Source: an uncultured bacterium (GTDB lineage: Bacteria > Patescibacteriota > Gracilibacteria > BD1-5 > UBA6164). Taken from it: 64,000 nt of DNA. The translations under genes and the position numbers were made by a program. The notes under the pieces are model-generated. The model was not told where the DNA came from and searched no databases. It saw only the letters and a program-made list of their open reading frames with translations. Numbering within the stretch: position 1 is the first letter of the stretch; each line of letters opens with the position of its first letter. The DNA lies in NCBI GenBank assembly GCA_963922865.1, contig CAWUJK010000003.1, positions 1,947 to 65,946 on the forward strand, read 5' to 3'. Of the stretch, positions 1-64,000 are shown one piece after another.

Positions 1-1386
1 GTTTTTGAATTATATATTGAAAAGAAAAATCTCGAGCAAGAAACCATAGCTTTGAAAAAACTTAAAAAGAATTTCGTAGTAAAAAAGAAAATATTAAATG
101 ATAAAAAAGAATTTAAAAAGAAAATACTGGAAATATCAAAAGGAAAAGACCTACTTTACAAAAAATATATAAAGCAAAAAGTTGATGTTGAAAAATCATT
201 GAGAATAAAAGCTTTTTCCGAAAGAGTTAAATTTTATAATACTTCTAAAAAACTATTACATAAATCAGGTTGTAAATTTATTGATGTATCTAAAAATACT
301 CCTAAAGTTAGAACTTTATCAGATAAATGTTATAATCTAAACAAAATAATATCTTTGGAAGCAAGACTTGAAGAAAATAAATCAAAAAACTCTAACAAAA
401 AGACTTACAACATATTTTCTTGGCCAGTTTTCCCAAAACAGTGAATATCTTCTTATTTTCATGATGTTGAATACAAAAAAGAGTTTGGTTCTGAGCACAA
501 GTGAGTAGACTTAATAGTTCCACAATGAACTAATATAGTAGCACCTAGTGATGCTTATGTAATACATCTAAAAGCACCTGTTGATGACTCTTATTCATAT
601 ATAGCACTTAAACACTCTGATTGAGATGTAACTATTTATTGACATGTAAGTGAAATTTTTGTTGATAAATATGATTATATAAAAGCTTGAGAAGTTTTTG
701 CTAAGACATGATGAACATTTTGAACATTTTGAGCATGATATATTACAACTTGAGCTCATTTACATTTTGAAGTTTTGAAAAATAAAATAAATGTTGACCC
801 TTTGAAATATATGGATTTAAGTTATCTTAACTTTAAAGATTTACCCGAATACTATAAACTGGACTTTTTAATAGATTATAGAAATAGAACTTGAAACGAA
901 TATACAAAAAAGCGAGATTTTACTTGAAAAATATTTAGTCTAGACTGAGCAAGTGAGATAGAAAGGCAAAGATCCCTTTTGGAAAAATATGCAAGGAGTG
1001 ATTTTGCTGATTGGAATATGTGGGTTGAAGAATCTCTTAGATGGAATGTAGATCCTACATTTATGATGTGTATTTGATTAGCTGAAAGTTGACTTTGAAG
1101 AAATTTAAAAACTTCGTATAATGTATGAAATGTATGAAATGTTGACTCTGGTTGAACTTGGACTATGAGTTCTCCTAGACAATGAATATGGTGGATGTGA
1201 CATACATTAAATAATAAATACCTGAGAAACTATAATAAAATATCTAGGTTAAGTTGATACTGAAGAAGATGAAATGATCCTATATACGCATCTGATCCTA
1301 TACATTGGCATAGAAATGTAGTTAAATGTATGTCAACTATTAAAGGGCAATATATACCAGATGACTATAACTTTAGAACATATTAA
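1..1386 (+). CDS. M23 (LytM-type) metallopeptidase with C-terminal glucosaminidase-like domain; the 5' end lies outside the window
   Basis: Frame 1 is open from nt 1 to TAA 1384-1386 once TGA is read as sense. The translation contains SEHKGVDLIVPQGTNIVAP and GAHLHFEV (M23 signature). The C-terminus reads CIGLAESGLGRNLKTSYNVGNVGN, which is muramidase/glucosaminidase-like. Confidence 0.8.
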
Positions 1387-1409
1387 ACTTATTAAATAAT
1401 AAAATAAAA

Positions 1410-2750
1410 ATGAAAAAAATAGTTAGTTATAAAGATATCTTTTCTAAATATAAAAAAAGTGATAAAAAAGCATTTCATTGGCTTTTTTCCACAATATTAA
1501 ATTTCGTTATTCCTATTGCTTTTTGATATTATTTTTTTGATAAATCTATAATTTTACTTGTTTTATCTATATTATTTGCTTCTTTTGCTTTGGTTAAACT
1601 TTTTACCATTCAACACGACTGTGGACATTATTCATTTTTTAAAACCAAAAAATATAATGAATATTGTTGAAAAATAATTAGTTTATTTACATTAACTCCA
1701 TATTCATACTGGAAACATCATCATAATAAGCACCATAGCCTTTTGTGAAATCTAGACTCTAGATGAGAAGATTGATTTGTTTGGGGTTATTATTGGACTT
1801 TGACAGTTGAAGAGTATAAAAAACTAAGTTTAGTAAATAAAATTTTATATATACTATATCATTATCCACTTTTTTTGGTATTTGTACTACCTATACTAAA
1901 TTTTTTAATAGCCAATCGTATACCTTTTTGATGAAATAAAAATAGAAAAGATGCGCTTAGTATAATCTATAATACTATTTTTTGTTTTGTTTTTTATTTA
2001 TCGGTTTATTTTTTAGTTTGAAATGAAGTTTTTTGGTATTTTATAGTGCCTATACTTTGTTGTTCTGCTATAATATGATGATGGCTATTTTTTGTTCAAC
2101 ATAACCATGAAGATGCTTATTGGGAGAGAAGTGAAAATTATAACTTTAATAAAGCTTCTTTAGAATGAAGTTCTTATTATGTTTTACCTAAATGGCTACA
2201 TTATATGACTTGAAATATTTCTTATCATCATATACATCACTATTCTGCCATGATACCAAGCTACAGTTTAGCAAAAGTTTACGAGCAATACGATTGCTTT
2301 AGATCAAAATGAATTACTATAAGTGATAGCTTTTCATATGTAAACCTTTGCTTATGGGATGAAAATAAAAATAAACTAGTATCTTTGAAACATTTTAGAT
2401 ATGTAACTTTGCTTTTATATACTTTTTTCTTATTTTTGTCTTTTAGTGCTTGATATTTAGATTTAAATATTTTTATACCTATAGTAGTCGCAATACTTAT
2501 ATTTGTATCATCTTTTCCGTTTATTTTTAAAAAAGAATCCTTGAAACCAACTTTTCTTTTATGGTTTACATGAGCTAATTTTCTATATTTTTATTTTATA
2601 TGAAACAATATCATGGATTTAGGTTATATTTATTATTTTTATACCATAGCTTTTACTTTGCTTTTCTTATTTTTTTATTTTTATAATATAATTTTGAAAA
2701 ATATATATTCTAGTGTAGAAAAACTTAAGTATATAAAAAAAATTTTTTAA
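1410..2750 (+). CDS. membrane fatty-acid desaturase family protein (446 aa)
   Basis: ATG 1410 to TAA 2748. Three histidine boxes are present: HDCGH, HHNKHH and HHIHH. The intervening segments are hydrophobic. Confidence 0.85.
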
Positions 2751-2953
2751 GCTCTTTTAAGATTTTATAAAAAATATGTAGAATATATTTAAATAAAATA
2801 AATTAAAAGAGTTAATCATGCTTTCAGTAATAAATTTACTATTTTGCAAAAAATTTGTCTTTATGCTAACATTGATATTAGAAAACTTACTGCAATTTAG
2901 GGGGTGAACTTATACAAATTTTTGCACAAAAAAAATATATATGTTAAAATATA

Positions 2954-3895
2954 ATGGTAATTTACTCTTATATTTTTTTTATGAGAAAACTTATTTATTT
3001 ACTTTTGTTTATTAATTTTAGCCAAACTTACGCTGTAGGCAGTTCAAAACAATTGGAAAAAACAAACGAAAACTCCAATTTTATACTAAACTTTTTTAGC
3101 GCAGAAATGTTTATAAATTTAGCTTTTGCTATTATTGTTGTTGTGCTAACATTTGCAATTATAAAGATAGTTGATATTAAAATAGCTAGTTTTATTGAGT
3201 CCTCTTGAAACTGAGAAAACAGGGAAGAATTATCTTGAGTTTTAAGAAGAACAGCACATATATCTATTTTAGCAGTATGATTTTCTATTACTCTTTGAAT
3301 ACTTTGAGTTGACATGTGAATATTTATGTGATGACTGTGATTTTGACTATGATTTACTCTAAAAATATTTTTATCAAATTTTATAGCTTGAGTTATAATG
3401 GTAACACAATGAAGCTACCATAATGGAGACTTAATAGAAATAGATTGAAAATCATGAAGTATCAGGAAAATTAATGCTCTTTTTACAGAAGTAGAACAAT
3501 TTGATTGAATAATATTTTTTGTTCCAAATGTAAAATTTCTTGAAAATAATGTTGAAAATTATCATAGAAACGCAACTAGGAGGATAGAAATAGAAGTTTG
3601 AGTTGATTATGATACAGATATAGTTAAATCTAAAAAGGTTATTTTTCAAGTTTTACAAAATTTTCCACAAATATTAAAATCACCAGATCCTGAAATATTT
3701 ATCACAAAATTTGATAGTAGTTCAATTAATCTAAGTATAAGGTTTTGGATAGATAGTAAAAATTGAAATTACTTTGTCACCAAATCCAATGTTACTGAAA
3801 CTATAAATCTAGCTTTCAAGCAAGCTGGTATAACTATCCCTTTCCCTCAAGTAACACTTAGCAATAGGAACGATTTTTCGGTAAAACATAGCTAA
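2954..3895 (+). CDS. mscS: small-conductance mechanosensitive channel (MscS family)
   Basis: The ORF is continuous under code 25. The translation GLGFTLKIFLSNFIAGVIMVTQGSYHNGDLIEIDGKSGSIRKINALFTEVEQFDGIIFFVPN matches the MscS pore helix plus beta domain. An alternative in-frame start is ATG 2981. Confidence 0.8.
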
Positions 3896-4028
3896 TATTA
3901 TCATATATATTTTTTAAAAAACATATAAATAACATAATTTTTATAGTAAAATATATTTGATTTTTATAGTAAATACTCTATAATTTTTATAGAGTATTTT
4001 TGTTTATTTTAAAGTATAATATATAAAT

Positions 4029-4814
4029 ATGAATTTTGACAAAATTGTTAATAAAATGTTGAAAAAATGATGAAAAGTCCTTTTTAAGGAAGATATTTTT
4101 GATATAATAGATCCAGAAAAAAAAATTAAATACCAAAGCAAAGTAGATAAAATAATATATAGGCTTAAAGCTTTATGAATAATAATTAATCTTAAAGCTT
4201 GAGTTTATATTGTTCCTGATATAGATGATAAAAATATCAATAAAGTAGACTTAATAGATAAATATTATCTTAAACTTTTAAAAAAATATATAACTTTTTA
4301 TGTTTGAAGTTCGTATTATATCTCTTGAAATAAATCTTTGGAGATACATAATAAGAACTTTAGTGTTGCAAATAAAATATTTATTATAAATAGAGATCTT
4401 AATAAAAAACTCAAATTTTTAAATTATGAGATTATTTTTAAAACGATTTCTTGTAAAAAAAATAATAAAACTATAAATTTATATTCTAAGTTTTCTAAAT
4501 TTGTGGATAAAAAAACTATATATTCCATAGATTTTAAGGTTTCTTGCTTAGAATTATCTTTAGTTGAGTCTGCTATTATTTGTGATAGTGATAATCCTTT
4601 TAATATATCTCTTATCACTAACACTATTAAAAAATATAATAAAGTATTTGATAAAGATGTATTTTATTTTATTTGAAATTACAAATATATAATGGCATTT
4701 AATAGACTTAAAGAGTTGTCAAAAAATGTGGATAAAGATTTATATAATATATTTTTAGATATAATCAAAAAAAACTGATGACTTTTTATATGAGAAGGTT
4801 TAAGATGAATTTAA
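4029..4814 (+). CDS. hypothetical protein (261 aa), possibly with an AbiEi-like N-terminal wHTH
   Basis: ATG 4029 to TAA 4812 with several sense TGA codons. It extends track ORF 4338..4676 in the same frame. I recognise no catalytic motif. Confidence 0.55.
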
Positions 4815-4945
4815 TTTTTATATTAATTTTTTAACTAAGTATAAAAATGTATTTAGTTTCTTTATTTTTGGAAACAGCTTCATATATTTTTCTGATTTAT
4901 TCGTATTGTATTTTTTTGTTTATATTAATTTTAGGATCAATAATT

Positions 4946-4979
4946 ACGCAAAATCTCTTTCTAGAAAGAGATTTTGCGT
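4946..4979. terminator. bidirectional intrinsic terminator hairpin between convergent genes
   Basis: Perfect 15-bp arms acgcaaaatctcttt / aaagagattttgcgt flank a ctag loop. Confidence 0.7.
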
Positions 4980-5003
4980 AAAAAGGTGATGAATAAACTT
5001 ATT

Positions 5004-6431
5004 TTAAGATTTTCTTCTCTTAGCTATAGTTATGAAGAATAATCAAGCAATAAGAGATATTATTAGCATTAATATTACTTCTGTTGGTCATGTTTGTATC
5101 TTTGTTGCTTGTGATAAATCTCAAACTATTATTTCTCATGAGTTTGTTTGTGTCTTAGCCTTTACTGCAAAATATTGATATTTTACTTTTTCACCAGTTA
5201 TTTCAACTTCAAATTTAGGATTATCTACATTTTTCAGAAACTCAAACTTTCCAGTATCTTTGTTTTTCTTAAATATATCGTAGCTTTTTGCATCATCAAC
5301 TTTATCCCATGTTAATATAGATTTACTTTTGAGCTTTACCAGTTTGAGTCATTTTATTTCTAGATTTGGTAATTCTGGCTTTATTTCTTCTTTTGGTTCT
5401 TCATTTTTTACTTCAACTCAAGTACTTGTCTCTTCTAAAGCTGAGTTTACCTCTACTAGAAAAACATTTATTTTTGCTACTTCTTTTTCAGTAACTGTAT
5501 GACCTAGCGTATCTACCATTACAACATCCATAGAAAATTCTCTTTCTTCGCTTGGTGTTTTAAAAATTCAACTATATTTTCACTCTTCTGTTTCCTCTAA
5601 ATTTATTACTCAGTCATTGAATAGTAGTTTTACTGATTTTAGTCATATATTTGCAAATACTACTACTTCTACTTCAGTATTTTCTTCAACTCTTCAATCT
5701 TGAGATATAGGTGATAGCTTTATACTTTTAAATTTTGGTTTGTTATCATCTATATTTATTATAACCTCACTAGATTCTCCAATTATATTTTCATCAGCAT
5801 CTAAAGTGAATGCTTTAATAACATTATTTCATGTTATTAGTCATTCTATTTGTTTTTCAAATATTCAATCAGAGTTTGATGTAGTTGAAAATTCTTGTTT
5901 ATTATTTATTTTAATTTTTACTTGATGGTTTTTCTTTGTAGCTCATGATACTTTTAGTTCACTTCTTGGCAATGTTGTATTTGATTCTGGACTTAGTATT
6001 TCTATTTCTACTGTTTTGTTTCATGTTTCAGTTTTTGTTATATTTATTTCTCATTTTCAAGTTATATTTTCATAATCATTTGCATCATATATACTTATAC
6101 TTTGTTCTCATGATGTATTAAATTTAACTCAATTTTCAAATTTTTTTACTCATCAATCTGATAACTTAAAACTATAACCATCATTGTTTGATAACTCTTC
6201 TGGTATCTCTATAGAATCATCAGTTTCTGAAAAACCAAAAACATTACCTGTATAATCTGTTACTATTTCATCATTTTTATCTAATGCTGTTATAGTTAAA
6301 TCTAATGCCTCTCAAACTCAAGTTACTTTTTTGTTAAACTCTACTTTAAAATTATCTACAGTTCAAGCAAAGGCGTAACTTAAATTGGAAGTAATTAACA
6401 AAACTAGAAGAATTTTTAACAATTTTTTCAT
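5004..6431 (-). CDS. secreted, C-terminally membrane-anchored hypothetical protein (475 aa)
   Basis: I scanned every codon in this frame and found no TAA or TAG. The N-terminus MKKLLKILLVLLITSNLSYA looks like a signal peptide. The C-terminus ILMLIISLIAGLFFITIAKRRKS looks like a TM anchor. The interior is repetitive and beta-rich. Confidence 0.75.
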
Positions 6432-6534
6432 AATTATTTTAAATAATGTTTTAATATACACTATAATATTATAGTTTTTGACAAAAAATGCTAATTATTT
6501 TACAAAAAATAGATTTACATTTTTGTATTTTATG

Positions 6535-7608
6535 TTATAGGAGAATTATATTTATATTTTTTTCATAATCTTTTCTTATGGAACTTATAAATGTTTGATA
6601 TCATTTTATACTTTTTAAAATTATATTTTTATGCTTTTCATCAATTTCACTAAGTAAATCATCTATTACTAAAATAGGCTTTTGTTTTAAAAATTGTTCT
6701 ATAAAACTTATTTCTAAAAGCTTCATTCATATAATTACTGATTTTACTTCTCATCTACTGGCAAATTCCACTAAAGATATTTTGTTTACATATATTTCAA
6801 AATCATCATTGTGTGGTCACATGCTTGTTGATCAAATGATTATATCTTTTTTTAAATTTTTTTCTAAATTTTCTAATATTTGTTTTTGTATATATTCTAT
6901 TTTTTCTTTTTTATTAAGCTTTTTATTGTTTAATATTTTTGTTTTATACTCAAAATTAATACTTGAAATTTTATTTTCGAAATAAACATCAAAAGTTGAT
7001 ATGTTTTCTTTGAAAAAATTTGTTATTCATATTCTATAATTGTATATTATGCTAGCTTGTTTTACAAATTGTTTATCCCAAAATTCTAACTCTGTTTTTT
7101 GAGAATTTCATTCTCTTATATTTTTCAAAATCTTATTTCTTGAGCTAAGTATTTTTTTGTATTTGCTTAATATTTCTTTATAATTTTCAAATACTCTTAT
7201 TAAAATATCATCTAAAAAGTCCCTTCTTAAATTAGGAGATAAATACATTATATTCATCATTATAGGAGAGAAAAATACTATTTTTTCTATTTTTGAGAAT
7301 AATTTTTTTTTAGCTACTTTTTTCCAGTTGTATTTATATATCTTTTTTTTACTTGTTTTTTCGTATGATAGGCTGATATTGTTTCATAATATATCCTCTA
7401 TTTCTATATACAATACTTCTTTGTTAAATTTTACTAAGTTATCAAAATCTATTTTTGATATGTTGGACAAATGCAGTAGAGATATCGCTTCTAGTATATT
7501 TGTTTTTCATTTACCATTTTCTCATATTATTGCATTTATTTTTTCATCAAAAAAAAACTGTGAATCATCAAAATTTCTAAAATTTTTTAATTTTAGTTTT
7601 TTTATCAT
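6535..7608 (-). CDS. recF: DNA replication and repair protein RecF (357 aa)
   Basis: The whole frame was scanned and has no TAA or TAG. The N-terminus reads MIKKLKLKNFRNFDD...GENGKGKTNILEAISLL (Walker A, with both G residues encoded by TGA). The length is typical of RecF. Confidence 0.9.
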
Positions 7609-7895
7609 TACTTCATTATATTAGATATAGCAATTTGATCAGCAATAATTTGTTGTTCACTACAGTTTAGTAATTGCTGTCTTGATATTTCTTTTTTAGT
7701 TAATTCATCTTTTCTTGGATTATTCTCTTTTGATATAACACAATATGTTGGTTCAATATTTTTGGTATCAACTTCATTTAATAGCTCAAAATATTTTAAT
7801 ATCTCATTTATTTGATTTTGTGTGTTTCAATCTTTCAAAGGTATTTTACTGAGTTTTTGTGAAATTTTTTTTATTTGTTCTTGTGTTAATGTCAT
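7608..7895 (-). CDS. gatC: Asp/Glu-tRNA amidotransferase subunit C (95 aa)
   Basis: The translation reads MTLTQEQIKKISQKLSKIPLKD...LNEVDTKNIEPTY...PRKDE. Its TAA stop overlaps the recF ATG by 1 nt. Confidence 0.75.
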
Positions 7896-7960
7896 TTTTT
7901 ATTATATTTAGTTGTAAGATTATTTTAGTTACTATATTTTTTATCTAAAAAAAATCAAGT

Positions 7961-8296
7961 ATGAATTACAAGCAAAACATATGGAAAGCATTTTCAGATA
8001 AGAAAACAATAGATTATTTTAGGTTTAAATCATCTATTTTCGTATTTGTTGTTACCAATTTTTTATTTTTTTTAAGCTATTTTTTTTATTGAGCTAACTT
8101 TCTTTATTCATATTCAATTTTATCTATACCTTATTTATCCTTACTTTTAGCATTATCTTCATGGTTTTTATTTTTTTTCTTTATAAGATATAAGTTTCCA
8201 AATTTATCTATTATTATTCAAATTACCTCTTTTGTTTTATTTGCTATTTTTATTTTGAGTTTGTCTGCTTTTATTTTTCTTTGAAAAATTTTTTAA
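7961..8296 (+). CDS. small integral membrane protein (111 aa)
   Basis: ATG 7961 to TAA 8294. The translation has three or four hydrophobic segments. Confidence 0.55.
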
Positions 8297-8307
8297 ATTT
8301 TATAATT

Positions 8308-8877
8308 ATGTTAAGAAAATTTTTTTTATTTTTTGTATTGTTGCTTTTGAGTTCTTGTTTCTCTTGAGCTGATGATTCAAACCAACCTTTAGTTTCTGGT
8401 TTTGATTGAGGTGATTTTACTATGAACATACCAAGTTCTTGGGAGCTACTGAAAAATACAAATACTATATTACCTAAACCAGCAAATTGAGATATAGTTT
8501 TTGATGCTGTTTCTAAAAAATTAAATGATGGGTTTTATAGAAATATGCTTGTTTTAAGACAAAATATTGATGAGGATATGTCCTCATTTGATTTTACTGT
8601 TTGAAATTATATTGCTTCTAAAAAAGAATACTTTTATACAAAACTTTTGGCTGAAAAAAATGTTATAATTGACTCTAAAAAAACCAAAATTTATCAATTT
8701 GAGGCTAGATATTCGGATTCTACACCTATATTAAAGTTTTTACAAACTTGAATTGTTTGTGAGAAAAAAGCTTTTTTAATTACTATTGCCATAGAAAAAT
8801 CTAACTCAAATATGAATAGATATGAAGGTTTACTTGCTAGTTTTGTTTGTAAAAATAAAGAAATAATAAATCAGTAG
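8308..8877 (+). CDS. lipoprotein (189 aa)
   Basis: The N-terminus MLRKFFLFFVLLLLSSC carries a lipobox. Confidence 0.65.
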
Positions 8878-8881
8878 TTTT

Positions 8882-9547
8882 ATGAAAAAAATATTATTTT
8901 TATTCTCAGTATTGTTTTTGCTTTTTTCTTGTTGAGAAAAAGAGTTTAACACCAAAATTTCTAAAAAAATTAATTCTTGAGAAAGCATAAAAATATTAGC
9001 TCTTTGAGATTCCATAACTTATGGTTATAAAGTTGATAAAGATAAATCATATCCTTCTCAATTAGAAAAAAAACTAAAAGATAACAACTATGATTATAAT
9101 ATAAAAAATTATTGAATTAACTGAGATAGCTCAAAATGATTGCTTGATAGATTAGATGATATCTTAAAAAATAACACAGATGCTGATATAGCTATTTTAA
9201 CTATTGGATGAAATGACGGATTAAGAAAAAGATCTATTTTAGAGATGAAAAAAAATATTTTGGCTATCATTGATAAGCTTGAACAAAAAGATATTGTAGT
9301 GGTTTTTTGTTGAATGAAGCTGCCTATACTTTTTGGTTGGGATTACTCCAATAGTTTTAATGATGTCTATGAAAATATATCTGATCAAAAGCAGGTTTAT
9401 TTTTACCCGTATTTTCTTGAATGAATTTGACTTAGTGTAGAAAATAATATGCCAGATAATATACACCCAACAGCTAAAGGTTATACTATTATTAGTAATA
9501 ATTTATATGAATTTTTAGATGAAAGTTGATTGCTTATAAAAAAATAG
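8882..9547 (+). CDS. SGNH/GDSL hydrolase (TesA-like lipase/esterase), lipoprotein
   Basis: The lipobox is LFLLFSC. The SGNH blocks are present: LALGDSITYGY, TIGGNDG and DNIHPT. Confidence 0.8.
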
Positions 9548-9555
9548 AATATATT

Positions 9556-10872
9556 TTATTTTTTATATTCTTGTCTTGCTATTTTTTGTGCTTTTTTATG
9601 ATCAACAATTAAGTTTATATAATTTAATTTATTATCTATTGGGTTATGTATTGATTTTATTTCTTGATTTTTTAGTTTTGGGATATATTTTCTTATAAAT
9701 TTAGCATTTTTATCAAATTTTTCTGATTGTAAACAAGGATTAAAAATTCTTAGAGGTTTTGGATCTGCTCAAACTGATGCTGACCATTGCCAGTTTCAAA
9801 AGTTTACATTTTCATCATAATCCAAAAGATATTTCCTAAAATGTTTTTCTCACAGTCTCCAATCTATCAATAAATCTTTTGTAAGAAAACTAGCAACTAT
9901 CATTCGAGCTCTACCATGCATCCAATTTGTTTCTTTTAATTGTTTCATTGAAGCATCTACTACGGGATAACCTGTTTCTCAATTACACCATTTTTTAAAT
10001 AATTTTAAATCATTTTTCCACTTTATATTTCTTCTTTTTTCCTGAAATTCATATTTTTTAGTGTAGGGAAAATTATAATTAATGTGTTGCCAAAATTCTC
10101 TCCATGCTAATTCAGAAATATATGAGTTTGATTTATTTATGGTTTTTAAATATATATCTCTTACTGAAAATATTCCAAATCTTAAAAAAACTGATAATTT
10201 TGATGTTCAATCTTTATCTAAATCATTTCTGAATATTTCATAGTTTTGAAAATCAAATTTTTTTAATCTTTTTTTCCCAAATTCTATTTTAAAATAGGGA
10301 TGTTTATCTCATTTTATTTTTTCATCTAAAAATTTATTTATATCAAATGTATTTTCTATGCAATTAAAATTACTTGGGTGTTCTGTTTTTATTTTTTTTT
10401 CTGCTATTTTTTTCTGCCAAAGTTTATAGTATGGTGTAAAAACTTTTCTTGTTTCAATCTCTTCTGGTTCATTTAATAGATAATCATTTTCGTCATAAAA
10501 AAATATATTATTCTCTAAACAAAATTTTTCTATTTTATCATCTCTTTTTTTTCAATAATTTGAATATGTTTTATTTGTAAATACCGCTTTTATATCATAT
10601 TTTTTTATTATTTTTTTTATTATTTCTTCTGGGTAATCATGATATATTATTAGGTTTCATCAAATTTTTTTAAGTTCTAAATCTAGGTTTAAAAGAGCTT
10701 CTTTTATAAAAAAAAATTTTTTGTCATCAAGCCCTAAAAAATCATCAATTATATTTTTATCAAGTATAAAAATAGGCAGTATTTTTTCACTGGACTCTAT
10801 AGCTTTTATAAGTCATTTATTATCAAATGTTCTTAGGTCTTGTCTAAACCAAAATATTGTATTTTTGTACAT
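9556..10872 (-). CDS. phrB: deoxyribodipyrimidine photolyase (438 aa)
   Basis: The translation reads [18 protein letters not shown]...[36 protein letters not shown]...NFGNWQW. Confidence 0.9.
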
Positions 10873-10909
10873 ACTTATATTTTTAAAATTTATTTTTGCT
10901 TATATTCTA

Positions 10910-11475
10910 TTATAATTTTATTTGTATTTCATCTTTAAAATTAGAATTTACAGCATATAGAAATATTTTTCTTGAATTTAAATCTAAATTACTAATTTTA
11001 CTTACTTCTTTTTTTATTATATTTTCAATGTTTTTCTTATGTTTTTCAAATACTACATTATCTTTTATTCTTAAAAAAGTTATATGAGAAGAGAAATCAA
11101 ATCTATTATCTTTTATATAATTTCTATTATATTTTTTATGTAAGACATTTCTAAAACTTTCTAGATTTAAGTTTGTTTGAATTGTAAAGTATAATATGAT
11201 TCTATTTCACTTTCATCTAAAGAAATAGTTAAATCAAGTAATAATTATTTTATCATCAATATCAAAATTTTTATAAACTCTTTTATATTTTTTTTATTAT
11301 CTTCTTCAATGTCTTTTTCTAAATAATATAGTGTAATATGAGGAGATAGAGGATTTTGAAATGATATAGAGTTTTCTATACTATTTTCTTTAATGTATTT
11401 ATAAACCTGTATAAAAATATCACAAAACAATTTAGATTTTATTTCGATTCATATGAAATGTGATGTGGTTTTCAT
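10910..11475 (-). pseudogene. thpR: 2H phosphoesterase (2'-5' RNA ligase, ThpR/LigT family) interrupted by a 1-nt frameshift
   Basis: The N-terminal part (ATG 11475 to TAA 11245-11247) carries HITL. The C-terminal part, in the adjacent frame (open 11293 down to TAA 10910-10912), carries HITF. The second frame has no ATG in the overlap. The total span of 566 nt is not a multiple of 3. The A5T4 run at 11264-11272 is the likely indel site. Confidence 0.7.
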
Positions 11476-11722
11476 GGGGCTTAAATTAATTTTAAATATA
11501 TATAAATCTATATTGTATTTTCTTCTATTTTTTCATAAATACTTTAAGAGATATTTAGTTAAACTCCAAATAAACTATACATACATTTATTAAAAATACA
11601 AAAAATACGAGCACTATTAATTTTTACTCGTATCTTTTTTTGGGTTTTTAAGCTAAACTTTATCTAAAAAATTTATTAATTACTATATAAGAATATTAAA
11701 AAAATTGAATTTTTAGATACAA

Positions 11723-11797
11723 TGGAGGTGCCTAGCGGAATTGAACCGCTGTAAATGGTGTTGCAGACCATTGTATAAACCACTCTACCAAGGCACC
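11723..11797 (-). tRNA. trnC: tRNA-Cys (GCA), CCA encoded
   Basis: I folded the cloverleaf by hand. The acceptor stem is GGTGCCT/AGGCACC and the anticodon arm is ATGGT-CTGCAAC-ACCAT. The T arm is AGCGG-TTCAATT-CCGCT. The U73 discriminator is typical of tRNA-Cys. Confidence 0.9.
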
Positions 11798-11920
11798 ATA
11801 TTTTATTATATGCACAAGAAATTATATAAACAAATAAAAAATATCAAATTTTTGTTTGACAAAAAATAAATAATATATACACTGAGTATATATTATATTA
11901 ACCTCTAATAAAAATATATT

Positions 11921-12550
11921 ATGCTAACAGATAAACAACAAATAGTTTTAGATAAGATAGTTGATTATATATCAAAATATTGAAAATCACCTACAATAGA
12001 AGAACTAACTCTAGTTTTAAATCAAAAATCTAAAAGGGGAGTAGTACAATATTTAGAATCTTTAGAAAAAAAATGATTTATAACAAGATGAAGATGATAT
12101 AGATCTATAACACTTTGAAATTGAGTATGATTTCAGACTACATTAAACATACCTATTTTATGATATGCGAACGCCTGAACACCATTAGTTGATGCTAAGC
12201 AGTCAGATTATTGAGTTCTTCCAGTTTCAAAAAAAATTATTTCAGGGAGTGAGCACAACTACTTTATTTTAAAAGTTGAGTGAACAAGTATGAACAATGT
12301 TGAGATAAAATGAAAAAATATAGATAATGGAAGCTATGTTTTAGTTAAAAAAGATGAATCTAGCCCTAACTCTAGAGATACATTTTTATTTACAGTAAAC
12401 TGATGAGCAACTATAAAAAAATATAAAAAAGACTGAGATAATGTTTATCTTATGCCAGAAAGTAGTGATGATTACCACAAACCAATAGTTTTATCTCAAA
12501 GTGATAATATATCTATTAATGGTAAAATCGTGGATGTTTTCAATTTTTAA
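11921..12550 (+). CDS. lexA: LexA repressor (209 aa)
   Basis: The N-terminal wHTH reads PTIEELTLVLNQKSKRGVVQYLESLEKKGFI. The S24 domain contains the GTSM serine and a downstream K (TIKKYKK). Confidence 0.85.
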
Positions 12551-12589
12551 ATTTTCTTGAAAAAATTTGCATTAGAAAAAAAAATCGTA

Positions 12590-12771
12590 TAATAAAGCTC
12601 AAAGCATTTGAGCAGAAAACAACTGTGAGCTCGAGGAAGAACGGATTAATCTTATTAGAACCTCGCGAAGCTGAGATACTTCGTTAAAAAGATAAAGTAG
12701 AGAAAAGCTTTAGGTGGCACCTTTCGTATATATTTAACGAACCAAAAGCACACAAATTTTGTGTGTTTTTT
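12590..12771 (+). promoter_or_regulatory. T-box riboswitch leader controlling aspS
   Basis: The T-box core is GGUGGCACC. Antiterminator helix A1 pairs 12707-12714 GCUUUAGG with 12742-12749 CCAAAAGC. The 7-nt bulge is UGGCACC (12715-12721). Helix A2 is UUCGU/ACGAA. The 3' strand of A1 overlaps the terminator stem (12744-12754 / 12760-12770). I could not place the specifier codon with confidence. Confidence 0.7.
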
Positions 12772-12794
12772 AATTTAATAATTAAAATTTTTTT

Positions 12795-14597
12795 ATGCTA
12801 AGAACTCATAAATGTGATGAACTATCCAAAAAAAATATTTGAGAAAAAGTAACCCTATCAGGTTGGGTAAGTAATAGAAGAGATCATTGATGAATAATTT
12901 TTATAGACCTAAGAGATAGATATTGATTAACTCAAATCGTTTTTGATCCAGTAGATAATAAAGAAACACATAAAATAGCAGATAGCTTTAGAAGTGAATT
13001 TGTTATAAAAGCTATATGAACAGTAAGAGCAAGACCAGAATGACAGGCTAATCCAAATATGCGTACATGAGAAATAGAAATAATTATTGATAATTCAGTA
13101 GAACTTTTATCCAAATCAAAAACACCCCCATTTGAAATTGATTGACACGGTGAACTAGCTTGAGAAGAGATAAGATATAAACATAGATATATTGATTTGA
13201 GAAGACCAAAAGCGCTAGAAAACATTAAATTTAGATCAAAGTTTTTAAATCTTACAAGAAACTGGTTTTTAAATAGAGAATTTTTAGATGTACAAACACC
13301 AATATTTACAGTTAGCTCACCAGAATGAGCAAGAGATTTTGTTATACCATCTAGATTACACCCAGGTAAATTTTATGCCCTACCACAAGCACCACAGCAA
13401 TATAAACAGTTATTAATGGTATGAGCAATAGATAAGTATTTTCAAATAGCACCATGTTTTAGAGATGAAGACCCTAGAGCTGATAGACACGCGTGTGAAT
13501 TTTATCAAATAGATTGTGAAATGTCATTTGTGCAACAAGAAGATATTTTCAAATTAGTAGAAGATTATTTTTTTCATATAATACCAGAGCTTAGCACAAA
13601 AAAAATCATGGATAATAAGTTTTATAGCATGAGTTTTAAACAATCAATGGAAACATACGGTGTAGATAAACCAGATTTAAGATATGATATGAAACTAATA
13701 GATGTAGCATCTATTTTTGCTAAATCAACAAATGAAATATTTTCAAAAATAGCCAATGACACACAAAACAATAGAATAAAAGCATTAAAAGTTCAAAAAT
13801 GAGATGAAATATTTTCTAAATCACAAATGAAAAATTTTGAGAAATATGTTAGACAATTCTGAGCACAATGACTTGGTTATTTTCAAATGACAGAAGAATG
13901 ACTCAAATGACCATTAAATAAGTTTTTTTCTCAAGAAGACCTAAAAGAAATAATAAAAACAACCCAACTTGAAATTGGAGATGTAGTATTTTTTTGAGCC
14001 TGAGATAAACAAACAGTGCTCAACTATATGTGAAAATTTAGGATACATCTAGCAGAGTTAATTGACGAAATAAAATCTTGACAATTTATAGACAAGAACA
14101 TGTTATCGCTTTGCTGGATAACTGATTTCCCAATGTTTGAAGAAAATGAAATAACAAAAAAAATAGATTTTTGACATAACCCTTTTTCTATGCCAAAATG
14201 ATGAATCAAAGAATTTGAAAAAGAAAATTTACTAGAAATAAATTCAGTACAATACGATTTAGCATGTAATTGATTTGAGATATTATCATGATCAATTAGA
14301 AATCATGATATAGATTCTTTAGTTAAAGCTTTTGAAAAAGTAGGTAGAACAGAAGAAGAAGTTAAAGAAAAATTTTGAGCAATGTATGAAGCATTTCAAT
14401 ATTGAGTACCACCACACTGATGATTTGCAATATGAATGGATAGACTAATAATGATATTAAAAGATGAAGACAATATAAGAGAAATTTATGCTTTTCCTAA
14501 ATCAGGAAAAGCTCAAGATGCTATGATGAACGCTCCAGCAATAATAGAAGAAAATCAATTAAAAGAATTAAGTATAGAAACAACACAAGAAAATTAA
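12795..14597 (+). CDS. aspS: aspartyl-tRNA synthetase, bacterial type (600 aa)
   Basis: Class II motifs are present: [35 protein letters not shown] and GGFAIGMDRLIM. It joins track ORF 13521..13802 in the same frame. Confidence 0.95.
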
Positions 14598-14601
14598 AAA
14601 A

Positions 14602-14635
14602 ATAAGTCAAAACATTTGTTTTGACTTATTTTTTT
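14602..14635 (+). terminator. intrinsic terminator after aspS
   Basis: The 13-bp stem ataagtcaaaaca/tgttttgacttat is followed by a T6 run. Confidence 0.8.
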
Positions 14636-14710
14636 AAAAGTTATACTATTATAATAGTAATAAAATATAATATTGCCATATTGATTTAATATATTAATTT
14701 TATTTGTTAT

Positions 14711-15493
14711 ATGAAAGAACTCATAACAAAAATCCAAAAATTATATACATTTTTTCCTTTAAATAATGTTATGTCAAAATCTTTGAAAGATTTTTTGGAT
14801 GTTAAATATAATTATAATTCTAATGCTATTGAATGAACTACTCTTACAGAAAAAGAAACAAGCTTAGTTTTGAAATGAGAAACAATTCCAAGACATAGTT
14901 TGATAGAACATTTTGAAGTTATAAACCATAAAAACGCTTTTAATTTTATATTCGAGTTAACAAACTGATTCAAATATTCCCCAAAAAAATTTGGAGAAAT
15001 ATTTACTGAAAAAAATATATTAAAAATACATAGCTTTATTTTAACAAATATAAATAATGATTTTGCTTGAGTATATAGAAGACAAAATGTAAGAGTAGCT
15101 TTTTCTAACACTATTTTTCCAAGATATGAAAAAGTAGCTACTTTGATGAAGAGTTTTTTTAAAGAAATATTAGAAAAATATGAGAAAATTGATATAGAAA
15201 ATAAATTAGATGTTTTAAAGTTTTGATATGATATACATTTAAAGTTCGTAAAAATACATCCATTTGTTGATTGAAATGGTAGAACGGCTAGATTAATAAT
15301 GAATTTATGGTATTTATATTCATTAAATAATTTAAACATAATATATTTTAAAAATAGAAAAGAATACATTGAAGCTTTAGAAGATTCGCAGAAAAATATC
15401 CAAAAATATTATGATTTTATGAATAAAAACTTTTTACAATTTAAAAACGAGGAATTAAAATTAATTGAAAATAAAGAAATTTATAAATATTAA
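14711..15493 (+). CDS. Fic domain protein (class II, N-terminal inhibitory helix)
   Basis: The Fic motif HPFVDGNGRTARL is present. An upstream SNAIEG matches the (S/T)xxxE(G/N) inhibitory motif. Confidence 0.85.
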
Positions 15494-15499
15494 AAAAAT

Positions 15500-16417
15500 A
15501 TGATAAGAGAACTAAAAATCTGAAAAATAAAATGGATAGATTCAGTATGAGCTAACAAAACGGAGATAGAAAACATACTTACCAAATATAATGCACATGA
15601 ACTTGACATAGAAGCTTGTATAGAATGAAACCAAAAAGCTAGAATAGATAGTTATCCTGAGTATTATTTTTTGATATTTCATTTTCCAAAATATAACCAA
15701 ATAAAAAAAACATATTCACTCAATGAATTTAATATATTTATGGATAAAGATACATTAATAACTTTTAGAGATAATCCATGAATACATATAAATAAAATAT
15801 TTGATCACTATAGTGATATCAAAATAACAACCAAAAAGAAAAACATAAAAGTAACAACATGATATATTCTTTACGAAATAACCCAAGTAATGCTTGAAAA
15901 AATGTTTAGAATAACCAAAAATATAACACTTGATATAAAAACAATTGAAACAAAAGTATTTGATTGAGATGACTCAACTAAACTAGTTAAGCAGATAATG
16001 ATACAAAAAAGAAATATAATTACCCTAAAACATATGTTTAAACCTCAAGTCTCATTATTAAAACAACTAGAAACAGTAGTTAATAAAATATATGCTTGAG
16101 AAATGGAGGTTTATTTTGAAGACCTAGAAGACAAACTTGATCAAATAGTTAGCGAAATAAATATACTAGAAGAATACATAGATTCTATAGAAGATGCTTT
16201 TAAATCAATAGTTGATATAAAAACCAATTCTGTAATTAAAATACTAACATCCTTTTCAGCATTTATGCTACCTCTCACACTTATAACAAGTTTTTATGGT
16301 ATGAATATTAACCTGGAACCATACAATAATATTAAAATAGTTTTATTTTTCTTAACTACAAGTTTATTTTTAATGTGAATTATATATATTTTTCTAAGAA
16401 AAAACTGAAGATTCTAA
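15500..16417 (+). CDS. corA: CorA-family magnesium transporter (305 aa)
   Basis: The C-terminus has two TM helices flanking the YGMN motif (FYGMNINLEP). Confidence 0.85.
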
Positions 16418-16527
16418 CTAATAAAATAAATCATAATTTAAAAACTATTAACCTTAAAATTTTAAAACTTGCCAAATCAAATAAAATCATATAATCCTTA
16501 AGATATAAAAATAATAAAAACTCAAAA

Positions 16528-17919
16528 ATGCTTTGAAAAATAACAATTATAGGTAGGCCAAATGTAGGTAAATCAAGTTTTTTTAATATGTACACATGAC
16601 ATAAAATAGCAATTATTGATGATGAATCTTGAACTACACGCGATATATCAGAATTTGAATATAGTGATAAACAAAATGATTTAAACTATATTTTATCTGA
16701 TTCATGATGACTTGATTTTGAAAATAAAAACGATGAAGTAGCCGAAGACATTATAATAAAAACAAAGCAAGCAATAAATGATTCAGATTTATTAGTTTGG
16801 CTTATAGAATATGATAAATTTACACAACTTGATGAAAAAATACTTAAACTATTAAAAAAGAAAAATTTTAATAATTATATACTGCTTGCCAATAAAGCTG
16901 ATAATGATTCAAAAATAATGGAATCTTGGAATTTATCAGGTTTATGAGAATTAGAATTTTTTCCTATATCAGTATCTCATAATTCTTGAATAAGCAAAGT
17001 AAAAAACTTTGTAGCAAAACATCTAAAAAAACTAGGATTAAATTATAAAATAGAAGATTTAGATGATAGTTTTGTAAAATTAGCAATGATAGGTAGACCA
17101 AATGTGGGGAAGAGTAGTATGATAAATTCTATTGTTGGTTTTGATAGGGTGATGGTAAAAGACTTAGCATGAACAACGCGTGATAGTATTGATACAAAAT
17201 TTCAGTATTCAAGTAAAAATGAGGTACAAAGCACAAACTTTGTTTTAATTGATACAGCTGGAATCAGAAGACTTAGTAAAGTTTGAACTAGAAATGTAGA
17301 AAACTGGTCTGTGATGAGAAGTCAAAGAGCTCTCAAAAGAGCAGATATAGTTGCTGTTGTAATAGACTGATATGAATGAGTTGTTTCTCAAGACTTATCT
17401 ATAATTAATCAAGTTTTAGAAGAAAATAAATGACTTATAATAGTTGTTAATAAATGGGATAAAGTTTTACAAAAACCTTGAATAAACAAAGAAAATATGA
17501 TGAACAGATATATTGACTATCTTCAAGAAAAAATAGAATTTATACCGTGGGTATCTGTTATATTTACTTCAGCAAAAGATAATAAAAGAGTAAATGAAAT
17601 TTTACAAAGAGCCAAAGAAATAAAACAAGAAAGACACAAAAGAGTAAAAACAGCAATATTAAATAATTTTTTAGAACAAGCTACTTATAAACATCCACCA
17701 ACTTGAAATAAAAAATCACATTCTCCGAAAATATATTATTCAACCCAAGCAGATACAAATCCACCAAAATTTGTTTTTTCAGTAAGCAACCCAGATCATT
17801 TTCATTTTTCATATAAAAGATATCTTGAAAATAGAATAAGAGACAATTTTTGATTTGAAGGTACACCTATAATTATTGAATATAGATGAAGATGAAAAAA
17901 TAAATGAAAAACTAAATAA
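16528..17919 (+). CDS. der: ribosome-associated GTPase Der/EngA (463 aa)
   Basis: There are two GTPase domains (GRPNVGKSS twice, SGTTRD/AGTTRD, NKAD/NKWD) and a KH-like C-terminus. The last 38 codons lie in the first 179-bp repeat copy. Confidence 0.95.
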
Positions 17920-17984
17920 TATATGTTTAATACATATATTTTTTATTAGCTTCATGCTCAGCATTATTTTTTCCATAATAAATT
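17806..17984. repeat. 179-bp direct repeat, copy 1 (der 3' end in use; mltG 3' end is a remnant here)
   Basis: It is base-for-base identical to 19471-19649 by my manual comparison. A further 16-nt match, taaataaaaccaatat, lies at 17991-18006 and 19670-19685. Confidence 0.9.
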
Positions 17985-18184
17985 ATTATTTAAATAAAAC
18001 CAATATCTATTTAAAATGAATTTTAGATATAGCTATGTTTAATAATAAATTAAGTTTAAAGTAGTAATAATAGAAAAGAATTGGTAGATTTATTAGACAA
18101 TATAAAAATATTAATTTTTTATTTGATTTTCATTTATCTTTAATATATAATAAACATTGTAATTTACATATAATGTAAAAAGAA

Positions 18185-18751
18185 ATGTCTAAAGATATTT
18201 TAAAATTATCAGAATCATCAAATTCTGTTTTAACATACTGAGAAATCTATTCCATAATAGAGGCAAATACGCCTTTTTATAAAAAAAGAAAAATAGACCT
18301 GTATGAAAAAAAATGAATTTTAAATAGAATAGTAAAATGATTCTACTGCCTAAATTGAAGAAAATACAATAAATTTGAATTAGTAAATAAAATGTACTCA
18401 CCAAGTTACATATCTTTGTTTTCAGCACTTTATAAGCATAAAATGATTTTTCAATTACCAGAATCTGTATTTTTAATATATACAAGAACATTTGAAAAAT
18501 ATATAGACAATACCCATATAGTATCTAAAAGATTAAAGGAAGATATACTTTTAAATATAGATGGCTTAGTTAATAAGGATAACTACACTATAGCATGTCC
18601 TGAAAGAGCTTTACTTGATACCATTTATTTTTATTGAGAAACATATATTGATAATCTTGATATGATAGACTGGGATAAAACTATTAGGCTATCTAAAATA
18701 TATAATAAAAAAACTCAAACAATAGTTAAATCCTACATTTCTAAATTGTAA
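18185..18751 (+). CDS. abiEi: AbiEi-like antitoxin / transcriptional regulator (188 aa)
   Basis: ATG 18185 to TAA 18749. It is a small protein immediately upstream of, and 4 nt from, a nucleotidyltransferase-type toxin. The motif PERALLD is typical of AbiEi C-domains. Confidence 0.6.
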
Positions 18752-18755
18752 ATAA

Positions 18756-19463
18756 ATGAATGCGATGATTAGTAAATTTTCAATAGAAAAACATAGGCAA
18801 ATAATGATTAAACTTCTTATTGCCATCTTTAAAGATGATATTTTATGAAAAAATCTAATATTTAAATGATGAACTGCACTATATTTATTTTATAGTTTAG
18901 ATAGATTTTCTACTGATCTAGATTTTGATCTTATTTTTGAAAATTTTGATAATAAGTTAATTATCTCTAAACTAAAACCAATAATGGAAAAATTTGGTAG
19001 TATCAAAGATTTAAGAATTAAAAAACACACTATTTTTTGACTATTGTCTTATTGAGAACTTGAACACAATATAAAAATTGAGATTTCTAAAAGATGAAAA
19101 AGTTGAGGATTTGAATCAAAAAATCTTTTTTGAAAAAATATATTGACTATGAAGTTATGAGATATGACAGCAAATAAATTGATTGCTCTGACTCATAGAA
19201 ATAAGCTTGCTAATAGAGATATTTATGATATATATTTTATTTTTAATAATAATTTACCAATTAATTATAAACTAATAGAAAAAAATACATGATATAAATA
19301 TAAAGACTTTATCCAAATGACAATAAATTTTTTAAAAAAATTACCAAAAAATTACAACATATTAGATTGATTAGGTTTGGTTTTATCTAATACTCAAAAA
19401 AACTTTGTAAAAAAATTGTTAATAGAGGAAACAATTTCTTACCTTTCAATTGAGCAATCATAA
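18756..19463 (+). CDS. abiEii: AbiEii/DUF1814 nucleotidyltransferase toxin (235 aa)
   Basis: The translation reads LIFKGGTALYLFYSLDRFSTDLDFD, an NTase GG...DxD core. ANRDIYDIYF lies downstream. Confidence 0.7.
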
Positions 19464-19470
19464 CTTTGAA

Positions 19471-19649
19471 TTTTCATATAAAAGATATCTTGAAAATAGA
19501 ATAAGAGACAATTTTTGATTTGAAGGTACACCTATAATTATTGAATATAGATGAAGATGAAAAAATAAATGAAAAACTAAATAATATATGTTTAATACAT
19601 ATATTTTTTATTAGCTTCATGCTCAGCATTATTTTTTCCATAATAAATT
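19471..19649. repeat. 179-bp direct repeat, copy 2 (mltG 3' end in use; der 3' end is a remnant here)
   Basis: It is identical to 17806-17984. It contains a promoterless copy of the last 38 der codons. Confidence 0.9.
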
Positions 19650-20593
19650 TTTCAAGTTTTTACATTATGTAAATAAAACCAATATTTAGTTTCTTGATGA
19701 TTTAGGGTTGAATCTATTGTTATATTATTTGGATTTGATATAGGAGTCTTGGGTAATCATAACATAGTTCTAGTATTATACTGAGATTTTTCATTGATAT
19801 ATTTTGATACTACCATCTTGCATTTTTGACTAGTTAGCTTATGTGCATAACATACTGTTATATCTGCTCAAATTTTCCATCCAGAATTTAATCTTTTTTT
19901 TAATATTCCTGCAACAATTCTCTTTTGGGAATTATTTTTTTCTTCTTTCTCAACTATACTAGCTAAATTAATTAGATCATAAATTTCATCATTTGTTAGT
20001 TTTTTTTCACTTAATATTTTTTCATAAACCTTTTTTTCAAAAGTATCAAGTTGTTTTATTACAAGCTCATTGATTTTTAATGGATATTTTAAAGAATATG
20101 TATCAGGATATAAGTATCATTCTAAACTTATAAAATCCTTATCCAAAAATTTATAAAATTTTGTTAAAGCTTCTATTTTACTATTACTATTTACATATTT
20201 TGTATATTCTCATTTTTTTATTAACCCTTTTTTATATAAATATTCATCTATATCATAAATATTCCATCATTCCAATATAGTTAAATTAATTTGCCTTTCT
20301 GCCATAGGATTTTCTAAAGAACTAATTATATTTTCTATATTAGACTCTTTTTTTATTTCAAACCTTCATACTAAAAGTTTGAAGTTTTCTTTGTTGTTTT
20401 TTATGTAGTGTTTTAAAAAATAATAATTTATATCTAGTTTATTAGCTAGATCTTTAACTGTATTTCAAGGTTTTATATCAATAATTTTTTTTGCATCAAT
20501 TAAAATATCATTTTTAAAATTATGATATGAATAAAACAAATAAGAAATTATAATAATAATCAATACACTAAGTAGCCTTGCTATATTTTTCAT
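19592..20593 (-). CDS. mltG: endolytic murein transglycosylase MltG/YceG (333 aa)
   Basis: It has an N-terminal TM segment. The motifs YLYPDTY, LASIVEKE, YNTRTMLGLPKTPISNP and NAEHEANKK are present. Confidence 0.85.
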
Positions 20594-20640
20594 TTTTAGT
20601 TTTTTATTTTCATTTTTTATCAATTATAGGCTAAAAAAAT

Positions 20641-20686
20641 ATTTAGCAAATAAAAAAGACTTCTTAGTCTTTTTTATTTGCTAAAT
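20641..20686 (-). terminator. strong intrinsic terminator (20-bp perfect stem) overlapping the last codons of the upstream gene
   Basis: The arms are atttagcaaataaaaaagac / gtcttttttatttgctaaat with a 6-nt loop. A U-run follows on the minus strand. Confidence 0.75.
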
Positions 20687-22944
20687 AAAGCAGGTGGAGA
20701 TATTTGTATATTTGGATTGTATTTTATAACTACTGGATATTTTTTTCCTGTTTTTGAATCTATTTGAACATCTCATCACTCTATTCATCTTCTTAGGTAA
20801 TTTAGATCATATTTTTGAGCTTCATCTAAACTACAGCTATTATTACTATATCAAAGATAAAATGGACATTTAGGAGTTTCTAATCTAGAACCTCATATAG
20901 TATTTTCAGAAAATAGTGAACCATTAATATATAATTGTTTTTTCAATCTATCATAATCTCAACCATTATTTGGTGAAATTTCTCACCAATTTGAATTATA
21001 ACTTATAGCTGATTTATCAGTATAAATTATTGATTTTATTTTTTCTACATTAGGATCTATGTATAAATTTCAACCATTTCATTTATCATCTTTTAACACA
21101 ATTAATCATCATAAATTCAAATTTCATTTTACATAAGCATTAGCTCATAAAATAACAATAGTCTTGTTGTCTCATAAATCTCAGTAAAAATTTTTTATTT
21201 TTTTTGTATGATTCCTATAGTCATAAAACTTTATTCTTCAATTCATCAAATCTATTCAATCTTTATCTGTTTTGATATTTTTTATTTTTTCTATAGCATT
21301 TTTTCTTATATCTTTTTTTAGACTAGATTTAGTTATTTCTCATGCTATATTTTTTACATCTTTATTATCTTGTTCATTATTCAAATCTCTTTGTTTTGAT
21401 TTATCTATATTTGTATTTCAGTAAACTTTAATTCCAAAATTATTTTGAGTATTTGTTTCTCATATACTACTTGATCTGTATAAAACAGATTTTCATTCTA
21501 TTTTATATCATATCCAAGATCTTAAATAAACATTTTTTATGTCATCAATAAATCATTTTGATCATGATTTTAATGTAAATAAACTTTTTATTTTATAATT
21601 TGTTGAATTTACAAAACCATTAACAAAACTATTCAAGCTATTTAATATACTTTTTTCTACTGGATTAATTCTAGCTTTTCAGTCAAATTCATCTTTTTTT
21701 TCTCAGTATTTTTGCAAATATATATATTTTGTAGCTTTTGAAACAAGATTATCACTTCAATATTTTGTTACATTTATACTACCAGATTGATTAGCTCATT
21801 CAACTAATCATTTATCTTGATTTCATGAGAAATTTAGATTGTATAATGGTTTAAAATTAAATTTTATATTAGATCATCACAAAACTAGATTTTGTCTATT
21901 TCATATATTTCAATTTATATCAACTTTTACATTATTTATAGTAAATTTATTTCAGTGTATGGTAGGAGAATATATTTTAAAGTTAAAAGGGTACTCTCCG
22001 TTAGATGATTTTAGAGAATCAAAATTGTTATTTTTTGTTAGTTTATTTGTATAATTTTTATCATTTGGAGTACTTAAGTATATTCAATCTCATATATTAC
22101 TATATTGGTTTCTTCTCAATTTATTTTCAACATCAAATTTAAAATCGATAGTTCTTTTTATAGCTATAGCTGGTATTATTTGATTTCAATAGATATCTTT
22201 AATTATTGCTTTTAACTCATGTACTATTCAGTTTGCTGATTTTCATGAAGTAAAGTCTATAGCTGAATTAAATTCTAGTTTTCCTAGTTTATTACTATTA
22301 GAATATACATTGTATTTATAGGTTTTTGGTAATCAAGCTATACAGTTTTCAGCTTCATCACAAACTTTATTTAATTCTAAAGAATATTCTCTATAAGATC
22401 AACTTGTCCTATCATTATCAACTTTTTTTATGTTTATATTGAATGATTTACCAGATAAATTTATATTATCCATTTTGTTTTTATTATCAAAATTTTCTAT
22501 TTTAGCTTTAAAAACTCATACTCAAGACTGATTTATTCAATAATTTATAGCAACATTAAATTTATCTATTGCCAAAACATTTCATCATAAGCTAGAAGCC
22601 TTTATTGAAGGTGGATCATCATCTCTTCTTTTACAATAAACTTTGTACTGACTTCATAAGTTAATTATCTTTGATGCGAATCTTTTATCAGGACAATTAA
22701 AATTATATCATTTGTTATAAGGTCAATACCAATCTCAAGAGTAATAACCATGATATTCGCATCTAAAACTTCATGAACTAGGTTTATTATTTGATATTGA
22801 ACTAGAGATAGCTTTTTGACCACTATTATTATTTGTAGTGTGACACGCTACATTATTTTTATTCCAACTTTTCCATAAAGCAAAGCTTTGATTTGGTAAA
22901 AACACTAAAACTATCATGACAATTAAACATATTTTTTTATTCAT
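20674..22944 (-). CDS. large secreted hypothetical protein (756 aa)
   Basis: The N-terminus MNKKICLIVMIVLVFLPNQSFA looks like a signal peptide. The N-terminal region is Cys-rich and the rest is Asn/Gly/Lys-rich. Start and stop are in the same frame under code 25. Confidence 0.7.
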
Positions 22945-23156
22945 AGTATTTTTAAATTATTTTTTATTCAATCCTATTATGTAATAGCTAAGCATATATT
23001 AATATTATCCCATAAATTTTAAAAAAAAGCAACTATTGAAATTTAAAAAGTTTTTAACATTTTTTGCTATTAAAAATAGCATTTTTTTTTGATTTTTGTT
23101 AATTAATAAATATATTATTTGTAATGTAATTTTATATAACTTAAAAAAATTGACCA

Positions 23157-23735
23157 ATGGAAGCTTTTTTAAAAAAAATTGTAGATTGAAATAAGTTTGA
23201 GTTAACTATTGATACTAAGATTTTTAGTAAAGATTTAGTATTAAAGACTTCTTATAATTTTTTAGATTTATGATATTTTTATTTTAAGATGTCTTGAAAC
23301 AATATTGTATTACAGCTTACAAAAAAATCTTGAGATAAAAGAGATTTAGAAGATATCATTTGAGATTTTTCAAGCTCTCTACTTGAGACTTATTTGAGAG
23401 ATAAACTAGAGCGTGATAATAAATCTATCAGAGAAGCTATAGTAGAAAAAGCTATTAATGGTCCTTTGGATGCTAATAATTTTGTTTCTCTTGACACTGA
23501 TAAATGACAAGAAGCTTGAGAACAAACACAGCAAAATCAAATAGACTTTGATAAAGATATAGATGAAATATTAAAAGAGATAGAAAATGATCCAGAGCTA
23601 AAAATAGACGAAGAAGAGATAGAAAAAATATTAAAAGAAATAGAAGAAGAAAGTGAAAGCGAAGCCTCAGCAAAACCTTCTATTAAAATTGATCCAAATG
23701 CTGTAAAAAATGCTAAGAAAAATTTTAAAAAATAA
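23157..23735 (+). CDS. hxsD: HxsD-like protein with acidic C-terminal extension (192 aa)
   Basis: The frame was scanned and is clean. The N-terminal ~100 aa end in SSLLETYLRDKLERD, resembling the LLNDYxLRE signature I recall for the HxsD family. It sits directly upstream of hxsB. Confidence 0.6.
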
Positions 23736-23756
23736 ATTAATATATACTAAGTATTT

Positions 23757-23954
23757 ATGGAAAAACAATATAAAATAGATGGTGATATATATAGTAATGA
23801 AATTATAAATGATGCGATTTCTAGTTTTTCTTGAGTTGCTGATATAAAATATGAAAATAATATGATTTCTATCAGTGCAAGTAATACTTCTGAAGTAGAA
23901 GAGATTTTCAATGAATTTATGAATTATTGTATACATTTAATTAATGAGATATAA
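23757..23954 (+). CDS. small HxsD-like or unknown protein (65 aa)
   Basis: The frame is clean. It ends 2 nt before the hxsB ATG. The C-terminus reads EEIFNEFMNYCIHLINEI. Confidence 0.5.
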
Positions 23955-23956
23955 AA

Positions 23957-25426
23957 ATGTTAGATATAAAAAAAATAAATAATGCAAACACTGATAAAAT
24001 ATGATTTTTTAGGTTCAAAAAATTTGATAAAAATAAGTATTTGATAACAAATGATGCTTGAAAATTTGCTTTTTTGAGTTTGAAAGATTTTGATATTTTT
24101 CTTTCTTGAGAAAAGTTAGAAAAATTAAAAAATTATGATGATTTATTAAAAAAAGGTTTTATCAAAACAGATGATTATAAAGAAAAAATGATATGAAGTG
24201 TTGCACAAAAAAATCATTTTGTATGAGTTGGTCCTACTTTACATATGATAGTCGTTACTCTTAGATGTAATCATAAATGTGAATATTGTCATGCAGCGGT
24301 TGCTCCTATGAGCGCTAAGGAGTTTGATATGAGTAAAGATACAGCTAAAAAAATTGTAGATACTATATTTTATACTAATTCTCCTGCTTTGACAATAGAG
24401 TTCCAAGGGTGAGAAGCTTTAGTTAACTACGAAGTTGTCCAATTTATAGTTGAATACTCTAAACAAAGGGCAGAGCATCTAAAAAAAGAGCTGTCTTTAG
24501 TTATGGTTTCAAATCTTACTTTGATGAGCGAAGAAAAACTGAGTTGGTTACTTGATAATGGTGTAGACGTTTGTACCAGTCTTGATTGAGATGAATTAAC
24601 TCATAATAATAATAGGACTTGATTTGATTGAAATTCTTTTGAAAAAGTTACTTATTGGATGAAAAGAGTTAACGAGGAAAAACAAAAAAGAAATATGTGA
24701 AAAGTTTGAGCCCTTTTAACTGTTACTAAAAAAACTATTCCAAATTATAAAAAAATAATAGATTCTTATATAAAATTGGGTCTTGATTGAATATTTCTTA
24801 GATGGTTAAATCCTTATGGTTTTGCAGCTGCTCAGTTGGATAAACTAGCTTATGAGTCAGATGATTGGATAGATTTTTATAAAAAATCTCTTGATTATAT
24901 TATAGAAATAAATAAAAAATGAACTTTTTTCAAAGAGAGTATAACTTCTGTTTATTTAATGAAGATTTTTAATCCTGTAGATCCGGGTTTTATGGACATA
25001 AGAAGTCCTAGTTGAATAGCTATTTGAGGTGTGGCATATAATTATGATTGAAAAATATACGCTTCTGATGAATCAAGGATGCTTGCTAGGATGTGAGATG
25101 ATGCGTTTTTAATGAGTGATTGAAGCTGAACTCCAGAAGAGAGTTATAGAGAAATGATAAATAGTGATGTAACCAAAGCTTCTGTGCAATCTAGTTGTTT
25201 AGATTGACTTCCTTGATACAATGAGCATGTCTATAAGCCTTATATTGGTGTTGATATCATTCATAATTATAAAGTTGCCTGAAGTTTGTTTAACCCTATA
25301 AAAAAGGATGAAAAGATGAAAATACAAATAGCTATACTTGATTATATATTTGAAAAACTTCAGGATAGTGAAGTTGAGAAAATTTTTATGAGTTGGATAG
25401 CTTGAAAAAATTGAGAAAATGATTAG
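23957..25426 (+). CDS. hxsB: radical SAM maturase, HxsB-like (489 aa)
   Basis: The whole frame was scanned. The triad is CNHKCEYC and the SAM motif is EFQGGEA (second G = TGA). The long C-terminal domain and the position next to the HxS-repeat peptides match the His-Xaa-Ser system architecture. Confidence 0.8.
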
Positions 25427-25444
25427 TATATAATATATAGATAT

Positions 25445-25795
25445 ATGCCGCATAAAAAAAAGAAAATTTTTCCAAAAATTAAAAAGAAATTAAAATGATT
25501 TTTAACTGATGAGAGTTGAAAAATTAGTAAAAAAGATGCATTGGGTTTAGCTGCTGGGAGTGTTTTATTGTGAGGTGCTGGAGAGGTATGAGCTCGAAAT
25601 TATTGAAATCATATAAGTGGTTGATTTAATCTACAAAGTGGTCACCTAAATGCATCTGCTTCTGCTATTTGTAATCATGCTAGTTGACTAATTAATGGGC
25701 ACTATAGTGTTACTCCTAGTGGAACTGCTAAAATTTCTGGACATGCTAGTCATGGTAGTCATGGTAGTCATGGTAGTCATGGTAGTAGGTGGTAG
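25445..25795 (+). CDS. hxsA: His-Xaa-Ser repeat precursor peptide 1 (116 aa)
   Basis: I translated it codon by codon. It has a Lys-rich leader. The core contains HIS, HAS, HYS, HAS and four HGS triplets, and ends HGSHGSHGSHGSRW. Confidence 0.85.
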
Positions 25796-25836
25796 TATAT
25801 CTTATTAGAACATTGTAATATCTTAATTTTGTTTAT

Positions 25837-26316
25837 ATGTGAAATAAAAAAACCAAAATTTTTCCAAAAATTAAAAAGAAATTAAAATGATTTTTAACTG
25901 ATGAGAGTTGAAAAATTAGCAAAAAAGATGCTTTATGATTGGCTACTGGTAGTATTTTATTAAGTTGAGCTGATGAAATTAGCGCTGGTCATTCAAACCA
26001 TGGTAGTCATAGTAGTTGACCTGGTTGACATTTGAATCAAGGTCACGCTAGTTGAAATTTAAGATCGTGACATGTTAGTGCTAATCCTGGTGCAGTAACT
26101 AAGACATCACATGCTAGTTGAATTGTGAATGGTCATTATAGTTCAACCCCTAATTGATGAGTTTATGATCCTGCTCATGCTAGTGGTTATGGTAATTGAT
26201 GACATTTAAATCAGTGAGCTGTTAATTGAAGACTTCATGCTAATCATGGTAATCATAGTAATCATGGTAGTCATGCTAGTCATGGAAGTCACGGTAGTCA
26301 CGGTAGTAGATGGTAA
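25837..26316 (+). CDS. hxsA: His-Xaa-Ser repeat precursor peptide 2 (159 aa)
   Basis: I translated it codon by codon. The leader is almost identical to that of peptide 1. It has about 12 HxS triplets plus HxN variants and the same HGSHGSHGSRW C-terminus. Confidence 0.85.
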
Positions 26317-26328
26317 ATTAAAGATTTT

Positions 26329-27267
26329 ATGCAAAATATTGATTTTAAAAATGTTAGTTGATTAGAAATTTCTTTATTGTATAAATGCAATGTAGGATGT
26401 GAGTTTTGTCACTTGTGAAATTTGAAAGAAGAACATGAACAAAGGTTATCCAAAGAGCAAGTATTTGATATATTAAAAAATTGATATGAACAATGAAAAA
26501 GATCAGTAATTTTTACTTGATGAGAGCCTACTTTGGAAGTAAACCTGCCAATTTATATACAAAAATCTAAAGATTTATGATTCCAACATATAAGAGTCCA
26601 CTCTAATGGTTTTGCTTTTCAAAATTATAGTTTTGTAAAAAATTTACATGATAAATGATTGACCTGAGTTACTATATCAGTTCATTGATACAAAATTATT
26701 CATGATTGTATAACAAAAACACCATGAAGCTTTGATGTTATATTTAAAAGTTTTATAAATTTTGAAAAAATAATTCTTAAAGATGATAGTTTTTCTGTTG
26801 ATACAAATACTATTATTTGCAGAAAAAATTATAAGTATTTAAAACAGCTTTTGATTTTTTTAATGAAATTTAGTATAAAAAGAAGAATGTTTACCTATAC
26901 ATTTAATACCGTCTTGTATCATGAGTTTTGAGATCTAAAAAGTATTATAGTTTCTTATGAAGAGTTGAAAAATCCCATAAATAAATTGCTTGAATTTTGT
27001 GAATTTAAGAAAATAAAAGATTTTGTATTAGATTCTATACCTTATTGTTTGATAAATGAAAAATATTGGCATTTTATAGAAGAAAATTATCTACCAGATA
27101 AACATTTTTATTTACTTGATTATTATGATTGAAATGATAATACTTACAATGATGGAAAAATAAAGTATATTGAATGTAGAGATTGTAAAAAAGATAAACA
27201 ATGTACATGATTTTCTGAGGATAATAATTTACTTTATTGAAAAATGAATTTTAATATTTTAACTTAG
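26329..27267 (+). CDS. hxsC: radical SAM maturase, HxsC-like by position (312 aa)
   Basis: The frame was scanned. The triad is CNVGCEFC. The SAM motif TGGEP is encoded as ACT TGA TGA GAG CCT at 26515-26529. The C-terminal tail is CRDCKKDKQC. Confidence 0.75.
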
Positions 27268-27272
27268 ATACT

Positions 27273-27959
27273 ATGAAAAAAATAATTATTCTATTCTTGC
27301 TTCTATTTTTTATCTTTTCTTGCTCCATATTTTGAGGCTGAAATAAAGATAATAATATAACAAAAACTAAAGAACTTAATGTTCAAAATTTAGTTTCAAC
27401 GTGATCTGAGCAATCAAATACCAATTCTACTAACGTACAAAAAGTTGATGTACAAAAAATTGATGAACAAAAAGGAATTCAGAGAGAAAAAAAATTGTAT
27501 TGAAATACTTTATCTGATATTATTAAAAACCCAAAAATTGATTTACATAAAAAGGAAAATCCAAATAAACAAGAATATTATTCTGAAAGGCTTAATGTTT
27601 ATGAGTTTTTTGTTTTTTGTAAAGGACTTATTGGTGTGGATATTTTAGATAAAGATTCTTTCATTGATTATTTAGATTTAAGAGTTCTTCATGATTATTT
27701 AAAAAAGAATAATTTTTCTTTAAATAAAAAGGATGAGCTTTTAAAATTTTTACAAAAAATAGATGGTGATTTCAATGAAGTTAACTCATTATTATACATA
27801 GAGTGAAAAATAACTAAAAAAGAATTATTTTGAAGTTTTACTAGTTCTTATCCTGATAGTATTTTGTATTTTAAAGCTTTGAAATTCAAGATAGAAAATA
27901 TTTTATCAAAAGAAAAATGTGAAAATATAGTTTTAGATAGTTGAATTAAACTAGATTAA
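27273..27959 (+). CDS. lipoprotein embedded in the maturase cluster (228 aa)
   Basis: The N-terminus is MKKIIILFLLLFFIFSC, which carries a lipobox. Confidence 0.65.
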
Positions 27960-27964
27960 TACCT

Positions 27965-28858
27965 ATGAAAATTTTTTCATCAAAAACAAATTACATAGAA
28001 TTTTTTATAAAAATTTGAAAAAAATGTCCTACAGATTGTACTAATTGTAGTTATGCAAAATCTAAGCTTGATTATTTCTCTTTAGATAATATTTTTGAAA
28101 GAATTGATTATTGAAAAAACCTTTTTTATTCTAAAGATTTTGTTTATTTTCTTTATGGTGTTGATTTTTTATGTCATCCTAAAGCATTTGATATTCTTGA
28201 ATATGTTAATAAAACGAGTAGAAAATTTAAGATTCAGATATGATTAGATAACCTACATAATAAACAAAATATTTTAGAAGAAATATATAAAAAGTACTGA
28301 TTTTTTGAAATAACTTTAGCCAATGAAGTGAATGATAATGAAGATGTAAAAAATGTATTTAAAGCAATATCTGTTTTTTCAAAAATGAAATACCTAAGAT
28401 TTAATGTTGATTTAATTATAGATATTGATTCTAATAAAATATTGGTAGACAAATTAAAATGATTGTTTTGAAACTATTTTATAGATAAAGTACATAAAAA
28501 CTTAAGCTTTGATGATGTATGAAATATAAATCTTTGAATTACTAATAAATTTTATTTTAAACCAAAATCAAAAGAAGTATTATGAGTTTTGTATGATAAC
28601 TGTGTTATGGATGATCTATTTGATATAAAAGATGATGTTATTTATTTTAATGATCATTTGGAGCTAGATTATGATTGAAATTTTATGCTTCATACTCCTC
28701 TTTGTTTTTTAGCCTATATAAAGATAGCTCATAAAAATGATAGTGAAGAAAAAATATTAAATAAGTTTAAAAAATTTAAAAAAGATGTATCAAAAATCTC
28801 TTCAAATATGTCAAATAAGTGTTATAGTTGTATTATAAATAATTACCCTTGAGTATAA
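27965..28858 (+). CDS. radical-SAM-like protein with degenerate SAM-binding motifs (297 aa)
   Basis: CPTDCTNC lies near the N-terminus. There is no clear GGEP. The C-terminus contains KCYSC. Confidence 0.55.
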
Positions 28859-29787
28859 TGAAAGAAATAGTTAAAAAATTTAACGATGTTGCTTTTGTTT
28901 GAACTTATGAATGTAATACTGATTGTGAGTATTGTTTTTCTTTTAAGTATATCAAACCTTATAAAGGTATTGCTATGTCTTTTGAGAATTACAAATTTGT
29001 TTTAGATACTATTATAAAAAATTGAGTTAATTCTATTTCTTTTATTGGTTGAGAACCTGCTTTGTGGAATAATATTAACAAAGCCATTTCTTATGCTAAA
29101 AATTTATGAATTAAAACAACAGTTTTTTCAAACTCAATGATTTGTTTGAAAGAATTACCAGATGTTTTTTACATTCATTTAAATGTTTTATTTTTTTTGA
29201 AAAACAAAAATATAATTAAAAACTTATATGAATATTCTAAAAATTCAAAAATAATTTTTATTTATAATGTTTATAATAGCAATAAATATTCTTTAAACTT
29301 ACTTATAAAAATATTAAAGAGTTTCAAGTTTGATTTTGCTATATCTTTTAATATTGCTTTTAATATCAATATGGATAAAAATTATTGAAACTTTATATAT
29401 AATGCTTATAGAATTATAGCAGAAGAAATGGGAAAAAATGTGCTATCTTCTTGACCTTTACCTCATTGTATTTTTACTGCTGAACAAATATGTTATCTAC
29501 AACAAAAATCTATTTTGGATAATTCCTATTGACCCCCTTGATTTGATAATACAGATGTTTTTTTTCCTGTAGTTAACCCAGATACTAAAACACTTTTACC
29601 TTGTGCACCCATAAATCTAGAAATAAATTCATCGTATTTACTTGAATGAAAATATGATGATTACAAATCATATTATTCCAAAAAATTTGAAAAATTTATT
29701 TATAAAAAAAATAATTTTTGCTGAAATTGTGATAAATTTAATAAAGATTGTCAGTACTGAGGACTCATTAATTTATATTCATTTTAG
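28858..29787 (+). CDS. radical SAM protein (309 aa)
   Basis: The motifs are CNTDCEYC, IGGEP and the tail FCGNCDKFNKDC. The start overlaps the upstream stop (TAATG). Confidence 0.8.
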
Positions 29788-29799
29788 ACTTTTATATTT

Positions 29800-30690
29800 A
29801 TGAATAATCTTTTGTTTGAAATAATAATGTCTAATCAATGTAATAGGAGATGTCCTTATTGCAAATTGGATTTTCATAATAAAATAATATCCCAAGAATA
29901 TCTTGATTCTATGGTTTATTTTTTAGAGTCAAATAAATCATCAATTTCAAACTGTATTATAAACTTTTTTGGTTGAGAACCACTTTTAAACTTTGATTGA
30001 ATAAAATATTTTGTAAGTAAAACTAAACATCTACCTTTTATAAAATATTCTATATGAACAAATTGAATCCTTTTAAATGAAAAAATTTTTAATTATTTAA
30101 ATGAAAATAATTTTCAAATTTATCTCTCAATTGATACTGAAATAGCAGATGTGATTTTAAAAAAAGATTTTTTGAAAAATAATTTAAAAAATATAAAGCT
30201 CAACTTTATAGTTAACCCTAATACAGTAGATAAATCTTTTTTGCTTTTTGATAAATGTATAGATTTTGGTTTTAAAAATATAAATATAATGCCAGTCATG
30301 TTCAGTATAAAATGGAATAAAAATTCTTTTTCTTTACTTAAAAAATTTATTGATACTAAAATAAAACCTTTTAAAAATTATGATATTAATTTAGTTTCAT
30401 ATTATAACTGATTTACCACTGATATACAATATGTTTTAGATTCTGATGGATTTGTATACTTAGATCTTGACAGTCTGCTTTGGATACAAAAACAATGATC
30501 TATCTTATCTTCTAAGTTAAAAGATAAGATACATAATTATACAAAAATATGAAAAATGCAAGATATAAGTTTCAAAAAATTAATTTCTTCTTATAATATA
30601 AAAGAAATTTTAAAATTAGTTTTAGAAATACCAAAATACCAATGATTTTTAAAAGATTATAAAGTAATATCTAAAATATTTAATGGATAA
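29800..30690 (+). CDS. radical SAM protein (296 aa)
   Basis: The motifs are CNRRCPYC and FGGEPLLN. It joins track ORF 30151..30411. Confidence 0.8.
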
Positions 30691-30724
30691 CAATAAACTA
30701 AATCTTTGGAAATATATTACTTAT

Positions 30725-32014
30725 ATGAGATTGAATATGATGAATTCATATTATTTTCCATTGGAACCATTTTATGAGAAAAATCTTAATATTTCAAAAG
30801 ATTTATTTATAAAGTCACTCAGATCAAAAAATAAATGATTATATATTCATATACCTTTTTGTATTACTGAATGTTCTTATTGTGCTTGTACTAAAATGCA
30901 ATTAAAAAATGGAATTTCTACATCAATTTATGTTGAATATTTAATAAAAGAACTTGAAATTTTTTATAAGCTAAACTCTAGAAAAAAACTTATTTTTAAT
31001 ACTCTTACTTTTGGTTGATGAACGCCATCAATATTATCAATTTCTGATATTGAAAATCTTTTTTCTTGAATATATAAATATGTAGAAAAAAAATTTATTA
31101 CTCAAATTAGTTTTGAAGCTGCACCCTATACTATAACAAATGAAAAAATAGATATTTTGAAATCTATGTGAGTAAATAGAATGTCATTTTGAATACAATC
31201 CTTAGACAAGCAGATACTAAAAAATAATAACAGACCATATATACCAAAACAAAAAATTAAAGCACTAGTAAAATATATACAAAGTTTATGAATTAGTATT
31301 GAAGCAGATTTGATTGTTTGAATAAAATCACAAACAATCAAATCTGTAATTGAAGATGTAAAATTTTTGTTGTCCATGTGATTAGATGATATAACCTTTA
31401 ATTATTTTTCACCTCATAGATTTTCAAAATATATAGATAATAAAGATACTATAAACTTGAAAGAAAAATTTAAACTTATAGATAAAAAATTAGTTGAAAA
31501 TTGACAGGTTAAATGATCTTATTGTTTTCAAGAAAGATATATTTACTCTGCTAGAAGATACACTATTATTGGTCTAGGATATGGTGCCACTTCAAATCTT
31601 TGAAATAGTTTTGTTTATGTAAAAGATTCTTTACAAGATTACTATGATTTGATTGATAAATGAAAAATACCAGCATCATCATGAATATATATGGATGACA
31701 ATTTTGAATATATAAGATATATTTATTGGCATATCATCAAATGAGAAATAGATTTGATTGAAATGAATAGAATTTTTTGAGTAGATGTATATAATAAATT
31801 TAAAAAAGAAATTGATTTTTTAGTTCTTGAAAAAATAATTGAATATGATGGAAAATCAATAAAAAATATAACATCTATTGACAATTTATTTATCCATTTA
31901 ACCGTTTTTATTGAAAACATAGTAGAAAATAGTATGTTTTCTAAATCACCTAAAAAACTACCAAAAAATATTGATATGATTCTCAAACAAATGATATATG
32001 ATTATGTAATTTAA
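30725..32014 (+). CDS. HemN/HemW-like radical SAM protein, paralog 1 (429 aa)
   Basis: The motifs are LYIHIPFCITECSYC, FGGGTPS and GVNRMSFGIQS. Confidence 0.8.
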
Positions 32015-32015
32015 A

Positions 32016-33335
32016 ATGAATAAAAAAAAGCTAGATTTTCGGAAATTTATGACATATAAAATGTTATCACTAAATTCATCTTTTGTATTTCCATTGGAGT
32101 TTTTTTTCAAACCTAATTTCAAACCAAATATATCTGAGATATCATCATACTTAAATAAAAAAAATAAGTGACTATATATTCATATACCTTTTTGTATTAA
32201 AATTTGTGATTATTGTGGTTGCTATAAACAAAAAGTATCAAAAAAAGATGATTTAGATAAATATGTTGATTATTTAATAAAAGAACTAGAGATTTATTAT
32301 GAGTTGAATAATTCAAAAAAACTAGAATTTACAACTATAATGTTTTGATGATGAACCGCTTCTATCCTAACGGTAAAGCAACTTGATAAATTATTTTATT
32401 GACTTTATAAATTAATAGATAGAACTAATCTCAAACAAATAAGTTTTGAATCTTCTATTTTTACATTGAATAATTCTAAAATAGATATTTTAAAAAAATA
32501 TGATGTTGATAGAATTTCTATTTGAATACAAAGCTTTGATAAAACTGTTTTGGAAAAGAATAATAGAGTATATATGGAATATTATAAGATAAAAAATATA
32601 GTAAACTATATAAAAAAATCATGAATTTTAGTTCAGGTTGATCTAATGATATGAATAAAATGACAAAATGAAAAAAATTGTATTAAGGATTTTAAAAAAA
32701 TGATAGAACTTTGAGTTGATAGCTACACAATGAACTATTATATAGCACATGATTATGCTAATTTTTCTGATACAAAAAAGGGATTGAATTTAAAGGAAAC
32801 AATGAAAAAACTAGACCATAAATATAATTTTATAGCAAAACATAAATGATCATATTTACTCCAAGAAGATTTAGTTTTCAATGATTTTAATTATTTTGTT
32901 GTATGACTTTGAGTTTGAGCAACTAGTAATATTTGAAATAAATATATTTATAGAAAAACCAATTTTTTAAATTATTATAAAAATATTGATAACAAAAAAA
33001 TAATTGCTGATAGCTGAGTTGTTGCTCCAACTAATTTTCCAGAGATAAAGTACATGTTTGAAAAATATAAAGACTGAGATATTGAGTTTGAAAACTTCAA
33101 AAATACTTTTTGAAAAGATATAAAGATTTTATTTAAAAAAGAATTGGAATTTTTAGCTTTAGAGGGTATTATAGATATAGGTGAAACTAATTTAAAATTT
33201 TTGAAAAATAAATATGAATCTAGAATATATCTAAATGTTTTCTTAGAAAATTTTTTTGAAAGTAAAAAAGATATAGAAATTCCAGTTTTGGATAAACAAT
33301 TCCATTTAGATTTAACATGACTTATATATGAGTAA
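32016..33335 (+). CDS. HemN/HemW-like radical SAM protein, paralog 2 (439 aa)
   Basis: The motifs are LYIHIPFCIKICDYC, FGGGTAS and DVDRISIGIQS. It starts 1 nt after the paralog 1 stop. Confidence 0.8.
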
Positions 33336-34002
33336 TATTATAAAATATGATAAAAATATAAAAATATCTTTATCTAACTGAAAAATTGTCAAAAAACATA
33401 AGTATTTTAATAATTATATAAGAGAGAAAAAAGCATACTTATTTTTTTCAAAAAATAATTTAGAAAATTTTAATATACCAAAAATAATTAAGTTTTATGA
33501 TAATAAAAAAATTATTGAGATGGAAAATATAGATTGATCTTACACTTGAGAAATACTAAAGTCTAAAATCAAAAATAATTTAGAATTTGCTATTAAGCTC
33601 TTTAAGAATTTAAATTCTTGACTTAAAAGTTTACATAATTTTGAAATCAGAGATTGATTTGATATAGATGAAATATTTCATTTTGATAGAAATAATCCAT
33701 ACATGAAGAATGTTTTTAAAAGTTTTGGTATACAACATTATCCTATTGAAAAGTGTTTTGTCCATTGAGATTTAACATTTGATAATATTATGTATAAAGA
33801 TGATAAATTATACTTTATTGATTTTACTGCTTTTTGTATCTCTGATAAATATTATGATTTTGTTTTTTATTATTGATTTGCTGAATTGTTAAGTTTGGAT
33901 ATATTATTAAAGTTAATAAAAATATTTTATTGAGATAAATTTAATTATAACAAATTTGAAACTTATGTTATATTGAAATGAATTAAAAGTTTAGATTTTT
34001 AA
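33328..34002 (+). CDS. small kinase of the aminoglycoside/choline-kinase (APH) fold (224 aa)
   Basis: The motifs are HGDLTFDNIMY and LYFIDFT (catalytic loop and DFx-like). It overlaps the upstream gene by 8 nt (ATGAGTAA). Confidence 0.6.
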
Positions 34003-34051
34003 TTTAAAAATATTTTACCTTTTAATTAGTTGTTATTAGAATTGATTTATA

Positions 34052-34939
34052 ATGAAAAATAATAATAAAAATGCTTTTGAATGTAGTGCTGTTACAAAAT
34101 GAATTGAGATAGAATTGACCAGCTATTGTTCTTTTAAATGCATAATATGTCCTAGAGAAAAGCTCCCTAAGTATCATTTTTTAGATTTTGATAATTTCAA
34201 GAAAATAATTGATTTAGTTAAACAATGAAATTATACAGAAATAATGGTATGTGGTTTATGAGATGCATTTTTGCATAAAGATATAAATAAATTTTTGGAT
34301 TATTTGTTTTTAAAACTTCCAAATATAAATTTTTTTATAATGACTAAATGACAAAGTATACAAAATAAACACCTTGAAAAAATATCTGAACTTCAAAAAA
34401 AATGATATAAAGTTTCCTTGACCTTTTCTATATTTTCTTTAAATAAACCTATTTATAACTATCTAACCTGATGAGATTTTTTTGATAAATTTATGCAAAT
34501 ATTTAAAAAAGTTATTTCTATGAATATAAATTATTCTTTGGAGTTTTTGCTTTCAACTTTGACCCTAAAAGAGTTAGATAGTTTCAAAAAATTTGCTTAT
34601 AAATTATGAAAAACAGATTATTGAATTTCACTTGTACATAATTGGTCCTGAGAGATACCACATTCTATCCATAAAAAACTTTTTAATGAAAAAAAATTAA
34701 AATGATTTTATCAAAAAAGAAAAAGTAATGATTTATGTGAGGCCATAAAATATGATTATCTTTACATAGATTCTTATTGAGATGTTTTCCAATGCTCTTT
34801 GAATGAATTACATAGAAAAGGACTTTTATGAAAACTATGAGATTATAGCTTAAAAGAATTCTTAAATAAAAAAAGAATGCTAAATTATAAAAAAACTTGT
34901 GAATGATGTTTTTATTTAGACTTTAAAACATTTTGTTAA
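34052..34939 (+). CDS. radical SAM protein (295 aa)
   Basis: The triad is CSFKCIIC, followed by VCGLGDAF. The C-terminal Cys residues are CEA...QCS...TCEGCFYLDFKTFC. Confidence 0.75.
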
Positions 34940-35700
34940 TGAACATAGCAATAATATGACTTTGAAACCACTGAAAAAAATATATAAATTTTTTTGAAAA
35001 AAAAGATTTAGAAGTTTTTTGAGCTTGTAAGACAAGAAAAACAAAAAATTATATAGAAAGTAATTATCATATTAAAGTATTTTTAGATTATAAAGAATTG
35101 ATAAAAACTCATAGACTTGATTTTATTGTTTTAGCTCTACCTCAAGAAATCCAATGAAAAATAGCTTTAAATATATTAAAAAAAGTATCTAAAAAAACCA
35201 AGATTCTTATTGAATTACCAGTTTGTGATTCAATCTCTGATAGAGAAGCTTTAGAAAAGTTTGAAAATGTATGATTTTTTATTGAAGAATATTATAGTTT
35301 ACTTTCAAGTTTTTTGAGAAAAATTGATATTTCAAATATATCTAGTATAAATGTTAGTATGTATGTGTCAGCTGAAGATTTTTGAGATGAAAAATCTCAA
35401 AATATTGATAAAATTCATTTAATGAATAACTTCGTATGACTTTGAATTGATTATAATATTTTTGATATAAAAATATATAAACATGATGATATAAATGTAT
35501 ATTTTGATATAAATTTTTCTTATTTGTGAAAAAAAATTAATTATAGCTTTTTTGAAAAAAAGATTTTAAAAATTTGAAATAAACAATTTATAGATAATTT
35601 TAATTTTGATGAAGTCATAAACAGTTTACTTGTTGATTTTTCACCTTCTTCTAAATCAAAAAAAGATTTTAATAGACTATTTAAAGAAATTAATTGATAA
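34939..35700 (+). CDS. NAD(P)-binding Rossmann oxidoreductase, Gfo/Idh/MocA-like (253 aa)
   Basis: The N-terminus is MNIAIIGLGNHGKKY. The start overlaps the upstream stop (TAATG). Confidence 0.55.
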
Positions 35701-35704
35701 AAAT

Positions 35705-37807
35705 ATGAAATATATTTGAGCAAATTTTATCACTAGCATAAAAGATTGGAGTTGTGTATTAATAGAGAATTGAAATTTAACTTGAGTTTCTTTGGACAAG
35801 TTAGATTCTTTTAAGTTTTCTCCCTATTTATCAGATCTTATTTTATATTCTATTCAATCAAAAAAGCAAGGAAAACAAAGCTCTCTTTTCCCTAATTTAT
35901 ATGAAAAAGATTTAATCAAAATCACTAAAAGTGCTAGAGATACTTTTAAAAACTATTTTAGCTTAACAAATTTTTATGAAAGTATTAATTTTGAAGGAAA
36001 AAATATAATAAATTACAAAAATAAACATGCTTATTATCATGTCTTATGAACCCACTTTTCAAGTCCTTTCAATGATTCTGTGTGAATTTGTATAGACTAT
36101 CTATGATACAATGATTTTTGAAATCATCAAGTTCAAACTATATGGAAATGTGGTAAAAATAATATTGATTTATTAGATGATTTTGATACAAGCTTAACTA
36201 TAAACAGGTGAATATGATTTACTTATTCTATTTTTGCTGATTTTTTTGATATTTATAAATATGATATTGCTTTTTTAGTCCCTTATTGAAATAAAAATTT
36301 ATTTTCTTGAATAGAATTATATGAATATAAAGATGGAAATGTTTTTTTGAAAAAAGATTTCTTGTATTGAGTTTCTCTACAAGCTGACTTATTACCTAAA
36401 ACTTTTTATGCATCAATAGAAGAAATACCATGAAATATGGATGCTATATATTCAAATATAAAAAGAATATTTAACATAAATGACAAACAAATAAATGATG
36501 CACATAAAGATTTGAAAAAATGAATTATAGCAAATTTACTAGCATATGTTCATGATGAAACTAGAAAAGCTTGTTTGTTCTTAACTAATAAGGCCTATGA
36601 ATTATGAAATTCTAAAAATTTAACTATATCAGGTTGGTTAGCATCAAATCATTTGCTTTGTAATGAAATAGTTAATAAATCTAGGTTTAAAAATTTTTAT
36701 TTTGAAGTTTCTCCAAACTATACTGGTATATCAGTTTGAGCTGCCTTTGAGTTATACAAAAAAAGTATATATTTAGAAAAAACATGATATTGAAAGCAGT
36801 ATTCAAATGAGGATATTTTCATAACTTTATCAAATTATTCAAATTATTTAAGTTTTGATTTATTAAGTGATATTGAGCAACAAAATAATCTAATCATAGA
36901 TAAATTGAAAAATAAAAAAATCATTTGATATTTTAAAGCAGGAAGCGAATTATGACCAAGAGCTCTATGAAATAGAAGTATATTATCAATTTGTGATTGT
37001 GAAGATTTATCTGATAAAATTAGATCTATTAAAAAAAAGCAAAACTGGAAAAGCTTTTCAATCTCAATTTTAGAAAATGAGCTTTGAACTTACTTTGAAG
37101 ATAATCATAAATCTATTTTTATGAGTTTATCATCGAAATTAAAAGATAAGTATAAAAAAGATTTTGTCTGAGTTAATTTTGATAACAATATTATCAGATA
37201 CCAAAGTATTTGAGAAAATAATAATAGATTTTTATATGATTTATTATGTAGTTACTCTAAAGTAACATGAAAGCCTTTCTTATTGAATACATCTTTAAAT
37301 TCATTTAAACAATCTATTGTTGAATGCCCTAAACAAGCTATAGAGCTTTTTTTATCCACAGATATAGATTATTTAGTGTTATGAGATTTTATTGTATCAA
37401 AAGATAAAACTTATGAAAAATTTAGCTTTGATTATGAAAAAGTAAAAACTCAAAAAAACATAGATTATTTCTCAACTAACAAAGATAGTTATAAGAACTA
37501 TGTTTCTATAAAAACTATTTTAGAAAAATTATTTTTTAAGTGATGCGAATTTAATATTAGTAACATAAAATATTTTGAAACAACTATTGATTTAGATTTT
37601 TTTTGAAATAAAATAAGTATTGAAAAGTTAAATAGTTGAAAGAAATATGATATGAAAACTAATAATGTTTGAATAAAAATTTTTAAACTTGAAAGTAGAA
37701 AAGAATTAATTATTTTTTACAAAAAATTAAAGCTATTGGATTATAAATTTGAATCTATATTTTCTAAATGAGAGTATTTTTTAAAAGATTTAACTAATTA
37801 TTTATAA
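35705..37807 (+). CDS. NodU/CmcH-family carbamoyltransferase paralog, divergent at several motifs (700 aa)
   Basis: It keeps GSELGPRALGNRSIL. It has NTSLNSFKQSIVECP and SGWLASNHLLCN where paralog 2 has NTSFNVSREPIVETP and GGVALN. Confidence 0.7.
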
Positions 37808-37814
37808 ATATATT

Positions 37815-39839
37815 ATGAAATATATTTGAGCTAACATTTATTCAACTACACATCTTTGGAGCGCTTGTTATTTAGATGAAAAAGGTATTTTGAAAGCCAT
37901 TGAACTTGAAAGATTAGATAGATATAAAAATTCTCCTAATCTTTCTAGTTTTTGATTGATTCCTAAACTAGATAATTATTTTAGAAAAAAAATAATTGAT
38001 TATTTTAGTATTAAATGAGAATATAAATCTATTAATTTTGATAAAAAAAATATAATTGAAAAGCATCACTATTTACATGCTTGTTCAGTATATTATTCAA
38101 ATAATATAGAAAAAGCTGCTGTCTTATGTATGGATAGAAATGGTTATGACTTGAATTTTTGAAATCAATTTCAAACTATATGGAAAGCAAAAGATATGCA
38201 TCTAGAACTTAAATATTCTACTCAAATTGATTCTCAACTTGATAGATGAATATGATTTGCTTACTATATTATTTCTGAGTTTTTAAAACTTTGAGAATGA
38301 TCAGTAATGTGATTATCTTCTTATTGAGATAAAAATATTTATAAAAATATAAAAATTTATGAATATAGGGATAATGGAGTTTATTTTAATAAAAAATTTT
38401 TACAAAGAACTATATATGATTTTTCAAATAATTCTACTTTTTTTAAGAGATATGATTCTTTTGATGAAATGTACTGAAATAGAGATATTATTTTTGAAAA
38501 TATAAAAAATATTTTTGGACTTAGTAATCAAGATTTAGAATTTGCTAAAAATAATATTGTAAATTCCAAATTTTCACATATTGCTGCACTACTTCAATAT
38601 CAAACAGAGGAAGCTATTTTATATTTAGCTAAAAAAGCATATAAATTATACCCATCAAAAAATCTTTGTTTAGCTTGATGAGTGGCATTAAATATTTTAG
38701 CAAATACTAGAATATTAAAAGAAACTAAGTTTGAAAATATTTTTATATCACCAGTATCTGAAGATATATGATTATCACTATGAGCTTTTTATCATTTATA
38801 TCACATTCAAGAAAAAAATATTACTAGAGTATTTTTAGAAAAAACTTGATATTGAAATAGTTATTCTAAAAGTATGATTTTAAAAACTTTGGATGAATTT
38901 TGAGATTATTTAACATATGAAAAACTAACACAGCATGATATTTATGAAAAAACTGCAAATAAACTTATGGAAAATAAAGTTTTATGATGGTTTCAGTGAT
39001 GAAGTGAATTTTGACCAAGAGCTTTGGGTAATAGATCAATTATAGCATCACCTTCTTGTCTAAAAATTAAAAATAAGATTAACAAAATAAAATCAAGAGA
39101 ACTTTGGAGACCTCTGGCTCCATCTATTTTAGAAGATAGTATAAAAGATTATTTTGATATAGATTTTTTATCCCCGTTTATGAGTTTTTCCTGAAATATC
39201 AAAAAATCAAAGCTGTGATTTATAGATTGAGTAACCCATATAGATAATACTTCTAGATATCAAAGTGTAGGGGAGGTAAATAATAAAAAATATTATGATT
39301 TAATTAAAAAATTTAAAGAGAAATCTTGAATACCTATTATTATAAATACTTCTTTTAATGTCTCTCGCGAACCTATAGTTGAAACTCCTATAGACGCTCT
39401 GAAAATGTTTTTATCCACAGATATAGATTATTTAATATTGGATAATTTTTTTATAAAAAAGAGCAAAAAAACTGATAAATTTAGATTTAACTATGAAAAT
39501 ATAAGATTAAAAAGGAATCTAGTATTTTCTAAGAATAAACAAGCTATAATAAATAGAAAATACCTAAACAATAAATTTGAAAAATTATTCAAAAATTATG
39601 ATTTTAAAATTTATAACAATTTTTATGATGAAAGCATATCTTTTTTTATAGATGGTTTTAAATATATTCTTGAATTTTTTTCCTCAAGTAGTAATTATTT
39701 ACATATTGAGAAAAAAACTTGATTAATTAAGTTATGAAGATATTCTATAAATGATGATAAAATTATAAATATCATTTATAAAAAAAGTGATATTATAGAT
39801 TTTATGTTTTCAAATGATTATGTAATAAAAGATTATTAA
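37815..39839 (+). CDS. NodU/CmcH-family carbamoyltransferase (674 aa)
   Basis: The motifs are HHYLHACSVYY, LAGGVALN, GGSEFGPRALGNRSII, RPLAPSIL, HIDNTSRYQSV and NTSFNVSREPIVETP. Confidence 0.85.
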
Positions 39840-41221
39840 TGATATCCCAAATATTTTATTCTCAAGTATTATTTCCTTCAATTACTTATGATAATTGGAT
39901 TGATTTTTGAAATATGAAATTAAAAAAAATTGAAGAATTATGTTTTTGAAAAATAAAAACCACTTTTATATGTAAAGAGAATTCAAATTACTTTCATGTG
40001 TATTTTCTTTATAAGGATCTAACTTTAAAAGAAAATATAAATACAAAAGAATGGTATGTTTATTGAGATGAATCACCTTTAGTAAAAGATGTTATTTCTA
40101 GAATAAATAATGGAGTAAAGAATCAAACAGAATTCAGTTTTTTTAAAGATAAAAAATTTTACGACAAGATACCTTTTTGAGTTGTTTTAACAATAACCAG
40201 TAAGTGTAATATATTTTGTAATTATTGTTTTAATGATTATGATTACCCCTTGAAAGATAGAAACCTAAGAAAAGGTCTATCTTGAAAAGATTATAAAAAA
40301 ATTATAGACATATTGTATGAATCTTGAACAAGGGATATAATTTTAACTTGATGAGAGCCCTTCATAGCACCTTATTTTTGGGAGTTGTTAGATTATTTAA
40401 AAGAAAAAAATATTTTTACTAGAGTTAATACAAACTGAACATTGTTATCTGATGAAACTTTAAAAAGACTAAACGATAATTATGTAGTTAATTTAATGGT
40501 ATCTATACATGAATTCAATCAAAAAGATTATTTTAAAGTAAATGAAGTCTGAGCTATAAACATACAATGACTAAAATCACTTAAAAATTTTGAAGATAAG
40601 TTTTATAAAAAAATTGTAGAATTAAGAAAAATAAAAAATTATAAAAACCTTAGTTTGGATATTATGACAATACTTGATACTAAAAATATATTAAATTTAG
40701 AGAAAATATATGAGTTTATACTTAGTAACTTTGAGGTTGAAGATTGGCATTTTTTTAGATTGTATTCTACTTGAACTACTTCCTGAATATCAAGACCAAT
40801 GATTTCTTTAGCTATTGCTAAATTATACAAATTGAATAAAATCTATAAAAGGAATTTCAAAATTGTTGATAGTGTTCCTTATTGTGCTAGTAGCAATCCT
40901 GAGATAGCAAGTAAAGTAATAGATTGAGAATTATCTGAAAATCACAATGTAAAAACTATTATAACAACAGACTGATTTATACAAATAATGTCAGCTTTTG
41001 ATACTAATTTGGGTAATATACTTGAAGAGGGAATAGAAAATATATGGAGATGAAATTTTGTTCAAAAAATGCTAAATCATTGATTTTTACCAAAACAATG
41101 TCAAGATTGTCTTTACAAAGACAGTTGTAGATGAGGTTCCAGGATGGATGCTAATATATATAATTGAAGTTATGATGCTTGGGACCCATTATGAGATGTA
41201 GATAATAAAGTTATTTGATAA
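39839..41221 (+). CDS. radical SAM / SPASM-type protein with N-terminal extension (460 aa)
   Basis: The motifs are CNIFCNYC, TGGEP and the C-terminal CQDCLYKDSCRGG. The start overlaps the upstream stop (TAATG). Confidence 0.8.
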
Positions 41222-41306
41222 TTGTTTAATTCAGATCTTATTGTTTTGAACTTTATTTTATAGAAAGATAACTATTTTTAGTTATAATACATGAAAAAAT
41301 ATAATT

Positions 41307-42599
41307 ATGGAAAAAGATAAATTTGTAAATATGATAAAAAAAACTAAAAATCCTTTTTTTATAAAAGATATTTTAATTATGTATTTAAAAAAATCTATAT
41401 TTTTAAAAAGAATTTATAAAAATATAGATTTTTTGTGAGTAAAACCGGAAAGTGAAAAAAAACTTGATGAAACTATAAATGATATTTCAAAAATTTCAGA
41501 TATTTTTTTAGATGAAAAATCTAGAGACATTTACTATAAAAAAAGATCTCCATGATGTACTTTTTGTACTTTTTGAAAATGATGTACGGTTGTTTTAAGC
41601 TATAAATGTCATAGAGATTGTTTTTTTTGTTATGAAGAAACCCCTCTAGATCCTAAAGTAGTTATTGATCCTTATGATAAAGAAGATATGAGTAAAATTT
41701 ATTCTATAATAGACTCTTCTTTTTCTAATCCAACCAATAAAACTTTGGCTATAACTTGATGAGAACCATTTTTATTTAAGGATAAGGTTTATGAAATTTT
41801 AGAATATGTAAACTCTAAATACCCTTGAAAACATACTAGAATATATACAACAGGAGATATAATGAATGATGAAATACTTACTAAACTTAAGAGTCTAGAA
41901 CTTGATGAGATAAGATATAGTATAAAACCTTGAGAAGAACCTAATTTAAAAATATATGCTTTAACTAAAAAATATATACCTACAGTTATGATTGAAATGC
42001 CTATTCAACCATTTTCAAAAGATTATATGATAGATATAATGAAAAAAATAGATGAGCACTGAAGTATAGATTGATTTAATTTGAATGAGCTTACCTTCAA
42101 TAACTTGAATCCAGAAAAATACAAAGAAGTATGATACAAATTAGATATACCCAAGTGAGATTCAAACTATATTTATCATAGATATTATGATGTTTCAAAA
42201 ATAGAAATTTGAGTCTATGGTAGTAAGATACTTTGTCTAGAACTTATAAAATATTTTTCAAAAAGAAAATCTAGTTTTTTTATGCATTATTGTGATTTAG
42301 ATACTGTTTCAACTCATCAATATATTTATAAAAAAAATAATGCCATTTCTATGAAACATCCATACTCTGAGATAACCAGATTTGCACTTCATAAGGTCTT
42401 AAGAGCATATTCTTGTCTTGAAAAAATAAAAGATTTATTCAAAGAAAATAACATAAATGAATTTTATACAAACTCCAATTATATAGAAACTAGTGTATCT
42501 CATAAAGAGTTACTTAAATCTACTGGATGTATTTTAGCTATAATTTATATGCATTTTGATTATAGTTACGCAGTTGATTTTGAAATTATAAATATTTAA
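41307..42599 (+). CDS. radical SAM protein (430 aa)
   Basis: The motifs are CHRDCFFC, preceded by CTFCTFGKGC, and ITGGEPF. It joins track ORF 42282..42599. Confidence 0.75.
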
Positions 42600-42600
42600 C

Positions 42601-42939
42601 ATGAGTGATTTTAACTACGAAAAAAGTTTTATAATAAATTGATTCAAGGCTTTGGATAAATCTTGAGTTAAATGGCCTGCTAAAAAAGTTGCTTTTCTAT
42701 TTGGTTATGAAAATCAAACAAAAGATTTTGTGAAATTGATAAATAAATCAAAAAATATTTGCAAAGTTAAATGAGTGGAGGTAGAAAATCATTTTTTTTG
42801 AGACATAAATGACTTGAACTCTTATTTTCTTACAAAATACTCTTGCTATTTAATTTCTGTTTTTGCTGATTTATCAAAAAAAAATGTTACTTACTCCAAG
42901 ACCTACTTTGATCTTGAAGTTAAAAATATGTATATTTAA
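42601..42939 (+). CDS. hypothetical protein (112 aa)
   Basis: ATG 42601 lies 1 nt after the upstream stop. I recognise no motif. Confidence 0.5.
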
Positions 42940-42941
42940 TT

Positions 42942-43793
42942 ATGATTAAAAACAATAATATTTTATCAGATTTGAGGATAGTAAATACTTGTTCTAATAA
43001 TTGTTTATATTGTCTTGAGCAATCTTATAGAAAAAAACAAAAATTTATTGATAAACAGTATATATTTGATTTGTTGAGTAAATCAAATACATGAACTAAT
43101 ATAAATTTTTATTGATGAAATCCACTTTTACATCCATATTTAATTGAAATAATAAAATTTTCAAGGACTAAATTTGAAAATATTTGATTATTAACTAATA
43201 CTTTTTGATTAAATAAAAATTTTTTAGATGAACTTATAAACTCTTGACTTAACTCTATTTGAGTTTATTTCAATAGCTTTTCAAAACATAAACATAAGCT
43301 GATAAATTGAAATTGAATTAGTTTAAAAGAGTTATTAGATAATATAAAACTCTTAAAAAATAATCCTATTTTTTATAAAATTATAATACATATAAATAAT
43401 CAAAATATTGATGAACTTTATAGAGACATTTTGATCTTAAATACTAAATTTTGAGTAAAAAATATAGAATTTATAAACTATTTTCCATTTGACAGACCTT
43501 ATCAAAATAAAAAAATATTAGAGTATAGTTTTTCTAAAAATAGACAAAATATAGATAATATATTCAAGATTATAGAAAAATTTAATATAAAAGTGAAGTT
43601 TATTAAATTTGATAAAAAATTTTTCTGAAAATATTTTAAATACTATGATTTTGATAACTGAATTGTAAGTCAAATTTGAGAAGAAGATTTCAAAAGACTT
43701 TCTTGAAAAAAAACTCCTTTTTGTTATACTGAACAAAGGTGTGATAATTGTTTTATAAAAGATAATTGTAGATTTTATGTACTTTGAAGCTAA
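42942..43793 (+). CDS. radical SAM protein (283 aa)
   Basis: The motifs are CSNNCLYC, YGGNP and the tail RCDNCFIKDNC. Confidence 0.8.
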
Positions 43794-44640
43794 TATATGA
43801 TATTTTTGTAAGAAAGATTGTATTTTTTGCTCAGAATGATGATATTGAAAACGAAATGTATTAGAGTTGAAGGATTTTAAAAAAATTATTATAAAAAAAA
43901 AATTTACAAAAGTAGTTTTAACTTGATGAGAACCTATTTTAAACCCAAATTTGATAGAGTACATAAATTTTTGTAAAGAAAATAATATTTATGTTTCACT
44001 CGTTACTGCATTTGAACCCTATTTGAGTGAAAATTTTATAGATTCTATTATTAATAGTTGATTAGATGAATTAATGCTTTCTATACAATGACCAGAAAAA
44101 ATACATGATTTCTTAATTAAACAAAAATGATCTTTTAAAAGTCAAATTTTTTTGTTAAACTATTTAAAGTATAGACCAAATAAATTCAGAGTCATTTTAC
44201 ATACTAATATAAACAAATTCAATTATAAAGTTTTGCCTTTTTTTATAAACAAAATGTTTTTTTTATTTCCTTATATCTCGGTTTATCATATTCAGGCTTT
44301 AGAATATGATTGAAGCGCAATTAAAAATAAAACAATTCTTTTTGATAAATATACAACACTTTTCTCTGTTTTTTTTAGTAAAGTTTCCAATATTAAAAAT
44401 TTAGATAGAATTAAGTTTTGAAGAATACCATATTGTGTTGTGGATCAAAAATATAGGTTTTTGATTTGAAATACACCTAAAACATTTAATAAGAGAGATT
44501 GATACTATAAACAAGATATGGTATATAAAGAATGAATATATGATGAAAAGTGTCATGGATGTAAATATTATTATTCATGTGATAAATTTACAAATGTTTA
44601 TGTTGAAAAATTTTGAGATGAAGAAATACAATTAATATAA
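43777..44640 (+). CDS. radical SAM protein (287 aa)
   Basis: CKKDCIFC begins 10 codons after the ATG. The other motifs are TGGEP and the tail KCHGCKYYYSC. It overlaps the upstream gene by 17 nt. Confidence 0.75.
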
Positions 44641-44646
44641 TTATTT

Positions 44647-45630
44647 ATGAATTATAAAAGACTTGAAATTTATTTATGATGGACATGTAATAATAAATGT
44701 CTATTTTGTATTGAAATGGCTACTATGGATAAAATGTGGAATAAAAAAGTAAGTGAAGCAGAAATACTTAAAAAACTTTTGAAATATAAGAAGCTATGAT
44801 ATAATCATGTCACATATTTATGATGAGAACCTTTTATCCAAGACAACTTTCTTTTTGCCTTAAAAACTTGAAAAAAACTTTGATACACTATAATGGTTAC
44901 AACAAATGGAAATTTAATTCAATATCACAAAGCTGCCAAAAAATATCTTTCATATATAGATGAACTTATAATATCCATTCCAATAATAGATCAAAAATTA
45001 CAATTAAAAATTAACAATACAAAATCTATTATTGATTTTAATAAGGTTTTTCAGAATATAGATAAGTATTGGAATTGAATTTTTTTGAAAGTAAATACTG
45101 TTATGAATCCTTTAAATATAGATCATATATATGATATAGTAAAATTTATACATAATTATGGTGTTAAAGAATTATCTTTAACATACCCTGATATAGATAC
45201 TTATAAATACAGTGATGAGCATATAAAAAAATATTTGATATTAAGGTATGAAGAAGTAATTAGAAAAATAGAAAAATCTTTTGTTTTTTCATTAAAATCA
45301 TGAATAAATATAAAACTAACTGATGTACCTTTCTGCTTTTTACCTAGTAAAAATTGGATAAAGCATACAGACGATTATGATTATGACTGAAGAACTAAAA
45401 TTATGTATCATTGATGAGAATTTAAAAGAAAATGAGCACTAGATAGGTTGAGTAATTTAGAGTCAGTTCTTGATAAAAATGAAGATGATAATGCGAAAGA
45501 AGTTATAAACCCTAGAATGAGAAAGTATTTAAAAGAGTGTTACAAATGTAAATATTTATGAAAATGTTGGTGAGTAGCGGATAGTTATGATCATTTTTAC
45601 AAGGATACTAAAATTAAACCCATTTTATAA
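44647..45630 (+). CDS. radical SAM protein (327 aa)
   Basis: The motifs are CNNKCLFC, LGGEP and the tail ECYKCKYLGKC. It merges track ORFs 44893 and 45085. Confidence 0.8.
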
Positions 45631-45633
45631 TCT

Positions 45634-46629
45634 ATGTCTGAAATTGAAAATAAATTTGAACATTTTATAAATGAAATTATAAGAATCAATTATAAATGTA
45701 ATTGGAAATGTAATTTTTGTAATGTATGACTTGTAAATAACTATTGAGATAAAGATATAAATCACAAAGAAGTAATTTATAAGATTTTGACTTTGGGTAA
45801 GAAATATTCTTTAAAAGAGAAGTCGAATTTAGTATTATCTTTTTCATGATGAGAACCCACTTTGAATAAAAATTTATTTAATTACATAAAATTAGCAAAA
45901 AATATATGAATTTGAAGAATACAAATTCAGACTAACTGAAGTTTACTTTATTTAAATCACTCCCTTTATGATAAATTATTTTCTGCGTGATTGAATGAGA
46001 TTTTTTTAGCACAACATTCAGAAAATTTAGAAACAAATATGGAAATGTGATGTTATTATGATTTCAATGATTTCTTAAGTTGGTTTAATTATGTAAGAAA
46101 TAGTAGAAAAAATATAAAGATTTATTTAAATATAGTTATTACGAAAATTAATATAGAGTTTTTATATAAGTTTATAATTAAACTTATAGATATATGATTT
46201 ATAAAACATATATGAAATAAAATATCTTTTTGATTTTGTCAACCAAACTGATATGCTTGGGATAATAAGGAAGATACCTTACTTGTTTTTGATGATTATC
46301 AGATTAATTTGATTAATAAAGTAATAAATTATTGTAAAAGTAGGGATATTTATTTGGATTTTCATTATACTTCACCTCCAATTTGTATATTACAAAACCC
46401 TGAATATAATCTTGAATATAAAAAGCTTAAGATTTTAAAAAATAATAAAAATATAAGCACTTTTAATCTAAATAGTTTCAAGTTTTTATGGAAAGAAAAA
46501 AGTAAGTTAAGTATTTGTAAGACTTGTAGGTATGATAATTATTGTCTTTGATTCTACAAAAATTGGATAAAATACATATGAAAAGACATATTAATACAGA
46601 GGGTTAAAGACTTTTTATCAAAATATTAG
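45634..46629 (+). CDS. radical SAM protein (331 aa)
   Basis: The motifs are CNWKCNFC, SGGEP and the tail ICKTCRYDNYC. Confidence 0.8.
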
Positions 46630-46673
46630 CTTGTACTATTTAGAATCCTTTTTTAAACATAACTTTATTTAAC

Positions 46674-47915
46674 ATGAAAATTGACTTATATGATGATTTT
46701 CTAAGCATATTTGTTTTAATATATTCAGATTTCCATTTAGTAGATCTTTATACTTATGAAAATTATAATAAATTATTTAAAATTGAAATAAAAAATATAA
46801 ATAATAATTTTTTTGATTTTTTACATGTCTCAGTAGTAAAAAATAAGTTTATAGTTATTAGAAAAAAGAAAAATCAATATTTAGATTTTTTCATTGATAT
46901 TTTAAATGAAAATAGTTCTTGAATAGAAAATTCAAAAACATATAAGAATATGTCTCATTATAAAATAAAGACAGACTTTAGAAATCATTTGCGTCTATTA
47001 TTTTCTTTGATAATAGAAACTTGATTAAGAGATAATACTAATTTTGATAAGCAATTATCATATTTTAAGCAAAATAACTTAACATCTTATCTTGTTCTTA
47101 GCACATTATTAAAATGATTTAGGTGAGATATGAATTTGCTACAGTGAGTTAAATATAATAACTTGTTGATAAAAAAATATCCCAATATTTCTTCTTTTTA
47201 TACTTGGCGAGTTAGAAATGTTTTTTTCCATTACATTCAAAAAGTTTTATGACATGAACTTTATTATAAGCTTTTAGAAAATAATAAACAAAAACTTTTA
47301 AGTTCTTACTATATGAAACTTATTTTTTACGATTTAGAAAAATCAAAAAAACTTAATAAAAATAATTATATTACTTACATGTTTGAGTGACATATATATT
47401 TATATTTATGAGATGATAAATGAATATGAATATTAAAGTGACTTAAATGAAAGATATCAGATTCATTGTATAGTAAGGATGTGTTAGTTTGGATATGAAA
47501 TTATTATCTTTGGAAAAAAGATTATGAACTTGCTGAAAAATACTTATTAAATAGCGATATAAAAGATAATTTTAGATTTTATAGAAAAATAATACCAGTA
47601 TATATATTATCATGACAAAAAAACAAGCTAATATCAATTTTTAATGAATTAATTAATAAATGATATAAGATATTTTTATTTAATAGGAAACATGATGTTG
47701 AATGAAGTTATTTGTTGGGTGAAAATTATATAAAAAATGAAGATATGAACATACCTATAGATATTTGACATGAAACATTTAAAAGTATTGTTGAATTAAT
47801 ATGAAAGAAATCTATTAATGTAGATTCATCTATGTTATTTTATAAATATTTTAGAAAAAATTATAATAAGTACTTTTTAGATGACTGTAATTATAGTCTA
47901 ATTTTTCAAAAATAG
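46674..47915 (+). CDS. hypothetical protein, possibly helical-repeat (413 aa)
   Basis: The whole frame was scanned and has no TAA or TAG. I recognise no motif. Confidence 0.6.
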
Positions 47916-47954
47916 ATTCTCAAAAAATTTTACTTTGAATTTCAAAACAATAAA

Positions 47955-48257
47955 CTAAGTAATTCTACTAATATTTTCTTTTATTTTTTTAAAATATGCT
48001 TCTCATAAATCTTTTATATCATATAAATTTGAGAGCTGGAGAGTATATAGTAGTAATTCTGGAACTACTTCATCTTTAATAATTTCTTTTGATAACTTCT
48101 TTTTATGTTCTTGCCTTTCACAATACAAGGATAATTTTCCCATTATCATTCACATGTGTAGAGTTATATGTCTAATTTTTTCTTGTTCTGATCAATTATG
48201 TGCCCAGTATTTTTTGTCATACTCTTTTTGAAATACTTGTAAATCTTTTATTTCCAT
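47955..48257 (-). CDS. MazG-like nucleotide pyrophosphohydrolase family protein (100 aa)
   Basis: The translation reads MEIKDLQVFQKEYDKKYWAH...HITLHMGMIMGKLSLYCERQEH...PELLLYTLQLSN. Confidence 0.45.
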
Positions 48258-48502
48258 TTGGTATTTTTAGTATTATATAGTAGTTTTTATTAGTTTTATG
48301 ATAATTTTTTGTATTTAAATTAGTATATATTTAAGTATAATTATAATAGTTTAAAGTCAAATGGAATTTATTTTAGATCTTGTTTTTAATTTTTAGCTAT
48401 TTTTTTATAGAAATATTAGTTTATATACTTTATACTAAAAATTTAATTTTGATAATTTTTTATTGTTAATTATAATTTCATTAAGTTTTTTAAATTTTTT
48501 TG

Positions 48503-49411
48503 ATGCAAAAATTTAGTATAATATCACATATTACCACTTCTTGTAATTACAATTGTTCGTATTGTGATGTTATTAAAGATGGTAAAAAATTAAAACTAGA
48601 ACATAGGAATGAAATAGTTGATTTTATAGTTAAAAATCAAAATTATATATGAGATTTTAAGTTTTTTGGTTGAGAACCACTGTTAGCTTTTCCGGATGTA
48701 AAATATATAGTAAGTAATTCAAAAAACAAAATAAAAAATGATTTTTTTGAACTAGTTACCAACACATCTCTTATAAAAAAAGAACACTTAGAATATTTCT
48801 CAAAAAACCTTAAAACCCTTTACTTTAGTGTAGATAATGAAAACATATTTAGAGAAAATTTGTTTTTAGATATAATAAAAAATTATCCAGCCTTAGAAAG
48901 AAAAATTTATATAAATCTTATAATAGATCCTAAAAAAATAAAACAATCAAAACAACTTTTTGATAGATTATATGATATATGATTTTATTGATATAATTTA
49001 TTACCAATATATTTTACTAAAATTTGGGATAAACAAGAACTTCAAGAGCTATCAGTTTTCATAAAGTATATTCTTGATTTATCAATCAAAGAAAATAAAC
49101 TTAGGATGTATTGATTTATGAATGGTAAATGATGAGAATCAAAACTTTCATATAATTCTCTTTTCATAAATATTGACAAAAAAATTTATTACTCAGATAT
49201 GGTATCAACATTTATGTGAGCTAAGATTAAGAATGAATTATACATTTGAGAAACTGATAAACTTAAATTAGAAAAACTAAACAACTTTGAGCTTGAGAAT
49301 AAAAAAGAAATTTTGAGAAACTTGGAACAAGAAGTTACAAATAAAGTTAAATGACAAAAACAATTACAAAAACTTATGGATTATTTTTCATTATATTTAA
49401 ATAATAAATAA
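48503..49411 (+). CDS. radical SAM protein (302 aa)
   Basis: The motifs are CNYNCSYC and FGGEPLLA. Confidence 0.8.
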
Positions 49412-49497
49412 AAAACATTTAAAAACAATTACAAAAACTTGTAAATCCCTAAATTATATATATTATGGGGATAATAATACCTAAATTTACCATTATT

Positions 49498-50628
<1,131 letters not shown>

Positions 50629-50686
50629 ATATATTTTTAATATAAAATATGAAATAATATACTATTTTTTGTATTTAAAAATTATA

Positions 50687-51976
50687 ATGGAAAACAAACA
50701 AAACCTACTATCCAAAGAAAAAACCCAAAAACAAAATAGAATATGGGTTAGAATAGCTTCAGCTTGTAACAACAAGTGTATTTTTTGTTTGGACAGTGAC
50801 GCACAAAACTGAACATTTCCAGATGAAAATAAAATAAAAAAAGAAATAAAAAATTGATATAAAAACTGATTTGAAAATAGAGTAATTATATCTTGATGAG
50901 AAGCAAGTATAAATCCCAAGTTTCATGAATATATAAGATACTCAAAACAAATTTGATATGATAGAGTACAAACAGTTACAAATTGAAATATGTTTTTTCA
51001 TGAAAAATTTTGTGAAAAAGTTTTTGCAGCTTGATTGGAAGAAGTTACTTTTTCTTTTCATTGACATAATTCAAAACTTCATGATTATCTTGTAGCTACA
51101 CCTTGAGCTTTTAAAAAGTCTTTAAAATGACTTATTTATATCAAAAAACATTTTCCAAAAATTATTATAAATATAGACATAGTTGTAAATAAAGTAAATG
51201 TTAGATATTTACCAGAAATCGTTAAATTTTTTATGAAATTAGGGGTATATGAATTTGATATATTGCAAATAATACCATTTTGAAGATGATTTAAAGAACA
51301 TAAAAATACTCTTTTTTATAATATATCAAAAAATATAAAATATTTGCAAGATACTTGGAAATTATCTAAAATACCCTGAATGTATATGTGGACAAATAGA
51401 TTTCACAGCGAAGCATTTGAATGATTTGAAGATCTTATACAAGATCCAAGAAAAATAAAATCAGAAGTTATGTGAGAAAGTAGGGAAATGTTTGAACCAT
51501 TTATAAAATCAAAATGAAAAATAAAACCAGAATGTTTTTGAGAGAGATGTAAATATTGTTTCATAAACCAATATTGTCATGGTTATTTAGAAAGTATTAA
51601 AAACCCTTTATTACTAAAAAATAATAATCAAAAAAAAGATTATATTATAGTAAATTGAGAAGAATTTCCAAGTCAAGTTTATGAAAAATATTGAGAAACA
51701 TGAGAAGACTTTAAAAATTATTTGAAAAGTTTGAAAAAAGATATAATAAATATCCCAAAATGTTTATGATGAACTTGAGTGTATCAAAATTATAACGATT
51801 TAATAAGAAAAAGAACCCTAGAAGACTATACCAGTAAATATATAAAAAATTTATATAGAAAAAAATCTTTGAGATGTGAGAATTGTAAATATTATAATAA
51901 TTGTGAATGAATACATCTAAATTTTATAAGAAGTTATTGATTTGATATTTTAGAGCCAATTTTATGAAACAATTAG
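50687..51976 (+). CDS. radical SAM protein with two C-terminal Cys clusters (429 aa)
   Basis: The motifs are CNNKCIFC, SGGEA, ERCKYCFINQYC and RCENCKYYNNC. Confidence 0.8.
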
Positions 51977-52181
51977 TATTATTTTGTTTATTATTTATAT
52001 TCTTTACGAATAAAGTTTATGCATTACCTATTTCTGCATTATTTTTGTGATTAGATTTTATACTTTTCTTAGTTCCATGAGTATTATTGTTATTTTCAAC
52101 TCTATATTTTTATTTTAAAAAATATATTTTACACTTTAATCTATTTTTAATAGTTCTATTTTTTGTTAATTATATATTTCA

Positions 52182-53291
52182 CTATAATATTACAAATGAA
52201 ATATTATTTTTCTTGTATTCTTTTTTATATTCTTCTAAATATGAAAAAGCTATATATTTTTGTTTTTCTAATTTTAGAAAACATCTAGTTATAAAATTTG
52301 TTTTGTAATCAAAATTTAAATCTAAATTACTTTTATTTTTTAATAAAAAACTATATTTATGGTTTGTAAAAAACTTAATTAATATATTTTTATTTAATTT
52401 TTGTAAAAGGAATAATTTAATTATATTAAATATAATCTTTTTAAATAAGTATCTTTTGTAATTTTTATAAAATAAAATTAAATTAATATTTTGAGTTTTT
52501 ATATTTCTAAATGAAAAATATGGAATTAGTTTACTTTTAAAATATAAATTTCAATCCAAGTATATCAAGTTAAAAATATTTTTCAGTACCTTATATGAAA
52601 AATAATCTTGCTTATCTCACAATTCATCAAAATCTAACTTTTTGTAAACTCAATTAAATTTAATTATTTCAGAAAAATCATAAATAGTATTATTTCATGT
52701 TGTTATATTTCTTGTTTGTAAGATAATGATTTTTCAATTTTGTATACAAAACTCTATATTTTGTGGAAAGTTTAATAATGTTTCCAATTTTTTTCATAAT
52801 AATTCTAATTCTTTTTTTAAACTAAAATTTAAGTTATATTTTTTATTGCCTCTCCCAGAAGTTACATCATCATATTTTTTTCAAATTTCATAGAATCATT
52901 TTTTTAATATATTTTTAGGCGATCGAGAGAAGTACACTCAGTATATTTCTGTTTCTATAAATTCTTGTATTATTACTGATAACAAAATTTTATTTTGTCA
53001 TCAAAACCATTTTGTGTTATCATTATCTGTTAATATTTTTTTTATTTCTTGTATGTCATGTGGTATTATACTATTGAAAAATCAAGCATAACTAATGTTA
53101 GTTCAATCTTCTAATTTAAAACTTGGTCTTAAAATATATTTTTTGTTTCTTTTTAATAGATTAAAGTCAAAATTTTTTGTTTCTTGTATGTTTATTATAA
53201 ACGTTTTTGGAATTAAAAAATCATTTTTGTATAGTTTAATAATATTACTTGCTTTATTTCAAACATCTTTTTTATTTCAAAATACTTTCAT
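52182..53291 (-). CDS. PEP/pyruvate-binding (PPDK_N-type ATP-grasp) domain protein (369 aa)
   Basis: The whole frame was scanned. The motifs are GNKASNIIKLYKNDFLIPKTFII, VIIQEFIETEIYGVYFSRSP and ILQTRNIT. Confidence 0.55.
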
Positions 53292-53355
53292 TTTTTGTTT
53301 ATATTAATATAATTTAGCTTATTATATAATAAAAAATAAATTTTAAAATAATTTT

Positions 53356-54300
53356 ATGGCAAATATATGATACATACAAGTAAACAGGCATTGCAATAAT
53401 TGATGCCATTTTTGTAGTAACCCAAGTAATGGAAATAATATTAGCTATAATCGATGAATAGAGCTTATAGATGATTTTATAGAAAAAAAATACAATTGAA
53501 TAATATTTACATGATGAGAACCAACATTATCACCAGACCTAGCAAAATGGATAGAGTATGCCAACCAAAAAGGCATACACTCTAGAATGATATCAAATGG
53601 AATGATGTGTGCAAACCCAGATTTTATACAAAAATTAGCAGATTCTTGACTAGAATTAATACACTTTTCAGTTTACTCTTGTTATGAAAAAGTACATGAT
53701 TTTTTAACAGATACCCCATGAAGTTGGAAAAAACTTATGATGAGTATAACAAACGCACTAAACTCTTGAATAAGAGTACAAATAAATACAGTTATAAATC
53801 ATTATAATGAAACACACCTTGATAAAACTATTAAATTTCTATCAAAAACATTCCCTCCAATAAAACATTTTGTTTGGAATAACTTAGATCCAGAAATGAT
53901 GAGAAAAACAGATATAGCACGGTCTACTTTACCAAATTTTGATAATTTTAAACCATCTTTGAATAGAGCTATGGATTATCTTGATTCACTGTGAAAAACA
54001 TATAGAGCAGAAAAAATGCCACTTTGTTATATAAGATGACATGAATGGTGTTCTACAGAAACAAGAAAAATAGTAAAAGATGAGGAAAGAATAGTACATT
54101 TTCTAGATTTCAGAGAAACTATTCATGAAGTAGAGTGGTGACATGAAAAATTACCTGAATGTAGTGAATGTGATCTGAACAGTATATGTTCTTGAGTTTA
54201 TGAATATGAAAGATATTATAATTTTGTAAAAGTATACCCACAAAAGCTAGAAAAAAAGGAAAAACAAGAAATTATTGATAAAATAAAATGAACTTTTTAG
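53356..54300 (+). CDS. radical SAM protein (314 aa)
   Basis: The motifs are CNNGCHFC, TGGEP and the tail ECSECDLNSIC. Confidence 0.8.
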
Positions 54301-54329
54301 CTTTTATAAATTAATAAAAGCTTTTTATT
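54299..54329 (+). terminator. terminator hairpin after the last radical SAM gene
   Basis: The 9-bp stem agcttttat/ataaaagct is followed by a T-run. It overlaps the 3' end of the convergent gene. Confidence 0.5.
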
Positions 54330-55642
54330 AAATTTACAATCATACTTATAATAATTTTGAATATTTTATCTTCTAGAAAAAAAGTAATCATAAATCATAA
54401 TATTATATATGGAGAAAATGAAAAAGTATTTAATATTTTTATTTTAGTTGTATTACTATATCATTTTGTTTTTCTATTTTTATGATATAAATTAACTATA
54501 TCATAACACTTCTTTATGATTTCTAATTCTTCTTTATCTATTGTTCTACTAATATTATTAAAAAATTTTTTTGGACTGGGAAATAAAATAGCATCTTTTT
54601 TATGTTTTATGCTTTCTGTTTCATAATGTCATAATATATATTGAGTACCAAAAGCATTAACTAAAAACTCTTTATCAACAATATCACCCTCTTTTAAATC
54701 CTTAATATTTATATAATTTGTTTCAGCAATACCAAAAGTGATTTTATAACTATAAAAAAGAATTTTAAAGATTATGTAAATAGCAATATACAAAGTGAAT
54801 ACCCTGATTAAAAGACTAGTAATTTCCTCTTTATTACTAAAAAATTCTCATAAAATAAACCCATTAAGCCCAACAAATAATATCAAAATAAATATAGTTT
54901 CAATATTGTTTTGCTTTGTTTTAAAAATTTTAGATATTGTACTTTTTACTCTATTAATTATTATTACAATGAGATAATAAGCAATTAAGAAAATAATAAT
55001 GCTAGCAACTATTAAATAAACTCAATAATTTTCTACAATATTTTTTAATAAACTGAAATTTTCAGCATTTTCAAATACTCAATTTAATAAATAAATCCTA
55101 CTCAACCTAATACTCACAAAAATTATCAAAAAAACAACTATCCATTTTAAAATAACAATTAAATTATTACCCCCTTTGTTATTTTTGTACACTTTCCATT
55201 TTTCCCTCAAATCATTAACAACATTTTTCCATAAATCCCTAGCAAAGCTTCTTTGAAAAAGACACTTACCAAAATAAAACCACAAGAAATACCCAATCAA
55301 ATAGGCAATAGTGACAAGAGCAATATTTCAAATAAAAGCAACAACCCCGATATAGGGAATAAATAAACTCAAAACAAGCAGATATTTAGCGTCTCATGCA
55401 GCCCATATACCAAAATAATATAAAATAAAACTAACAAAAAGAGTGATAAAAATTTGTAGAACAAACATTATATAGTTTATTTCTGGAAAACTAAAAAATA
55501 TATAAACATAATAAACAGGAACAATCATTAACAAGTAAACTAAAAGCTTATTTGGAATAATTTTGAATTTCAAATCAGAAATAATAATTTTATAGTTTAT
55601 ATATAAGAAAGCAATAGCCATTAAGTATAAAATATATTGCAT
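54311..55642 (-). CDS. A24 (prepilin-peptidase-like) aspartic membrane peptidase with a long C-terminal extension (443 aa)
   Basis: It joins track ORFs 55394 and 55079 in one frame. ISDLKFKIIPN and GIWAAGDAKYLLVL resemble the two Asp motifs. It has many TM segments. Confidence 0.45.
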
Positions 55643-55698
55643 TTAGTTTTGAAAATTATATAATTATCTTTAGTAAAATTATATCAAAATATATATTT

Positions 55699-56814
55699 AT
55701 GCAAAATTTAAAATACTATGTTTTATGAACAAAAAACTCACCACTTTTGAAGCAATACCTAGATAAGTTTTACAATAAACTTTTAGAAAATCTAAAAACG
55801 ATAAAAAACTCTAAAATTGGTAATAAAACCCTCTCAGAAAACATAGAAAAATTACTTAAAAATAATCAAAACAGAAAATTTATTTTAGACTGAGATAATT
55901 CATCACTCATAAACTCTATAATAATAGACAAAAACATAGACTCTATAAAAAAATTAGAGCAAGAAATAACAATATTTTTAGAAGAATGACCACAAAGCGG
56001 AAAACTCACTCAAAACAAATGAATAAAAATAGCATGAACAAATATAAGACTTACCATAAAAGACAATAATCCATATAGATTTCACCAAGCACACCCTGAA
56101 CATGCAATTAATTGATGAGTATTATGATGGGGAGAAAAAACTCAAAGCAATTGGTTAGAAGTTTATGAAAAAACCTTCAAACTATTAAAAAAAGTTGATG
56201 AATGAATATATGATGAACTAAATGAAATAATAACAAAAATAATACCACTGTGAACAGCAAGATCAATGCACAACTCATCAAGCTATAAAGAGTGCATATG
56301 ACATCTATACCTTTGATACACCATAGATAGCAGCAGTCCAGAAATTAATAATTTAGAAGCAATCATACACGAATCATCACACAATAAATTAAACCTAATC
56401 ATGCAATTTGACCCTGTAGTATTAAACGATAAACAAGAAAAATATTATTCAGCAATAAGACCAGATGCTAGACATATGCACGGTATACTTTTGGGTTATC
56501 ACGCATTCGCTCCAACCATGTATATTATGATGAAAACCTATGTAGATTGAATTTTTTGAAATGACCAATGATGGTTAGAAAAAATAGTACTTTATTATAT
56601 GAAAGTAAAATTTTTGCAAAAAGTCATGAAAAAACATGCTAAATTTACCAAACTATGAAATGAAATAAATGATGAAATGGATTATGTAGTATCCCAAATG
56701 GATATACTTTTTAAAAAATTATCACCCAGTAAGCAAATAATACTTAGAGCAAAACAAAGACAAACACAACATTTTTTGGAAGTTAATCAAAACTACCCAA
56801 AACTAGAATATTAG
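55699..56814 (+). CDS. HExxH-motif peptide-modification family protein (371 aa)
   Basis: It contains IIHESSHNKLNL with a downstream HAFAP. Its size and context resemble the HExxH proteins that accompany rSAM/SPASM maturases. Confidence 0.55.
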
Positions 56815-56838
56815 AATAATTCAATAATAAATAAGAAA

Positions 56839-58023
56839 ATGTCACAAAATATAATATGTCCTAACTGTTCAACACAAATAAACCTAGACTTAATAGCAGA
56901 AGAAAAATACAAAAACATGCTAGAAATAAAAGAAAAAGAACTAAAACAAGAAATGAACGAGCAAGCCATTAAATGGGCAGAAGAAAAAGCAGAAAAACTA
57001 TTAAAACAAAAACAAGAAAAAGACTCTATAGAAATGCAAGATCTAAAAAATAGACTTGTAGAACAAGAAAAACAAGCAGAAATATTACAAAAACAAGAAT
57101 TAGAAATAAGAAAACAAAATAGACAACTTGAACAAAAAAACAAAAACAATGAACTAGAAATGATAAGAAAATTAGATGAACAAAAAAAGAAAATAGAAGA
57201 AAAAATTAACTTAGAACTCAATCAAAAACAGGCTAAAGAATTAGATAATAAGATGAAAGAAATACAGCAAGACTTTAGAAAAAAAGAACTTGAATACATG
57301 AAACAAAACGATCAAATGAAAAGAGCCCTTGATGATGCTAAAAGAAAAGCAGAACAATCAAGTCAGCAAATACAATGAGATATAAGTGAAGATGATTTAA
57401 AAAATACCCTAATTCAAGCTTTTCCAGTAGATGATATACAAGACATAGCAACATGAATAAAATGAGCAGACCTAATACAAACAGTAAAAAATAATCTATG
57501 AATAAACTCATGAATAATAGTTTGGGAATCAAAAAACACAAAATCCTGGACAGACTCTTGGATAATGAAGTTGAAAGAAGATAAGCTAAAAGTAAATTGA
57601 AACATAGCAGTATTAGTTACTAAAACCCTACCAAAAAATATAGAAAAATTTTGATTATTAGATGATATAATGGTCTGTCTACCAGAATTTGCTGTCTGAG
57701 TTTCAGCAATACTTAGAGATAAATTAATTTCTATATCAAAATTAGAAAAATCCATGCAATGAAAAGATATAAAAATGGAAATGTTATATAAATACCTATC
57801 CTCACAAGAATTTTCATCTAAAATATCTATGATGGTAGATGTGTTTGCAAATTTAAAAACTTGAATAGAAACAGAAAGAAGAGCAATGGAAAAAAATTGG
57901 AAAAAAAGAGAAAAAGACCTTCAAAGCGCCAGCTTAGCAGTAACACATATGTATTGAGAACTTGAATCCTTGATGTGACAATCACTACCATGATCTGAAA
58001 AACTAGAGCTACCAGAAGGATAG
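56839..58023 (+). CDS. DUF2130 domain protein (394 aa)
   Basis: The N-terminus has CPNC, followed by a long coiled coil. The C-terminus reads GADLIQTV...GIIVWESKNTKSWTDSWIMKLKEDK. Confidence 0.7.
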
Positions 58024-58139
58024 AAATTATAAGCCCAAAATAAACACTAAGCAGCAAATATATTTAATTAACTAAAAATTTGATTTGACAAACTTATTTA
58101 ATAAAATGTAGTTATTAATTAACCAAAAATACCATAATC

Positions 58140-58544
58140 ATGAAAAAAATACTTATAATACTTTGTATTTTTATATCTATAAGTTCTTGTACATACAAAG
58201 AAAACAAAGAAGATAAAAAAGAAGATAAAAAAATACAAAACATAAAAAAACAAGAAAAATTTTGAATACTAACCAAATATATAAAACTAGATATAACCGA
58301 TGAAGAAAGCTCAAAACTACAAAAAATAATAAAACAAAGAAATAAAACACTTATAGAAATAAAAGATATGATGGAAACAAGTACAAAAGAAAATAAAGAT
58401 GAAACATACAAAAAAATATCATCAAAAAGAAACGAAATATTTTCTAAAATATTAGTATATGTAGCCGAAGAAAAAAAACAAAGCTTTGAGAGATACTATG
58501 AAAAAATAAACACAATGATAAAAAATAAATTATATAATAAATAA
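58140..58544 (+). CDS. lipoprotein (134 aa)
   Basis: The N-terminus is MKKILIILCIFISISSC. Confidence 0.6.
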
Positions 58545-58548
58545 AAAA

Positions 58549-60135
58549 ATGGATTACTCTAAAGAGTCTATTGATAGACAAGAAAAAATCAGCTTAATGA
58601 AAAAAGCATGAATAATTTGCTATGCCAATAAATTTGAAGAAAAACAAGATATAAAAAAAATAAGAAATTCTTCTGAAAACATGTATAAAGAAGTTGAAGA
58701 ATTAATGGAAAAATGAGCTTCAAATAAATTTAAAACAGCTTGAAGACTTATATCAAGCAGATCAATGTGAAAACTTTTGTTTGCTAAACTACTAGATAAT
58801 ACATCCAGCATTCAAATATGTTTTATGAAAAATAAAATAAATTTTAATACATGAAAAAAAATAGTTGAGAACATTGAAATATGATGAGAAGATAAAAACG
58901 CATTTAAAGTAGCTGAAAAATTTTGCCAAGTATGAGACTATATATGAGTAAAATGAGACTTATTTGTAACAAAACATGGAGAACTAACAATATTTGTTAG
59001 CGAATTTCAAATACTAAGTAAAGCAGTTAGACCACTGCCAGAGAAATTTCATGGCATAAAAGATAGAGAAAGCATATATAGACAAAGATACCTTGATTTG
59101 ATAATGAATGAAAAAAGCTATGAAAGATTTATTTTTAGAAGTGAATATATAAAACACACAAGAAATTTTTACTTACAAAAAGACTTTATAGAAATAGAAA
59201 CACCTATTTTATGAAACGCAGCAAGCTGAGCTGCTGCTCAACCCTTTATAACCCATCACAACGATTTTGATGAAGATTTTTTCTTGAGAATAGCACCTGA
59301 AACCGCTCTTAAAAAAGCTACAGTTTGAAGATTTGAAAGAGTATTTGAAATATGAAAAAATTTTAGAAACGAATGATCAGACCCTTCTCATATGCAAGAA
59401 TTTTCAGTTGTTGAACACTATGCTGCTTGGTGGAATTTTGAGGATAATATGAAATTTATAGAAGAAATGTTTGATTATATTTTTGATAAAATGAAATTAG
59501 ATAAAAAAGTAAAAATCAAAGACAAAGAAGGTATAGAAAAAGAAGTAGATTTCACAACACCATGGATTAGAGTTGATTATATAGATTGAGTGAAAGAAAA
59601 ATCTGGTATTGATGTTTCAAAATATTGATCAAATGATGAAGCCAAATTAAGAAAAGATATAAAAGAAGCATGATTTACTTGGGAATGAATTGATAATCAA
59701 GGAACAACAACAATGATAGATTATCTTTATAAAAAAGTTTTAAGACCTAGTATTGTATGACCTGCTTTTGTTTACAACTATCCAAATACTATGCAACCTC
59801 TAGCAAGAGAATCTGATGAAAATGAAAACATAGTAGAACAATTTCAAGTTGTTTTAAACGGTTGGGAAATAATAAAAGCTTACTCAGAACTTGTAGATCC
59901 AAAGCTACAGAAAGAAAAATTTGATGAACAATCTTGAGCTATAGAAGCTTGAGATGAAGAGGCAACATCTGGAGATGATGATTTTGTTTTAGCTATGGAG
60001 TATGCTATGCCTCCTCAGTCAGGGTTGGGTATCTGATTTGATAGAATAATATCACTTCTAACATGACAAGAAAACCTGAGAGATGTTGTTTTATTTCCTT
60101 TGATGAAAGAAGATAGCAACGAGAAAAATGATTAA
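58549..60135 (+). CDS. lysS: lysyl-tRNA synthetase, class II (528 aa)
   Basis: The motifs are [35 protein letters not shown] and GLGIGFDRI. Confidence 0.95.
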
Positions 60136-60328
60136 AGTTAAAATAAATTATAATAGAGTGTTAAAAATATTTTTATAATGGAGTACTCAAAAAAGTGTGT
60201 AAATATAAATTTTGTATATTAATTAATAGTAATTTTAAGAATTATTTTTATTATTATACTATATAATTTCTAATAAAATTCTATTTACACACTTTTTTGT
60301 ACACTATTTATTTTTTAAATATCCCTAA

Positions 60329-60442
60329 ATTCTCTAAATATATTAAATTTTTTTCTTTTTGAAAACGATTTTGGATATTTTTATATGATTTTCAAGTTTT
60401 ATTGCCGCTCAAAAACAAAAAAATTTAATATATTTAGAGAAT
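60329..60442. repeat. ~114-nt hairpin element (26-bp arms), inverted relative to the 63131 copy
   Basis: The arms are attctctaaatatattaaattttttt / aaaaaaatttaatatatttagagaat. The reverse complement of the core aligns with 63153-63216 (tttttgagcggc...atccaaaa.cg.tttcaaaaa). Confidence 0.75.
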
Positions 60443-60490
60443 GAGAGTTTTTTGAGTTTGTATTTTGATATTTTTGTGTTATAATCTAAT

Positions 60491-60535
60491 AAAAAAAGTA
60501 TTGAACATAGCATGCTATGTTCAATACTTTTTTTT
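60491..60535. terminator. bidirectional terminator (32-nt perfect palindrome flanked by A- and T-runs)
   Basis: The palindrome is agtattgaacatagcatgctatgttcaatact. Confidence 0.8.
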
Positions 60536-60547
60536 AGTATCGCTTAT

Positions 60548-61393
60548 TTATTCTAGATAACTATTTATAAAATTTACTATTTTATCAGAAATTATATGTG
60601 TACTTCATCTTTTTTGATTGAAAAATTCTTCCATATCTTCATGAACTATAACTGGAGTTGTCTCTATTAATCAAGGCTTCCAAGGCTCATCCACATATAT
60701 ATCATTTATAGAGTAAGGCTCTCCTCATCTTATATATCTTGAGAATCTAGATATAAATCCATCAGGGGATGTGTATAGCTTACTACCTTGTTTAAATTCT
60801 TCTTTTATCTTCTTTATAGCCTTAAAAATTATTTCTAATTGTTTTGAAGAATAGCTGCCTGGTATAGATATTTTTTTTCATTTTTCATTTATCATGAATA
60901 TAGCATCTCACTCTTTTTTTATATCTATATTATTTTTTTCTCATAAAGTAATTACTTTTTTTATATATCTATCTCTATCTTCTATATTATCCTTAGCTTT
61001 TTCTGTTTCAATTTCTTTATATATATCTATATTTTTAATATCTATATCAAGTAATTTTTTTATTTCATTTGATTCATCTTTTATGGAGTAATCATTTTTA
61101 ATTTCTTCTAAAACCCTTTTAAACAATTCATTTATGCGACCATTTTGTTCCCAACTTAATTTTTCATTTAAAAATCTTTTATAATATTTATTCAAATTTT
61201 TAAGCTCTTCTAGTTGTGATTTTAATAAATTTTTCTTATCACAATCTTTTTCATTATTTATTTTGTATATTAATTCATTTTGAGCCATTTTCATTAATGA
61301 TAAAGATCATTTACTGTTATTTTTTTCTAAATCAAGATTTTCAGCTAAATGATTTAAATCTTTATAGCATGATTTGTTAGCTATTTCTCACAT
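60548..61393 (-). CDS. hypothetical protein, paralog A (281 aa)
   Basis: I checked the upstream extension of track ORF 60941..61294 codon by codon. The N-terminus is MGEIANKSCYKDLNHLAENLDLEKNNSKGSLS. Confidence 0.65.
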
Positions 61394-61493
61394 AATACTT
61401 TTTAAAGGGTATAAAAATCCTACTTTTTAAATCCTTTTACCAATTATAACATAAAAATTAGTATTATACAAAAAATTTAACAAAATATAGTTT

Positions 61494-62327
61494 TTATTTT
61501 AGAAATTCATTTATCAAATTTATGATTTCTTGAGTTTTATCATGAGTATCAATTTTTCTTCATTTTAGAAAAATATCTCTTATTTGTTTATTTGTTAATA
61601 CAGTTTCTTCATCCCAAGAAGGCCGCCAATCATCTTCTATTCAAATATTATTATATCTTTTGTGATGAGTTTCTATATCAATGAAAGATTTAGGAAATTC
61701 TAAATATGAATATATAAATTTATTATCATAAGTATATAGCTTCCCATTTGGATACTGCTTTTTTATTTTATGTATTATTTTTAAAATAGTCTCTATTTGT
61801 TTTTTGTTATAATAACTTATATAAAACCCAATACCTTTATCATTTATCATATATCTTCCTGTGGAATCATACTCTATTTTTATCCCATACTTTTCGCCCA
61901 ATCTTATAAATTCAAGTTCATAATTTATTTTTTCTTTTTCGATATTTTTTTTAATATTAGCAATTATATCCTTTTTCATGTTAAGAGTATCTTTTATCTC
62001 TTCCAATTCATAATCTATACTATGACCTTTTTCTATTTGTTTTAATATTTTTTCAAATAAATAAACTAATCTTGTGTTTTGGTGTTTATTTAATTTTCTA
62101 TTTAAAAAATCTCTATAAGGAGAATCTAGTTTTGATAAAACATCTAGTTGATTTTGTAAAATATTTCTTTTATCACAATTATTTCCATCTTTTATTTTTT
62201 TTATTAAAAGATTTTTGGAACGCTGTAATATTGACAGAGATCAATTACTATTTTTTTCCTTTAAATCAAGATTTTCAGCAGAAGCCAAAATATCTGAGTT
62301 ACATGATATACTTTCTATGTTTCACAT
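61494..62327 (-). CDS. hypothetical protein, paralog B (277 aa)
   Basis: I checked the upstream and downstream extensions of track ORF 61641..62006 codon by codon. The N-terminus MGNIESISCNSDILASAENLDLKEKNSNGSLS is homologous to paralog A. Confidence 0.65.
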
Positions 62328-62510
62328 ATTAATTTAAAAATATTTTTATTAAACTATAACATATTATCATAAAAATTATTTTAATACAAAAAAAGTCTTC
62401 TAAAAAAATAAAAATATATTTGTCAACAAAAAAAATGTTTATTTTCTTGTTTTTTCAGACTAATTTATGTTATAGTTATAATACATTTAGAATTTTATAA
62501 CTAAAAACAA

Positions 62511-63092
62511 ATGGAAAGTTCAAGTTTTTTAAGTACAAGCATCAAGAATTTAGAAAGTAAAATATTAAATGATTTCAATAAATCCCTAGTTAGAATCTCT
62601 TATTTTGATTTATGATATAAAATTTTTAAATTTTTTGGCAGAAATTTAGAACTTTTTTCTTATAAAAAATCCAGGAAAAACTTTATTTTTTACAAAGATA
62701 AAAAATGAGTAAACAATCATATAGCAGTATACAAAGCTTTGGATAAAAATGATTTTAGCTCTTGAACAGTGATTGAAATTCTAATTTGAGAAACAAACAA
62801 AAAAGATATAATTTTTCTCTCAGAAAATAAAATTTACAACATAATAGAAAACAAATGGGGTAAAGTATTAGATTCTAGTATAATAGAAGACCAAGAAAAA
62901 ATACAAAAACTACTTAGTTTTATAGAGCAAGATATAAATTATATTACAAATAAAACTAGAAAATATCAATCTAAACTTAGACAAAAATGAGTTTTAGATA
63001 AACAAATAAAACAAACCCAAATAGATAAATTTAAGATAAATTTTGATGAAAATATACTCAAAAAAAGTTTAGAAAAACCCCTTGTAGTTTAA
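62511..63092 (+). CDS. hypothetical protein (193 aa)
   Basis: ATG 62511 to TAA 63090 under code 25. Confidence 0.55.
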
Positions 63093-63130
63093 ACATATTT
63101 ACACATTTGTAAGACCAATATAAGACCAAT

Positions 63131-63238
63131 CCAAAAAATATATTTAATTTTTGAGTTTTTGAGCGGCTATATTCTTGAATAATATTTAAAACATCCAAAA
63201 CCGCTTTCAAAAATGAAAAAATTAAATATATTTTTTGG
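63131..63238. repeat. ~108-nt hairpin element (22-bp arms), homologous to 60329-60442 in the opposite orientation
   Basis: The arms are ccaaaaaatatatttaattttt / aaaaattaaatatattttttgg. Confidence 0.75.
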
Positions 63239-63497
63239 GTTTTGGGGGTTTCTAATTTTTTGTTAAATAAAAAATTGAGTACATATTTTTAAATAAACCT
63301 CTTTCAAAAAAAGAAAAAAATTAAATATATTTTTTGGATTTTGAGTTTTTCTAATTTTTTGTTAACCAAAGAATTTAATTACATATTTTTAGACAAACCG
63401 CTTTCAAAAAAGAGAAAATTAAATATATTTTTTGGATTTTGAGGTTGTTTAATTTCCTATTAAACAAAAGAAGATAAGTATATATTTTTAAATAAAA
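63201..63497. repeat. three tandem ~97-100-bp repeats
   Basis: The units start at 63201, 63298 and 63398. Each begins cc(g/t)ctttcaaaaa...attaaatatattttttgg...ttaa...atatttttaaataaa. The landmark attaaatatattttttgg recurs at 63221, 63320 and 63418. Confidence 0.8.
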
Positions 63498-63516
63498 TTG
63501 GAAAAAAAGAAAAAAA

Positions 63517-63539
63517 AAGTAATATCATATTACTTTTTT
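63517..63539 (+). terminator. small hairpin plus T-run after the tandem repeats
   Basis: The stem is aagtaatat / atattactt, followed by ttttt. Confidence 0.45.
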
Positions 63540-63560
63540 AAAAACCATATTTTAATAAAC

Positions 63561-64000
63561 ATGAAAAACCTAGTAATAATTTGAGGAAGTGATGGTTTTG
63601 GTAGCTGGCTTGCTTGGTATATCAAAAAAAATTTTAAAGACAATATAAACCTAACCATCACCTGAAGAAATCAAAGCAAACTTGAAAAAACCTCAAAAAA
63701 AATTTGATGTAATTTTTCAACCAACAATACAGAAACTATAAAAAAATCAGATATAACTGTATTTTGTGTACCCGTATCAAAAACAGAAGAAATCATAGAA
63801 AAATATGCACCACAACTTAAAAAATGAAGCGTAGTTTTGGATGTAACATCTATAAAAAAATGACCCTCACTAGCATTAAAAAAATTTTCACCCAAATGAG
63901 TGCTTATTATCCCAACCCACCCTATGTTTTGACCATTTGTATCAACAATATCATGACAAATAATAGTTTTAACAGCTGAAAAAGAAACACAAAAAGACCC
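63561..64000 (+). CDS. tyrA: prephenate dehydrogenase (TyrA family), 3' end outside the window
   Basis: The motifs are MKNLVIIGGSDGFGSW (Rossmann), VPVS and THPMFGP. Confidence 0.7.

What the first reader, a model, noticed from the sequence alone, without database searches (positions are those of the whole stretch)
35705..39839. Tandem NodU/CmcH carbamoyltransferase paralogs (one canonical, one degenerate) inside a peptide-maturation island
Paralog 2 retains the family motifs GGVALN, GGSEFGPRALGNRSI, HIDNTSRYQSV and NTSFNVSREPIVETP. Paralog 1 keeps GSELGPRALGNRSIL but has diverged at the others. That pattern is typical of a catalytic plus non-catalytic pair. Both have about 150-aa C-terminal extensions that share only the block (E/K)(L/M)FLSTDIDYL(V/I)L. 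Carbamoylation of His, Ser or N-termini, or related adenylation-type chemistry, within an rSAM-rich peptide cluster is unusual.
Basis: partly seen in the sequence, partly recalled or inferred. Interest (0 to 1): 0.7.

Follow-up and report, generated by a model that had tools for sequence, protein, structure and literature searches.

The report
Active/degenerate carbamoyltransferase pair in Hxs island
Two neighbouring carbamoyltransferase genes, one with an intact active site and one that is conserved but has lost key catalytic residues, sit inside a very large radical-SAM island that matures His-Gly-Ser-repeat proteins in a bacterium that reads TGA as glycine; this combination has not been described before.

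Summary
The two ORFs exist at exactly the stated coordinates, but only when TGA is read as glycine (genetic code 25). Both are NodU/CmcH/TobZ-type carbamoyltransferases.

Paralog 2 (37815-39839) keeps every defined catalytic residue. Paralog 1 (35705-37807) has lost the catalytic His (now Lys13), the fourth iron ligand (Asp to Tyr339) and the GG nucleotide motif (now GW). The same substitutions occur in all four orthologues examined, which are as conserved as paralog 2's, so paralog 1 is a maintained degenerate copy, not a pseudogene.

The pair arose by one duplication (97/100 bootstraps) and recurs in tandem in the four lineages with flanking DNA; a fifth lineage is known only from two short contigs.

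One claim is wrong. The FLSTDIDYL block is the end of the canonical domain. The true extensions (134 and 125 aa) are homologous along their whole length and form an orphan domain with no structural match.

The island is a real His-Xaa-Ser (Hxs) system: HxsD and HxsB score above curated cutoffs, and there are two HGS-repeat precursors and 17 radical-SAM genes. In relatives the enzyme is fused to two different rSAM types.

The most likely function is carbamoylation of the precursor by a heterodimer of the two paralogs. Verdict: a new variant of a known kind.

The parts
35705..37807 (+). Paralog 1 (CT-P1, 700 aa, code 25): a degenerate NodU/CmcH-type carbamoyltransferase paralog. Kae1-like domain at nt 35705-36784; YrdC-like domain at nt 36899-37402.
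   Evidence: Pfam Carbam_trans_N 34 bits and Carbam_trans_C 137 bits. The PDB hits align only over roughly residues 288-568. It retains 44 of 80 family-invariant columns. Substitutions: K13 for the catalytic His, A109, SGWLASN (W311 is a true TGG codon), Y339 for the fourth Fe ligand, R440, K449. It keeps H108, H112, D131, K443 and S530/N532.
37403..37804 (+). C-terminal extension of paralog 1 (residues 567-700, 134 aa): an orphan domain.
   Evidence: Homologous to the paralog 2 extension. No Pfam, NCBIfam or PDB-sequence hit.
37815..39839 (+). Paralog 2 (CT-P2, 674 aa, code 25): the predicted catalytically competent carbamoyltransferase. Kae1-like domain at nt 37815-38846; YrdC-like domain at nt 38955-39461.
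   Evidence: Pfam 89 and 206 bits. PDB sequence hits: VtdB 7XB6 E = 2.7e-56, GdmN, NovN, TobZ. It retains 70 of 80 invariant columns, including H13, H84, H88, D107, D317, AGGVALN, K426-x-R428 and S513-x-N515. The AF2 model of orthologue P0005 has pLDDT 92 and its best Foldseek match is TobZ, E = 4e-36.
39462..39836 (+). C-terminal extension of paralog 2 (residues 550-674, 125 aa): an orphan alpha2-beta4-alpha2 domain.
   Evidence: The domain-only AF2 model of the orthologue has pLDDT 83.5. Foldseek finds no significant match in the PDB (best E = 0.75) or BFVD. A profile search of 1.84 billion representative proteins finds it only in these CT clusters.
23157..23735 (+). HxsD (192 aa), the first gene of the island.
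   Evidence: NCBIfam TIGR03976, 56.9 bits against a cutoff of 50.
23757..23954 (+). HxsD-like small protein (65 aa).
   Evidence: The L010 orthologue (50% identical) hits NF038315 at 43.2 bits against a cutoff of 41. Coordinates verified.
23957..25426 (+). HxsB radical-SAM maturase (489 aa).
   Evidence: NCBIfam TIGR03978, 486.8 bits against a cutoff of 370.
25445..26316 (+). Two HxsA3-like precursor genes (25445-25795, 116 aa; 25837-26316, 159 aa). They share a leader, an HASG..NGHYS motif and the C-terminal sequence HGSHGSHGSHGSRW.
   Evidence: The best NCBIfam hit is HxsA3, E = 5e-10 and 4e-6, below the curated cutoff. Conserved in L009, L010, L011, L012 and L013. The family has 288 clusters.
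26329..35700 (+). Upstream accessory block: an HxsC-like rSAM (26329-27267), a lipoprotein-like gene, rSAMs at 27965, 28858 and 29800, tandem HemN-like rSAMs (30683-33335), an APH-like kinase (33328-34002), an rSAM/SPASM gene (34052-34939), and a GFO/IDH/MocA-like oxidoreductase (34939-35700) directly upstream of the pair.
   Evidence: Pfam and NCBIfam hits. Gene gaps of 49 bp or less, or overlaps. Synteny conserved in relatives.
39839..47915 (+). Downstream accessory block: rSAM/SPASM (39839-41221, overlapping the paralog 2 stop codon), rSAM (41307-42599), a 112 aa protein, rSAMs at 42942, 43777, 44647 and 45634, and a 413 aa protein of unknown function.
   Evidence: Pfam hits. The rSAM at 42942-43793 is the 68%-identical orthologue of the rSAM domain fused to a third CT in L001/L009 and L007.
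48503..54300 (+). Distal part of the island: rSAMs at 48503-49411, 50687-51976 and 53356-54300 (the last is the best HxsC match in the window, 101.7 bits). It is interrupted by a PDC-S01-type ATPase (49465-50628) and a minus-strand PPDK_N-like gene (52182-53291).

Best explanation
The two genes form a co-transcribed tailoring module of a greatly expanded His-Xaa-Ser (Hxs) radical-SAM maturation island. The host is a code-25 bacterium of the Gracilibacteria/Absconditabacteria type.

Paralog 2 is a working class-III (TobZ/GdmN-type) carbamoyltransferase. Its YrdC-like domain makes carbamoyl-AMP from carbamoyl phosphate and ATP. Its Kae1-like domain uses an Fe site (H84, H88, D107, D317) and the base His13 to transfer the carbamoyl group to a nucleophile. 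That nucleophile is most likely a side chain of the HGS-repeat HxsA3-like precursors, or an intermediate made on them by the neighbouring rSAM enzymes.

Paralog 1 arose by tandem duplication of a paralog-2-like gene. It has lost the transfer machinery (His to Lys13, Asp to Tyr339, GG to GW). It is kept under purifying selection as a non-catalytic partner, most likely in a heterodimer with paralog 2. Precedents are TsaD-TsaB in the same superfamily and the obligate GdmN dimer.

The shared 125-134 aa C-terminal domain occupies the position where related enzymes carry a fused rSAM domain. It probably mediates assembly with the partner or with the rSAM maturases.

Shown here: family membership, the residue pattern, conservation, duplication history, Hxs context and the fusions. 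Inferred: carbamoyl-phosphate chemistry, the acceptor, the heterodimer, and the role of the extension.
For: Family and active site. Both Pfam domains are present. The closest solved structures are VtdB, GdmN, NovN and TobZ by sequence and by fold (model pLDDT 92). Paralog 2 residues H84/H88/D107/D317 align directly to the GdmN Fe ligands H133/H137/D156/D333, and H13 aligns to H27. The roles of those residues come from PMC9633730. The KxR...SxN and HxxH...D motifs come from PMC9654439.

Degeneracy. Paralog 2 orthologues keep 65-70 of 80 invariant columns; paralog 1 orthologues keep 40-46. Fifteen invariant columns are lost in all four paralog 1 orthologues but kept in all four paralog 2 orthologues; 11 of those are in the Kae1-like domain.

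Maintenance. Paralog 1 orthologues are 45-69% identical to each other, against 51-68% for paralog 2. The ORF is intact in five lineages.

Origin. Paralogs 1 and 2 form one clade in 97 of 100 bootstraps, with a long paralog 1 stem.

Coupling. Gaps between the two genes are 1-7 bp, with no terminator.

Context. HxsD and HxsB score above curated cutoffs, and precursors with (HGS)n-RW tails are present. Synteny is conserved.

Functional link to rSAMs. The CT domain is fused to two different rSAM families whose standalone orthologues are in this island (68% and 42% identity).

Precedents. NodU-like enzymes carbamoylate RiPP substrates: StdF uses carbamoyl phosphate and ATP and gives +43 Da (PMC13174530); CgnI acts in crocagin biosynthesis (PMC10070186). 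GdmN needs dimerisation for activity. TsaD-TsaB/YgjD-YeaZ heterodimers appear among the fold matches.
Against: No complex was modelled, and no biochemical data exist.

The extension is not the GdmN/NovN dimerisation fold, not an RRE and not HxsD-like. Its assembly role therefore rests only on its position.

A single-copy CT with the same extension exists (P0010 in L008), so the extension does not require a degenerate partner.

Paralog 1 keeps three of the four metal ligands and most of the KxR...SxN tetrad. Also, 16 of its 27 substituted invariant positions are fixed to one new residue. That fits a retained or new pocket function as well as it fits a dead scaffold.

No carbamoyl-phosphate source is encoded in the window.

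The neighbours include a GFO/IDH/MocA oxidoreductase and an APH-like kinase, and distant islands carry sugar-modifying genes. The acceptor could therefore be a sugar rather than an amino-acid side chain.

The structure model used an orthologue carrying 12 Trp-for-Gly translation errors.
Confidence: 0.55

Rival explanations
1. Paralog 1 is not a dead partner but a neofunctionalised enzyme. Its remodelled pocket (His108, His112 and Asp131 retained; Lys13, Tyr339, Trp311, Cys319 and Arg440 newly fixed) would catalyse a different step. It might process the carbamate installed by paralog 2, or use another acyl-adenylate made in its partly intact YrdC-like domain.
For: Sixteen of 27 family-invariant positions that all paralog 1 orthologues have replaced are fixed to a single new residue, against 36-39% background invariance (binomial P = 0.01-0.03). 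Three of four metal ligands, K443, S530/N532 and GSELGPRALGNRSI are kept. Paralog 1 is as conserved overall as paralog 2.
Against: The statistic rests on four related sequences. The nucleotide-binding GG motif is disrupted by Trp. The KxR arginine is Lys in two of four orthologues, and the L003 orthologue also loses the SxN Asn and the GPRA loop. No known family member works without the His base; GdmN H27N is inactive.
Confidence: 0.2
2. The pair carbamoylates a sugar or another small-molecule hydroxyl rather than an amino-acid side chain of the precursor. Candidates are a glycan attached to the Hxs product or a surface glycoconjugate.
For: The solved-structure and NCBIfam relatives retrieved here act on secondary metabolites or glycoconjugates: TobZ, NovN, GdmN, VtdB and NodU. 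A GFO/IDH/MocA oxidoreductase lies directly upstream and an APH-like kinase is nearby. Distant HxsA3-type islands carry DegT, UDP-glucose dehydrogenase and glycosyltransferase genes, and in L013 a single CT lies in the same island as DegT and Asn-synthase-like genes.
Against: No glycosyltransferase or sugar-nucleotide gene was found in this island between 23 and 54 kb. The CT domain is fused directly to peptide-maturase-type rSAMs. StdF and CgnI show that the family can act on peptide substrates.
Confidence: 0.2
3. Paralog 1 is a decaying pseudogene left over from a recent duplication and has no function.
For: It has weak Pfam N-domain scores and has lost catalytic residues.
Against: The ORF is intact at 700-709 aa in five lineages that have diverged to 45% identity. 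Conservation equals that of paralog 2. The substitutions are identical across lineages, and the extension is conserved.
Confidence: 0.02

Closest known systems
Class-III ATP-dependent O-carbamoyltransferases: TobZ (3VEN), VtdB (7XB6), GdmN (7VX0), NovN (9S2T)
   Same: The same two-domain Kae1-like plus YrdC-like architecture. Paralog 2 has the same Fe ligands, His base and KxR...SxN tetrad. The predicted fold matches at Foldseek E = 1e-31 to 1e-36. Like GdmN and NovN, the proteins carry an extra C-terminal domain of about 100-130 aa.
   Different: Those enzymes are single genes that act on secondary metabolites. Here there is a conserved active-plus-degenerate tandem pair in an rSAM peptide-maturation island. 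The C-terminal domain has no structural similarity to the GdmN/NovN dimerisation domain. Sequence identity is only 20-26%.
RiPP-associated NodU-like carbamoyltransferases: StdF (Lys to homocitrulline) and CgnI (crocagin)
   Same: A NodU-type enzyme embedded in a ribosomal-peptide gene cluster. StdF was shown to carbamoylate a precursor peptide using carbamoyl phosphate and ATP (PMC13174530, PMC10070186).
   Different: StdF is fused to an S8/S53 peptidase and works with YcaO/TfuA and MNIO enzymes. CgnI is a single enzyme. Neither has a degenerate paralog, neither is linked or fused to rSAM enzymes, and neither is in an Hxs system or a CPR organism.
HXS antiphage system (HxsD-HxsB-HxsC-HxsA) of Pseudomonadota
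   Same: HxsD and HxsB are true family members, scoring above curated cutoffs. The precursors carry tandem His-Xaa-Ser repeats. HxsC-like rSAMs are present.
   Different: The canonical system has four genes, 99.7% of examples are in Pseudomonadota, HxsA has a peptidoglycan-binding domain, and there is no carbamoyltransferase (PMC13128918). Here the order is D, D-like, B, A, A, C, followed by more than 20 accessory genes, including 17 rSAMs in all and the CT pair, in a code-25 bacterium. The precursors are HxsA3-like and score below cutoff.
TsaD-TsaB (YgjD-YeaZ) heterodimer of the t6A pathway
   Same: The same Kae1/ASKHA superfamily. An active metalloenzyme is paired with a catalytically inactive paralog that serves as its obligate partner. 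These complexes appear among the fold matches.
   Different: TsaB is a short, single-domain protein that lacks the metal site entirely. The substrate is tRNA. Pairing of paralogs 1 and 2 is inferred, not shown.

Membership tests
NodU/CmcH/TobZ class-III carbamoyltransferase | Both Pfam domains (Carbam_trans_N PF02543 and Carbam_trans_C PF16861) score above their gathering thresholds. | tested here: met
   Paralog 1: 34 bits (cutoff 24) and 136.7 bits (cutoff 27). Paralog 2: 89 and 205.7 bits.
NodU/CmcH/TobZ class-III carbamoyltransferase | Kae1-like Fe site HxxxH...D...D (GdmN H133, H137, D156, D333). | tested here: met
   Paralog 2 has H84, H88, D107 and D317, aligned directly to GdmN, and this holds in all four orthologues. 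For paralog 1 the feature is NOT met: H108, H112 and D131 are kept, but the fourth ligand is Tyr339 in all four orthologues.
NodU/CmcH/TobZ class-III carbamoyltransferase | Catalytic general-base His (GdmN H27, TobZ H14). | tested here: met
   Paralog 2 has H13. For paralog 1 the feature is NOT met: Lys13 in all four orthologues. GdmN H27N is inactive.
NodU/CmcH/TobZ class-III carbamoyltransferase | KxR...SxN tetrad of the YrdC-like domain. | tested here: met
   Paralog 2: K426-S-R428 and S513-F-N515. For paralog 1 the result is inconclusive: KKK in the window, KKR and KNR in two orthologues, KEK in one; SLN is kept in three of four. The motif definition comes from PMC9654439.
NodU/CmcH/TobZ class-III carbamoyltransferase | Carbamoyl phosphate- and ATP-dependent carbamoyl transfer. 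| not testable with these tools
   This needs an enzyme assay. No carbamoyl-phosphate source was found in the 64 kb window.
NodU proper (NCBIfam NF041651 equivalog) | Score above the curated cutoff of 1000 bits. | tested here: not met
   57 bits for paralog 1 and 127 bits for paralog 2. They are family members, not NodU orthologues.
GdmN/NovN subclade (homodimeric CTases) | The C-terminal auxiliary domain has the GdmN dimerisation fold. | tested here: not met
   The domain-only model (pLDDT 83.5) gives no GdmN or NovN hit in the PDB; the best E is 0.75. There is no sequence match either.
RRE-fused carbamoyltransferases | A PqqD-like RiPP recognition element fused to the enzyme. | tested here: not met
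   No RRE or PqqD-like structural or Pfam match for the extension. Such fusions are mentioned in PMC12710340.
His-Xaa-Ser (Hxs) system | HxsB radical-SAM maturase. | tested here: met
   TIGR03978, 486.8 bits against a cutoff of 370, at 23957-25426.
His-Xaa-Ser (Hxs) system | HxsD. | tested here: met
   TIGR03976, 56.9 bits against a cutoff of 50, at 23157-23735. An HxsD-like 65 aa ORF follows it.
His-Xaa-Ser (Hxs) system | HxsA: a protein with tandem His-Xaa-Ser repeats. | tested here: inconclusive
   Four consecutive HGS repeats sit at the C-terminus of both precursors, but the HxsA3 model scores 27-39 bits against a cutoff of 65.
His-Xaa-Ser (Hxs) system | HxsC radical-SAM maturase. | tested here: inconclusive
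   HxsC or HxsC4 is the best hit for several island rSAMs (101.7 bits for 53356-54300; 85 bits for 26329-27267). All are below the cutoffs of 268 and 500.
His-Xaa-Ser (Hxs) system | Compact four-gene D-B-C-A architecture and antiphage function. | tested here: not met
   The architecture is D, D-like, B, A, A, C plus more than 20 accessory genes. Function cannot be tested here. The CTs have no PADLOC hit.

The most novel reading that the evidence does not exclude
Paralogs 1 and 2 form an obligate heterodimeric two-site machine that is physically coupled to radical-SAM maturases. The recurrent CT-rSAM fusions suggest this coupling. In this reading paralog 1's remodelled metal pocket (His-His-Asp plus the newly fixed Lys13, Tyr339 and Trp311) performs a new second reaction on the carbamoylated His-Gly-Ser repeats, such as cyclisation or cross-linking of the carbamate to a neighbouring His or Ser. 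The result would be a previously unknown protein modification on the effector of a CPR-specific, greatly expanded version of the HXS antiphage system.
Probability: 0.12. Interest if true: 0.85.

Novelty: new variant of a known kind. Interest (0 to 1): 0.6.

Why it matters
The HXS system was shown to be an antiphage defence only in 2026. It was described then as a four-gene system found almost exclusively in Pseudomonadota, with an unresolved +8 Da rSAM modification.

This locus shows that code-25 CPR bacteria carry a much larger relative: 17 rSAM genes plus kinase, oxidoreductase and carbamoyltransferase modules, built around the same HxsD/HxsB core and HGS-repeat precursors.

If the prediction holds, the carbamoyltransferase pair would be the third RiPP-type use of a NodU-like enzyme. 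It would be the first with a conserved pseudoenzyme partner, and the first with a direct (Rosetta-stone) link to rSAM enzymes.

It gives a concrete, testable starting point (+43 Da, carbamoyl phosphate and ATP) for working out what these islands make.

There is also a practical point. Public protein databases hold these genes translated with table 4, so Trp replaces every TGA-encoded Gly, including the invariant GG motif. That lowers domain scores and would corrupt structure predictions.

Tried and rejected
1. Table 11 and table 4 translation. Rejected in favour of code 25.

2. Extension as the GdmN/NovN dimerisation domain. The full-length Foldseek search was ambiguous: some GdmN and NovN alignments reached about 750 columns but at rmsd of about 11 Å. 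The domain-only model gave no match.

3. Extension as an RRE. No match.

4. Extension as an HxsD-like domain. This was prompted by the resemblance between NDYVIKD / GEYFLKD and the HxsD 'LLNDYxLRE' signature. hhalign probability was 0.2%, and there was no NCBIfam hit.

5. Extension compared with viral structures. Nothing found.

6. Extension profile against PDB sequences. Only chance-level hits.

7. Naming the organism. The genome-contig scan returned only an unrelated Pelagibacteraceae hit. Cluster look-ups gave no names. No tRNA-Gly(UCA) is in the window; only a tRNA-Cys was found. Taxonomy therefore rests on code 25 plus one precursor homologue named Candidatus Gracilibacteria.

8. Structure prediction with correct code-25 sequences.

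9. Promoter scan. At chance level and uninformative in 21% GC DNA.

10. PADLOC. No hit for either CT.

11. Search for a carbamoyl-phosphate source in the window. None found.

Full report
**Observation and genetic code.** Under the standard bacterial code the region holds no long ORFs. The window is about 21% GC. Treating TGA as a sense codon raises the longest ORF from 200 to 761 aa and yields a dense gene map. TGA makes up 4-5% of codons, far too many for Trp. It falls at invariant Gly positions in AspRS ([24 protein letters not shown]) and Der (GRPNVGKSS), and it encodes the GG of AGGVALN in paralog 2 (TGA-TGA at 38676-38681). The organism therefore uses code 25, the code of Gracilibacteria and Absconditabacteria (established knowledge). 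All the quoted motifs are present.

**Family and active site.** Both proteins pass the Pfam thresholds for Carbam_trans_N and Carbam_trans_C, and paralog 1 scores much lower. The nearest solved structures are VtdB (7XB6), GdmN, NovN and TobZ. An AlphaFold model of a paralog 2 orthologue (pLDDT 92, pTM 0.90) matches TobZ at Foldseek E = 4e-36. More distant matches are TsaD/Kae1 and HypF.

The GdmN paper defines the Fe ligands as H133, H137, D156 and D333, and the general base as H27; the H27N mutant is inactive (PMC9633730). A review defines the superfamily motifs HxxH...D and KxR...SxN (PMC9654439). The phmmer alignments put paralog 2 residues H84, H88, D107 and D317 directly on the four ligands and put H13 on H27. 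Paralog 2 also has K426-x-R428 and S513-x-N515.

I aligned four paralog 1 orthologues, four paralog 2 orthologues, three fusion proteins, one single-copy relative and 50 canonical family members. The 50 canonical sequences are skewed toward one clade (median pairwise identity 72%), which inflates the number of invariant columns.

| Group | All 80 invariant columns | Kae1-like (41) | YrdC-like (39) |
|---|---|---|---|
| Paralog 2 orthologues | 65-70 | 32-33 | 33-37 |
| Paralog 1 orthologues | 40-46 | 19-21 | 21-25 |

In all four paralog 1 orthologues:
- the base is Lys13;
- the second His of the HH pair is Ala109;
- AGGVALN has become SGW(L/I)AS(N/D), with a true TGG Trp at residue 311;
- the fourth ligand is Tyr339;
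- N, R and P of the YrdC domain have become R440, K449 and I/V/C453.

Paralog 1 keeps three metal ligands, the GSELGPRALGNRSI loop and most of the KxR...SxN tetrad. The 'one canonical, one degenerate' description is therefore correct. Loss of function is firmly supported for the transfer site and less so for the adenylation domain.

**The extension.** The FLSTDIDYL block aligns to the last strand of VtdB, which ends there, so it belongs to the canonical fold. Canonical members have tails of about 18 aa beyond it. Paralog 1 has 134 aa and paralog 2 has 125 aa. These extensions align with each other end to end.

A domain-only model (pLDDT 83.5) folds as alpha2-beta4-alpha2. It has no significant match in the PDB, which includes GdmN and NovN, and none in BFVD. 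It has no Pfam, NCBIfam or PDB-sequence match and is not HxsD-like. A profile search of 1.84 billion representative proteins recovers only the paralog 1 and paralog 2 cluster representatives and one fragment. It is a lineage-restricted orphan domain.

**Conservation and origin.** Database entries P0001 and P0121 are this same locus translated with table 4. Among 5.8 billion proteins, only five lineages carry full-length paralog 2 types, and the same five carry paralog 1 types. Beyond the fifth paralog 1 orthologue the score drops from 651 to 153 bits.

Wherever flanks are available the genes are tandem with gaps of 1-7 bp. The fifth lineage (P0004 and P0122) is known only from two short contigs, so its gene arrangement could not be checked. 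Paralog 1 orthologues are as similar to one another (45-69%) as paralog 2 orthologues are (51-68%). A neighbour-joining tree joins paralogs 1 and 2 in 97 of 100 bootstraps, with paralog 1 on a long stem. This indicates one duplication before the lineages split, followed by accelerated change and then stasis.

Of the 27 invariant positions replaced in every paralog 1 orthologue, 16 are fixed to one new residue, against a background of 36-39% (P = 0.01-0.03). This is weak evidence that the old pocket is still constrained.

**Context.** Its genes, in order:
- HxsD (23157-23735; 56.9 bits, cutoff 50);
- an HxsD-like 65 aa ORF;
- HxsB (23957-25426; 486.8 bits, cutoff 370);
- two precursors with a shared leader and C-terminal HGSHGSHGSHGSRW, whose best hit is HxsA3, below cutoff;
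- an HxsC-like rSAM;
- a long + strand run of genes with tiny gaps.

In all there are 17 rSAM genes. Sixteen score above the Pfam cutoff, and one is weak but has a CxxxCxxC motif.

A GFO/IDH/MocA-like oxidoreductase lies directly upstream of the pair, and an rSAM/SPASM gene overlaps the stop codon of paralog 2. This order is conserved in L009, L007, L010 and L003, and those loci have the same precursor family.

The precursor family has 288 clusters, one of them named Candidatus Gracilibacteria. In three distant members the core is conserved: HxsD, a ~64 aa ORF, HxsB, then the precursor. The accessory genes differ. Two loci have no CT within 10 kb, and one has a single CT. The carbamoyltransferase is therefore a variable accessory module of this island family, and the pair is one subclade's version of it.

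**Link to rSAM enzymes.** In L001/L009 and L007 a third CT is fused at its C-terminus to an rSAM domain. That domain is the 68%-identical orthologue of this window's standalone rSAM at 42942-43793. In L005 a single CT is fused to a different rSAM type, 42% identical to the one at 29800-30690. The rSAM domain replaces the orphan extension at the same junction. Two independent fusions argue that the CT and the rSAM maturases act on the same substrate.

**Mechanism.** Paralog 2 most likely makes carbamoyl-AMP and transfers the carbamoyl group to the HGS-repeat precursor or to an rSAM-generated intermediate of it. Paralog 1 most likely serves as a non-catalytic partner. Three precedents support this: the obligate GdmN dimer, in which a loop from the partner lines the pocket; TsaD-TsaB in the same superfamily; and StdF and CgnI, which show that NodU-like enzymes act in RiPP pathways. 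The acceptor, the heterodimer and the role of the extension are inferences. Overall confidence is 0.55.

**Rivals.**
- Paralog 1 is neofunctionalised rather than inactive (confidence 0.2).
- The acceptor is a sugar rather than a side chain (0.2). This is suggested by the oxidoreductase and kinase neighbours and by sugar genes in distant islands, but no glycosyltransferase is present here.
- Paralog 1 is a pseudogene (0.02). This is essentially refuted.

**Comparison and novelty.** The enzymes belong to the NodU/CmcH/TobZ family but are not NodU orthologues and not members of the GdmN subclade. The island contains true HxsB and HxsD but departs from the described four-gene, Pseudomonadota-restricted HXS system, which has no carbamoyltransferase (PMC13128918). 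Literature searches found no description of rSAM islands in Absconditabacteria, of rSAM-type RiPP islands of this kind in CPR bacteria, or of CT-rSAM associations. I rate it a new variant of a known kind, with interest 0.6.

Noticed in passing
whole window; e.g. 38676-38681 and 36635-36637: The window uses genetic code 25 (TGA = Gly, 4-5% of codons). The invariant GG of AGGVALN in paralog 2 is encoded TGA-TGA. The Trp that replaces the second Gly in paralog 1 is TGG, one transition away from TGA.
   Followed up: yes
database proteins P0001/P0121 (this locus) and P0002-P0005, P0122-P0125: Public protein collections hold these genes translated with table 4, so every TGA-encoded Gly reads as Trp (28 and 31 errors in the two paralogs). 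In the precomputed annotations, two of the five paralog 1 entries carry no Carbam_trans_N hit, possibly for this reason. The structure tool also refuses correctly translated sequences.
   Followed up: yes
window 23957-54300: Seventeen radical-SAM genes lie within about 31 kb. Most are about 300 aa, HxsC-like and only 23-34% identical to one another. This is an unusually large expansion for one island in a reduced-genome organism.
   Followed up: partly
window 30683-32014 and 32016-33335: Tandem HemN-like radical-SAM paralogs, 42% identical, form a second duplicated pair in the same island. The L010/L003 lineage has only one of them.
   Followed up: partly
L009 17137-19800; L007 8105-10780; L005 6571-9249: Carbamoyltransferase-rSAM fusion proteins (887-892 aa) occur in related islands. 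The L009 and L007 fusions have Asp instead of the catalytic His. L005 keeps the His and is fused to a different rSAM type.
   Followed up: partly
window 17795-17987 and 19460-19652: A 193-nt direct repeat (97% identical) brackets a two-gene cassette: an unannotated 188 aa gene plus an AbiEii-family toxin at 18756-19463. It looks like an inserted toxin-antitoxin or abortive-infection module.
   Followed up: partly
window 49465-50628: An AAA_14/DUF4143 ATPase matches the PADLOC candidate defence family PDC-S01 at 504 bits and sits among the distal rSAM genes of the island.
   Followed up: no
window 42601-42939: A conserved 112 aa protein lies just downstream of the pair (and before the CT-rSAM fusion in relatives). 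It has weak Bro-N and PADLOC PDC-S13 similarity. Its function is unknown.
   Followed up: no
L010 3248-3634: An HxsA3-like precursor gene (128 aa, ending HGSHGSHGSHGSHGSRW) was not called by the source annotation of that contig.
   Followed up: yes
window 35705-35721 and 37815-37831: The two paralogs begin with the same 17 nucleotides (ATGAAATATATTTGAGC, encoding MKYIGA), although they are only 35% identical at the protein level overall.
   Followed up: no
window 20674-22944 (- strand): A 756 aa predicted secreted protein with 52 in-frame TGA (Gly) codons lies immediately upstream of the island. It was not run against Pfam or any other family library.
   Followed up: no
window 60548-61393 and 61494-62327 (- strand): Two adjacent paralogous genes have similar N-termini (MGEIANKSCYKDLNHLAENLDLEK... 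and a close variant). The one tested has no Pfam match.
   Followed up: no
L011, L012, L013: Distant HxsA3-type islands keep the core (HxsD, a ~64 aa ORF, HxsB, precursor) but swap accessory modules: DegT/Asn-synthase-like/glycosyltransferases, a 2OG-Fe(II) oxygenase, or a single CT. Two of them lie next to the ATP synthase operon.
   Followed up: partly

What the first reader, a model, noticed from the sequence alone, without database searches (positions are those of the whole stretch)
52182..56814. Cluster-edge accessory set: PPDK_N-type ATP-grasp protein, A24-like membrane peptidase with a ~200-aa extension, and an HExxH protein
A minus-strand gene with the PEP-utilising-enzyme nucleotide-binding signature (VIIQEF...GVYFSRSP...ILQTRNIT) lies convergent with the rSAM at 50687. 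After the last rSAM come two more genes:
- A polytopic protein with prepilin-peptidase-like Asp motifs (ISDLKFKIIPN, AAGDAKYL).
- A 371-aa HExxH protein (IIHESSHNKL).

HExxH proteins are recurrent partners of rSAM/SPASM maturases. A24 peptidases cleave short basic leaders after Gly, and the precursors have Lys-rich leaders with several Gly. The A24-like protein could therefore be the leader peptidase or exporter.
Basis: inference. Interest (0 to 1): 0.65.

Follow-up and report, generated by a model that had tools for sequence, protein, structure and literature searches.

The report
Pilin-type peptidase recruited to His-Xaa-Ser system
At the edge of a giant radical-SAM gene island in a Gracilibacteria genome (UGA read as glycine) sits a divergent relative of pilin-processing membrane proteases that is always found with His-Xaa-Ser peptide-maturation genes in many bacterial lineages, making it the best candidate for the still-unidentified enzyme that trims these peptides before export.

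Summary
The three genes are real, but only under genetic code 25 (UGA=Gly). All three HMM calls pass curated cut-offs: PPDK_N 43.6/27, Peptidase_A24 29.9/26.5, TIGR04267 αKG-HExxH 59/40.

The island (about 23.1–56.8 kb) is an expanded His-Xaa-Ser (HXS) system: HxsD, HxsB, two HxS-repeat precursors and 17 rSAM-type genes.

**A24-like protein (443 aa):** the A24 core is about 125 aa. The extension is about 320 aa: 5–6 TM helices plus a 117-aa cytoplasmic domain. It belongs to an uncurated family.
- In 31 species-level Gracilibacteria loci, 23/29 have an rSAM at its 3′ end and 16/29 have HExxH divergent at its 5′ end.
- In standard-code bacteria (GC 26–72%), 41/51 have an rSAM immediately adjacent, always co-directional.
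- One high-GC operon carries HxsB, precursor, A24-like, rSAMs and HExxH.

**HExxH protein:** an Fe/αKG peptide hydroxylase type, not a zincin protease.

**PPDK_N protein:** a sporadic insertion (2/31 loci).

**Leader cleavage site:** the appealing "KG|F" prepilin-like site is not conserved (Gly in 50/97 homologs). Only the Gly of FLxxE[SE]G is universal (95/97), and a Sec-like signal follows it.

The leader-peptidase role is therefore well supported by context but remains inferred. An exporter role has no support. Whether these genomes carry a separate PilD could not be tested.

The parts
54311..55642 (-). A24-like polytopic membrane protein, 443 aa under code 25. The A24 core is aa 1-125. The extension has 5-6 further TM helices and a 117-aa Lys-rich soluble domain (aa 296-412).
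   Evidence: Pfam Peptidase_A24 29.9 bits against GA 26.5. More than 160 full-length homologs. Conserved synteny with rSAM genes. Topology estimate. AF2 models with pLDDT about 73.
55574..55576 (-). Codon of Asp23, the first putative catalytic Asp, in the motif S-D-L-K-x-K-I-I-P-N.
   Evidence: Invariant in 57 Gracilibacteria homologs and in a 7-sequence cross-lineage alignment.
55391..55396 (-). Codons of Gly83-Asp84 in the GxGD-like motif W-A-A-G-D-A-K-Y. Gly83 is encoded by TGA.
   Evidence: A-G-D-x-K is invariant across all lineages. Public code-4 translations show it wrongly as AAWDAKY.
55699..56814 (+). αKG-HExxH-type peptide hydroxylase homolog, 371 aa, transcribed divergently from the A24-like gene with a 56-nt gap.
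   Evidence: NCBIfam TIGR04267 59 bits against cut-off 40. 209 homologs at 49-73% identity. Divergent partner of the A24-like gene in 16 of 29 loci. Present in the distant L096 operon.
56368..56382 (+). HESSH motif, His224-His228.
   Evidence: H224, E225, H228, N229 and K230 are invariant in 42 homologs, together with R254-P-D256-x-R258. The same motifs are conserved in L044, L041 and L096.
52182..53291 (-). Stand-alone PPDK_N-type ATP-grasp (nucleotide-binding) protein, 369 aa. It is inserted in reverse orientation between two rSAM genes that are adjacent in other genomes.
   Evidence: Pfam PPDK_N 43.6 bits against GA 27. NCBIfam PEP-synthase and Rph models. PDB rifampin phosphotransferase ATP-grasp domains. 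Homologs only in L006/L016 and L007/L028. No swivel-domain partner in the window.
53356..54300 (+). rS314: an HxsC-like radical SAM protein, convergent with the A24-like gene with a 10-nt gap.
   Evidence: Pfam Radical_SAM 85.8 bits. TIGR03977 HxsC 101.7 bits, below its cut-off of 267.9. 64-80% identical orthologs sit next to the A24-like gene in about 20 genomes.
50687..51976 (+). rS429: an HxsC4-like radical SAM protein, the second conserved neighbour of the A24-like gene.
   Evidence: NF038332 HxsC4 135 bits, below its cut-off of 500. 66-78% identical orthologs in 21 of 31 loci.
25445..25795 (+). HxS-repeat precursor A, 116 aa: Lys-rich N-terminus, FLTDESG motif, Sec-like h-region and VxA, then a C-terminal HGSHGSHGSHGSRW.
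   Evidence: Translation. NCBIfam HxsA3 and HxsA4 hits are below their cut-offs. About 97 homologs.
25499..25519 (+). Leader motif F-L-T-D-E-S-G (aa 19-25) of precursor A. It ends in the only universally conserved leader Gly, which is the proposed processing site.
   Evidence: Gly in 95 of 97 homologs. The Gly before the motif (KG|F) is conserved in only 50 of 97. The motif is also present in standard-code precursors.
25837..26316 (+). HxS-repeat precursor B, 159 aa, with the same leader as precursor A.
   Evidence: P0254.
23157..25426 (+). HxsD (23157-23735), a conserved 65-aa ORF (23757-23954) and HxsB (23957-25426). This is the left core of the system.
   Evidence: TIGR03976 56.9 bits against cut-off 50. 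TIGR03978 486.8 bits against cut-off 370. The small ORF is conserved in L021, L026 and L044.
20674..22944 (-). 'BIG': a 756-aa secreted protein with no known domain. It is a lineage-specific partner that normally follows HExxH and the A24-like gene; here it lies at the opposite edge of the island.
   Evidence: No Pfam or PADLOC hit. Homologs of 461-1252 aa in 21 of 31 Gracilibacteria loci. Absent from the standard-code loci.

Best explanation
The three genes belong, to different degrees, to an expanded His-Xaa-Ser (HXS)-type radical-SAM maturation system in a code-25 Gracilibacterium.

Shown:
- The 443-aa protein is a divergent A24 (GxGD-type aspartyl) membrane peptidase homolog. Both catalytic Asp motifs are invariant.
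- It has a conserved C-terminal extension of 5-6 TM helices and a soluble domain that is probably cytoplasmic.
- Its family is a core member, embedded in the operon, of HxsB/HxsC-like rSAM systems in many lineages. Those systems include ones encoding HxsA3/A4-type precursors.
- The 371-aa protein is an αKG-HExxH peptide-hydroxylase homolog. It is the usual divergent partner of the A24-like gene in Gracilibacteria.
- The PPDK_N protein is an occasional inserted accessory.

Inferred mechanism:
1. The precursors are held in the cytoplasm by their conserved ~25-aa Lys-rich N-terminal extension (…KKLKxFLTDESG) while the rSAM enzymes modify the His/Ser/Gly-rich core. The HExxH enzyme would add hydroxylation, for example of His, Asp or Asn.
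2. The A24-like enzyme has its active site at the cytoplasmic membrane face. It cleaves the extension, most likely after the invariant Gly of FLxxE[SE]G.
3. This leaves an N-terminus (KISKKDAL-GLAAGAVLLSG-VDEVSA) that is a textbook Sec signal peptide.
4. The matured peptide is then exported and released by signal peptidase I.
5. The cytoplasmic domain of the extension would dock the leader or the maturase complex.

The PPDK_N protein probably supplies an ATP-dependent (phosphoryl-transfer-type) tailoring step in the few strains that carry it.
For: System identity:
- HxsD 56.9/50 and HxsB 486.8/370 bits, plus two precursors ending in HGSHGSHGS repeats.

A24 homology:
- Pfam score above GA.
- D23 and A-G-D84-A-K are invariant in 57 homologs and across three lineages.
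- Both Asp residues are predicted at the cytoplasmic face.

Linkage:
- In Gracilibacteria, 23 of 29 loci have an rSAM as 3′ neighbour and 16 of 29 have HExxH as 5′ neighbour.
- The compact HOT-871 system runs HxsD, HxsB, precursor, rSAMs, A24.
- In standard-code metagenomes, 41 of 51 A24-like genes have an rSAM immediately adjacent, always co-directional, and 27 of 42 long loci carry HxsB.
- L096 carries HxsB, precursor, A24-like, rSAMs and HExxH in one operon. L112 has A24-like followed directly by a precursor.

Leader:
- The E-[SE]-G Gly is conserved in 95 of 97 homologs and is followed by an n/h/c signal-peptide-like stretch.

Literature:
[quoted passage not shown] The protease is unknown and 'additional host factors' are invoked (PMC13128918).

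HExxH:
- TIGR04267 scores above its cut-off. Family members hydroxylate His, Asp and Gln in RiPPs (PMC12636437).

Family distinctness:
- An exhaustive profile search found only 272 representatives at 50% identity, so the family is well separated from ordinary prepilin peptidases.
- No pilus genes lie beside the A24-like gene, and pilins in these genomes have quite different, canonical signals.
Against: - There is no biochemical evidence. Proteolysis, the substrate and the cleavage site are all inferred.
- The proposed site (E-S-G|K) does not match any known A24 substrate rule. There is no basic residue at -2, no hydrophobic stretch directly after the Gly and no Glu at +5.
- The A24 assignment is marginal. 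Pfam scores are 29.9 and 28.1 bits in two members, below GA or absent in others. There was no PDB sequence hit and no significant fold hit. The A24 core has low AF2 confidence (pLDDT 50-65).
- Many standard-code operons with an A24-like gene show no HxS peptide within 10 kb. They encode a different ~240-aa candidate substrate without an obvious conserved Gly on the cytoplasmic side.
- The canonical four-gene proteobacterial HXS system works without such a gene.
- I could not exclude that this is also the cell's only prepilin peptidase.
Confidence: 0.55

Rival explanations
1. Housekeeping prepilin peptidase. The A24-like gene is simply the cell's PilD/TadV equivalent for its many type IV pilins and pseudopilins, and it lies next to the rSAM island by historical accident or shares a dual role.
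For: Gracilibacteria encode many canonical pilins (Sieber 2019). Published genome analyses list only a single pilD. JGI annotates some family members as 'CpaA'. No second A24 gene was seen in about 788 kb of sampled Gracilibacteria DNA, but that sample is biased toward these loci.
Against: Adjacency to rSAM genes is conserved across at least 31 Gracilibacteria species. The gene is embedded co-directionally inside rSAM operons of unrelated standard-code bacteria. It is never next to pilB, pilC or pilin genes. It lacks the N-terminal DiS-P-DiS/methyltransferase domain of PilD. It carries a family-specific ~320-aa extension. The profile recovers only 272 representatives from 1.84 billion proteins.
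Confidence: 0.08
2. Non-proteolytic membrane scaffold or gate. The protein uses its A24-like fold and extension to tether the maturase complex or the precursor at the membrane, or to hand the product to Sec or another exporter, without cleaving it.
For: The extension is large, conserved and makes up most of the protein. The A24 core scores marginally. The precursors already have a plausible signal peptidase I site. In E. coli HXS, export seems to need the other Hxs proteins.
Against: Both catalytic Asp residues and the G-D-x-K motif are strictly invariant across very divergent members, whereas almost nothing else is. That pattern is what one expects of an active enzyme. There is no transporter or ATPase signature. 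Fold similarity to ABC exporter TM domains is non-significant (E at least 0.6, TM about 0.1).
Confidence: 0.15
3. The A24-like peptidase processes a different substrate of the system, not the HxS peptides. Candidates are the BIG secreted protein in Gracilibacteria, or in other bacteria the ~240-aa 'TTYYPAPYGGY…CC[RK]I[QN]' proteins encoded upstream of HxsD-like and HxsB genes.
For: BIG co-occurs in 21 of 31 Gracilibacteria loci. Many standard-code operons with the A24-like gene lack a nearby HxS peptide but encode 1-3 paralogous ~240-aa proteins with an N-terminal hydrophobic segment.
Against: BIG is absent outside Gracilibacteria, and in the window it has an ordinary Sec signal. HxS precursors sit directly next to the A24-like gene in L096 and L112. 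The only element common to the window, L026, L041, L044, L045, L082, L096, L112, L115 and L118 is the FLxxEEG-type precursor.
Confidence: 0.12
4. The HExxH protein, not the A24-like protein, removes the leader, either as a zincin-type protease or by oxidative backbone cleavage as shown for PflC and PosC.
For: The HExxH motif is invariant. An αKG-HExxH enzyme can cleave the peptide backbone oxidatively, and hydrolytically without its leader (PMC12636437).
Against: HExxH is missing from about 40% of Gracilibacteria loci that keep the A24-like gene, and from nearly all standard-code operons (3 of 42). It therefore cannot be the general processing enzyme. Characterised family members are mainly β-hydroxylases. 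The known cleavage is C-terminal at an ARMD motif that is absent here.
Confidence: 0.07

Closest known systems
HXS (His-Xaa-Ser) system, HxsA/B/C/D (Haft's TIGR03976-03979; antiphage function shown by Li et al., Nat Commun 2026, PMC13128918)
   Same: Genuine HxsD and HxsB equivalogs are present. Precursors have C-terminal His-Xaa-Ser repeats and an N-terminal export signal. HxsC-like rSAMs are present. The effector undergoes N-terminal processing plus rSAM modification before export.
   Different: The characterised system has four genes and is 99.7% proteobacterial. [quoted passage not shown] Here the island is about 33 kb with 17 rSAM-type genes and short HxsA3/A4-like precursors with an FLxxE[SE]G leader. 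No gene reaches the HxsC equivalog cut-off. Added components are the A24-like peptidase, HExxH, carbamoyltransferases, kinases and BIG. No defence function has been tested.
Type IV prepilin / preflagellin peptidases (MEROPS family A24: PilD, TadV/CpaA, FlaK, PibD)
   Same: The Pfam A24 domain scores above GA. The two Asp motifs are present (D…IPN and G-D-x-K). The core is polytopic with both Asp residues at the cytoplasmic face. Like TadV and FlaK, it lacks a methyltransferase domain.
   Different: The sequence match is marginal, and there was no detectable match to the FlaK structure. The protein has a family-specific ~320-aa extension. It is never linked to pilus, T2SS or flagellar genes. 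The candidate substrates lack class III signal features: Gly is not directly followed by the hydrophobic segment, there is no Glu at +5 and no basic residue at -2.
αKG-HExxH peptide hydroxylases (IPR026337/TIGR04267: ChlH, BpmH, PflC/PosC)
   Same: The domain model scores above its cut-off. HExxH and the downstream RPDxR / G..G.HA motifs are conserved. The gene is encoded with rSAM peptide maturases. Known substrates include His and Asp, which are abundant in these precursors.
   Different: This is a stand-alone 371-aa protein with an N-terminal ~150-aa region of unknown role. It is only about 26% identical to the nearest non-Gracilibacteria homolog seen. Its target residue and chemistry are unknown.
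ATP-grasp (PPDK_N) domain of PEP synthase, PPDK and rifampin phosphotransferase
   Same: The nucleotide-binding signature is present (…IIQEF…GVYFS…ILQTRNIT). Pfam PPDK_N scores above GA. The best PDB matches are Rph ATP-grasp domains.
   Different: Only the ATP-grasp core is present, corresponding to profile positions of about 95-340. There is no swivel phospho-His domain and no substrate-binding domain, in the protein or elsewhere in the window. In CP042461 a separate PEP-utilizers gene sits next to the homolog. The C-terminal 170 aa are low-complexity and unassigned.
GxGD intramembrane aspartyl proteases acting on signal peptides (signal peptide peptidase, presenilin)
   Same: This is a 'works like' comparison only. 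Both are polytopic aspartyl proteases with a GxGD-type motif that cut signal-sequence-bearing substrates at or in the membrane.
   Different: No sequence or fold relationship was tested or claimed. Those enzymes cut within the membrane after signal peptidase has acted, whereas the site proposed here is cytoplasmic and upstream of the h-region.

Membership tests
Peptidase family A24 (type IV prepilin peptidase-like) | Match to the family profile (PF01478) at or above the curated gathering score | tested here: met
   29.9 bits against GA 26.5, over aa 19-115 aligned to profile positions 10-103 of 104. The match is marginal. Related standard-code members score 28.1, 19.7 and 16.4 bits or give no hit.
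Peptidase family A24 (type IV prepilin peptidase-like) | Two catalytic Asp residues in the conserved motifs (D-x4-[IL]-P-[ND] and G-x-G-D-x-K) | tested here: met
   D23 (SDLKFKIIPN) and D84 (AAGDAKY) are invariant in 57 homologs and in a cross-lineage alignment where little else is invariant.
Peptidase family A24 (type IV prepilin peptidase-like) | Polytopic membrane topology with the active-site Asp residues at the cytoplasmic face | tested here: inconclusive
   A Kyte-Doolittle and positive-inside estimate gives about 10 TM segments and places D23 and D84 on the cytoplasmic side. The AF2 helices are consistent with this. The method is crude and the core has pLDDT of only 50-65.
Peptidase family A24 (type IV prepilin peptidase-like) | Fold similarity to a solved A24 enzyme (FlaK) | tested here: inconclusive
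   No PDB sequence hit with a single sequence or a profile. Foldseek gave a best E of 0.6-7 and TM of about 0.1 for two models. The models are of moderate quality.
Peptidase family A24 (type IV prepilin peptidase-like) | Substrates with a class III signal peptide: Gly at -1 immediately before a hydrophobic segment, usually with Glu at +5 | tested here: not met
   The KG|FLTDE Gly is conserved in only 50 of 97 precursors. The universal Gly (E-S-G|K) is followed by a charged KISKKD stretch. Pilins of the same lineage carry canonical G|FTLIE signals.
Peptidase family A24 (type IV prepilin peptidase-like) | Genomic association with pilus, T2SS, competence or archaellum genes | tested here: not met
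   Neighbours are rSAM, HExxH and BIG genes in 31 Gracilibacteria loci, and rSAM operons in 54 metagenome loci. No pilus gene is in the window.
Peptidase family A24 (type IV prepilin peptidase-like) | Endoproteolytic activity on a leader peptide | not testable with these tools
   This needs biochemistry or genetics.
αKG-HExxH peptide β-hydroxylase (TIGR04267 / IPR026337) | Match to the domain model above the curated cut-off | tested here: met
   59 bits against cut-off 40, E=5.9e-16, over aa 157-274. NCBI names homologs 'HEXXH motif-containing putative peptide modification protein'.
αKG-HExxH peptide β-hydroxylase (TIGR04267 / IPR026337) | Invariant HExxH and downstream conserved motifs | tested here: met
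   H224, E225, H228, N229, K230, R254, P255, D256 and R258 are invariant in 42 homologs. The same motifs occur in L041, L044 and L096 and in a weak alignment to the rSAM-fused PDB chain 22nu_A (E=2.5).
αKG-HExxH peptide β-hydroxylase (TIGR04267 / IPR026337) | Encoded with radical SAM peptide maturases and a precursor | tested here: met
   It lies at the island edge in the window, occurs in 18 of 31 Gracilibacteria loci and is part of the L096 operon.
αKG-HExxH peptide β-hydroxylase (TIGR04267 / IPR026337) | Fe(II)/α-ketoglutarate-dependent hydroxylation activity | not testable with these tools
Activity needs an assay.
PEP-utilising enzyme, PPDK_N ATP-grasp domain (PF01326) | Match to the profile above the gathering score | tested here: met
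   43.6 bits against GA 27. The best stretch is only aa 150-201 aligned to profile 261-314 of 328. NCBIfam models extend the match to aa 46-221.
PEP-utilising enzyme, PPDK_N ATP-grasp domain (PF01326) | Complete phosphotransfer architecture: swivel phospho-His domain plus acceptor-binding domain | tested here: not met
   No PEP-utilizers hit in the protein. No homolog of the L007 PEP-utilizers protein anywhere in the window.
HXS system (HxsA/B/C/D) | HxsB and HxsD equivalogs | tested here: met
   TIGR03978 486.8 bits against cut-off 370. TIGR03976 56.9 bits against cut-off 50.
HXS system (HxsA/B/C/D) | HxsC equivalog | tested here: not met
   The best scores are 101.7 bits (53356-54300) against cut-off 267.9, and HxsC4 135 bits (50687-51976) against cut-off 500.
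HXS system (HxsA/B/C/D) | HxsA-type effector with His-Xaa-Ser repeats | tested here: inconclusive
   The repeats are plainly present (HGSHGSHGSHGS). The HxsA3 and HxsA4 models score 38.9, 26.6 and 17.3 bits, below their cut-offs of 65 and 55, and there is no canonical HxsA hit.
HXS system (HxsA/B/C/D) | Compact four-gene cassette HxsD-B-C-A | tested here: not met
   About 30 genes over about 33 kb, whereas more than 99.8% of described systems are four-gene systems.

The most novel reading that the evidence does not exclude
A previously uncurated subfamily of prepilin-peptidase-like (A24) aspartyl membrane proteases, carrying a dedicated 5-6-TM and cytoplasmic-domain extension, is the leader-processing and export-licensing enzyme of HxsA3/A4-type His-Xaa-Ser systems across many bacterial phyla. 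This would be the first A24 protease acting in rSAM peptide or protein maturation. It would also be a concrete candidate type for the unidentified N-terminal processing step of HXS antiphage effectors. In Gracilibacteria it anchors a hypervariable, 17-rSAM island that makes heavily modified His-rich surface peptides.
Probability: 0.4. Interest if true: 0.8.

Novelty: new variant of a known kind. Interest (0 to 1): 0.62.

Why it matters
The HXS system was recently shown to block phage DNA entry. How its effector is trimmed and exported is an explicit open question: the cleavage is not ordinary signal-peptide removal and no protease is known.

This analysis shows that a large, widespread set of HXS-like systems carries its own membrane aspartyl peptidase homolog inside the operon. 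That makes the question directly testable with standard-code operons, such as the ones in L096 and L112, that can be expressed in E. coli.

The result also extends the A24 family beyond pilins, flagellins and pseudopilins, and gives a functional handle on one of the largest gene islands in reduced CPR genomes.

It also exposes an annotation trap. Public protein sets often translate these genomes with code 4, which turns the catalytic G-D motif into W-D and hides the family.

Tried and rejected
1. Table-11 translation gave only fragments. I rejected it in favour of code 25.
2. I tested the 'KG|FLTDE' site as a prepilin-like cleavage site and rejected it. Gly occurs there in only 50 of 97 homologs.
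3. I considered 'DAL-G|L' at the start of the h-region as the site. That Gly is absent from distant precursors whose clusters still contain the A24-like gene (L044, L045, L096, L112), so it is not general.
4. I looked for structural confirmation of the A24 fold or a fold for the extension. Two AF2 models (pLDDT about 73) and two PDB Foldseek searches gave nothing significant. PDB sequence and profile searches were also empty.
5. Exporter idea: there are no transporter domains, and the only fold hits were non-significant matches to ABC exporter TM domains.
6. I searched the window for a swivel (PEP-utilizers) partner for the PPDK_N protein and found none.
7. PADLOC defence models gave no hits for the three proteins or BIG.
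8. Promoter and terminator scans were uninformative in 21% GC DNA: 53 sites found against 50.6 expected.
9. I looked for a second, canonical PilD in about 788 kb of Gracilibacteria loci and found none, but the sample is biased and the result is not decisive. The literature reports 'PilD' in CP042461 without naming the gene.
I used the code-4 database copy (P0001), and then a correctly translated homolog (P0003), instead.
11. Literature searches for A24 or prepilin peptidases in RiPP, rSAM or Hxs systems found nothing relevant.

Full report
**Genetic code and observation.** Under table 11 the finding's region contains only short ORF fragments. The window is about 21% GC. Removing TGA from the stop set raises the number of ORFs of at least 100 aa from 27 to 96. 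TGA codons fall at positions that are Gly in universally conserved proteins: AspRS RRDH-GG and Der ES-G-TTRD. The window therefore uses code 25 (UGA=Gly), the code of Gracilibacteria. All homologs later retrieved come from that lineage.
- a 369-aa protein at 52182-53291(-);
- an rSAM at 53356-54300(+);
- a 443-aa polytopic protein at 54311-55642(-);
- a 371-aa HExxH protein at 55699-56814(+).

DUF2130 and LysRS follow, which marks the end of the island.

**HMM tests.**
- PPDK_N scores 43.6 bits against GA 27, and Peptidase_A24 scores 29.9 bits against GA 26.5.
- The HExxH protein has no Pfam hit. It does hit NCBIfam TIGR04267, now named 'aKG-HExxH-type peptide beta-hydroxylase', at 59 bits against cut-off 40.
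- The PPDK_N match covers only the ATP-grasp core. The best PDB sequence matches are the ATP-grasp domains of rifampin phosphotransferases.
- The A24 match covers aa 19-115, so the extension is about 320 aa rather than about 200.

**What the island is.** The left part encodes HxsD (56.9 bits, cut-off 50), a small conserved ORF and HxsB (486.8 bits, cut-off 370). It also encodes two tandem precursors of 116 and 159 aa that end in HGSHGSHGSHGSRW. These are followed by rSAM-type genes; I count 17 in the whole island by CX3CX2C motif or HMM. There are also two HemN-like genes, two carbamoyltransferases, an APH-type kinase, an oxidoreductase and an AAA_14 ATPase. This is a greatly expanded His-Xaa-Ser system. 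The four-gene proteobacterial HXS system was recently shown to be an antiphage system. [quoted passage not shown]

**The A24-like protein is a conserved family.**
- A protein search returned 160 hits, nearly all 430-465 aa, 40-60% identical and full length, from Gracilibacteria.
- Many database copies are translated with code 4. Their catalytic motif therefore reads AAWDAKY instead of AAGDAKY.
- D23 (in SDLKxKIIPN) and the A-G-D84-A-K motif are invariant.
- A hydropathy and positive-inside estimate gives about 10 TM segments. It places both Asp residues at the cytoplasmic face and predicts a 117-aa Lys-rich cytoplasmic domain between TM9 and TM10.
- AF2 models (pLDDT about 73) agree on the helices. 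They gave no significant PDB fold match, and PDB sequence and profile searches were empty.
- An exhaustive profile search of 1.84 billion representatives found only 272 hits at E of 1e-3 or better. The family is therefore well separated from ordinary prepilin peptidases.

**Co-occurrence in Gracilibacteria.** I examined eight loci reached through individual homologs and 35 species-representative loci, all re-annotated under code 25. The pattern is stable. Of 31 loci with a full-length gene:
- 23 of 29 with a 3′ neighbour have an rSAM there, always convergent. It is usually the ortholog of 53356-54300 (64-80% identical), followed by the ortholog of 50687-51976 (66-78% identical).
- 16 of 29 with a 5′ neighbour have the HExxH gene there, always divergent.
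- 21 loci contain a homolog of the window's 756-aa secreted protein at 20674-22944 ('BIG'), normally right after HExxH.

In the closed genome HOT-871 the whole system is compact: HxsD, small ORF, HxsB, precursor, several genes, rSAMs, A24-like, BIG. The content of the rest of the island varies widely between genomes and can include NifH/NifD-like genes, a Trp halogenase, FkbO-like genes and methyltransferases. The PPDK_N gene has homologs in only two of these genomes. In the window it is inserted in reverse orientation between two rSAM genes that are adjacent everywhere else. In CP042461 its homolog is accompanied by a separate PEP-utilizers (swivel) gene that the window lacks.

**Co-occurrence outside Gracilibacteria.** One genome hit was a high-GC, standard-code bacterium. 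Its ~400-aa A24-like protein has the same architecture and sits next to three HxsB-like genes. A metagenome scan with a cross-lineage alignment returned 205 relatives, and I analysed the best 80 loci (GC 26-72%, standard code).
- The ~385-aa gene lies inside operons such as HxsD-like, HxsB, HxsD-like, HxsC-like rSAM, A24-like, HxsC4-like rSAM, rSAM.
- Of 51 genes with a scorable neighbour, 41 have an rSAM immediately adjacent. Every such neighbour is co-directional: 33 of 33 upstream and 28 of 28 downstream.
- 40 of 42 loci longer than 8 kb contain rSAM genes and 27 contain HxsB.
- In L096 one operon reads rSAM, rSAM, HxsB, HxS precursor, A24-like, rSAM, rSAM, rS314-type, rS429-type, HExxH-domain protein. 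In L112 the precursor directly follows the A24-like gene.
- No NCBIfam model recognises any of these A24-like proteins, and Pfam A24 is borderline for them.
- I found no paper linking A24 peptidases to rSAM, RiPP or Hxs systems.

**The leader.** I retrieved 100 candidate precursor homologs; 97 could be anchored on the FLxxE[SE] motif and compared.
- The consensus N-terminus is KKIFPKIKKKLK-x-FLTDES-G-KI[ST]KKDAL-G-L[AS]xGAxLLxGxxExxA, followed by a His/Ser/Gly-rich core and the HxS repeats.
- The window's 'KG|FLTDE' resembles a prepilin site (Gly at -1, Glu at +5). That position is Gly in only 50 of 97 sequences.
- The Gly after DAL is conserved in close relatives. It is replaced by Lys, Thr or Ser in distant precursors whose clusters nevertheless contain the A24-like gene.
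- Only the Gly in FLxxE[SE]G is universal, at 95 of 97. It is also present in all standard-code precursors seen.
- Everything after it has the form of a Sec signal peptide: a basic n-region, a hydrophobic stretch of about 12-14 residues, then VxA.
- Pilins of the same lineage have canonical signals such as KKGFTLIELM. The precursors are therefore not class III signal peptides.

**Proposed mechanism.** The context shows that the A24-like protein works with the HxsB/HxsC-type maturases. Strict invariance of the two Asp motifs, in a family where little else is invariant, argues that it is an active peptidase. I infer that it removes the conserved ~25-residue N-terminal extension at the cytoplasmic membrane face, after the invariant Gly. 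That would expose an ordinary Sec signal only once the cytoplasmic rSAM (and HExxH) modifications are complete. The cytoplasmic domain of the extension would recognise the leader or the maturase complex.

This fits the unexplained N-terminal processing in the E. coli HXS system, although that system has no such gene. The steps from 'linked' to 'cleaves here' are inference. The site does not follow known A24 rules. Some operons with the gene lack an HxS peptide within 10 kb and encode a different candidate substrate.

**The HExxH and PPDK_N proteins.**
- Members of the HExxH family are Fe/αKG hydroxylases of His, Asp, Gln and Asn side chains in RiPP precursors, and one type also cleaves the backbone oxidatively (PMC12636437).
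- The HExxH and RPDxR motifs are invariant here and in the L096 homolog.
- The gene is absent from about 40% of Gracilibacteria loci and from most standard-code operons. It is therefore a frequent tailoring accessory rather than the general processing enzyme.
- The PPDK_N protein is a truncated, stand-alone ATP-grasp domain without a phospho-carrier partner in this genome. It is a sporadic addition with an unknown acceptor.

**What remains open.** I could not scan whole genomes. Sieber et al. report 'PilD' and many pilins in CP042461 without naming the gene. The operon embedding in unrelated bacteria makes a purely housekeeping role unlikely, but a dual role is not excluded. Nothing supports an exporter function.

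**Verdict.** The A24-like gene is the most interesting of the three. It defines an uncurated, widespread family that is a core component of HxsA3/A4-type and related rSAM systems, and it is a specific, testable candidate for their leader-processing step.

Noticed in passing
whole window: The window uses genetic code 25 (UGA=Gly) at about 21% GC. TGA is very frequent, for example 30 in the 600-codon AspRS gene. Public protein collections often hold these genes translated with code 4 (Trp for Gly), which corrupts motifs such as the catalytic G-D of the A24-like protein.
   Followed up: yes
window 23157-56814: This ~33-kb island holds HxsD, HxsB, two tandem HxS-repeat precursors and 17 rSAM-type genes (by CX3CX2C motif or HMM), including two HemN-like genes. 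It also holds two carbamoyltransferases, an APH-type kinase, a GFO/IDH/MocA oxidoreductase and an AAA_14/DUF4143 ATPase. Island content differs strongly between related genomes, while both edges (BIG on one side, A24-like and HExxH on the other) are conserved.
   Followed up: partly
window 20674-22944 (-): 'BIG' is a 756-aa Sec-signal protein with no Pfam or PADLOC domain. Its homologs (461-1252 aa, about 30-39% identical) accompany the A24-like and HExxH pair in 21 of 31 Gracilibacteria loci but are absent from standard-code relatives. It could be a surface anchor or partner for the matured peptides.
   Followed up: partly
window 23757-23954 (+): A 65-aa ORF between HxsD and HxsB is conserved in the same position in L021, L026, L044 and L046. 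It may be the 'HxsD-like' small protein type.
   Followed up: no
window 17795-17987 and 19460-19652: A 193-nt direct repeat (97% identical) overlaps the 3' end of der. It brackets a two-gene cassette: an AbiEi-like gene at 18185-18751 and an AbiEii toxin at 18756-19463 (Pfam 78.5 bits). It looks like an inserted type IV toxin-antitoxin module with target duplication.
   Followed up: partly
L049, L058, L064, L073, L077 (metagenome loci), just upstream of HxsD-like/HxsB: Standard-code operons containing the A24-like gene but no HxS peptide encode 1-3 paralogous 240-300-aa proteins. Each has an N-terminal hydrophobic segment, a conserved 'TLTTYYPAPYGGY' motif and a C-terminal '…M(L/I)CC(R/K)(I/F)(Q/N)' tail. 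This is a possible second substrate class for these rSAM and A24-like systems.
   Followed up: no
window 60548-61393 (-) and 61494-62327 (-): Two tandem paralogous genes of 281 and 277 aa share an N-terminal 'MG.I…SC…L…AENLDL.(E/K)KNS.GSLS' region. There is no Pfam hit for the one tested.
   Followed up: no
L007/L028 (CP042461.1) next to the A24-like gene: In the closed Gracilibacteria genome of Sieber et al., the PPDK_N homolog (242 aa) is directly adjacent to the A24-like gene. A separate 334-aa PEP-utilizers (swivel-domain) protein precedes it, forming a split phosphotransfer pair that the window lacks.
   Followed up: partly

Follow-up and report, generated by a model that had tools for sequence, protein, structure and literature searches.

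The two hairpin elements, designated L and R, that stand in inverted orientation around three genes of an uncultured Gracilibacteria genome with genetic code 25 are probably independent copies of a small, non-coding and mobile palindromic intergenic repeat of MITE-like character, which occurs in one family of this lineage. Both lie in the window, i.e. the whole stretch of 64,000 nt that was analysed (features are compiled in Table 1). Their geometry had led the first-pass annotation to an invertible or composite/MITE-mobilised three-gene unit; this assignment fell, given that one of the bracketed genes (p193) is syntenic in the relatives G083 and G084, and that L and R are each at least as similar to a copy on another contig. 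A false lead is removed in this way, with no invertible or mobilised three-gene cassette at this locus; an apparent bracket of the kind seen here can come from two insertions into neighbouring spacers.

On the preferred reading, a trans-acting enzyme recognising the conserved core would move the unit, and arm-to-arm correction, either by template switching or by gene conversion inside the palindrome, would preserve complementarity despite sequence drift. R, together with its decayed tandem units, would have landed in the spacer between p193 and tyrA, and L would sit in a block of ~2.4 kb with hairpin H, the terminator and two ORFan paralogs (par1, par2), inserted between lysS and p193. With two nearby insertions the inverted bracket would therefore be a by-product and not a functional pair.

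The elements, their neighbours and the gene order

In the host genome TGA codes for glycine (code 25). Read with table 11, all three bracketed genes are interrupted by TGA and the open reading frames are fragmentary; code 25 restores lysS, tyrA and the bracketed genes, and with it the two minus-strand paralogs and the single plus-strand gene described at the outset between the elements are recovered. The paralogs par1 and par2 share 37% identity (E 2e-40). Neither they nor p193 gave a result in Pfam or PADLOC, and the host genome holds no further copies of the three proteins. A word-indexed homolog search with par1 returned only itself, an exhaustive profile search yielded 7 distant relatives, all without domains, and the AlphaFold model of par1 reached a pLDDT of 58.6, a quality insufficient for fold searching. 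Sites called by a promoter scan of the region were no more frequent than in shuffles. The perfect palindrome beyond par1 has the architecture predicted for a bidirectional intrinsic terminator; the strong bidirectional terminator first placed here is upheld as to this architecture and went uncalled by a simple terminator scan, probably because the T-run pairs with the A-run in the stem. Hairpin H adjoins L within the inserted block and has its own relatives in the host genome: sequences at C39 and C26 match it to 94% over 53 nt, and its arms recur on C1, C5, C20 and C17.

Table 1. Features of the window at and around elements L and R.
Feature	Position	Strand	Remarks
lysS, class II lysyl-tRNA synthetase	58549..60135	+	left anchor of the ancestral lysS-p193-tyrA order
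Hairpin H	60188..60299	.	second dispersed repeat family, unrelated to L/R; arms CAAAAAAGTGTGTAAATA
Element L	60329..60442	-	full hairpin-repeat copy, conserved core 5'->3' on the minus strand; 106 bits, model R1
Palindrome	60491..60534	.	perfect, 22+22 nt, A7-stem-T7; 14 nt past the par1 stop
par1	60548..61393	-	281 aa, code 25; ORFan; in the ~2.4-kb block between lysS and p193
par2	61494..62327	-	277 aa; par1 paralog
p193	62511..63092	+	193 aa; orthologs between lysS and tyrA (G083) and beside lysS (G084)
Element R	63128..63241	+	full hairpin-repeat copy, plus-strand core; 121 bits
Tandem units	63209..63504	+	three ~99-nt units; unit 1 overlaps R's right arm; D1 100/73/68% identity
tyrA-like prephenate dehydrogenase, N-terminal part	63561..64000	+	PF02153, 2.3e-22; leaves the window; right anchor

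The arms of L (60329-60362 and 60409-60442) measure 34 nt, are complementary to 97% and enclose a centre of 46 nt; those of R, which starts 36 nt after the p193 stop codon, measure 35 nt (63128-63162 and 63207-63241), are complementary to 89% and enclose 44 nt. The reverse complement of L can be aligned with R over the entire ~114-nt element, including the core quoted in the first-pass annotation, and TTTTTGAGCGGC occurs in the window exactly 2 times, once per strand (expected 0.06). The claim of two inverted hairpins with a common core in opposite orientation is confirmed accordingly: L and R are real, homologous and on opposite strands, and the folding z-scores of their four strands, taken against shuffles, all lie between −7.5 and −8.4. 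Each of the tandem units beside R retains AACCGCTTTCAAAAA and the right arm, with a degenerate 5' core half. A small hydrophobic open reading frame running out of the right arm of R was considered as a type I toxin and rejected, as it is not conserved in other copies.

The order of genes in relatives bears directly on the bracket. In G083, lysS, p193 and tyrA are tightly packed and co-directional, and in G084 lysS and p193 are adjacent and co-directional, in both cases without par1/par2 or elements; therefore p193 is native to this position, and each of the two elements occupies an ancestral spacer of its own. Judging from this synteny, p193 still has its ancestral orientation. That L and R serve as recombination sites for the inversion of a segment, or delimit a composite unit moving three genes, is thus very improbable, even if homologous elements of ~114 nt in inverted orientation, 2.7 kb apart and 82% identical, resemble the inverted homologous sequences that flank genes in Hin/Gin-type switches, shufflons and composite transposons, and homologous recombination between them would be physically possible. 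Against it stand the position and orientation that p193 has kept between lysS and tyrA, and the identities within the family, where the 82% between L and R does not exceed what either shares with the unlinked C19 copy (R 85%, L 84%). Unlike in invertible segments and composite transposons, no invertase or transposase adjoins L or R, the bracketed p193 is ancestral and syntenic, and L and R are ordinary members of a dispersed family. The window had been noted to lack a recombinase; the whole contig likewise has no tyrosine or serine recombinase, Y1 transposase or TnpB, and the only two recombinases of the genome are on other contigs. Homologs of par1/par2 and p193 occur elsewhere without a family element nearby, all other family members are solo or tandem, and an inverted pair around genes was never seen. 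A search for further copies of the core found solo copies at unrelated intergenic sites, in this genome and in eight others; the first-pass annotation had given this very result as one that would refute a cassette. A composite transposon or mobile cassette was rejected on the synteny of p193 in G083 and G084, where par1/par2 and the elements are absent. Integron attC sites carry conserved outer R''/R' boxes, form same-orientation arrays and depend on an IntI integrase; here the outer ends are variable and the centre conserved, L and R are inverted and no integrase is nearby, and this assignment was rejected as well.

Architecture, distribution and empty sites

The unit is about 114-130 nt long, non-coding, and built of three parts. 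The first is a pair of arms of 20-33 bp, present in every copy, near-perfectly paired and free to drift in sequence; the second is an asymmetric inner helix of UUUGAGAGCGG with CCGYUUUCGAAA, in which two G.U pairs are kept; the third is a centre of ~45 nt, with the conserved unpaired GGUAAUAAAAC at its start. The core common to the members is asymmetric (UUUGAGAGCGGUAAUAAAAC ... AAACCGYUUUCGAAAA), the conserved GGTAATAAAAC carries overlapping stop codons, and the GC content of the element ranges from 12 to 34%. A covariance model was built, with a family set of ~15 members and inner-helix counts taken over 15 sequences. The arms vary in sequence between genomes with their pairing kept: 93.1% of the alignment cells are paired, as against 69.6% in shuffles, compensatory changes occur in 27 of the 37 pairs, and the covariation score is 0.595 compared with 0.167 in shuffles (0/500 as high) and 0.11-0.23 in slid controls. 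By this measure the hairpin is maintained, its arms staying complementary while the sequence changes.

The host genome (1.24 Mb) contains 5 full copies at four loci, namely L, R, a tandem pair at C43 and the copy at C19. Among other genomes of the same taxonomic family the element is carried by 8 of 95, with 1-2 copies each at single loci, and complete genomes are among the carriers (CP042461.1, CP060226.1); neither of the two same-genus genomes has a copy, two sister families gave 0/66 and 0/19 genomes, and the element was not found in viral contigs. Loose core patterns run over collections of genomes, viral sequences and metagenomes gave for the most part chance matches without a hairpin, and one new true member on a metagenome contig. 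The element family is restricted to a single GTDB family among the code-25 Gracilibacteria. Its copies are always intergenic, beside unrelated housekeeping genes and in mixed orientation to their neighbours, most of them at 3-110 nt from the 3' end of some gene.

The element is to be regarded as an insertion because the orthologous spacers of congeners are without it at five sites. The spacer between typA and a gene for a 689-aa protein measures 322 nt and holds 2.5 units in the host genome, compared with 54 nt and a plain terminator in G001. At a trxB-like 3' end G096 has the element and its congeners a plain A-tract/T-tract terminator; the site filled in G075 is an empty spacer of 38 nt in G079 and G080; the spacer between a tRNA gene and rpsF is filled in G093 and empty in 10 congeners; and the site filled in G073 is empty in G074 and G007. 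For the C19 site neither G001 nor G002 offers a syntenic equivalent, and synteny is broken at lysS in the two same-genus genomes. At all five loci the filled and empty flanks are A/T runs in which no consistent direct repeat, i.e. target-site duplication, can be recognised. Whole units including their arms turn up in spacers that are otherwise short, and local amplification into tandem arrays can occur. The idea that the arms are borrowed from the terminator hairpin of the target, as suggested by C43/G001 and G096, is contradicted as a general rule by G093 and G073, where the whole hairpin is extra DNA, and was dropped.

Strand preference and possible cis-acting roles

The same architecture has been weighed as a strand-specific structured RNA gene or module, its copies being duplicated or horizontally moved sRNA genes; the long, sequence-agnostic duplex arms would then provide a stem for processing of the RNase III type, by which a conserved core RNA of ~70 nt is released or protected. 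The kept G.U pairs of the inner helix, which would be A.C mismatches on the opposite strand (columns 41/90 are G.U in 14/15 sequences; columns 43/88 are G.U in 10 and G-C in 5), speak for such an RNA, as do the strong arm covariation and the conserved unpaired GGUAAUAAAAC. In the GC-richer G024 the fold of the core strand is far more stable than that of its complement (−41.9 vs −28.0 and −42.0 vs −21.0 kcal/mol), an advantage that is smaller in G096, G093 and G075; the copies of the host genome, as well as those in G089 and G092, fold equally well or better on the other strand. Transitions of one arm against the other left 27 G.U on the core strand vs 5 on the complement, but a tally over the alignments places most of the 27 in the conserved core, where they cannot count as independent; for the arms by themselves the figures are roughly 14 vs 5, with one copy supplying much of the total. 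Copies between co-directional genes are antisense in five cases (G024 twice, G089, G096, G075) and sense in three (R, C19, G073a), and the G093 copy lies in a divergent spacer upstream of the conserved presumed rpsF promoter region, where read-through is unlikely. Taken with the sporadic carriage (8/95 in the family, 0/2 in the genus) and the absence of an Rfam match, an RNA gene appears rather unlikely. The Rfam covariance models, run on the window region and on GC-richer members, gave only miRNA/snoRNA noise (E 0.1-0.8), far below gathering scores. Retention of G.U pairs and the one-strand fold bias nevertheless hint at selection on a single strand, as RNA or ssDNA, beyond a DNA palindrome. 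The fallback first offered for the elements, REP-like repeats or structured small RNAs, is supported insofar as they belong to a dispersed palindromic repeat of the insertion type.

The proximity of most copies to gene 3' ends (3-110 nt) would also suit an exapted cis signal, such as a long bidirectional terminator or a 3' hairpin that stabilises mRNA, which would owe its retention to function rather than mobility, and at the trxB-like site of G096 and at typA, where an array replaces the terminator seen in G001, the element does stand in the place of a terminator. This reading is nonetheless improbable: G073 retains a separate canonical terminator directly after the element, the G093 copy occupies a divergent promoter spacer, in which no gene ends, the conserved asymmetric core is unexplained by a terminator role, and the distribution is too sporadic for a required signal.

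Relation to known repeats and implications

MITE-like palindromic repeats include Correia/NEMIS of Neisseria, ERIC/IRU of enterobacteria, RPE of Rickettsia, SPRITE of S. pneumoniae and CIR of Caulobacter, MITEs being defined as non-coding, shorter than ~400 bp and without a transposase (Delihas 2011, PMC3184786). The present element shares with these a length of ~100-150 nt (114-130 nt for the unit itself), the lack of coding capacity and of a transposase of its own, a long stem-loop, an intergenic position mostly near gene 3' ends, and the formation of tandem arrays. It is dispersed, with four host loci and eight other carrier genomes, and close relatives differ as to its presence at orthologous sites. 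Its 20-33-bp arms form terminal inverted repeats in every copy, atypical in that their sequence is not conserved between genomes. Repeats of the Correia, ERIC, RPE, SPRITE and CIR type reach tens to hundreds of copies per genome, whereas the element has 1-5 and combines a conserved asymmetric centre with unconserved arms; no recognisable target-site duplication, parent IS or matching transposase (Y1 and TnpB) was found for it. Variable arms ('TIRs') around a conserved centre are the reverse of a classical transposase-bound MITE, and a selfish repeat would be expected in many more copies; both count against the preferred reading as a mobile repeat, as do the lack of a recognisable target-site duplication and of a mobiliser among the families searched, the retained G.U pairs and the one-strand fold bias in G024. 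REP/REPIN sequences are likewise hairpin-forming and intergenic; their RAYT (Y1 HUH) is thought to recognise a single-stranded fold and not a TIR pair, and no target-site duplication is expected. Unlike them, the element is AT-rich and forms a single asymmetric unit of 115 nt instead of two inverted GC-rich REPs of 20-40 nt, bears no apparent GTAG/CGTC tag, is far lower in copy number, and has a host whose 93%-complete genome contains no Y1 transposase gene.

The search for a mobiliser covered Y1 transposases, TnpB and tyrosine and serine recombinases in the host genome, which is 93% complete. No Y1 transposase (Y1_Tnp, PF01797) was found at E<=1, with control genomes matched, and no TnpB above the cut-off. 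One tyrosine and one small serine recombinase were the only recombinases, on contigs C1 and C10, and no longer element bearing the arms, as a candidate parent IS, turned up.

Code-25 Gracilibacteria have tiny genomes that are usually held to be poor in mobile DNA. In the literature on this CPR lineage no such repeat was found described, and the family is apparently the first of dispersed hairpin repeats to be described in code-25 Gracilibacteria. The analysis provides a covariance model, ~15 members and five pairs of filled and empty sites, and the copies are natural markers for strain-level comparison of uncultured Gracilibacteria. The conserved asymmetric centre with its drifting paired arms could indicate an uncharacterised mechanism of mobilisation or RNA processing. 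It is rather doubtful that the element belongs to a new class of structured, strand-specific nucleic acids of CPR bacteria, either as a mobile sRNA gene or as an ssDNA hairpin. Such a class would consist of a ~70-nt core with an invariant G.U-containing helix, set on a long, sequence-free and perfectly paired stem; as an sRNA it would be matured by a double-strand-specific RNase, and as ssDNA its hairpin would be recognised by a recombinase that leaves no TIR or TSD signature.

Gene context and the two hairpin elements

The window has a GC content of ≈ 22%, and under translation table 11 its reading frames are broken at TGA, with badly fragmented gene calls. With code 25 (TGA = Gly) long genes emerge; the Rossmann motif IIGGSDGFG of the tyrA-like gene requires glycine at the TGA in positions 63582-63584. 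The first-pass annotation had described the elements L and R as homologous hairpins in inverted orientation, and this was borne out: the reverse complement of L aligns to R end to end, the 12-mer TTTTTGAGCGGC occurs in the window at two sites only, one in each element and on opposite strands (expected 0.06), and the fold z-scores range from -7.5 to -8.4. The terminator-like palindrome and the two minus-strand paralogs (37% identity) reported between them are likewise present. The left arm of R is directly abutted by a tandem duplication (AAGACCAATAT AAGACCAAT), which could be an insertion footprint or simple slippage.

Features of the locus and related repeats in the same genome (C numbers, its other contigs; for L and R, strand of the conserved core)
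Feature	Position	Strand	Remarks
lysS	58549-60135		long gene under code 25
Hairpin H, adjoining L	60188-60299		two inverted copies of a ~50-nt repeat (CAAAAAAGTGTGTAAATAGAATTTTGTATATTAATTAATAGTAATT)
Element L, arms	60329-60362 / 60409-60442	minus	34 nt, 97% complementary
Palindrome with A/T runs	60491-60534		22+22 nt
par1	60548-61393	minus	paralog of par2
par2	61494-62327	minus	paralog of par1
p193	62511-63092	plus	193 aa
Tandem duplication	63104-63127		11 nt
Element R, arms	63128-63162 / 63207-63241	plus	35 nt, 89% complementary
Decayed units beside R	63209-63504		three, ~99 nt each
tyrA-like gene	from 63561		long gene under code 25
L/R copies on C43	C43:5813-6054		two tandem units
Array on C43	C43:5750-6054		period ~117 nt
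L/R copy on C19	C19:11557-11680		one unit
H-family sites	C39:8567-8619, C26:8187-8238, C1:48854-49179, C1:57035-57209, C5:43780-43800, C20:8307-8414, C17:11215-11239
Tyrosine recombinase	C1:47001-47534		sole one in the genome

The repeat of H is a dispersed family of its own, unrelated to L/R. Its copies on C1 lie 1.3-10 kb from the tyrosine recombinase; among them a block of ~150 nt occurs in duplicate, at 49.07-49.2 kb and at 57.07-57.2 kb.

Origin of the genes between L and R

The p193 gene, whose product is small, conserved, functionally uncharacterised and unmatched in Pfam, has orthologs in three of the genomes compared, G083, G084 and G001. The order in G083 is lysS (79% identity), p193 (49%) and tyrA (64%) on a single strand, with spacers of 98 nt and 56 nt carrying ordinary terminators, and in G084 p193 adjoins lysS; it follows that p193 is native and its orientation ancestral. 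The G001 ortholog (38% identity) resides at another location. The new DNA is split in two: the lysS-p193 interval holds a block of ≈ 2.4 kb with H and L, the terminator and the par1/par2 pair, and the p193-tyrA interval holds R with the decayed units. The earlier suggestion that L and R bound an invertible or composite three-gene cassette is contradicted by this synteny and has become scarcely credible. L and R, moreover, have closer relatives elsewhere (L-R 82% identity, R-C19 85%, R-C43b 84%, and L-C19 84%, the closest to L) and therefore represent no matched pair from a single event.

The par1/par2 family is very rare: a search of 1.8 billion representative proteins turned up only seven relatives, all of them distant and without a known domain; no further copy was found in the genome, and no match in Pfam or PADLOC. 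A structure model, unreliable at pLDDT 58.6, tentatively predicts that the N-terminal half is mostly helical and that a small beta region comes after it. None of the loci with p193 orthologs or weak par1-like matches holds an element of the L/R family.

Copies, insertion sites and distribution

A search for further copies of the core, as proposed in the first-pass annotation, succeeded: in the 1.24-Mb genome (54 contigs), BLAST and covariance model R1 returned five full copies, namely L, R, two on C43 and one on C19. All copies are intergenic and flanked by unrelated housekeeping genes, with mixed orientation to their neighbours. Local amplification into head-to-tail arrays is seen beside R (period ~99 nt, 5' half of the core decayed) and on C43, where the upstream units have had their right arm replaced.

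Five orthologous comparisons of filled and empty sites establish the element as an insertion. The spacer between typA and a 689-aa gene measures 322 nt with 2.5 units here; its counterpart in G001 is 54 nt long and contains a simple terminator. At the 3' end of a trxB-like gene, the element of G096 lies 3 nt past the stop codon, where several congeners possess only a plain A-tract/T-tract terminator, and in genus g4 a spacer filled in G075 is empty (38 nt) in G079 and G080. The divergent tRNA/rpsF spacer of G093 carries ~190 nt extra, arms included, compared with ~25-30 nt in ten congeners, and in G073 the element stands between the stop codon of an IleS-like gene and a separate canonical terminator, where G074 and G007 have a short terminator only. 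The first two sites suggested that the arms are borrowed from the target terminator; as a general rule this was ruled out by G093 and G073, in which the arms move together with the unit. Exaptation as a terminator, perhaps at some sites, is quite improbable. The A/T-run flanks allowed no target-site duplication to be called.

Small hairpin repeats of unrelated kinds have a hotspot in the g4 spacer, which lies upstream of a 342-aa gene: in G078 (L077), G005 (L078) and G076 (L082) the spot of the G075 element is taken by a hairpin repeat of another, GC-rich type (CCCTCTCCC-N4-GGGAGAGGG, then TTAGGGTGAGGG).

Within the GTDB family of this genome, a second covariance model, R2, which takes in two copies from another genus, detected 1-2 copies each in 8 of the 95 other genomes, carriers spanning 6 of 29 genera (this genome's own counted); in two sister families it detected none (0/66 and 0/19 genomes). 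Neither of two same-genus genomes has a copy. CP042461.1 (Gracilibacteria 28_42_T64) and CP060226.1 (labelled Peribacteria) are among the named carriers. When collections of genomes, viruses and metagenomes were scanned with patterns, one metagenomic member was added and none on viral contigs, the remaining matches being devoid of the hairpin. No Rfam family matched the element, and no paper was found describing such repeats in CPR bacteria.

The search for enzymes covered Y1/IS200 transposases, TnpB and tyrosine and serine recombinases; the genome (93% complete) yielded no Y1/IS200 transposase and no TnpB above the cut-off. Of the two recombinase types it has one each, the tyrosine enzyme on C1 and a small serine enzyme on C10, neither on the contig of the window.

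Hairpin conservation and the nature of the repeat

Fifteen members share a layout of 5' arm, UUUGAGAGCGG, GGUAAUAAAAC, ~25-35 variable nt, AAACCGYUUUCGAAAA and 3' arm; in this genome's copies two nt are missing 5' in the inner helix, leaving a 2-nt bulge. The arms pair near-perfectly over 20-33 bp, and their sequence is unrelated from genome to genome. In the 15-sequence alignment 93.1% of cells are paired, compared with 69.6% in shuffles, and compensatory changes occur in 27 of 37 pairs; the covariation score is 0.595 versus 0.167 shuffled (0/500 shuffles reach 0.595), and 0.11-0.23 with slid partners as control.

G.U pairs are conserved at two positions of the inner helix (14/15 at one; 10/15 at the other, the remaining five having G-C), and in G024, which is richer in GC, the folding energies are -41.9 and -42.0 kcal/mol for the core strand versus -28.0 and -21.0 for the complement, as would be expected of a strand-specific structured RNA. 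This reading is nevertheless unlikely, given that orientation to neighbours is mixed, that one copy occupies a divergent promoter spacer and that the distribution is patchy. Arm-versus-arm transitions across members comprise 27 G.U on the core strand versus 5 on the complement, most of them within the conserved core; for the copies of this genome, neither strand is favoured in folding.

MITEs are defined by small size, absence of a transposase, inverted arms, mobility, target-site duplication and a parent IS (PMC3184786), and the L/R family shares the first four of these features. Arm-to-arm correction would keep the arms perfectly paired despite their complete divergence. The family is probably a low-copy, MITE-like mobile palindromic repeat that is recognised by its centre rather than its ends.
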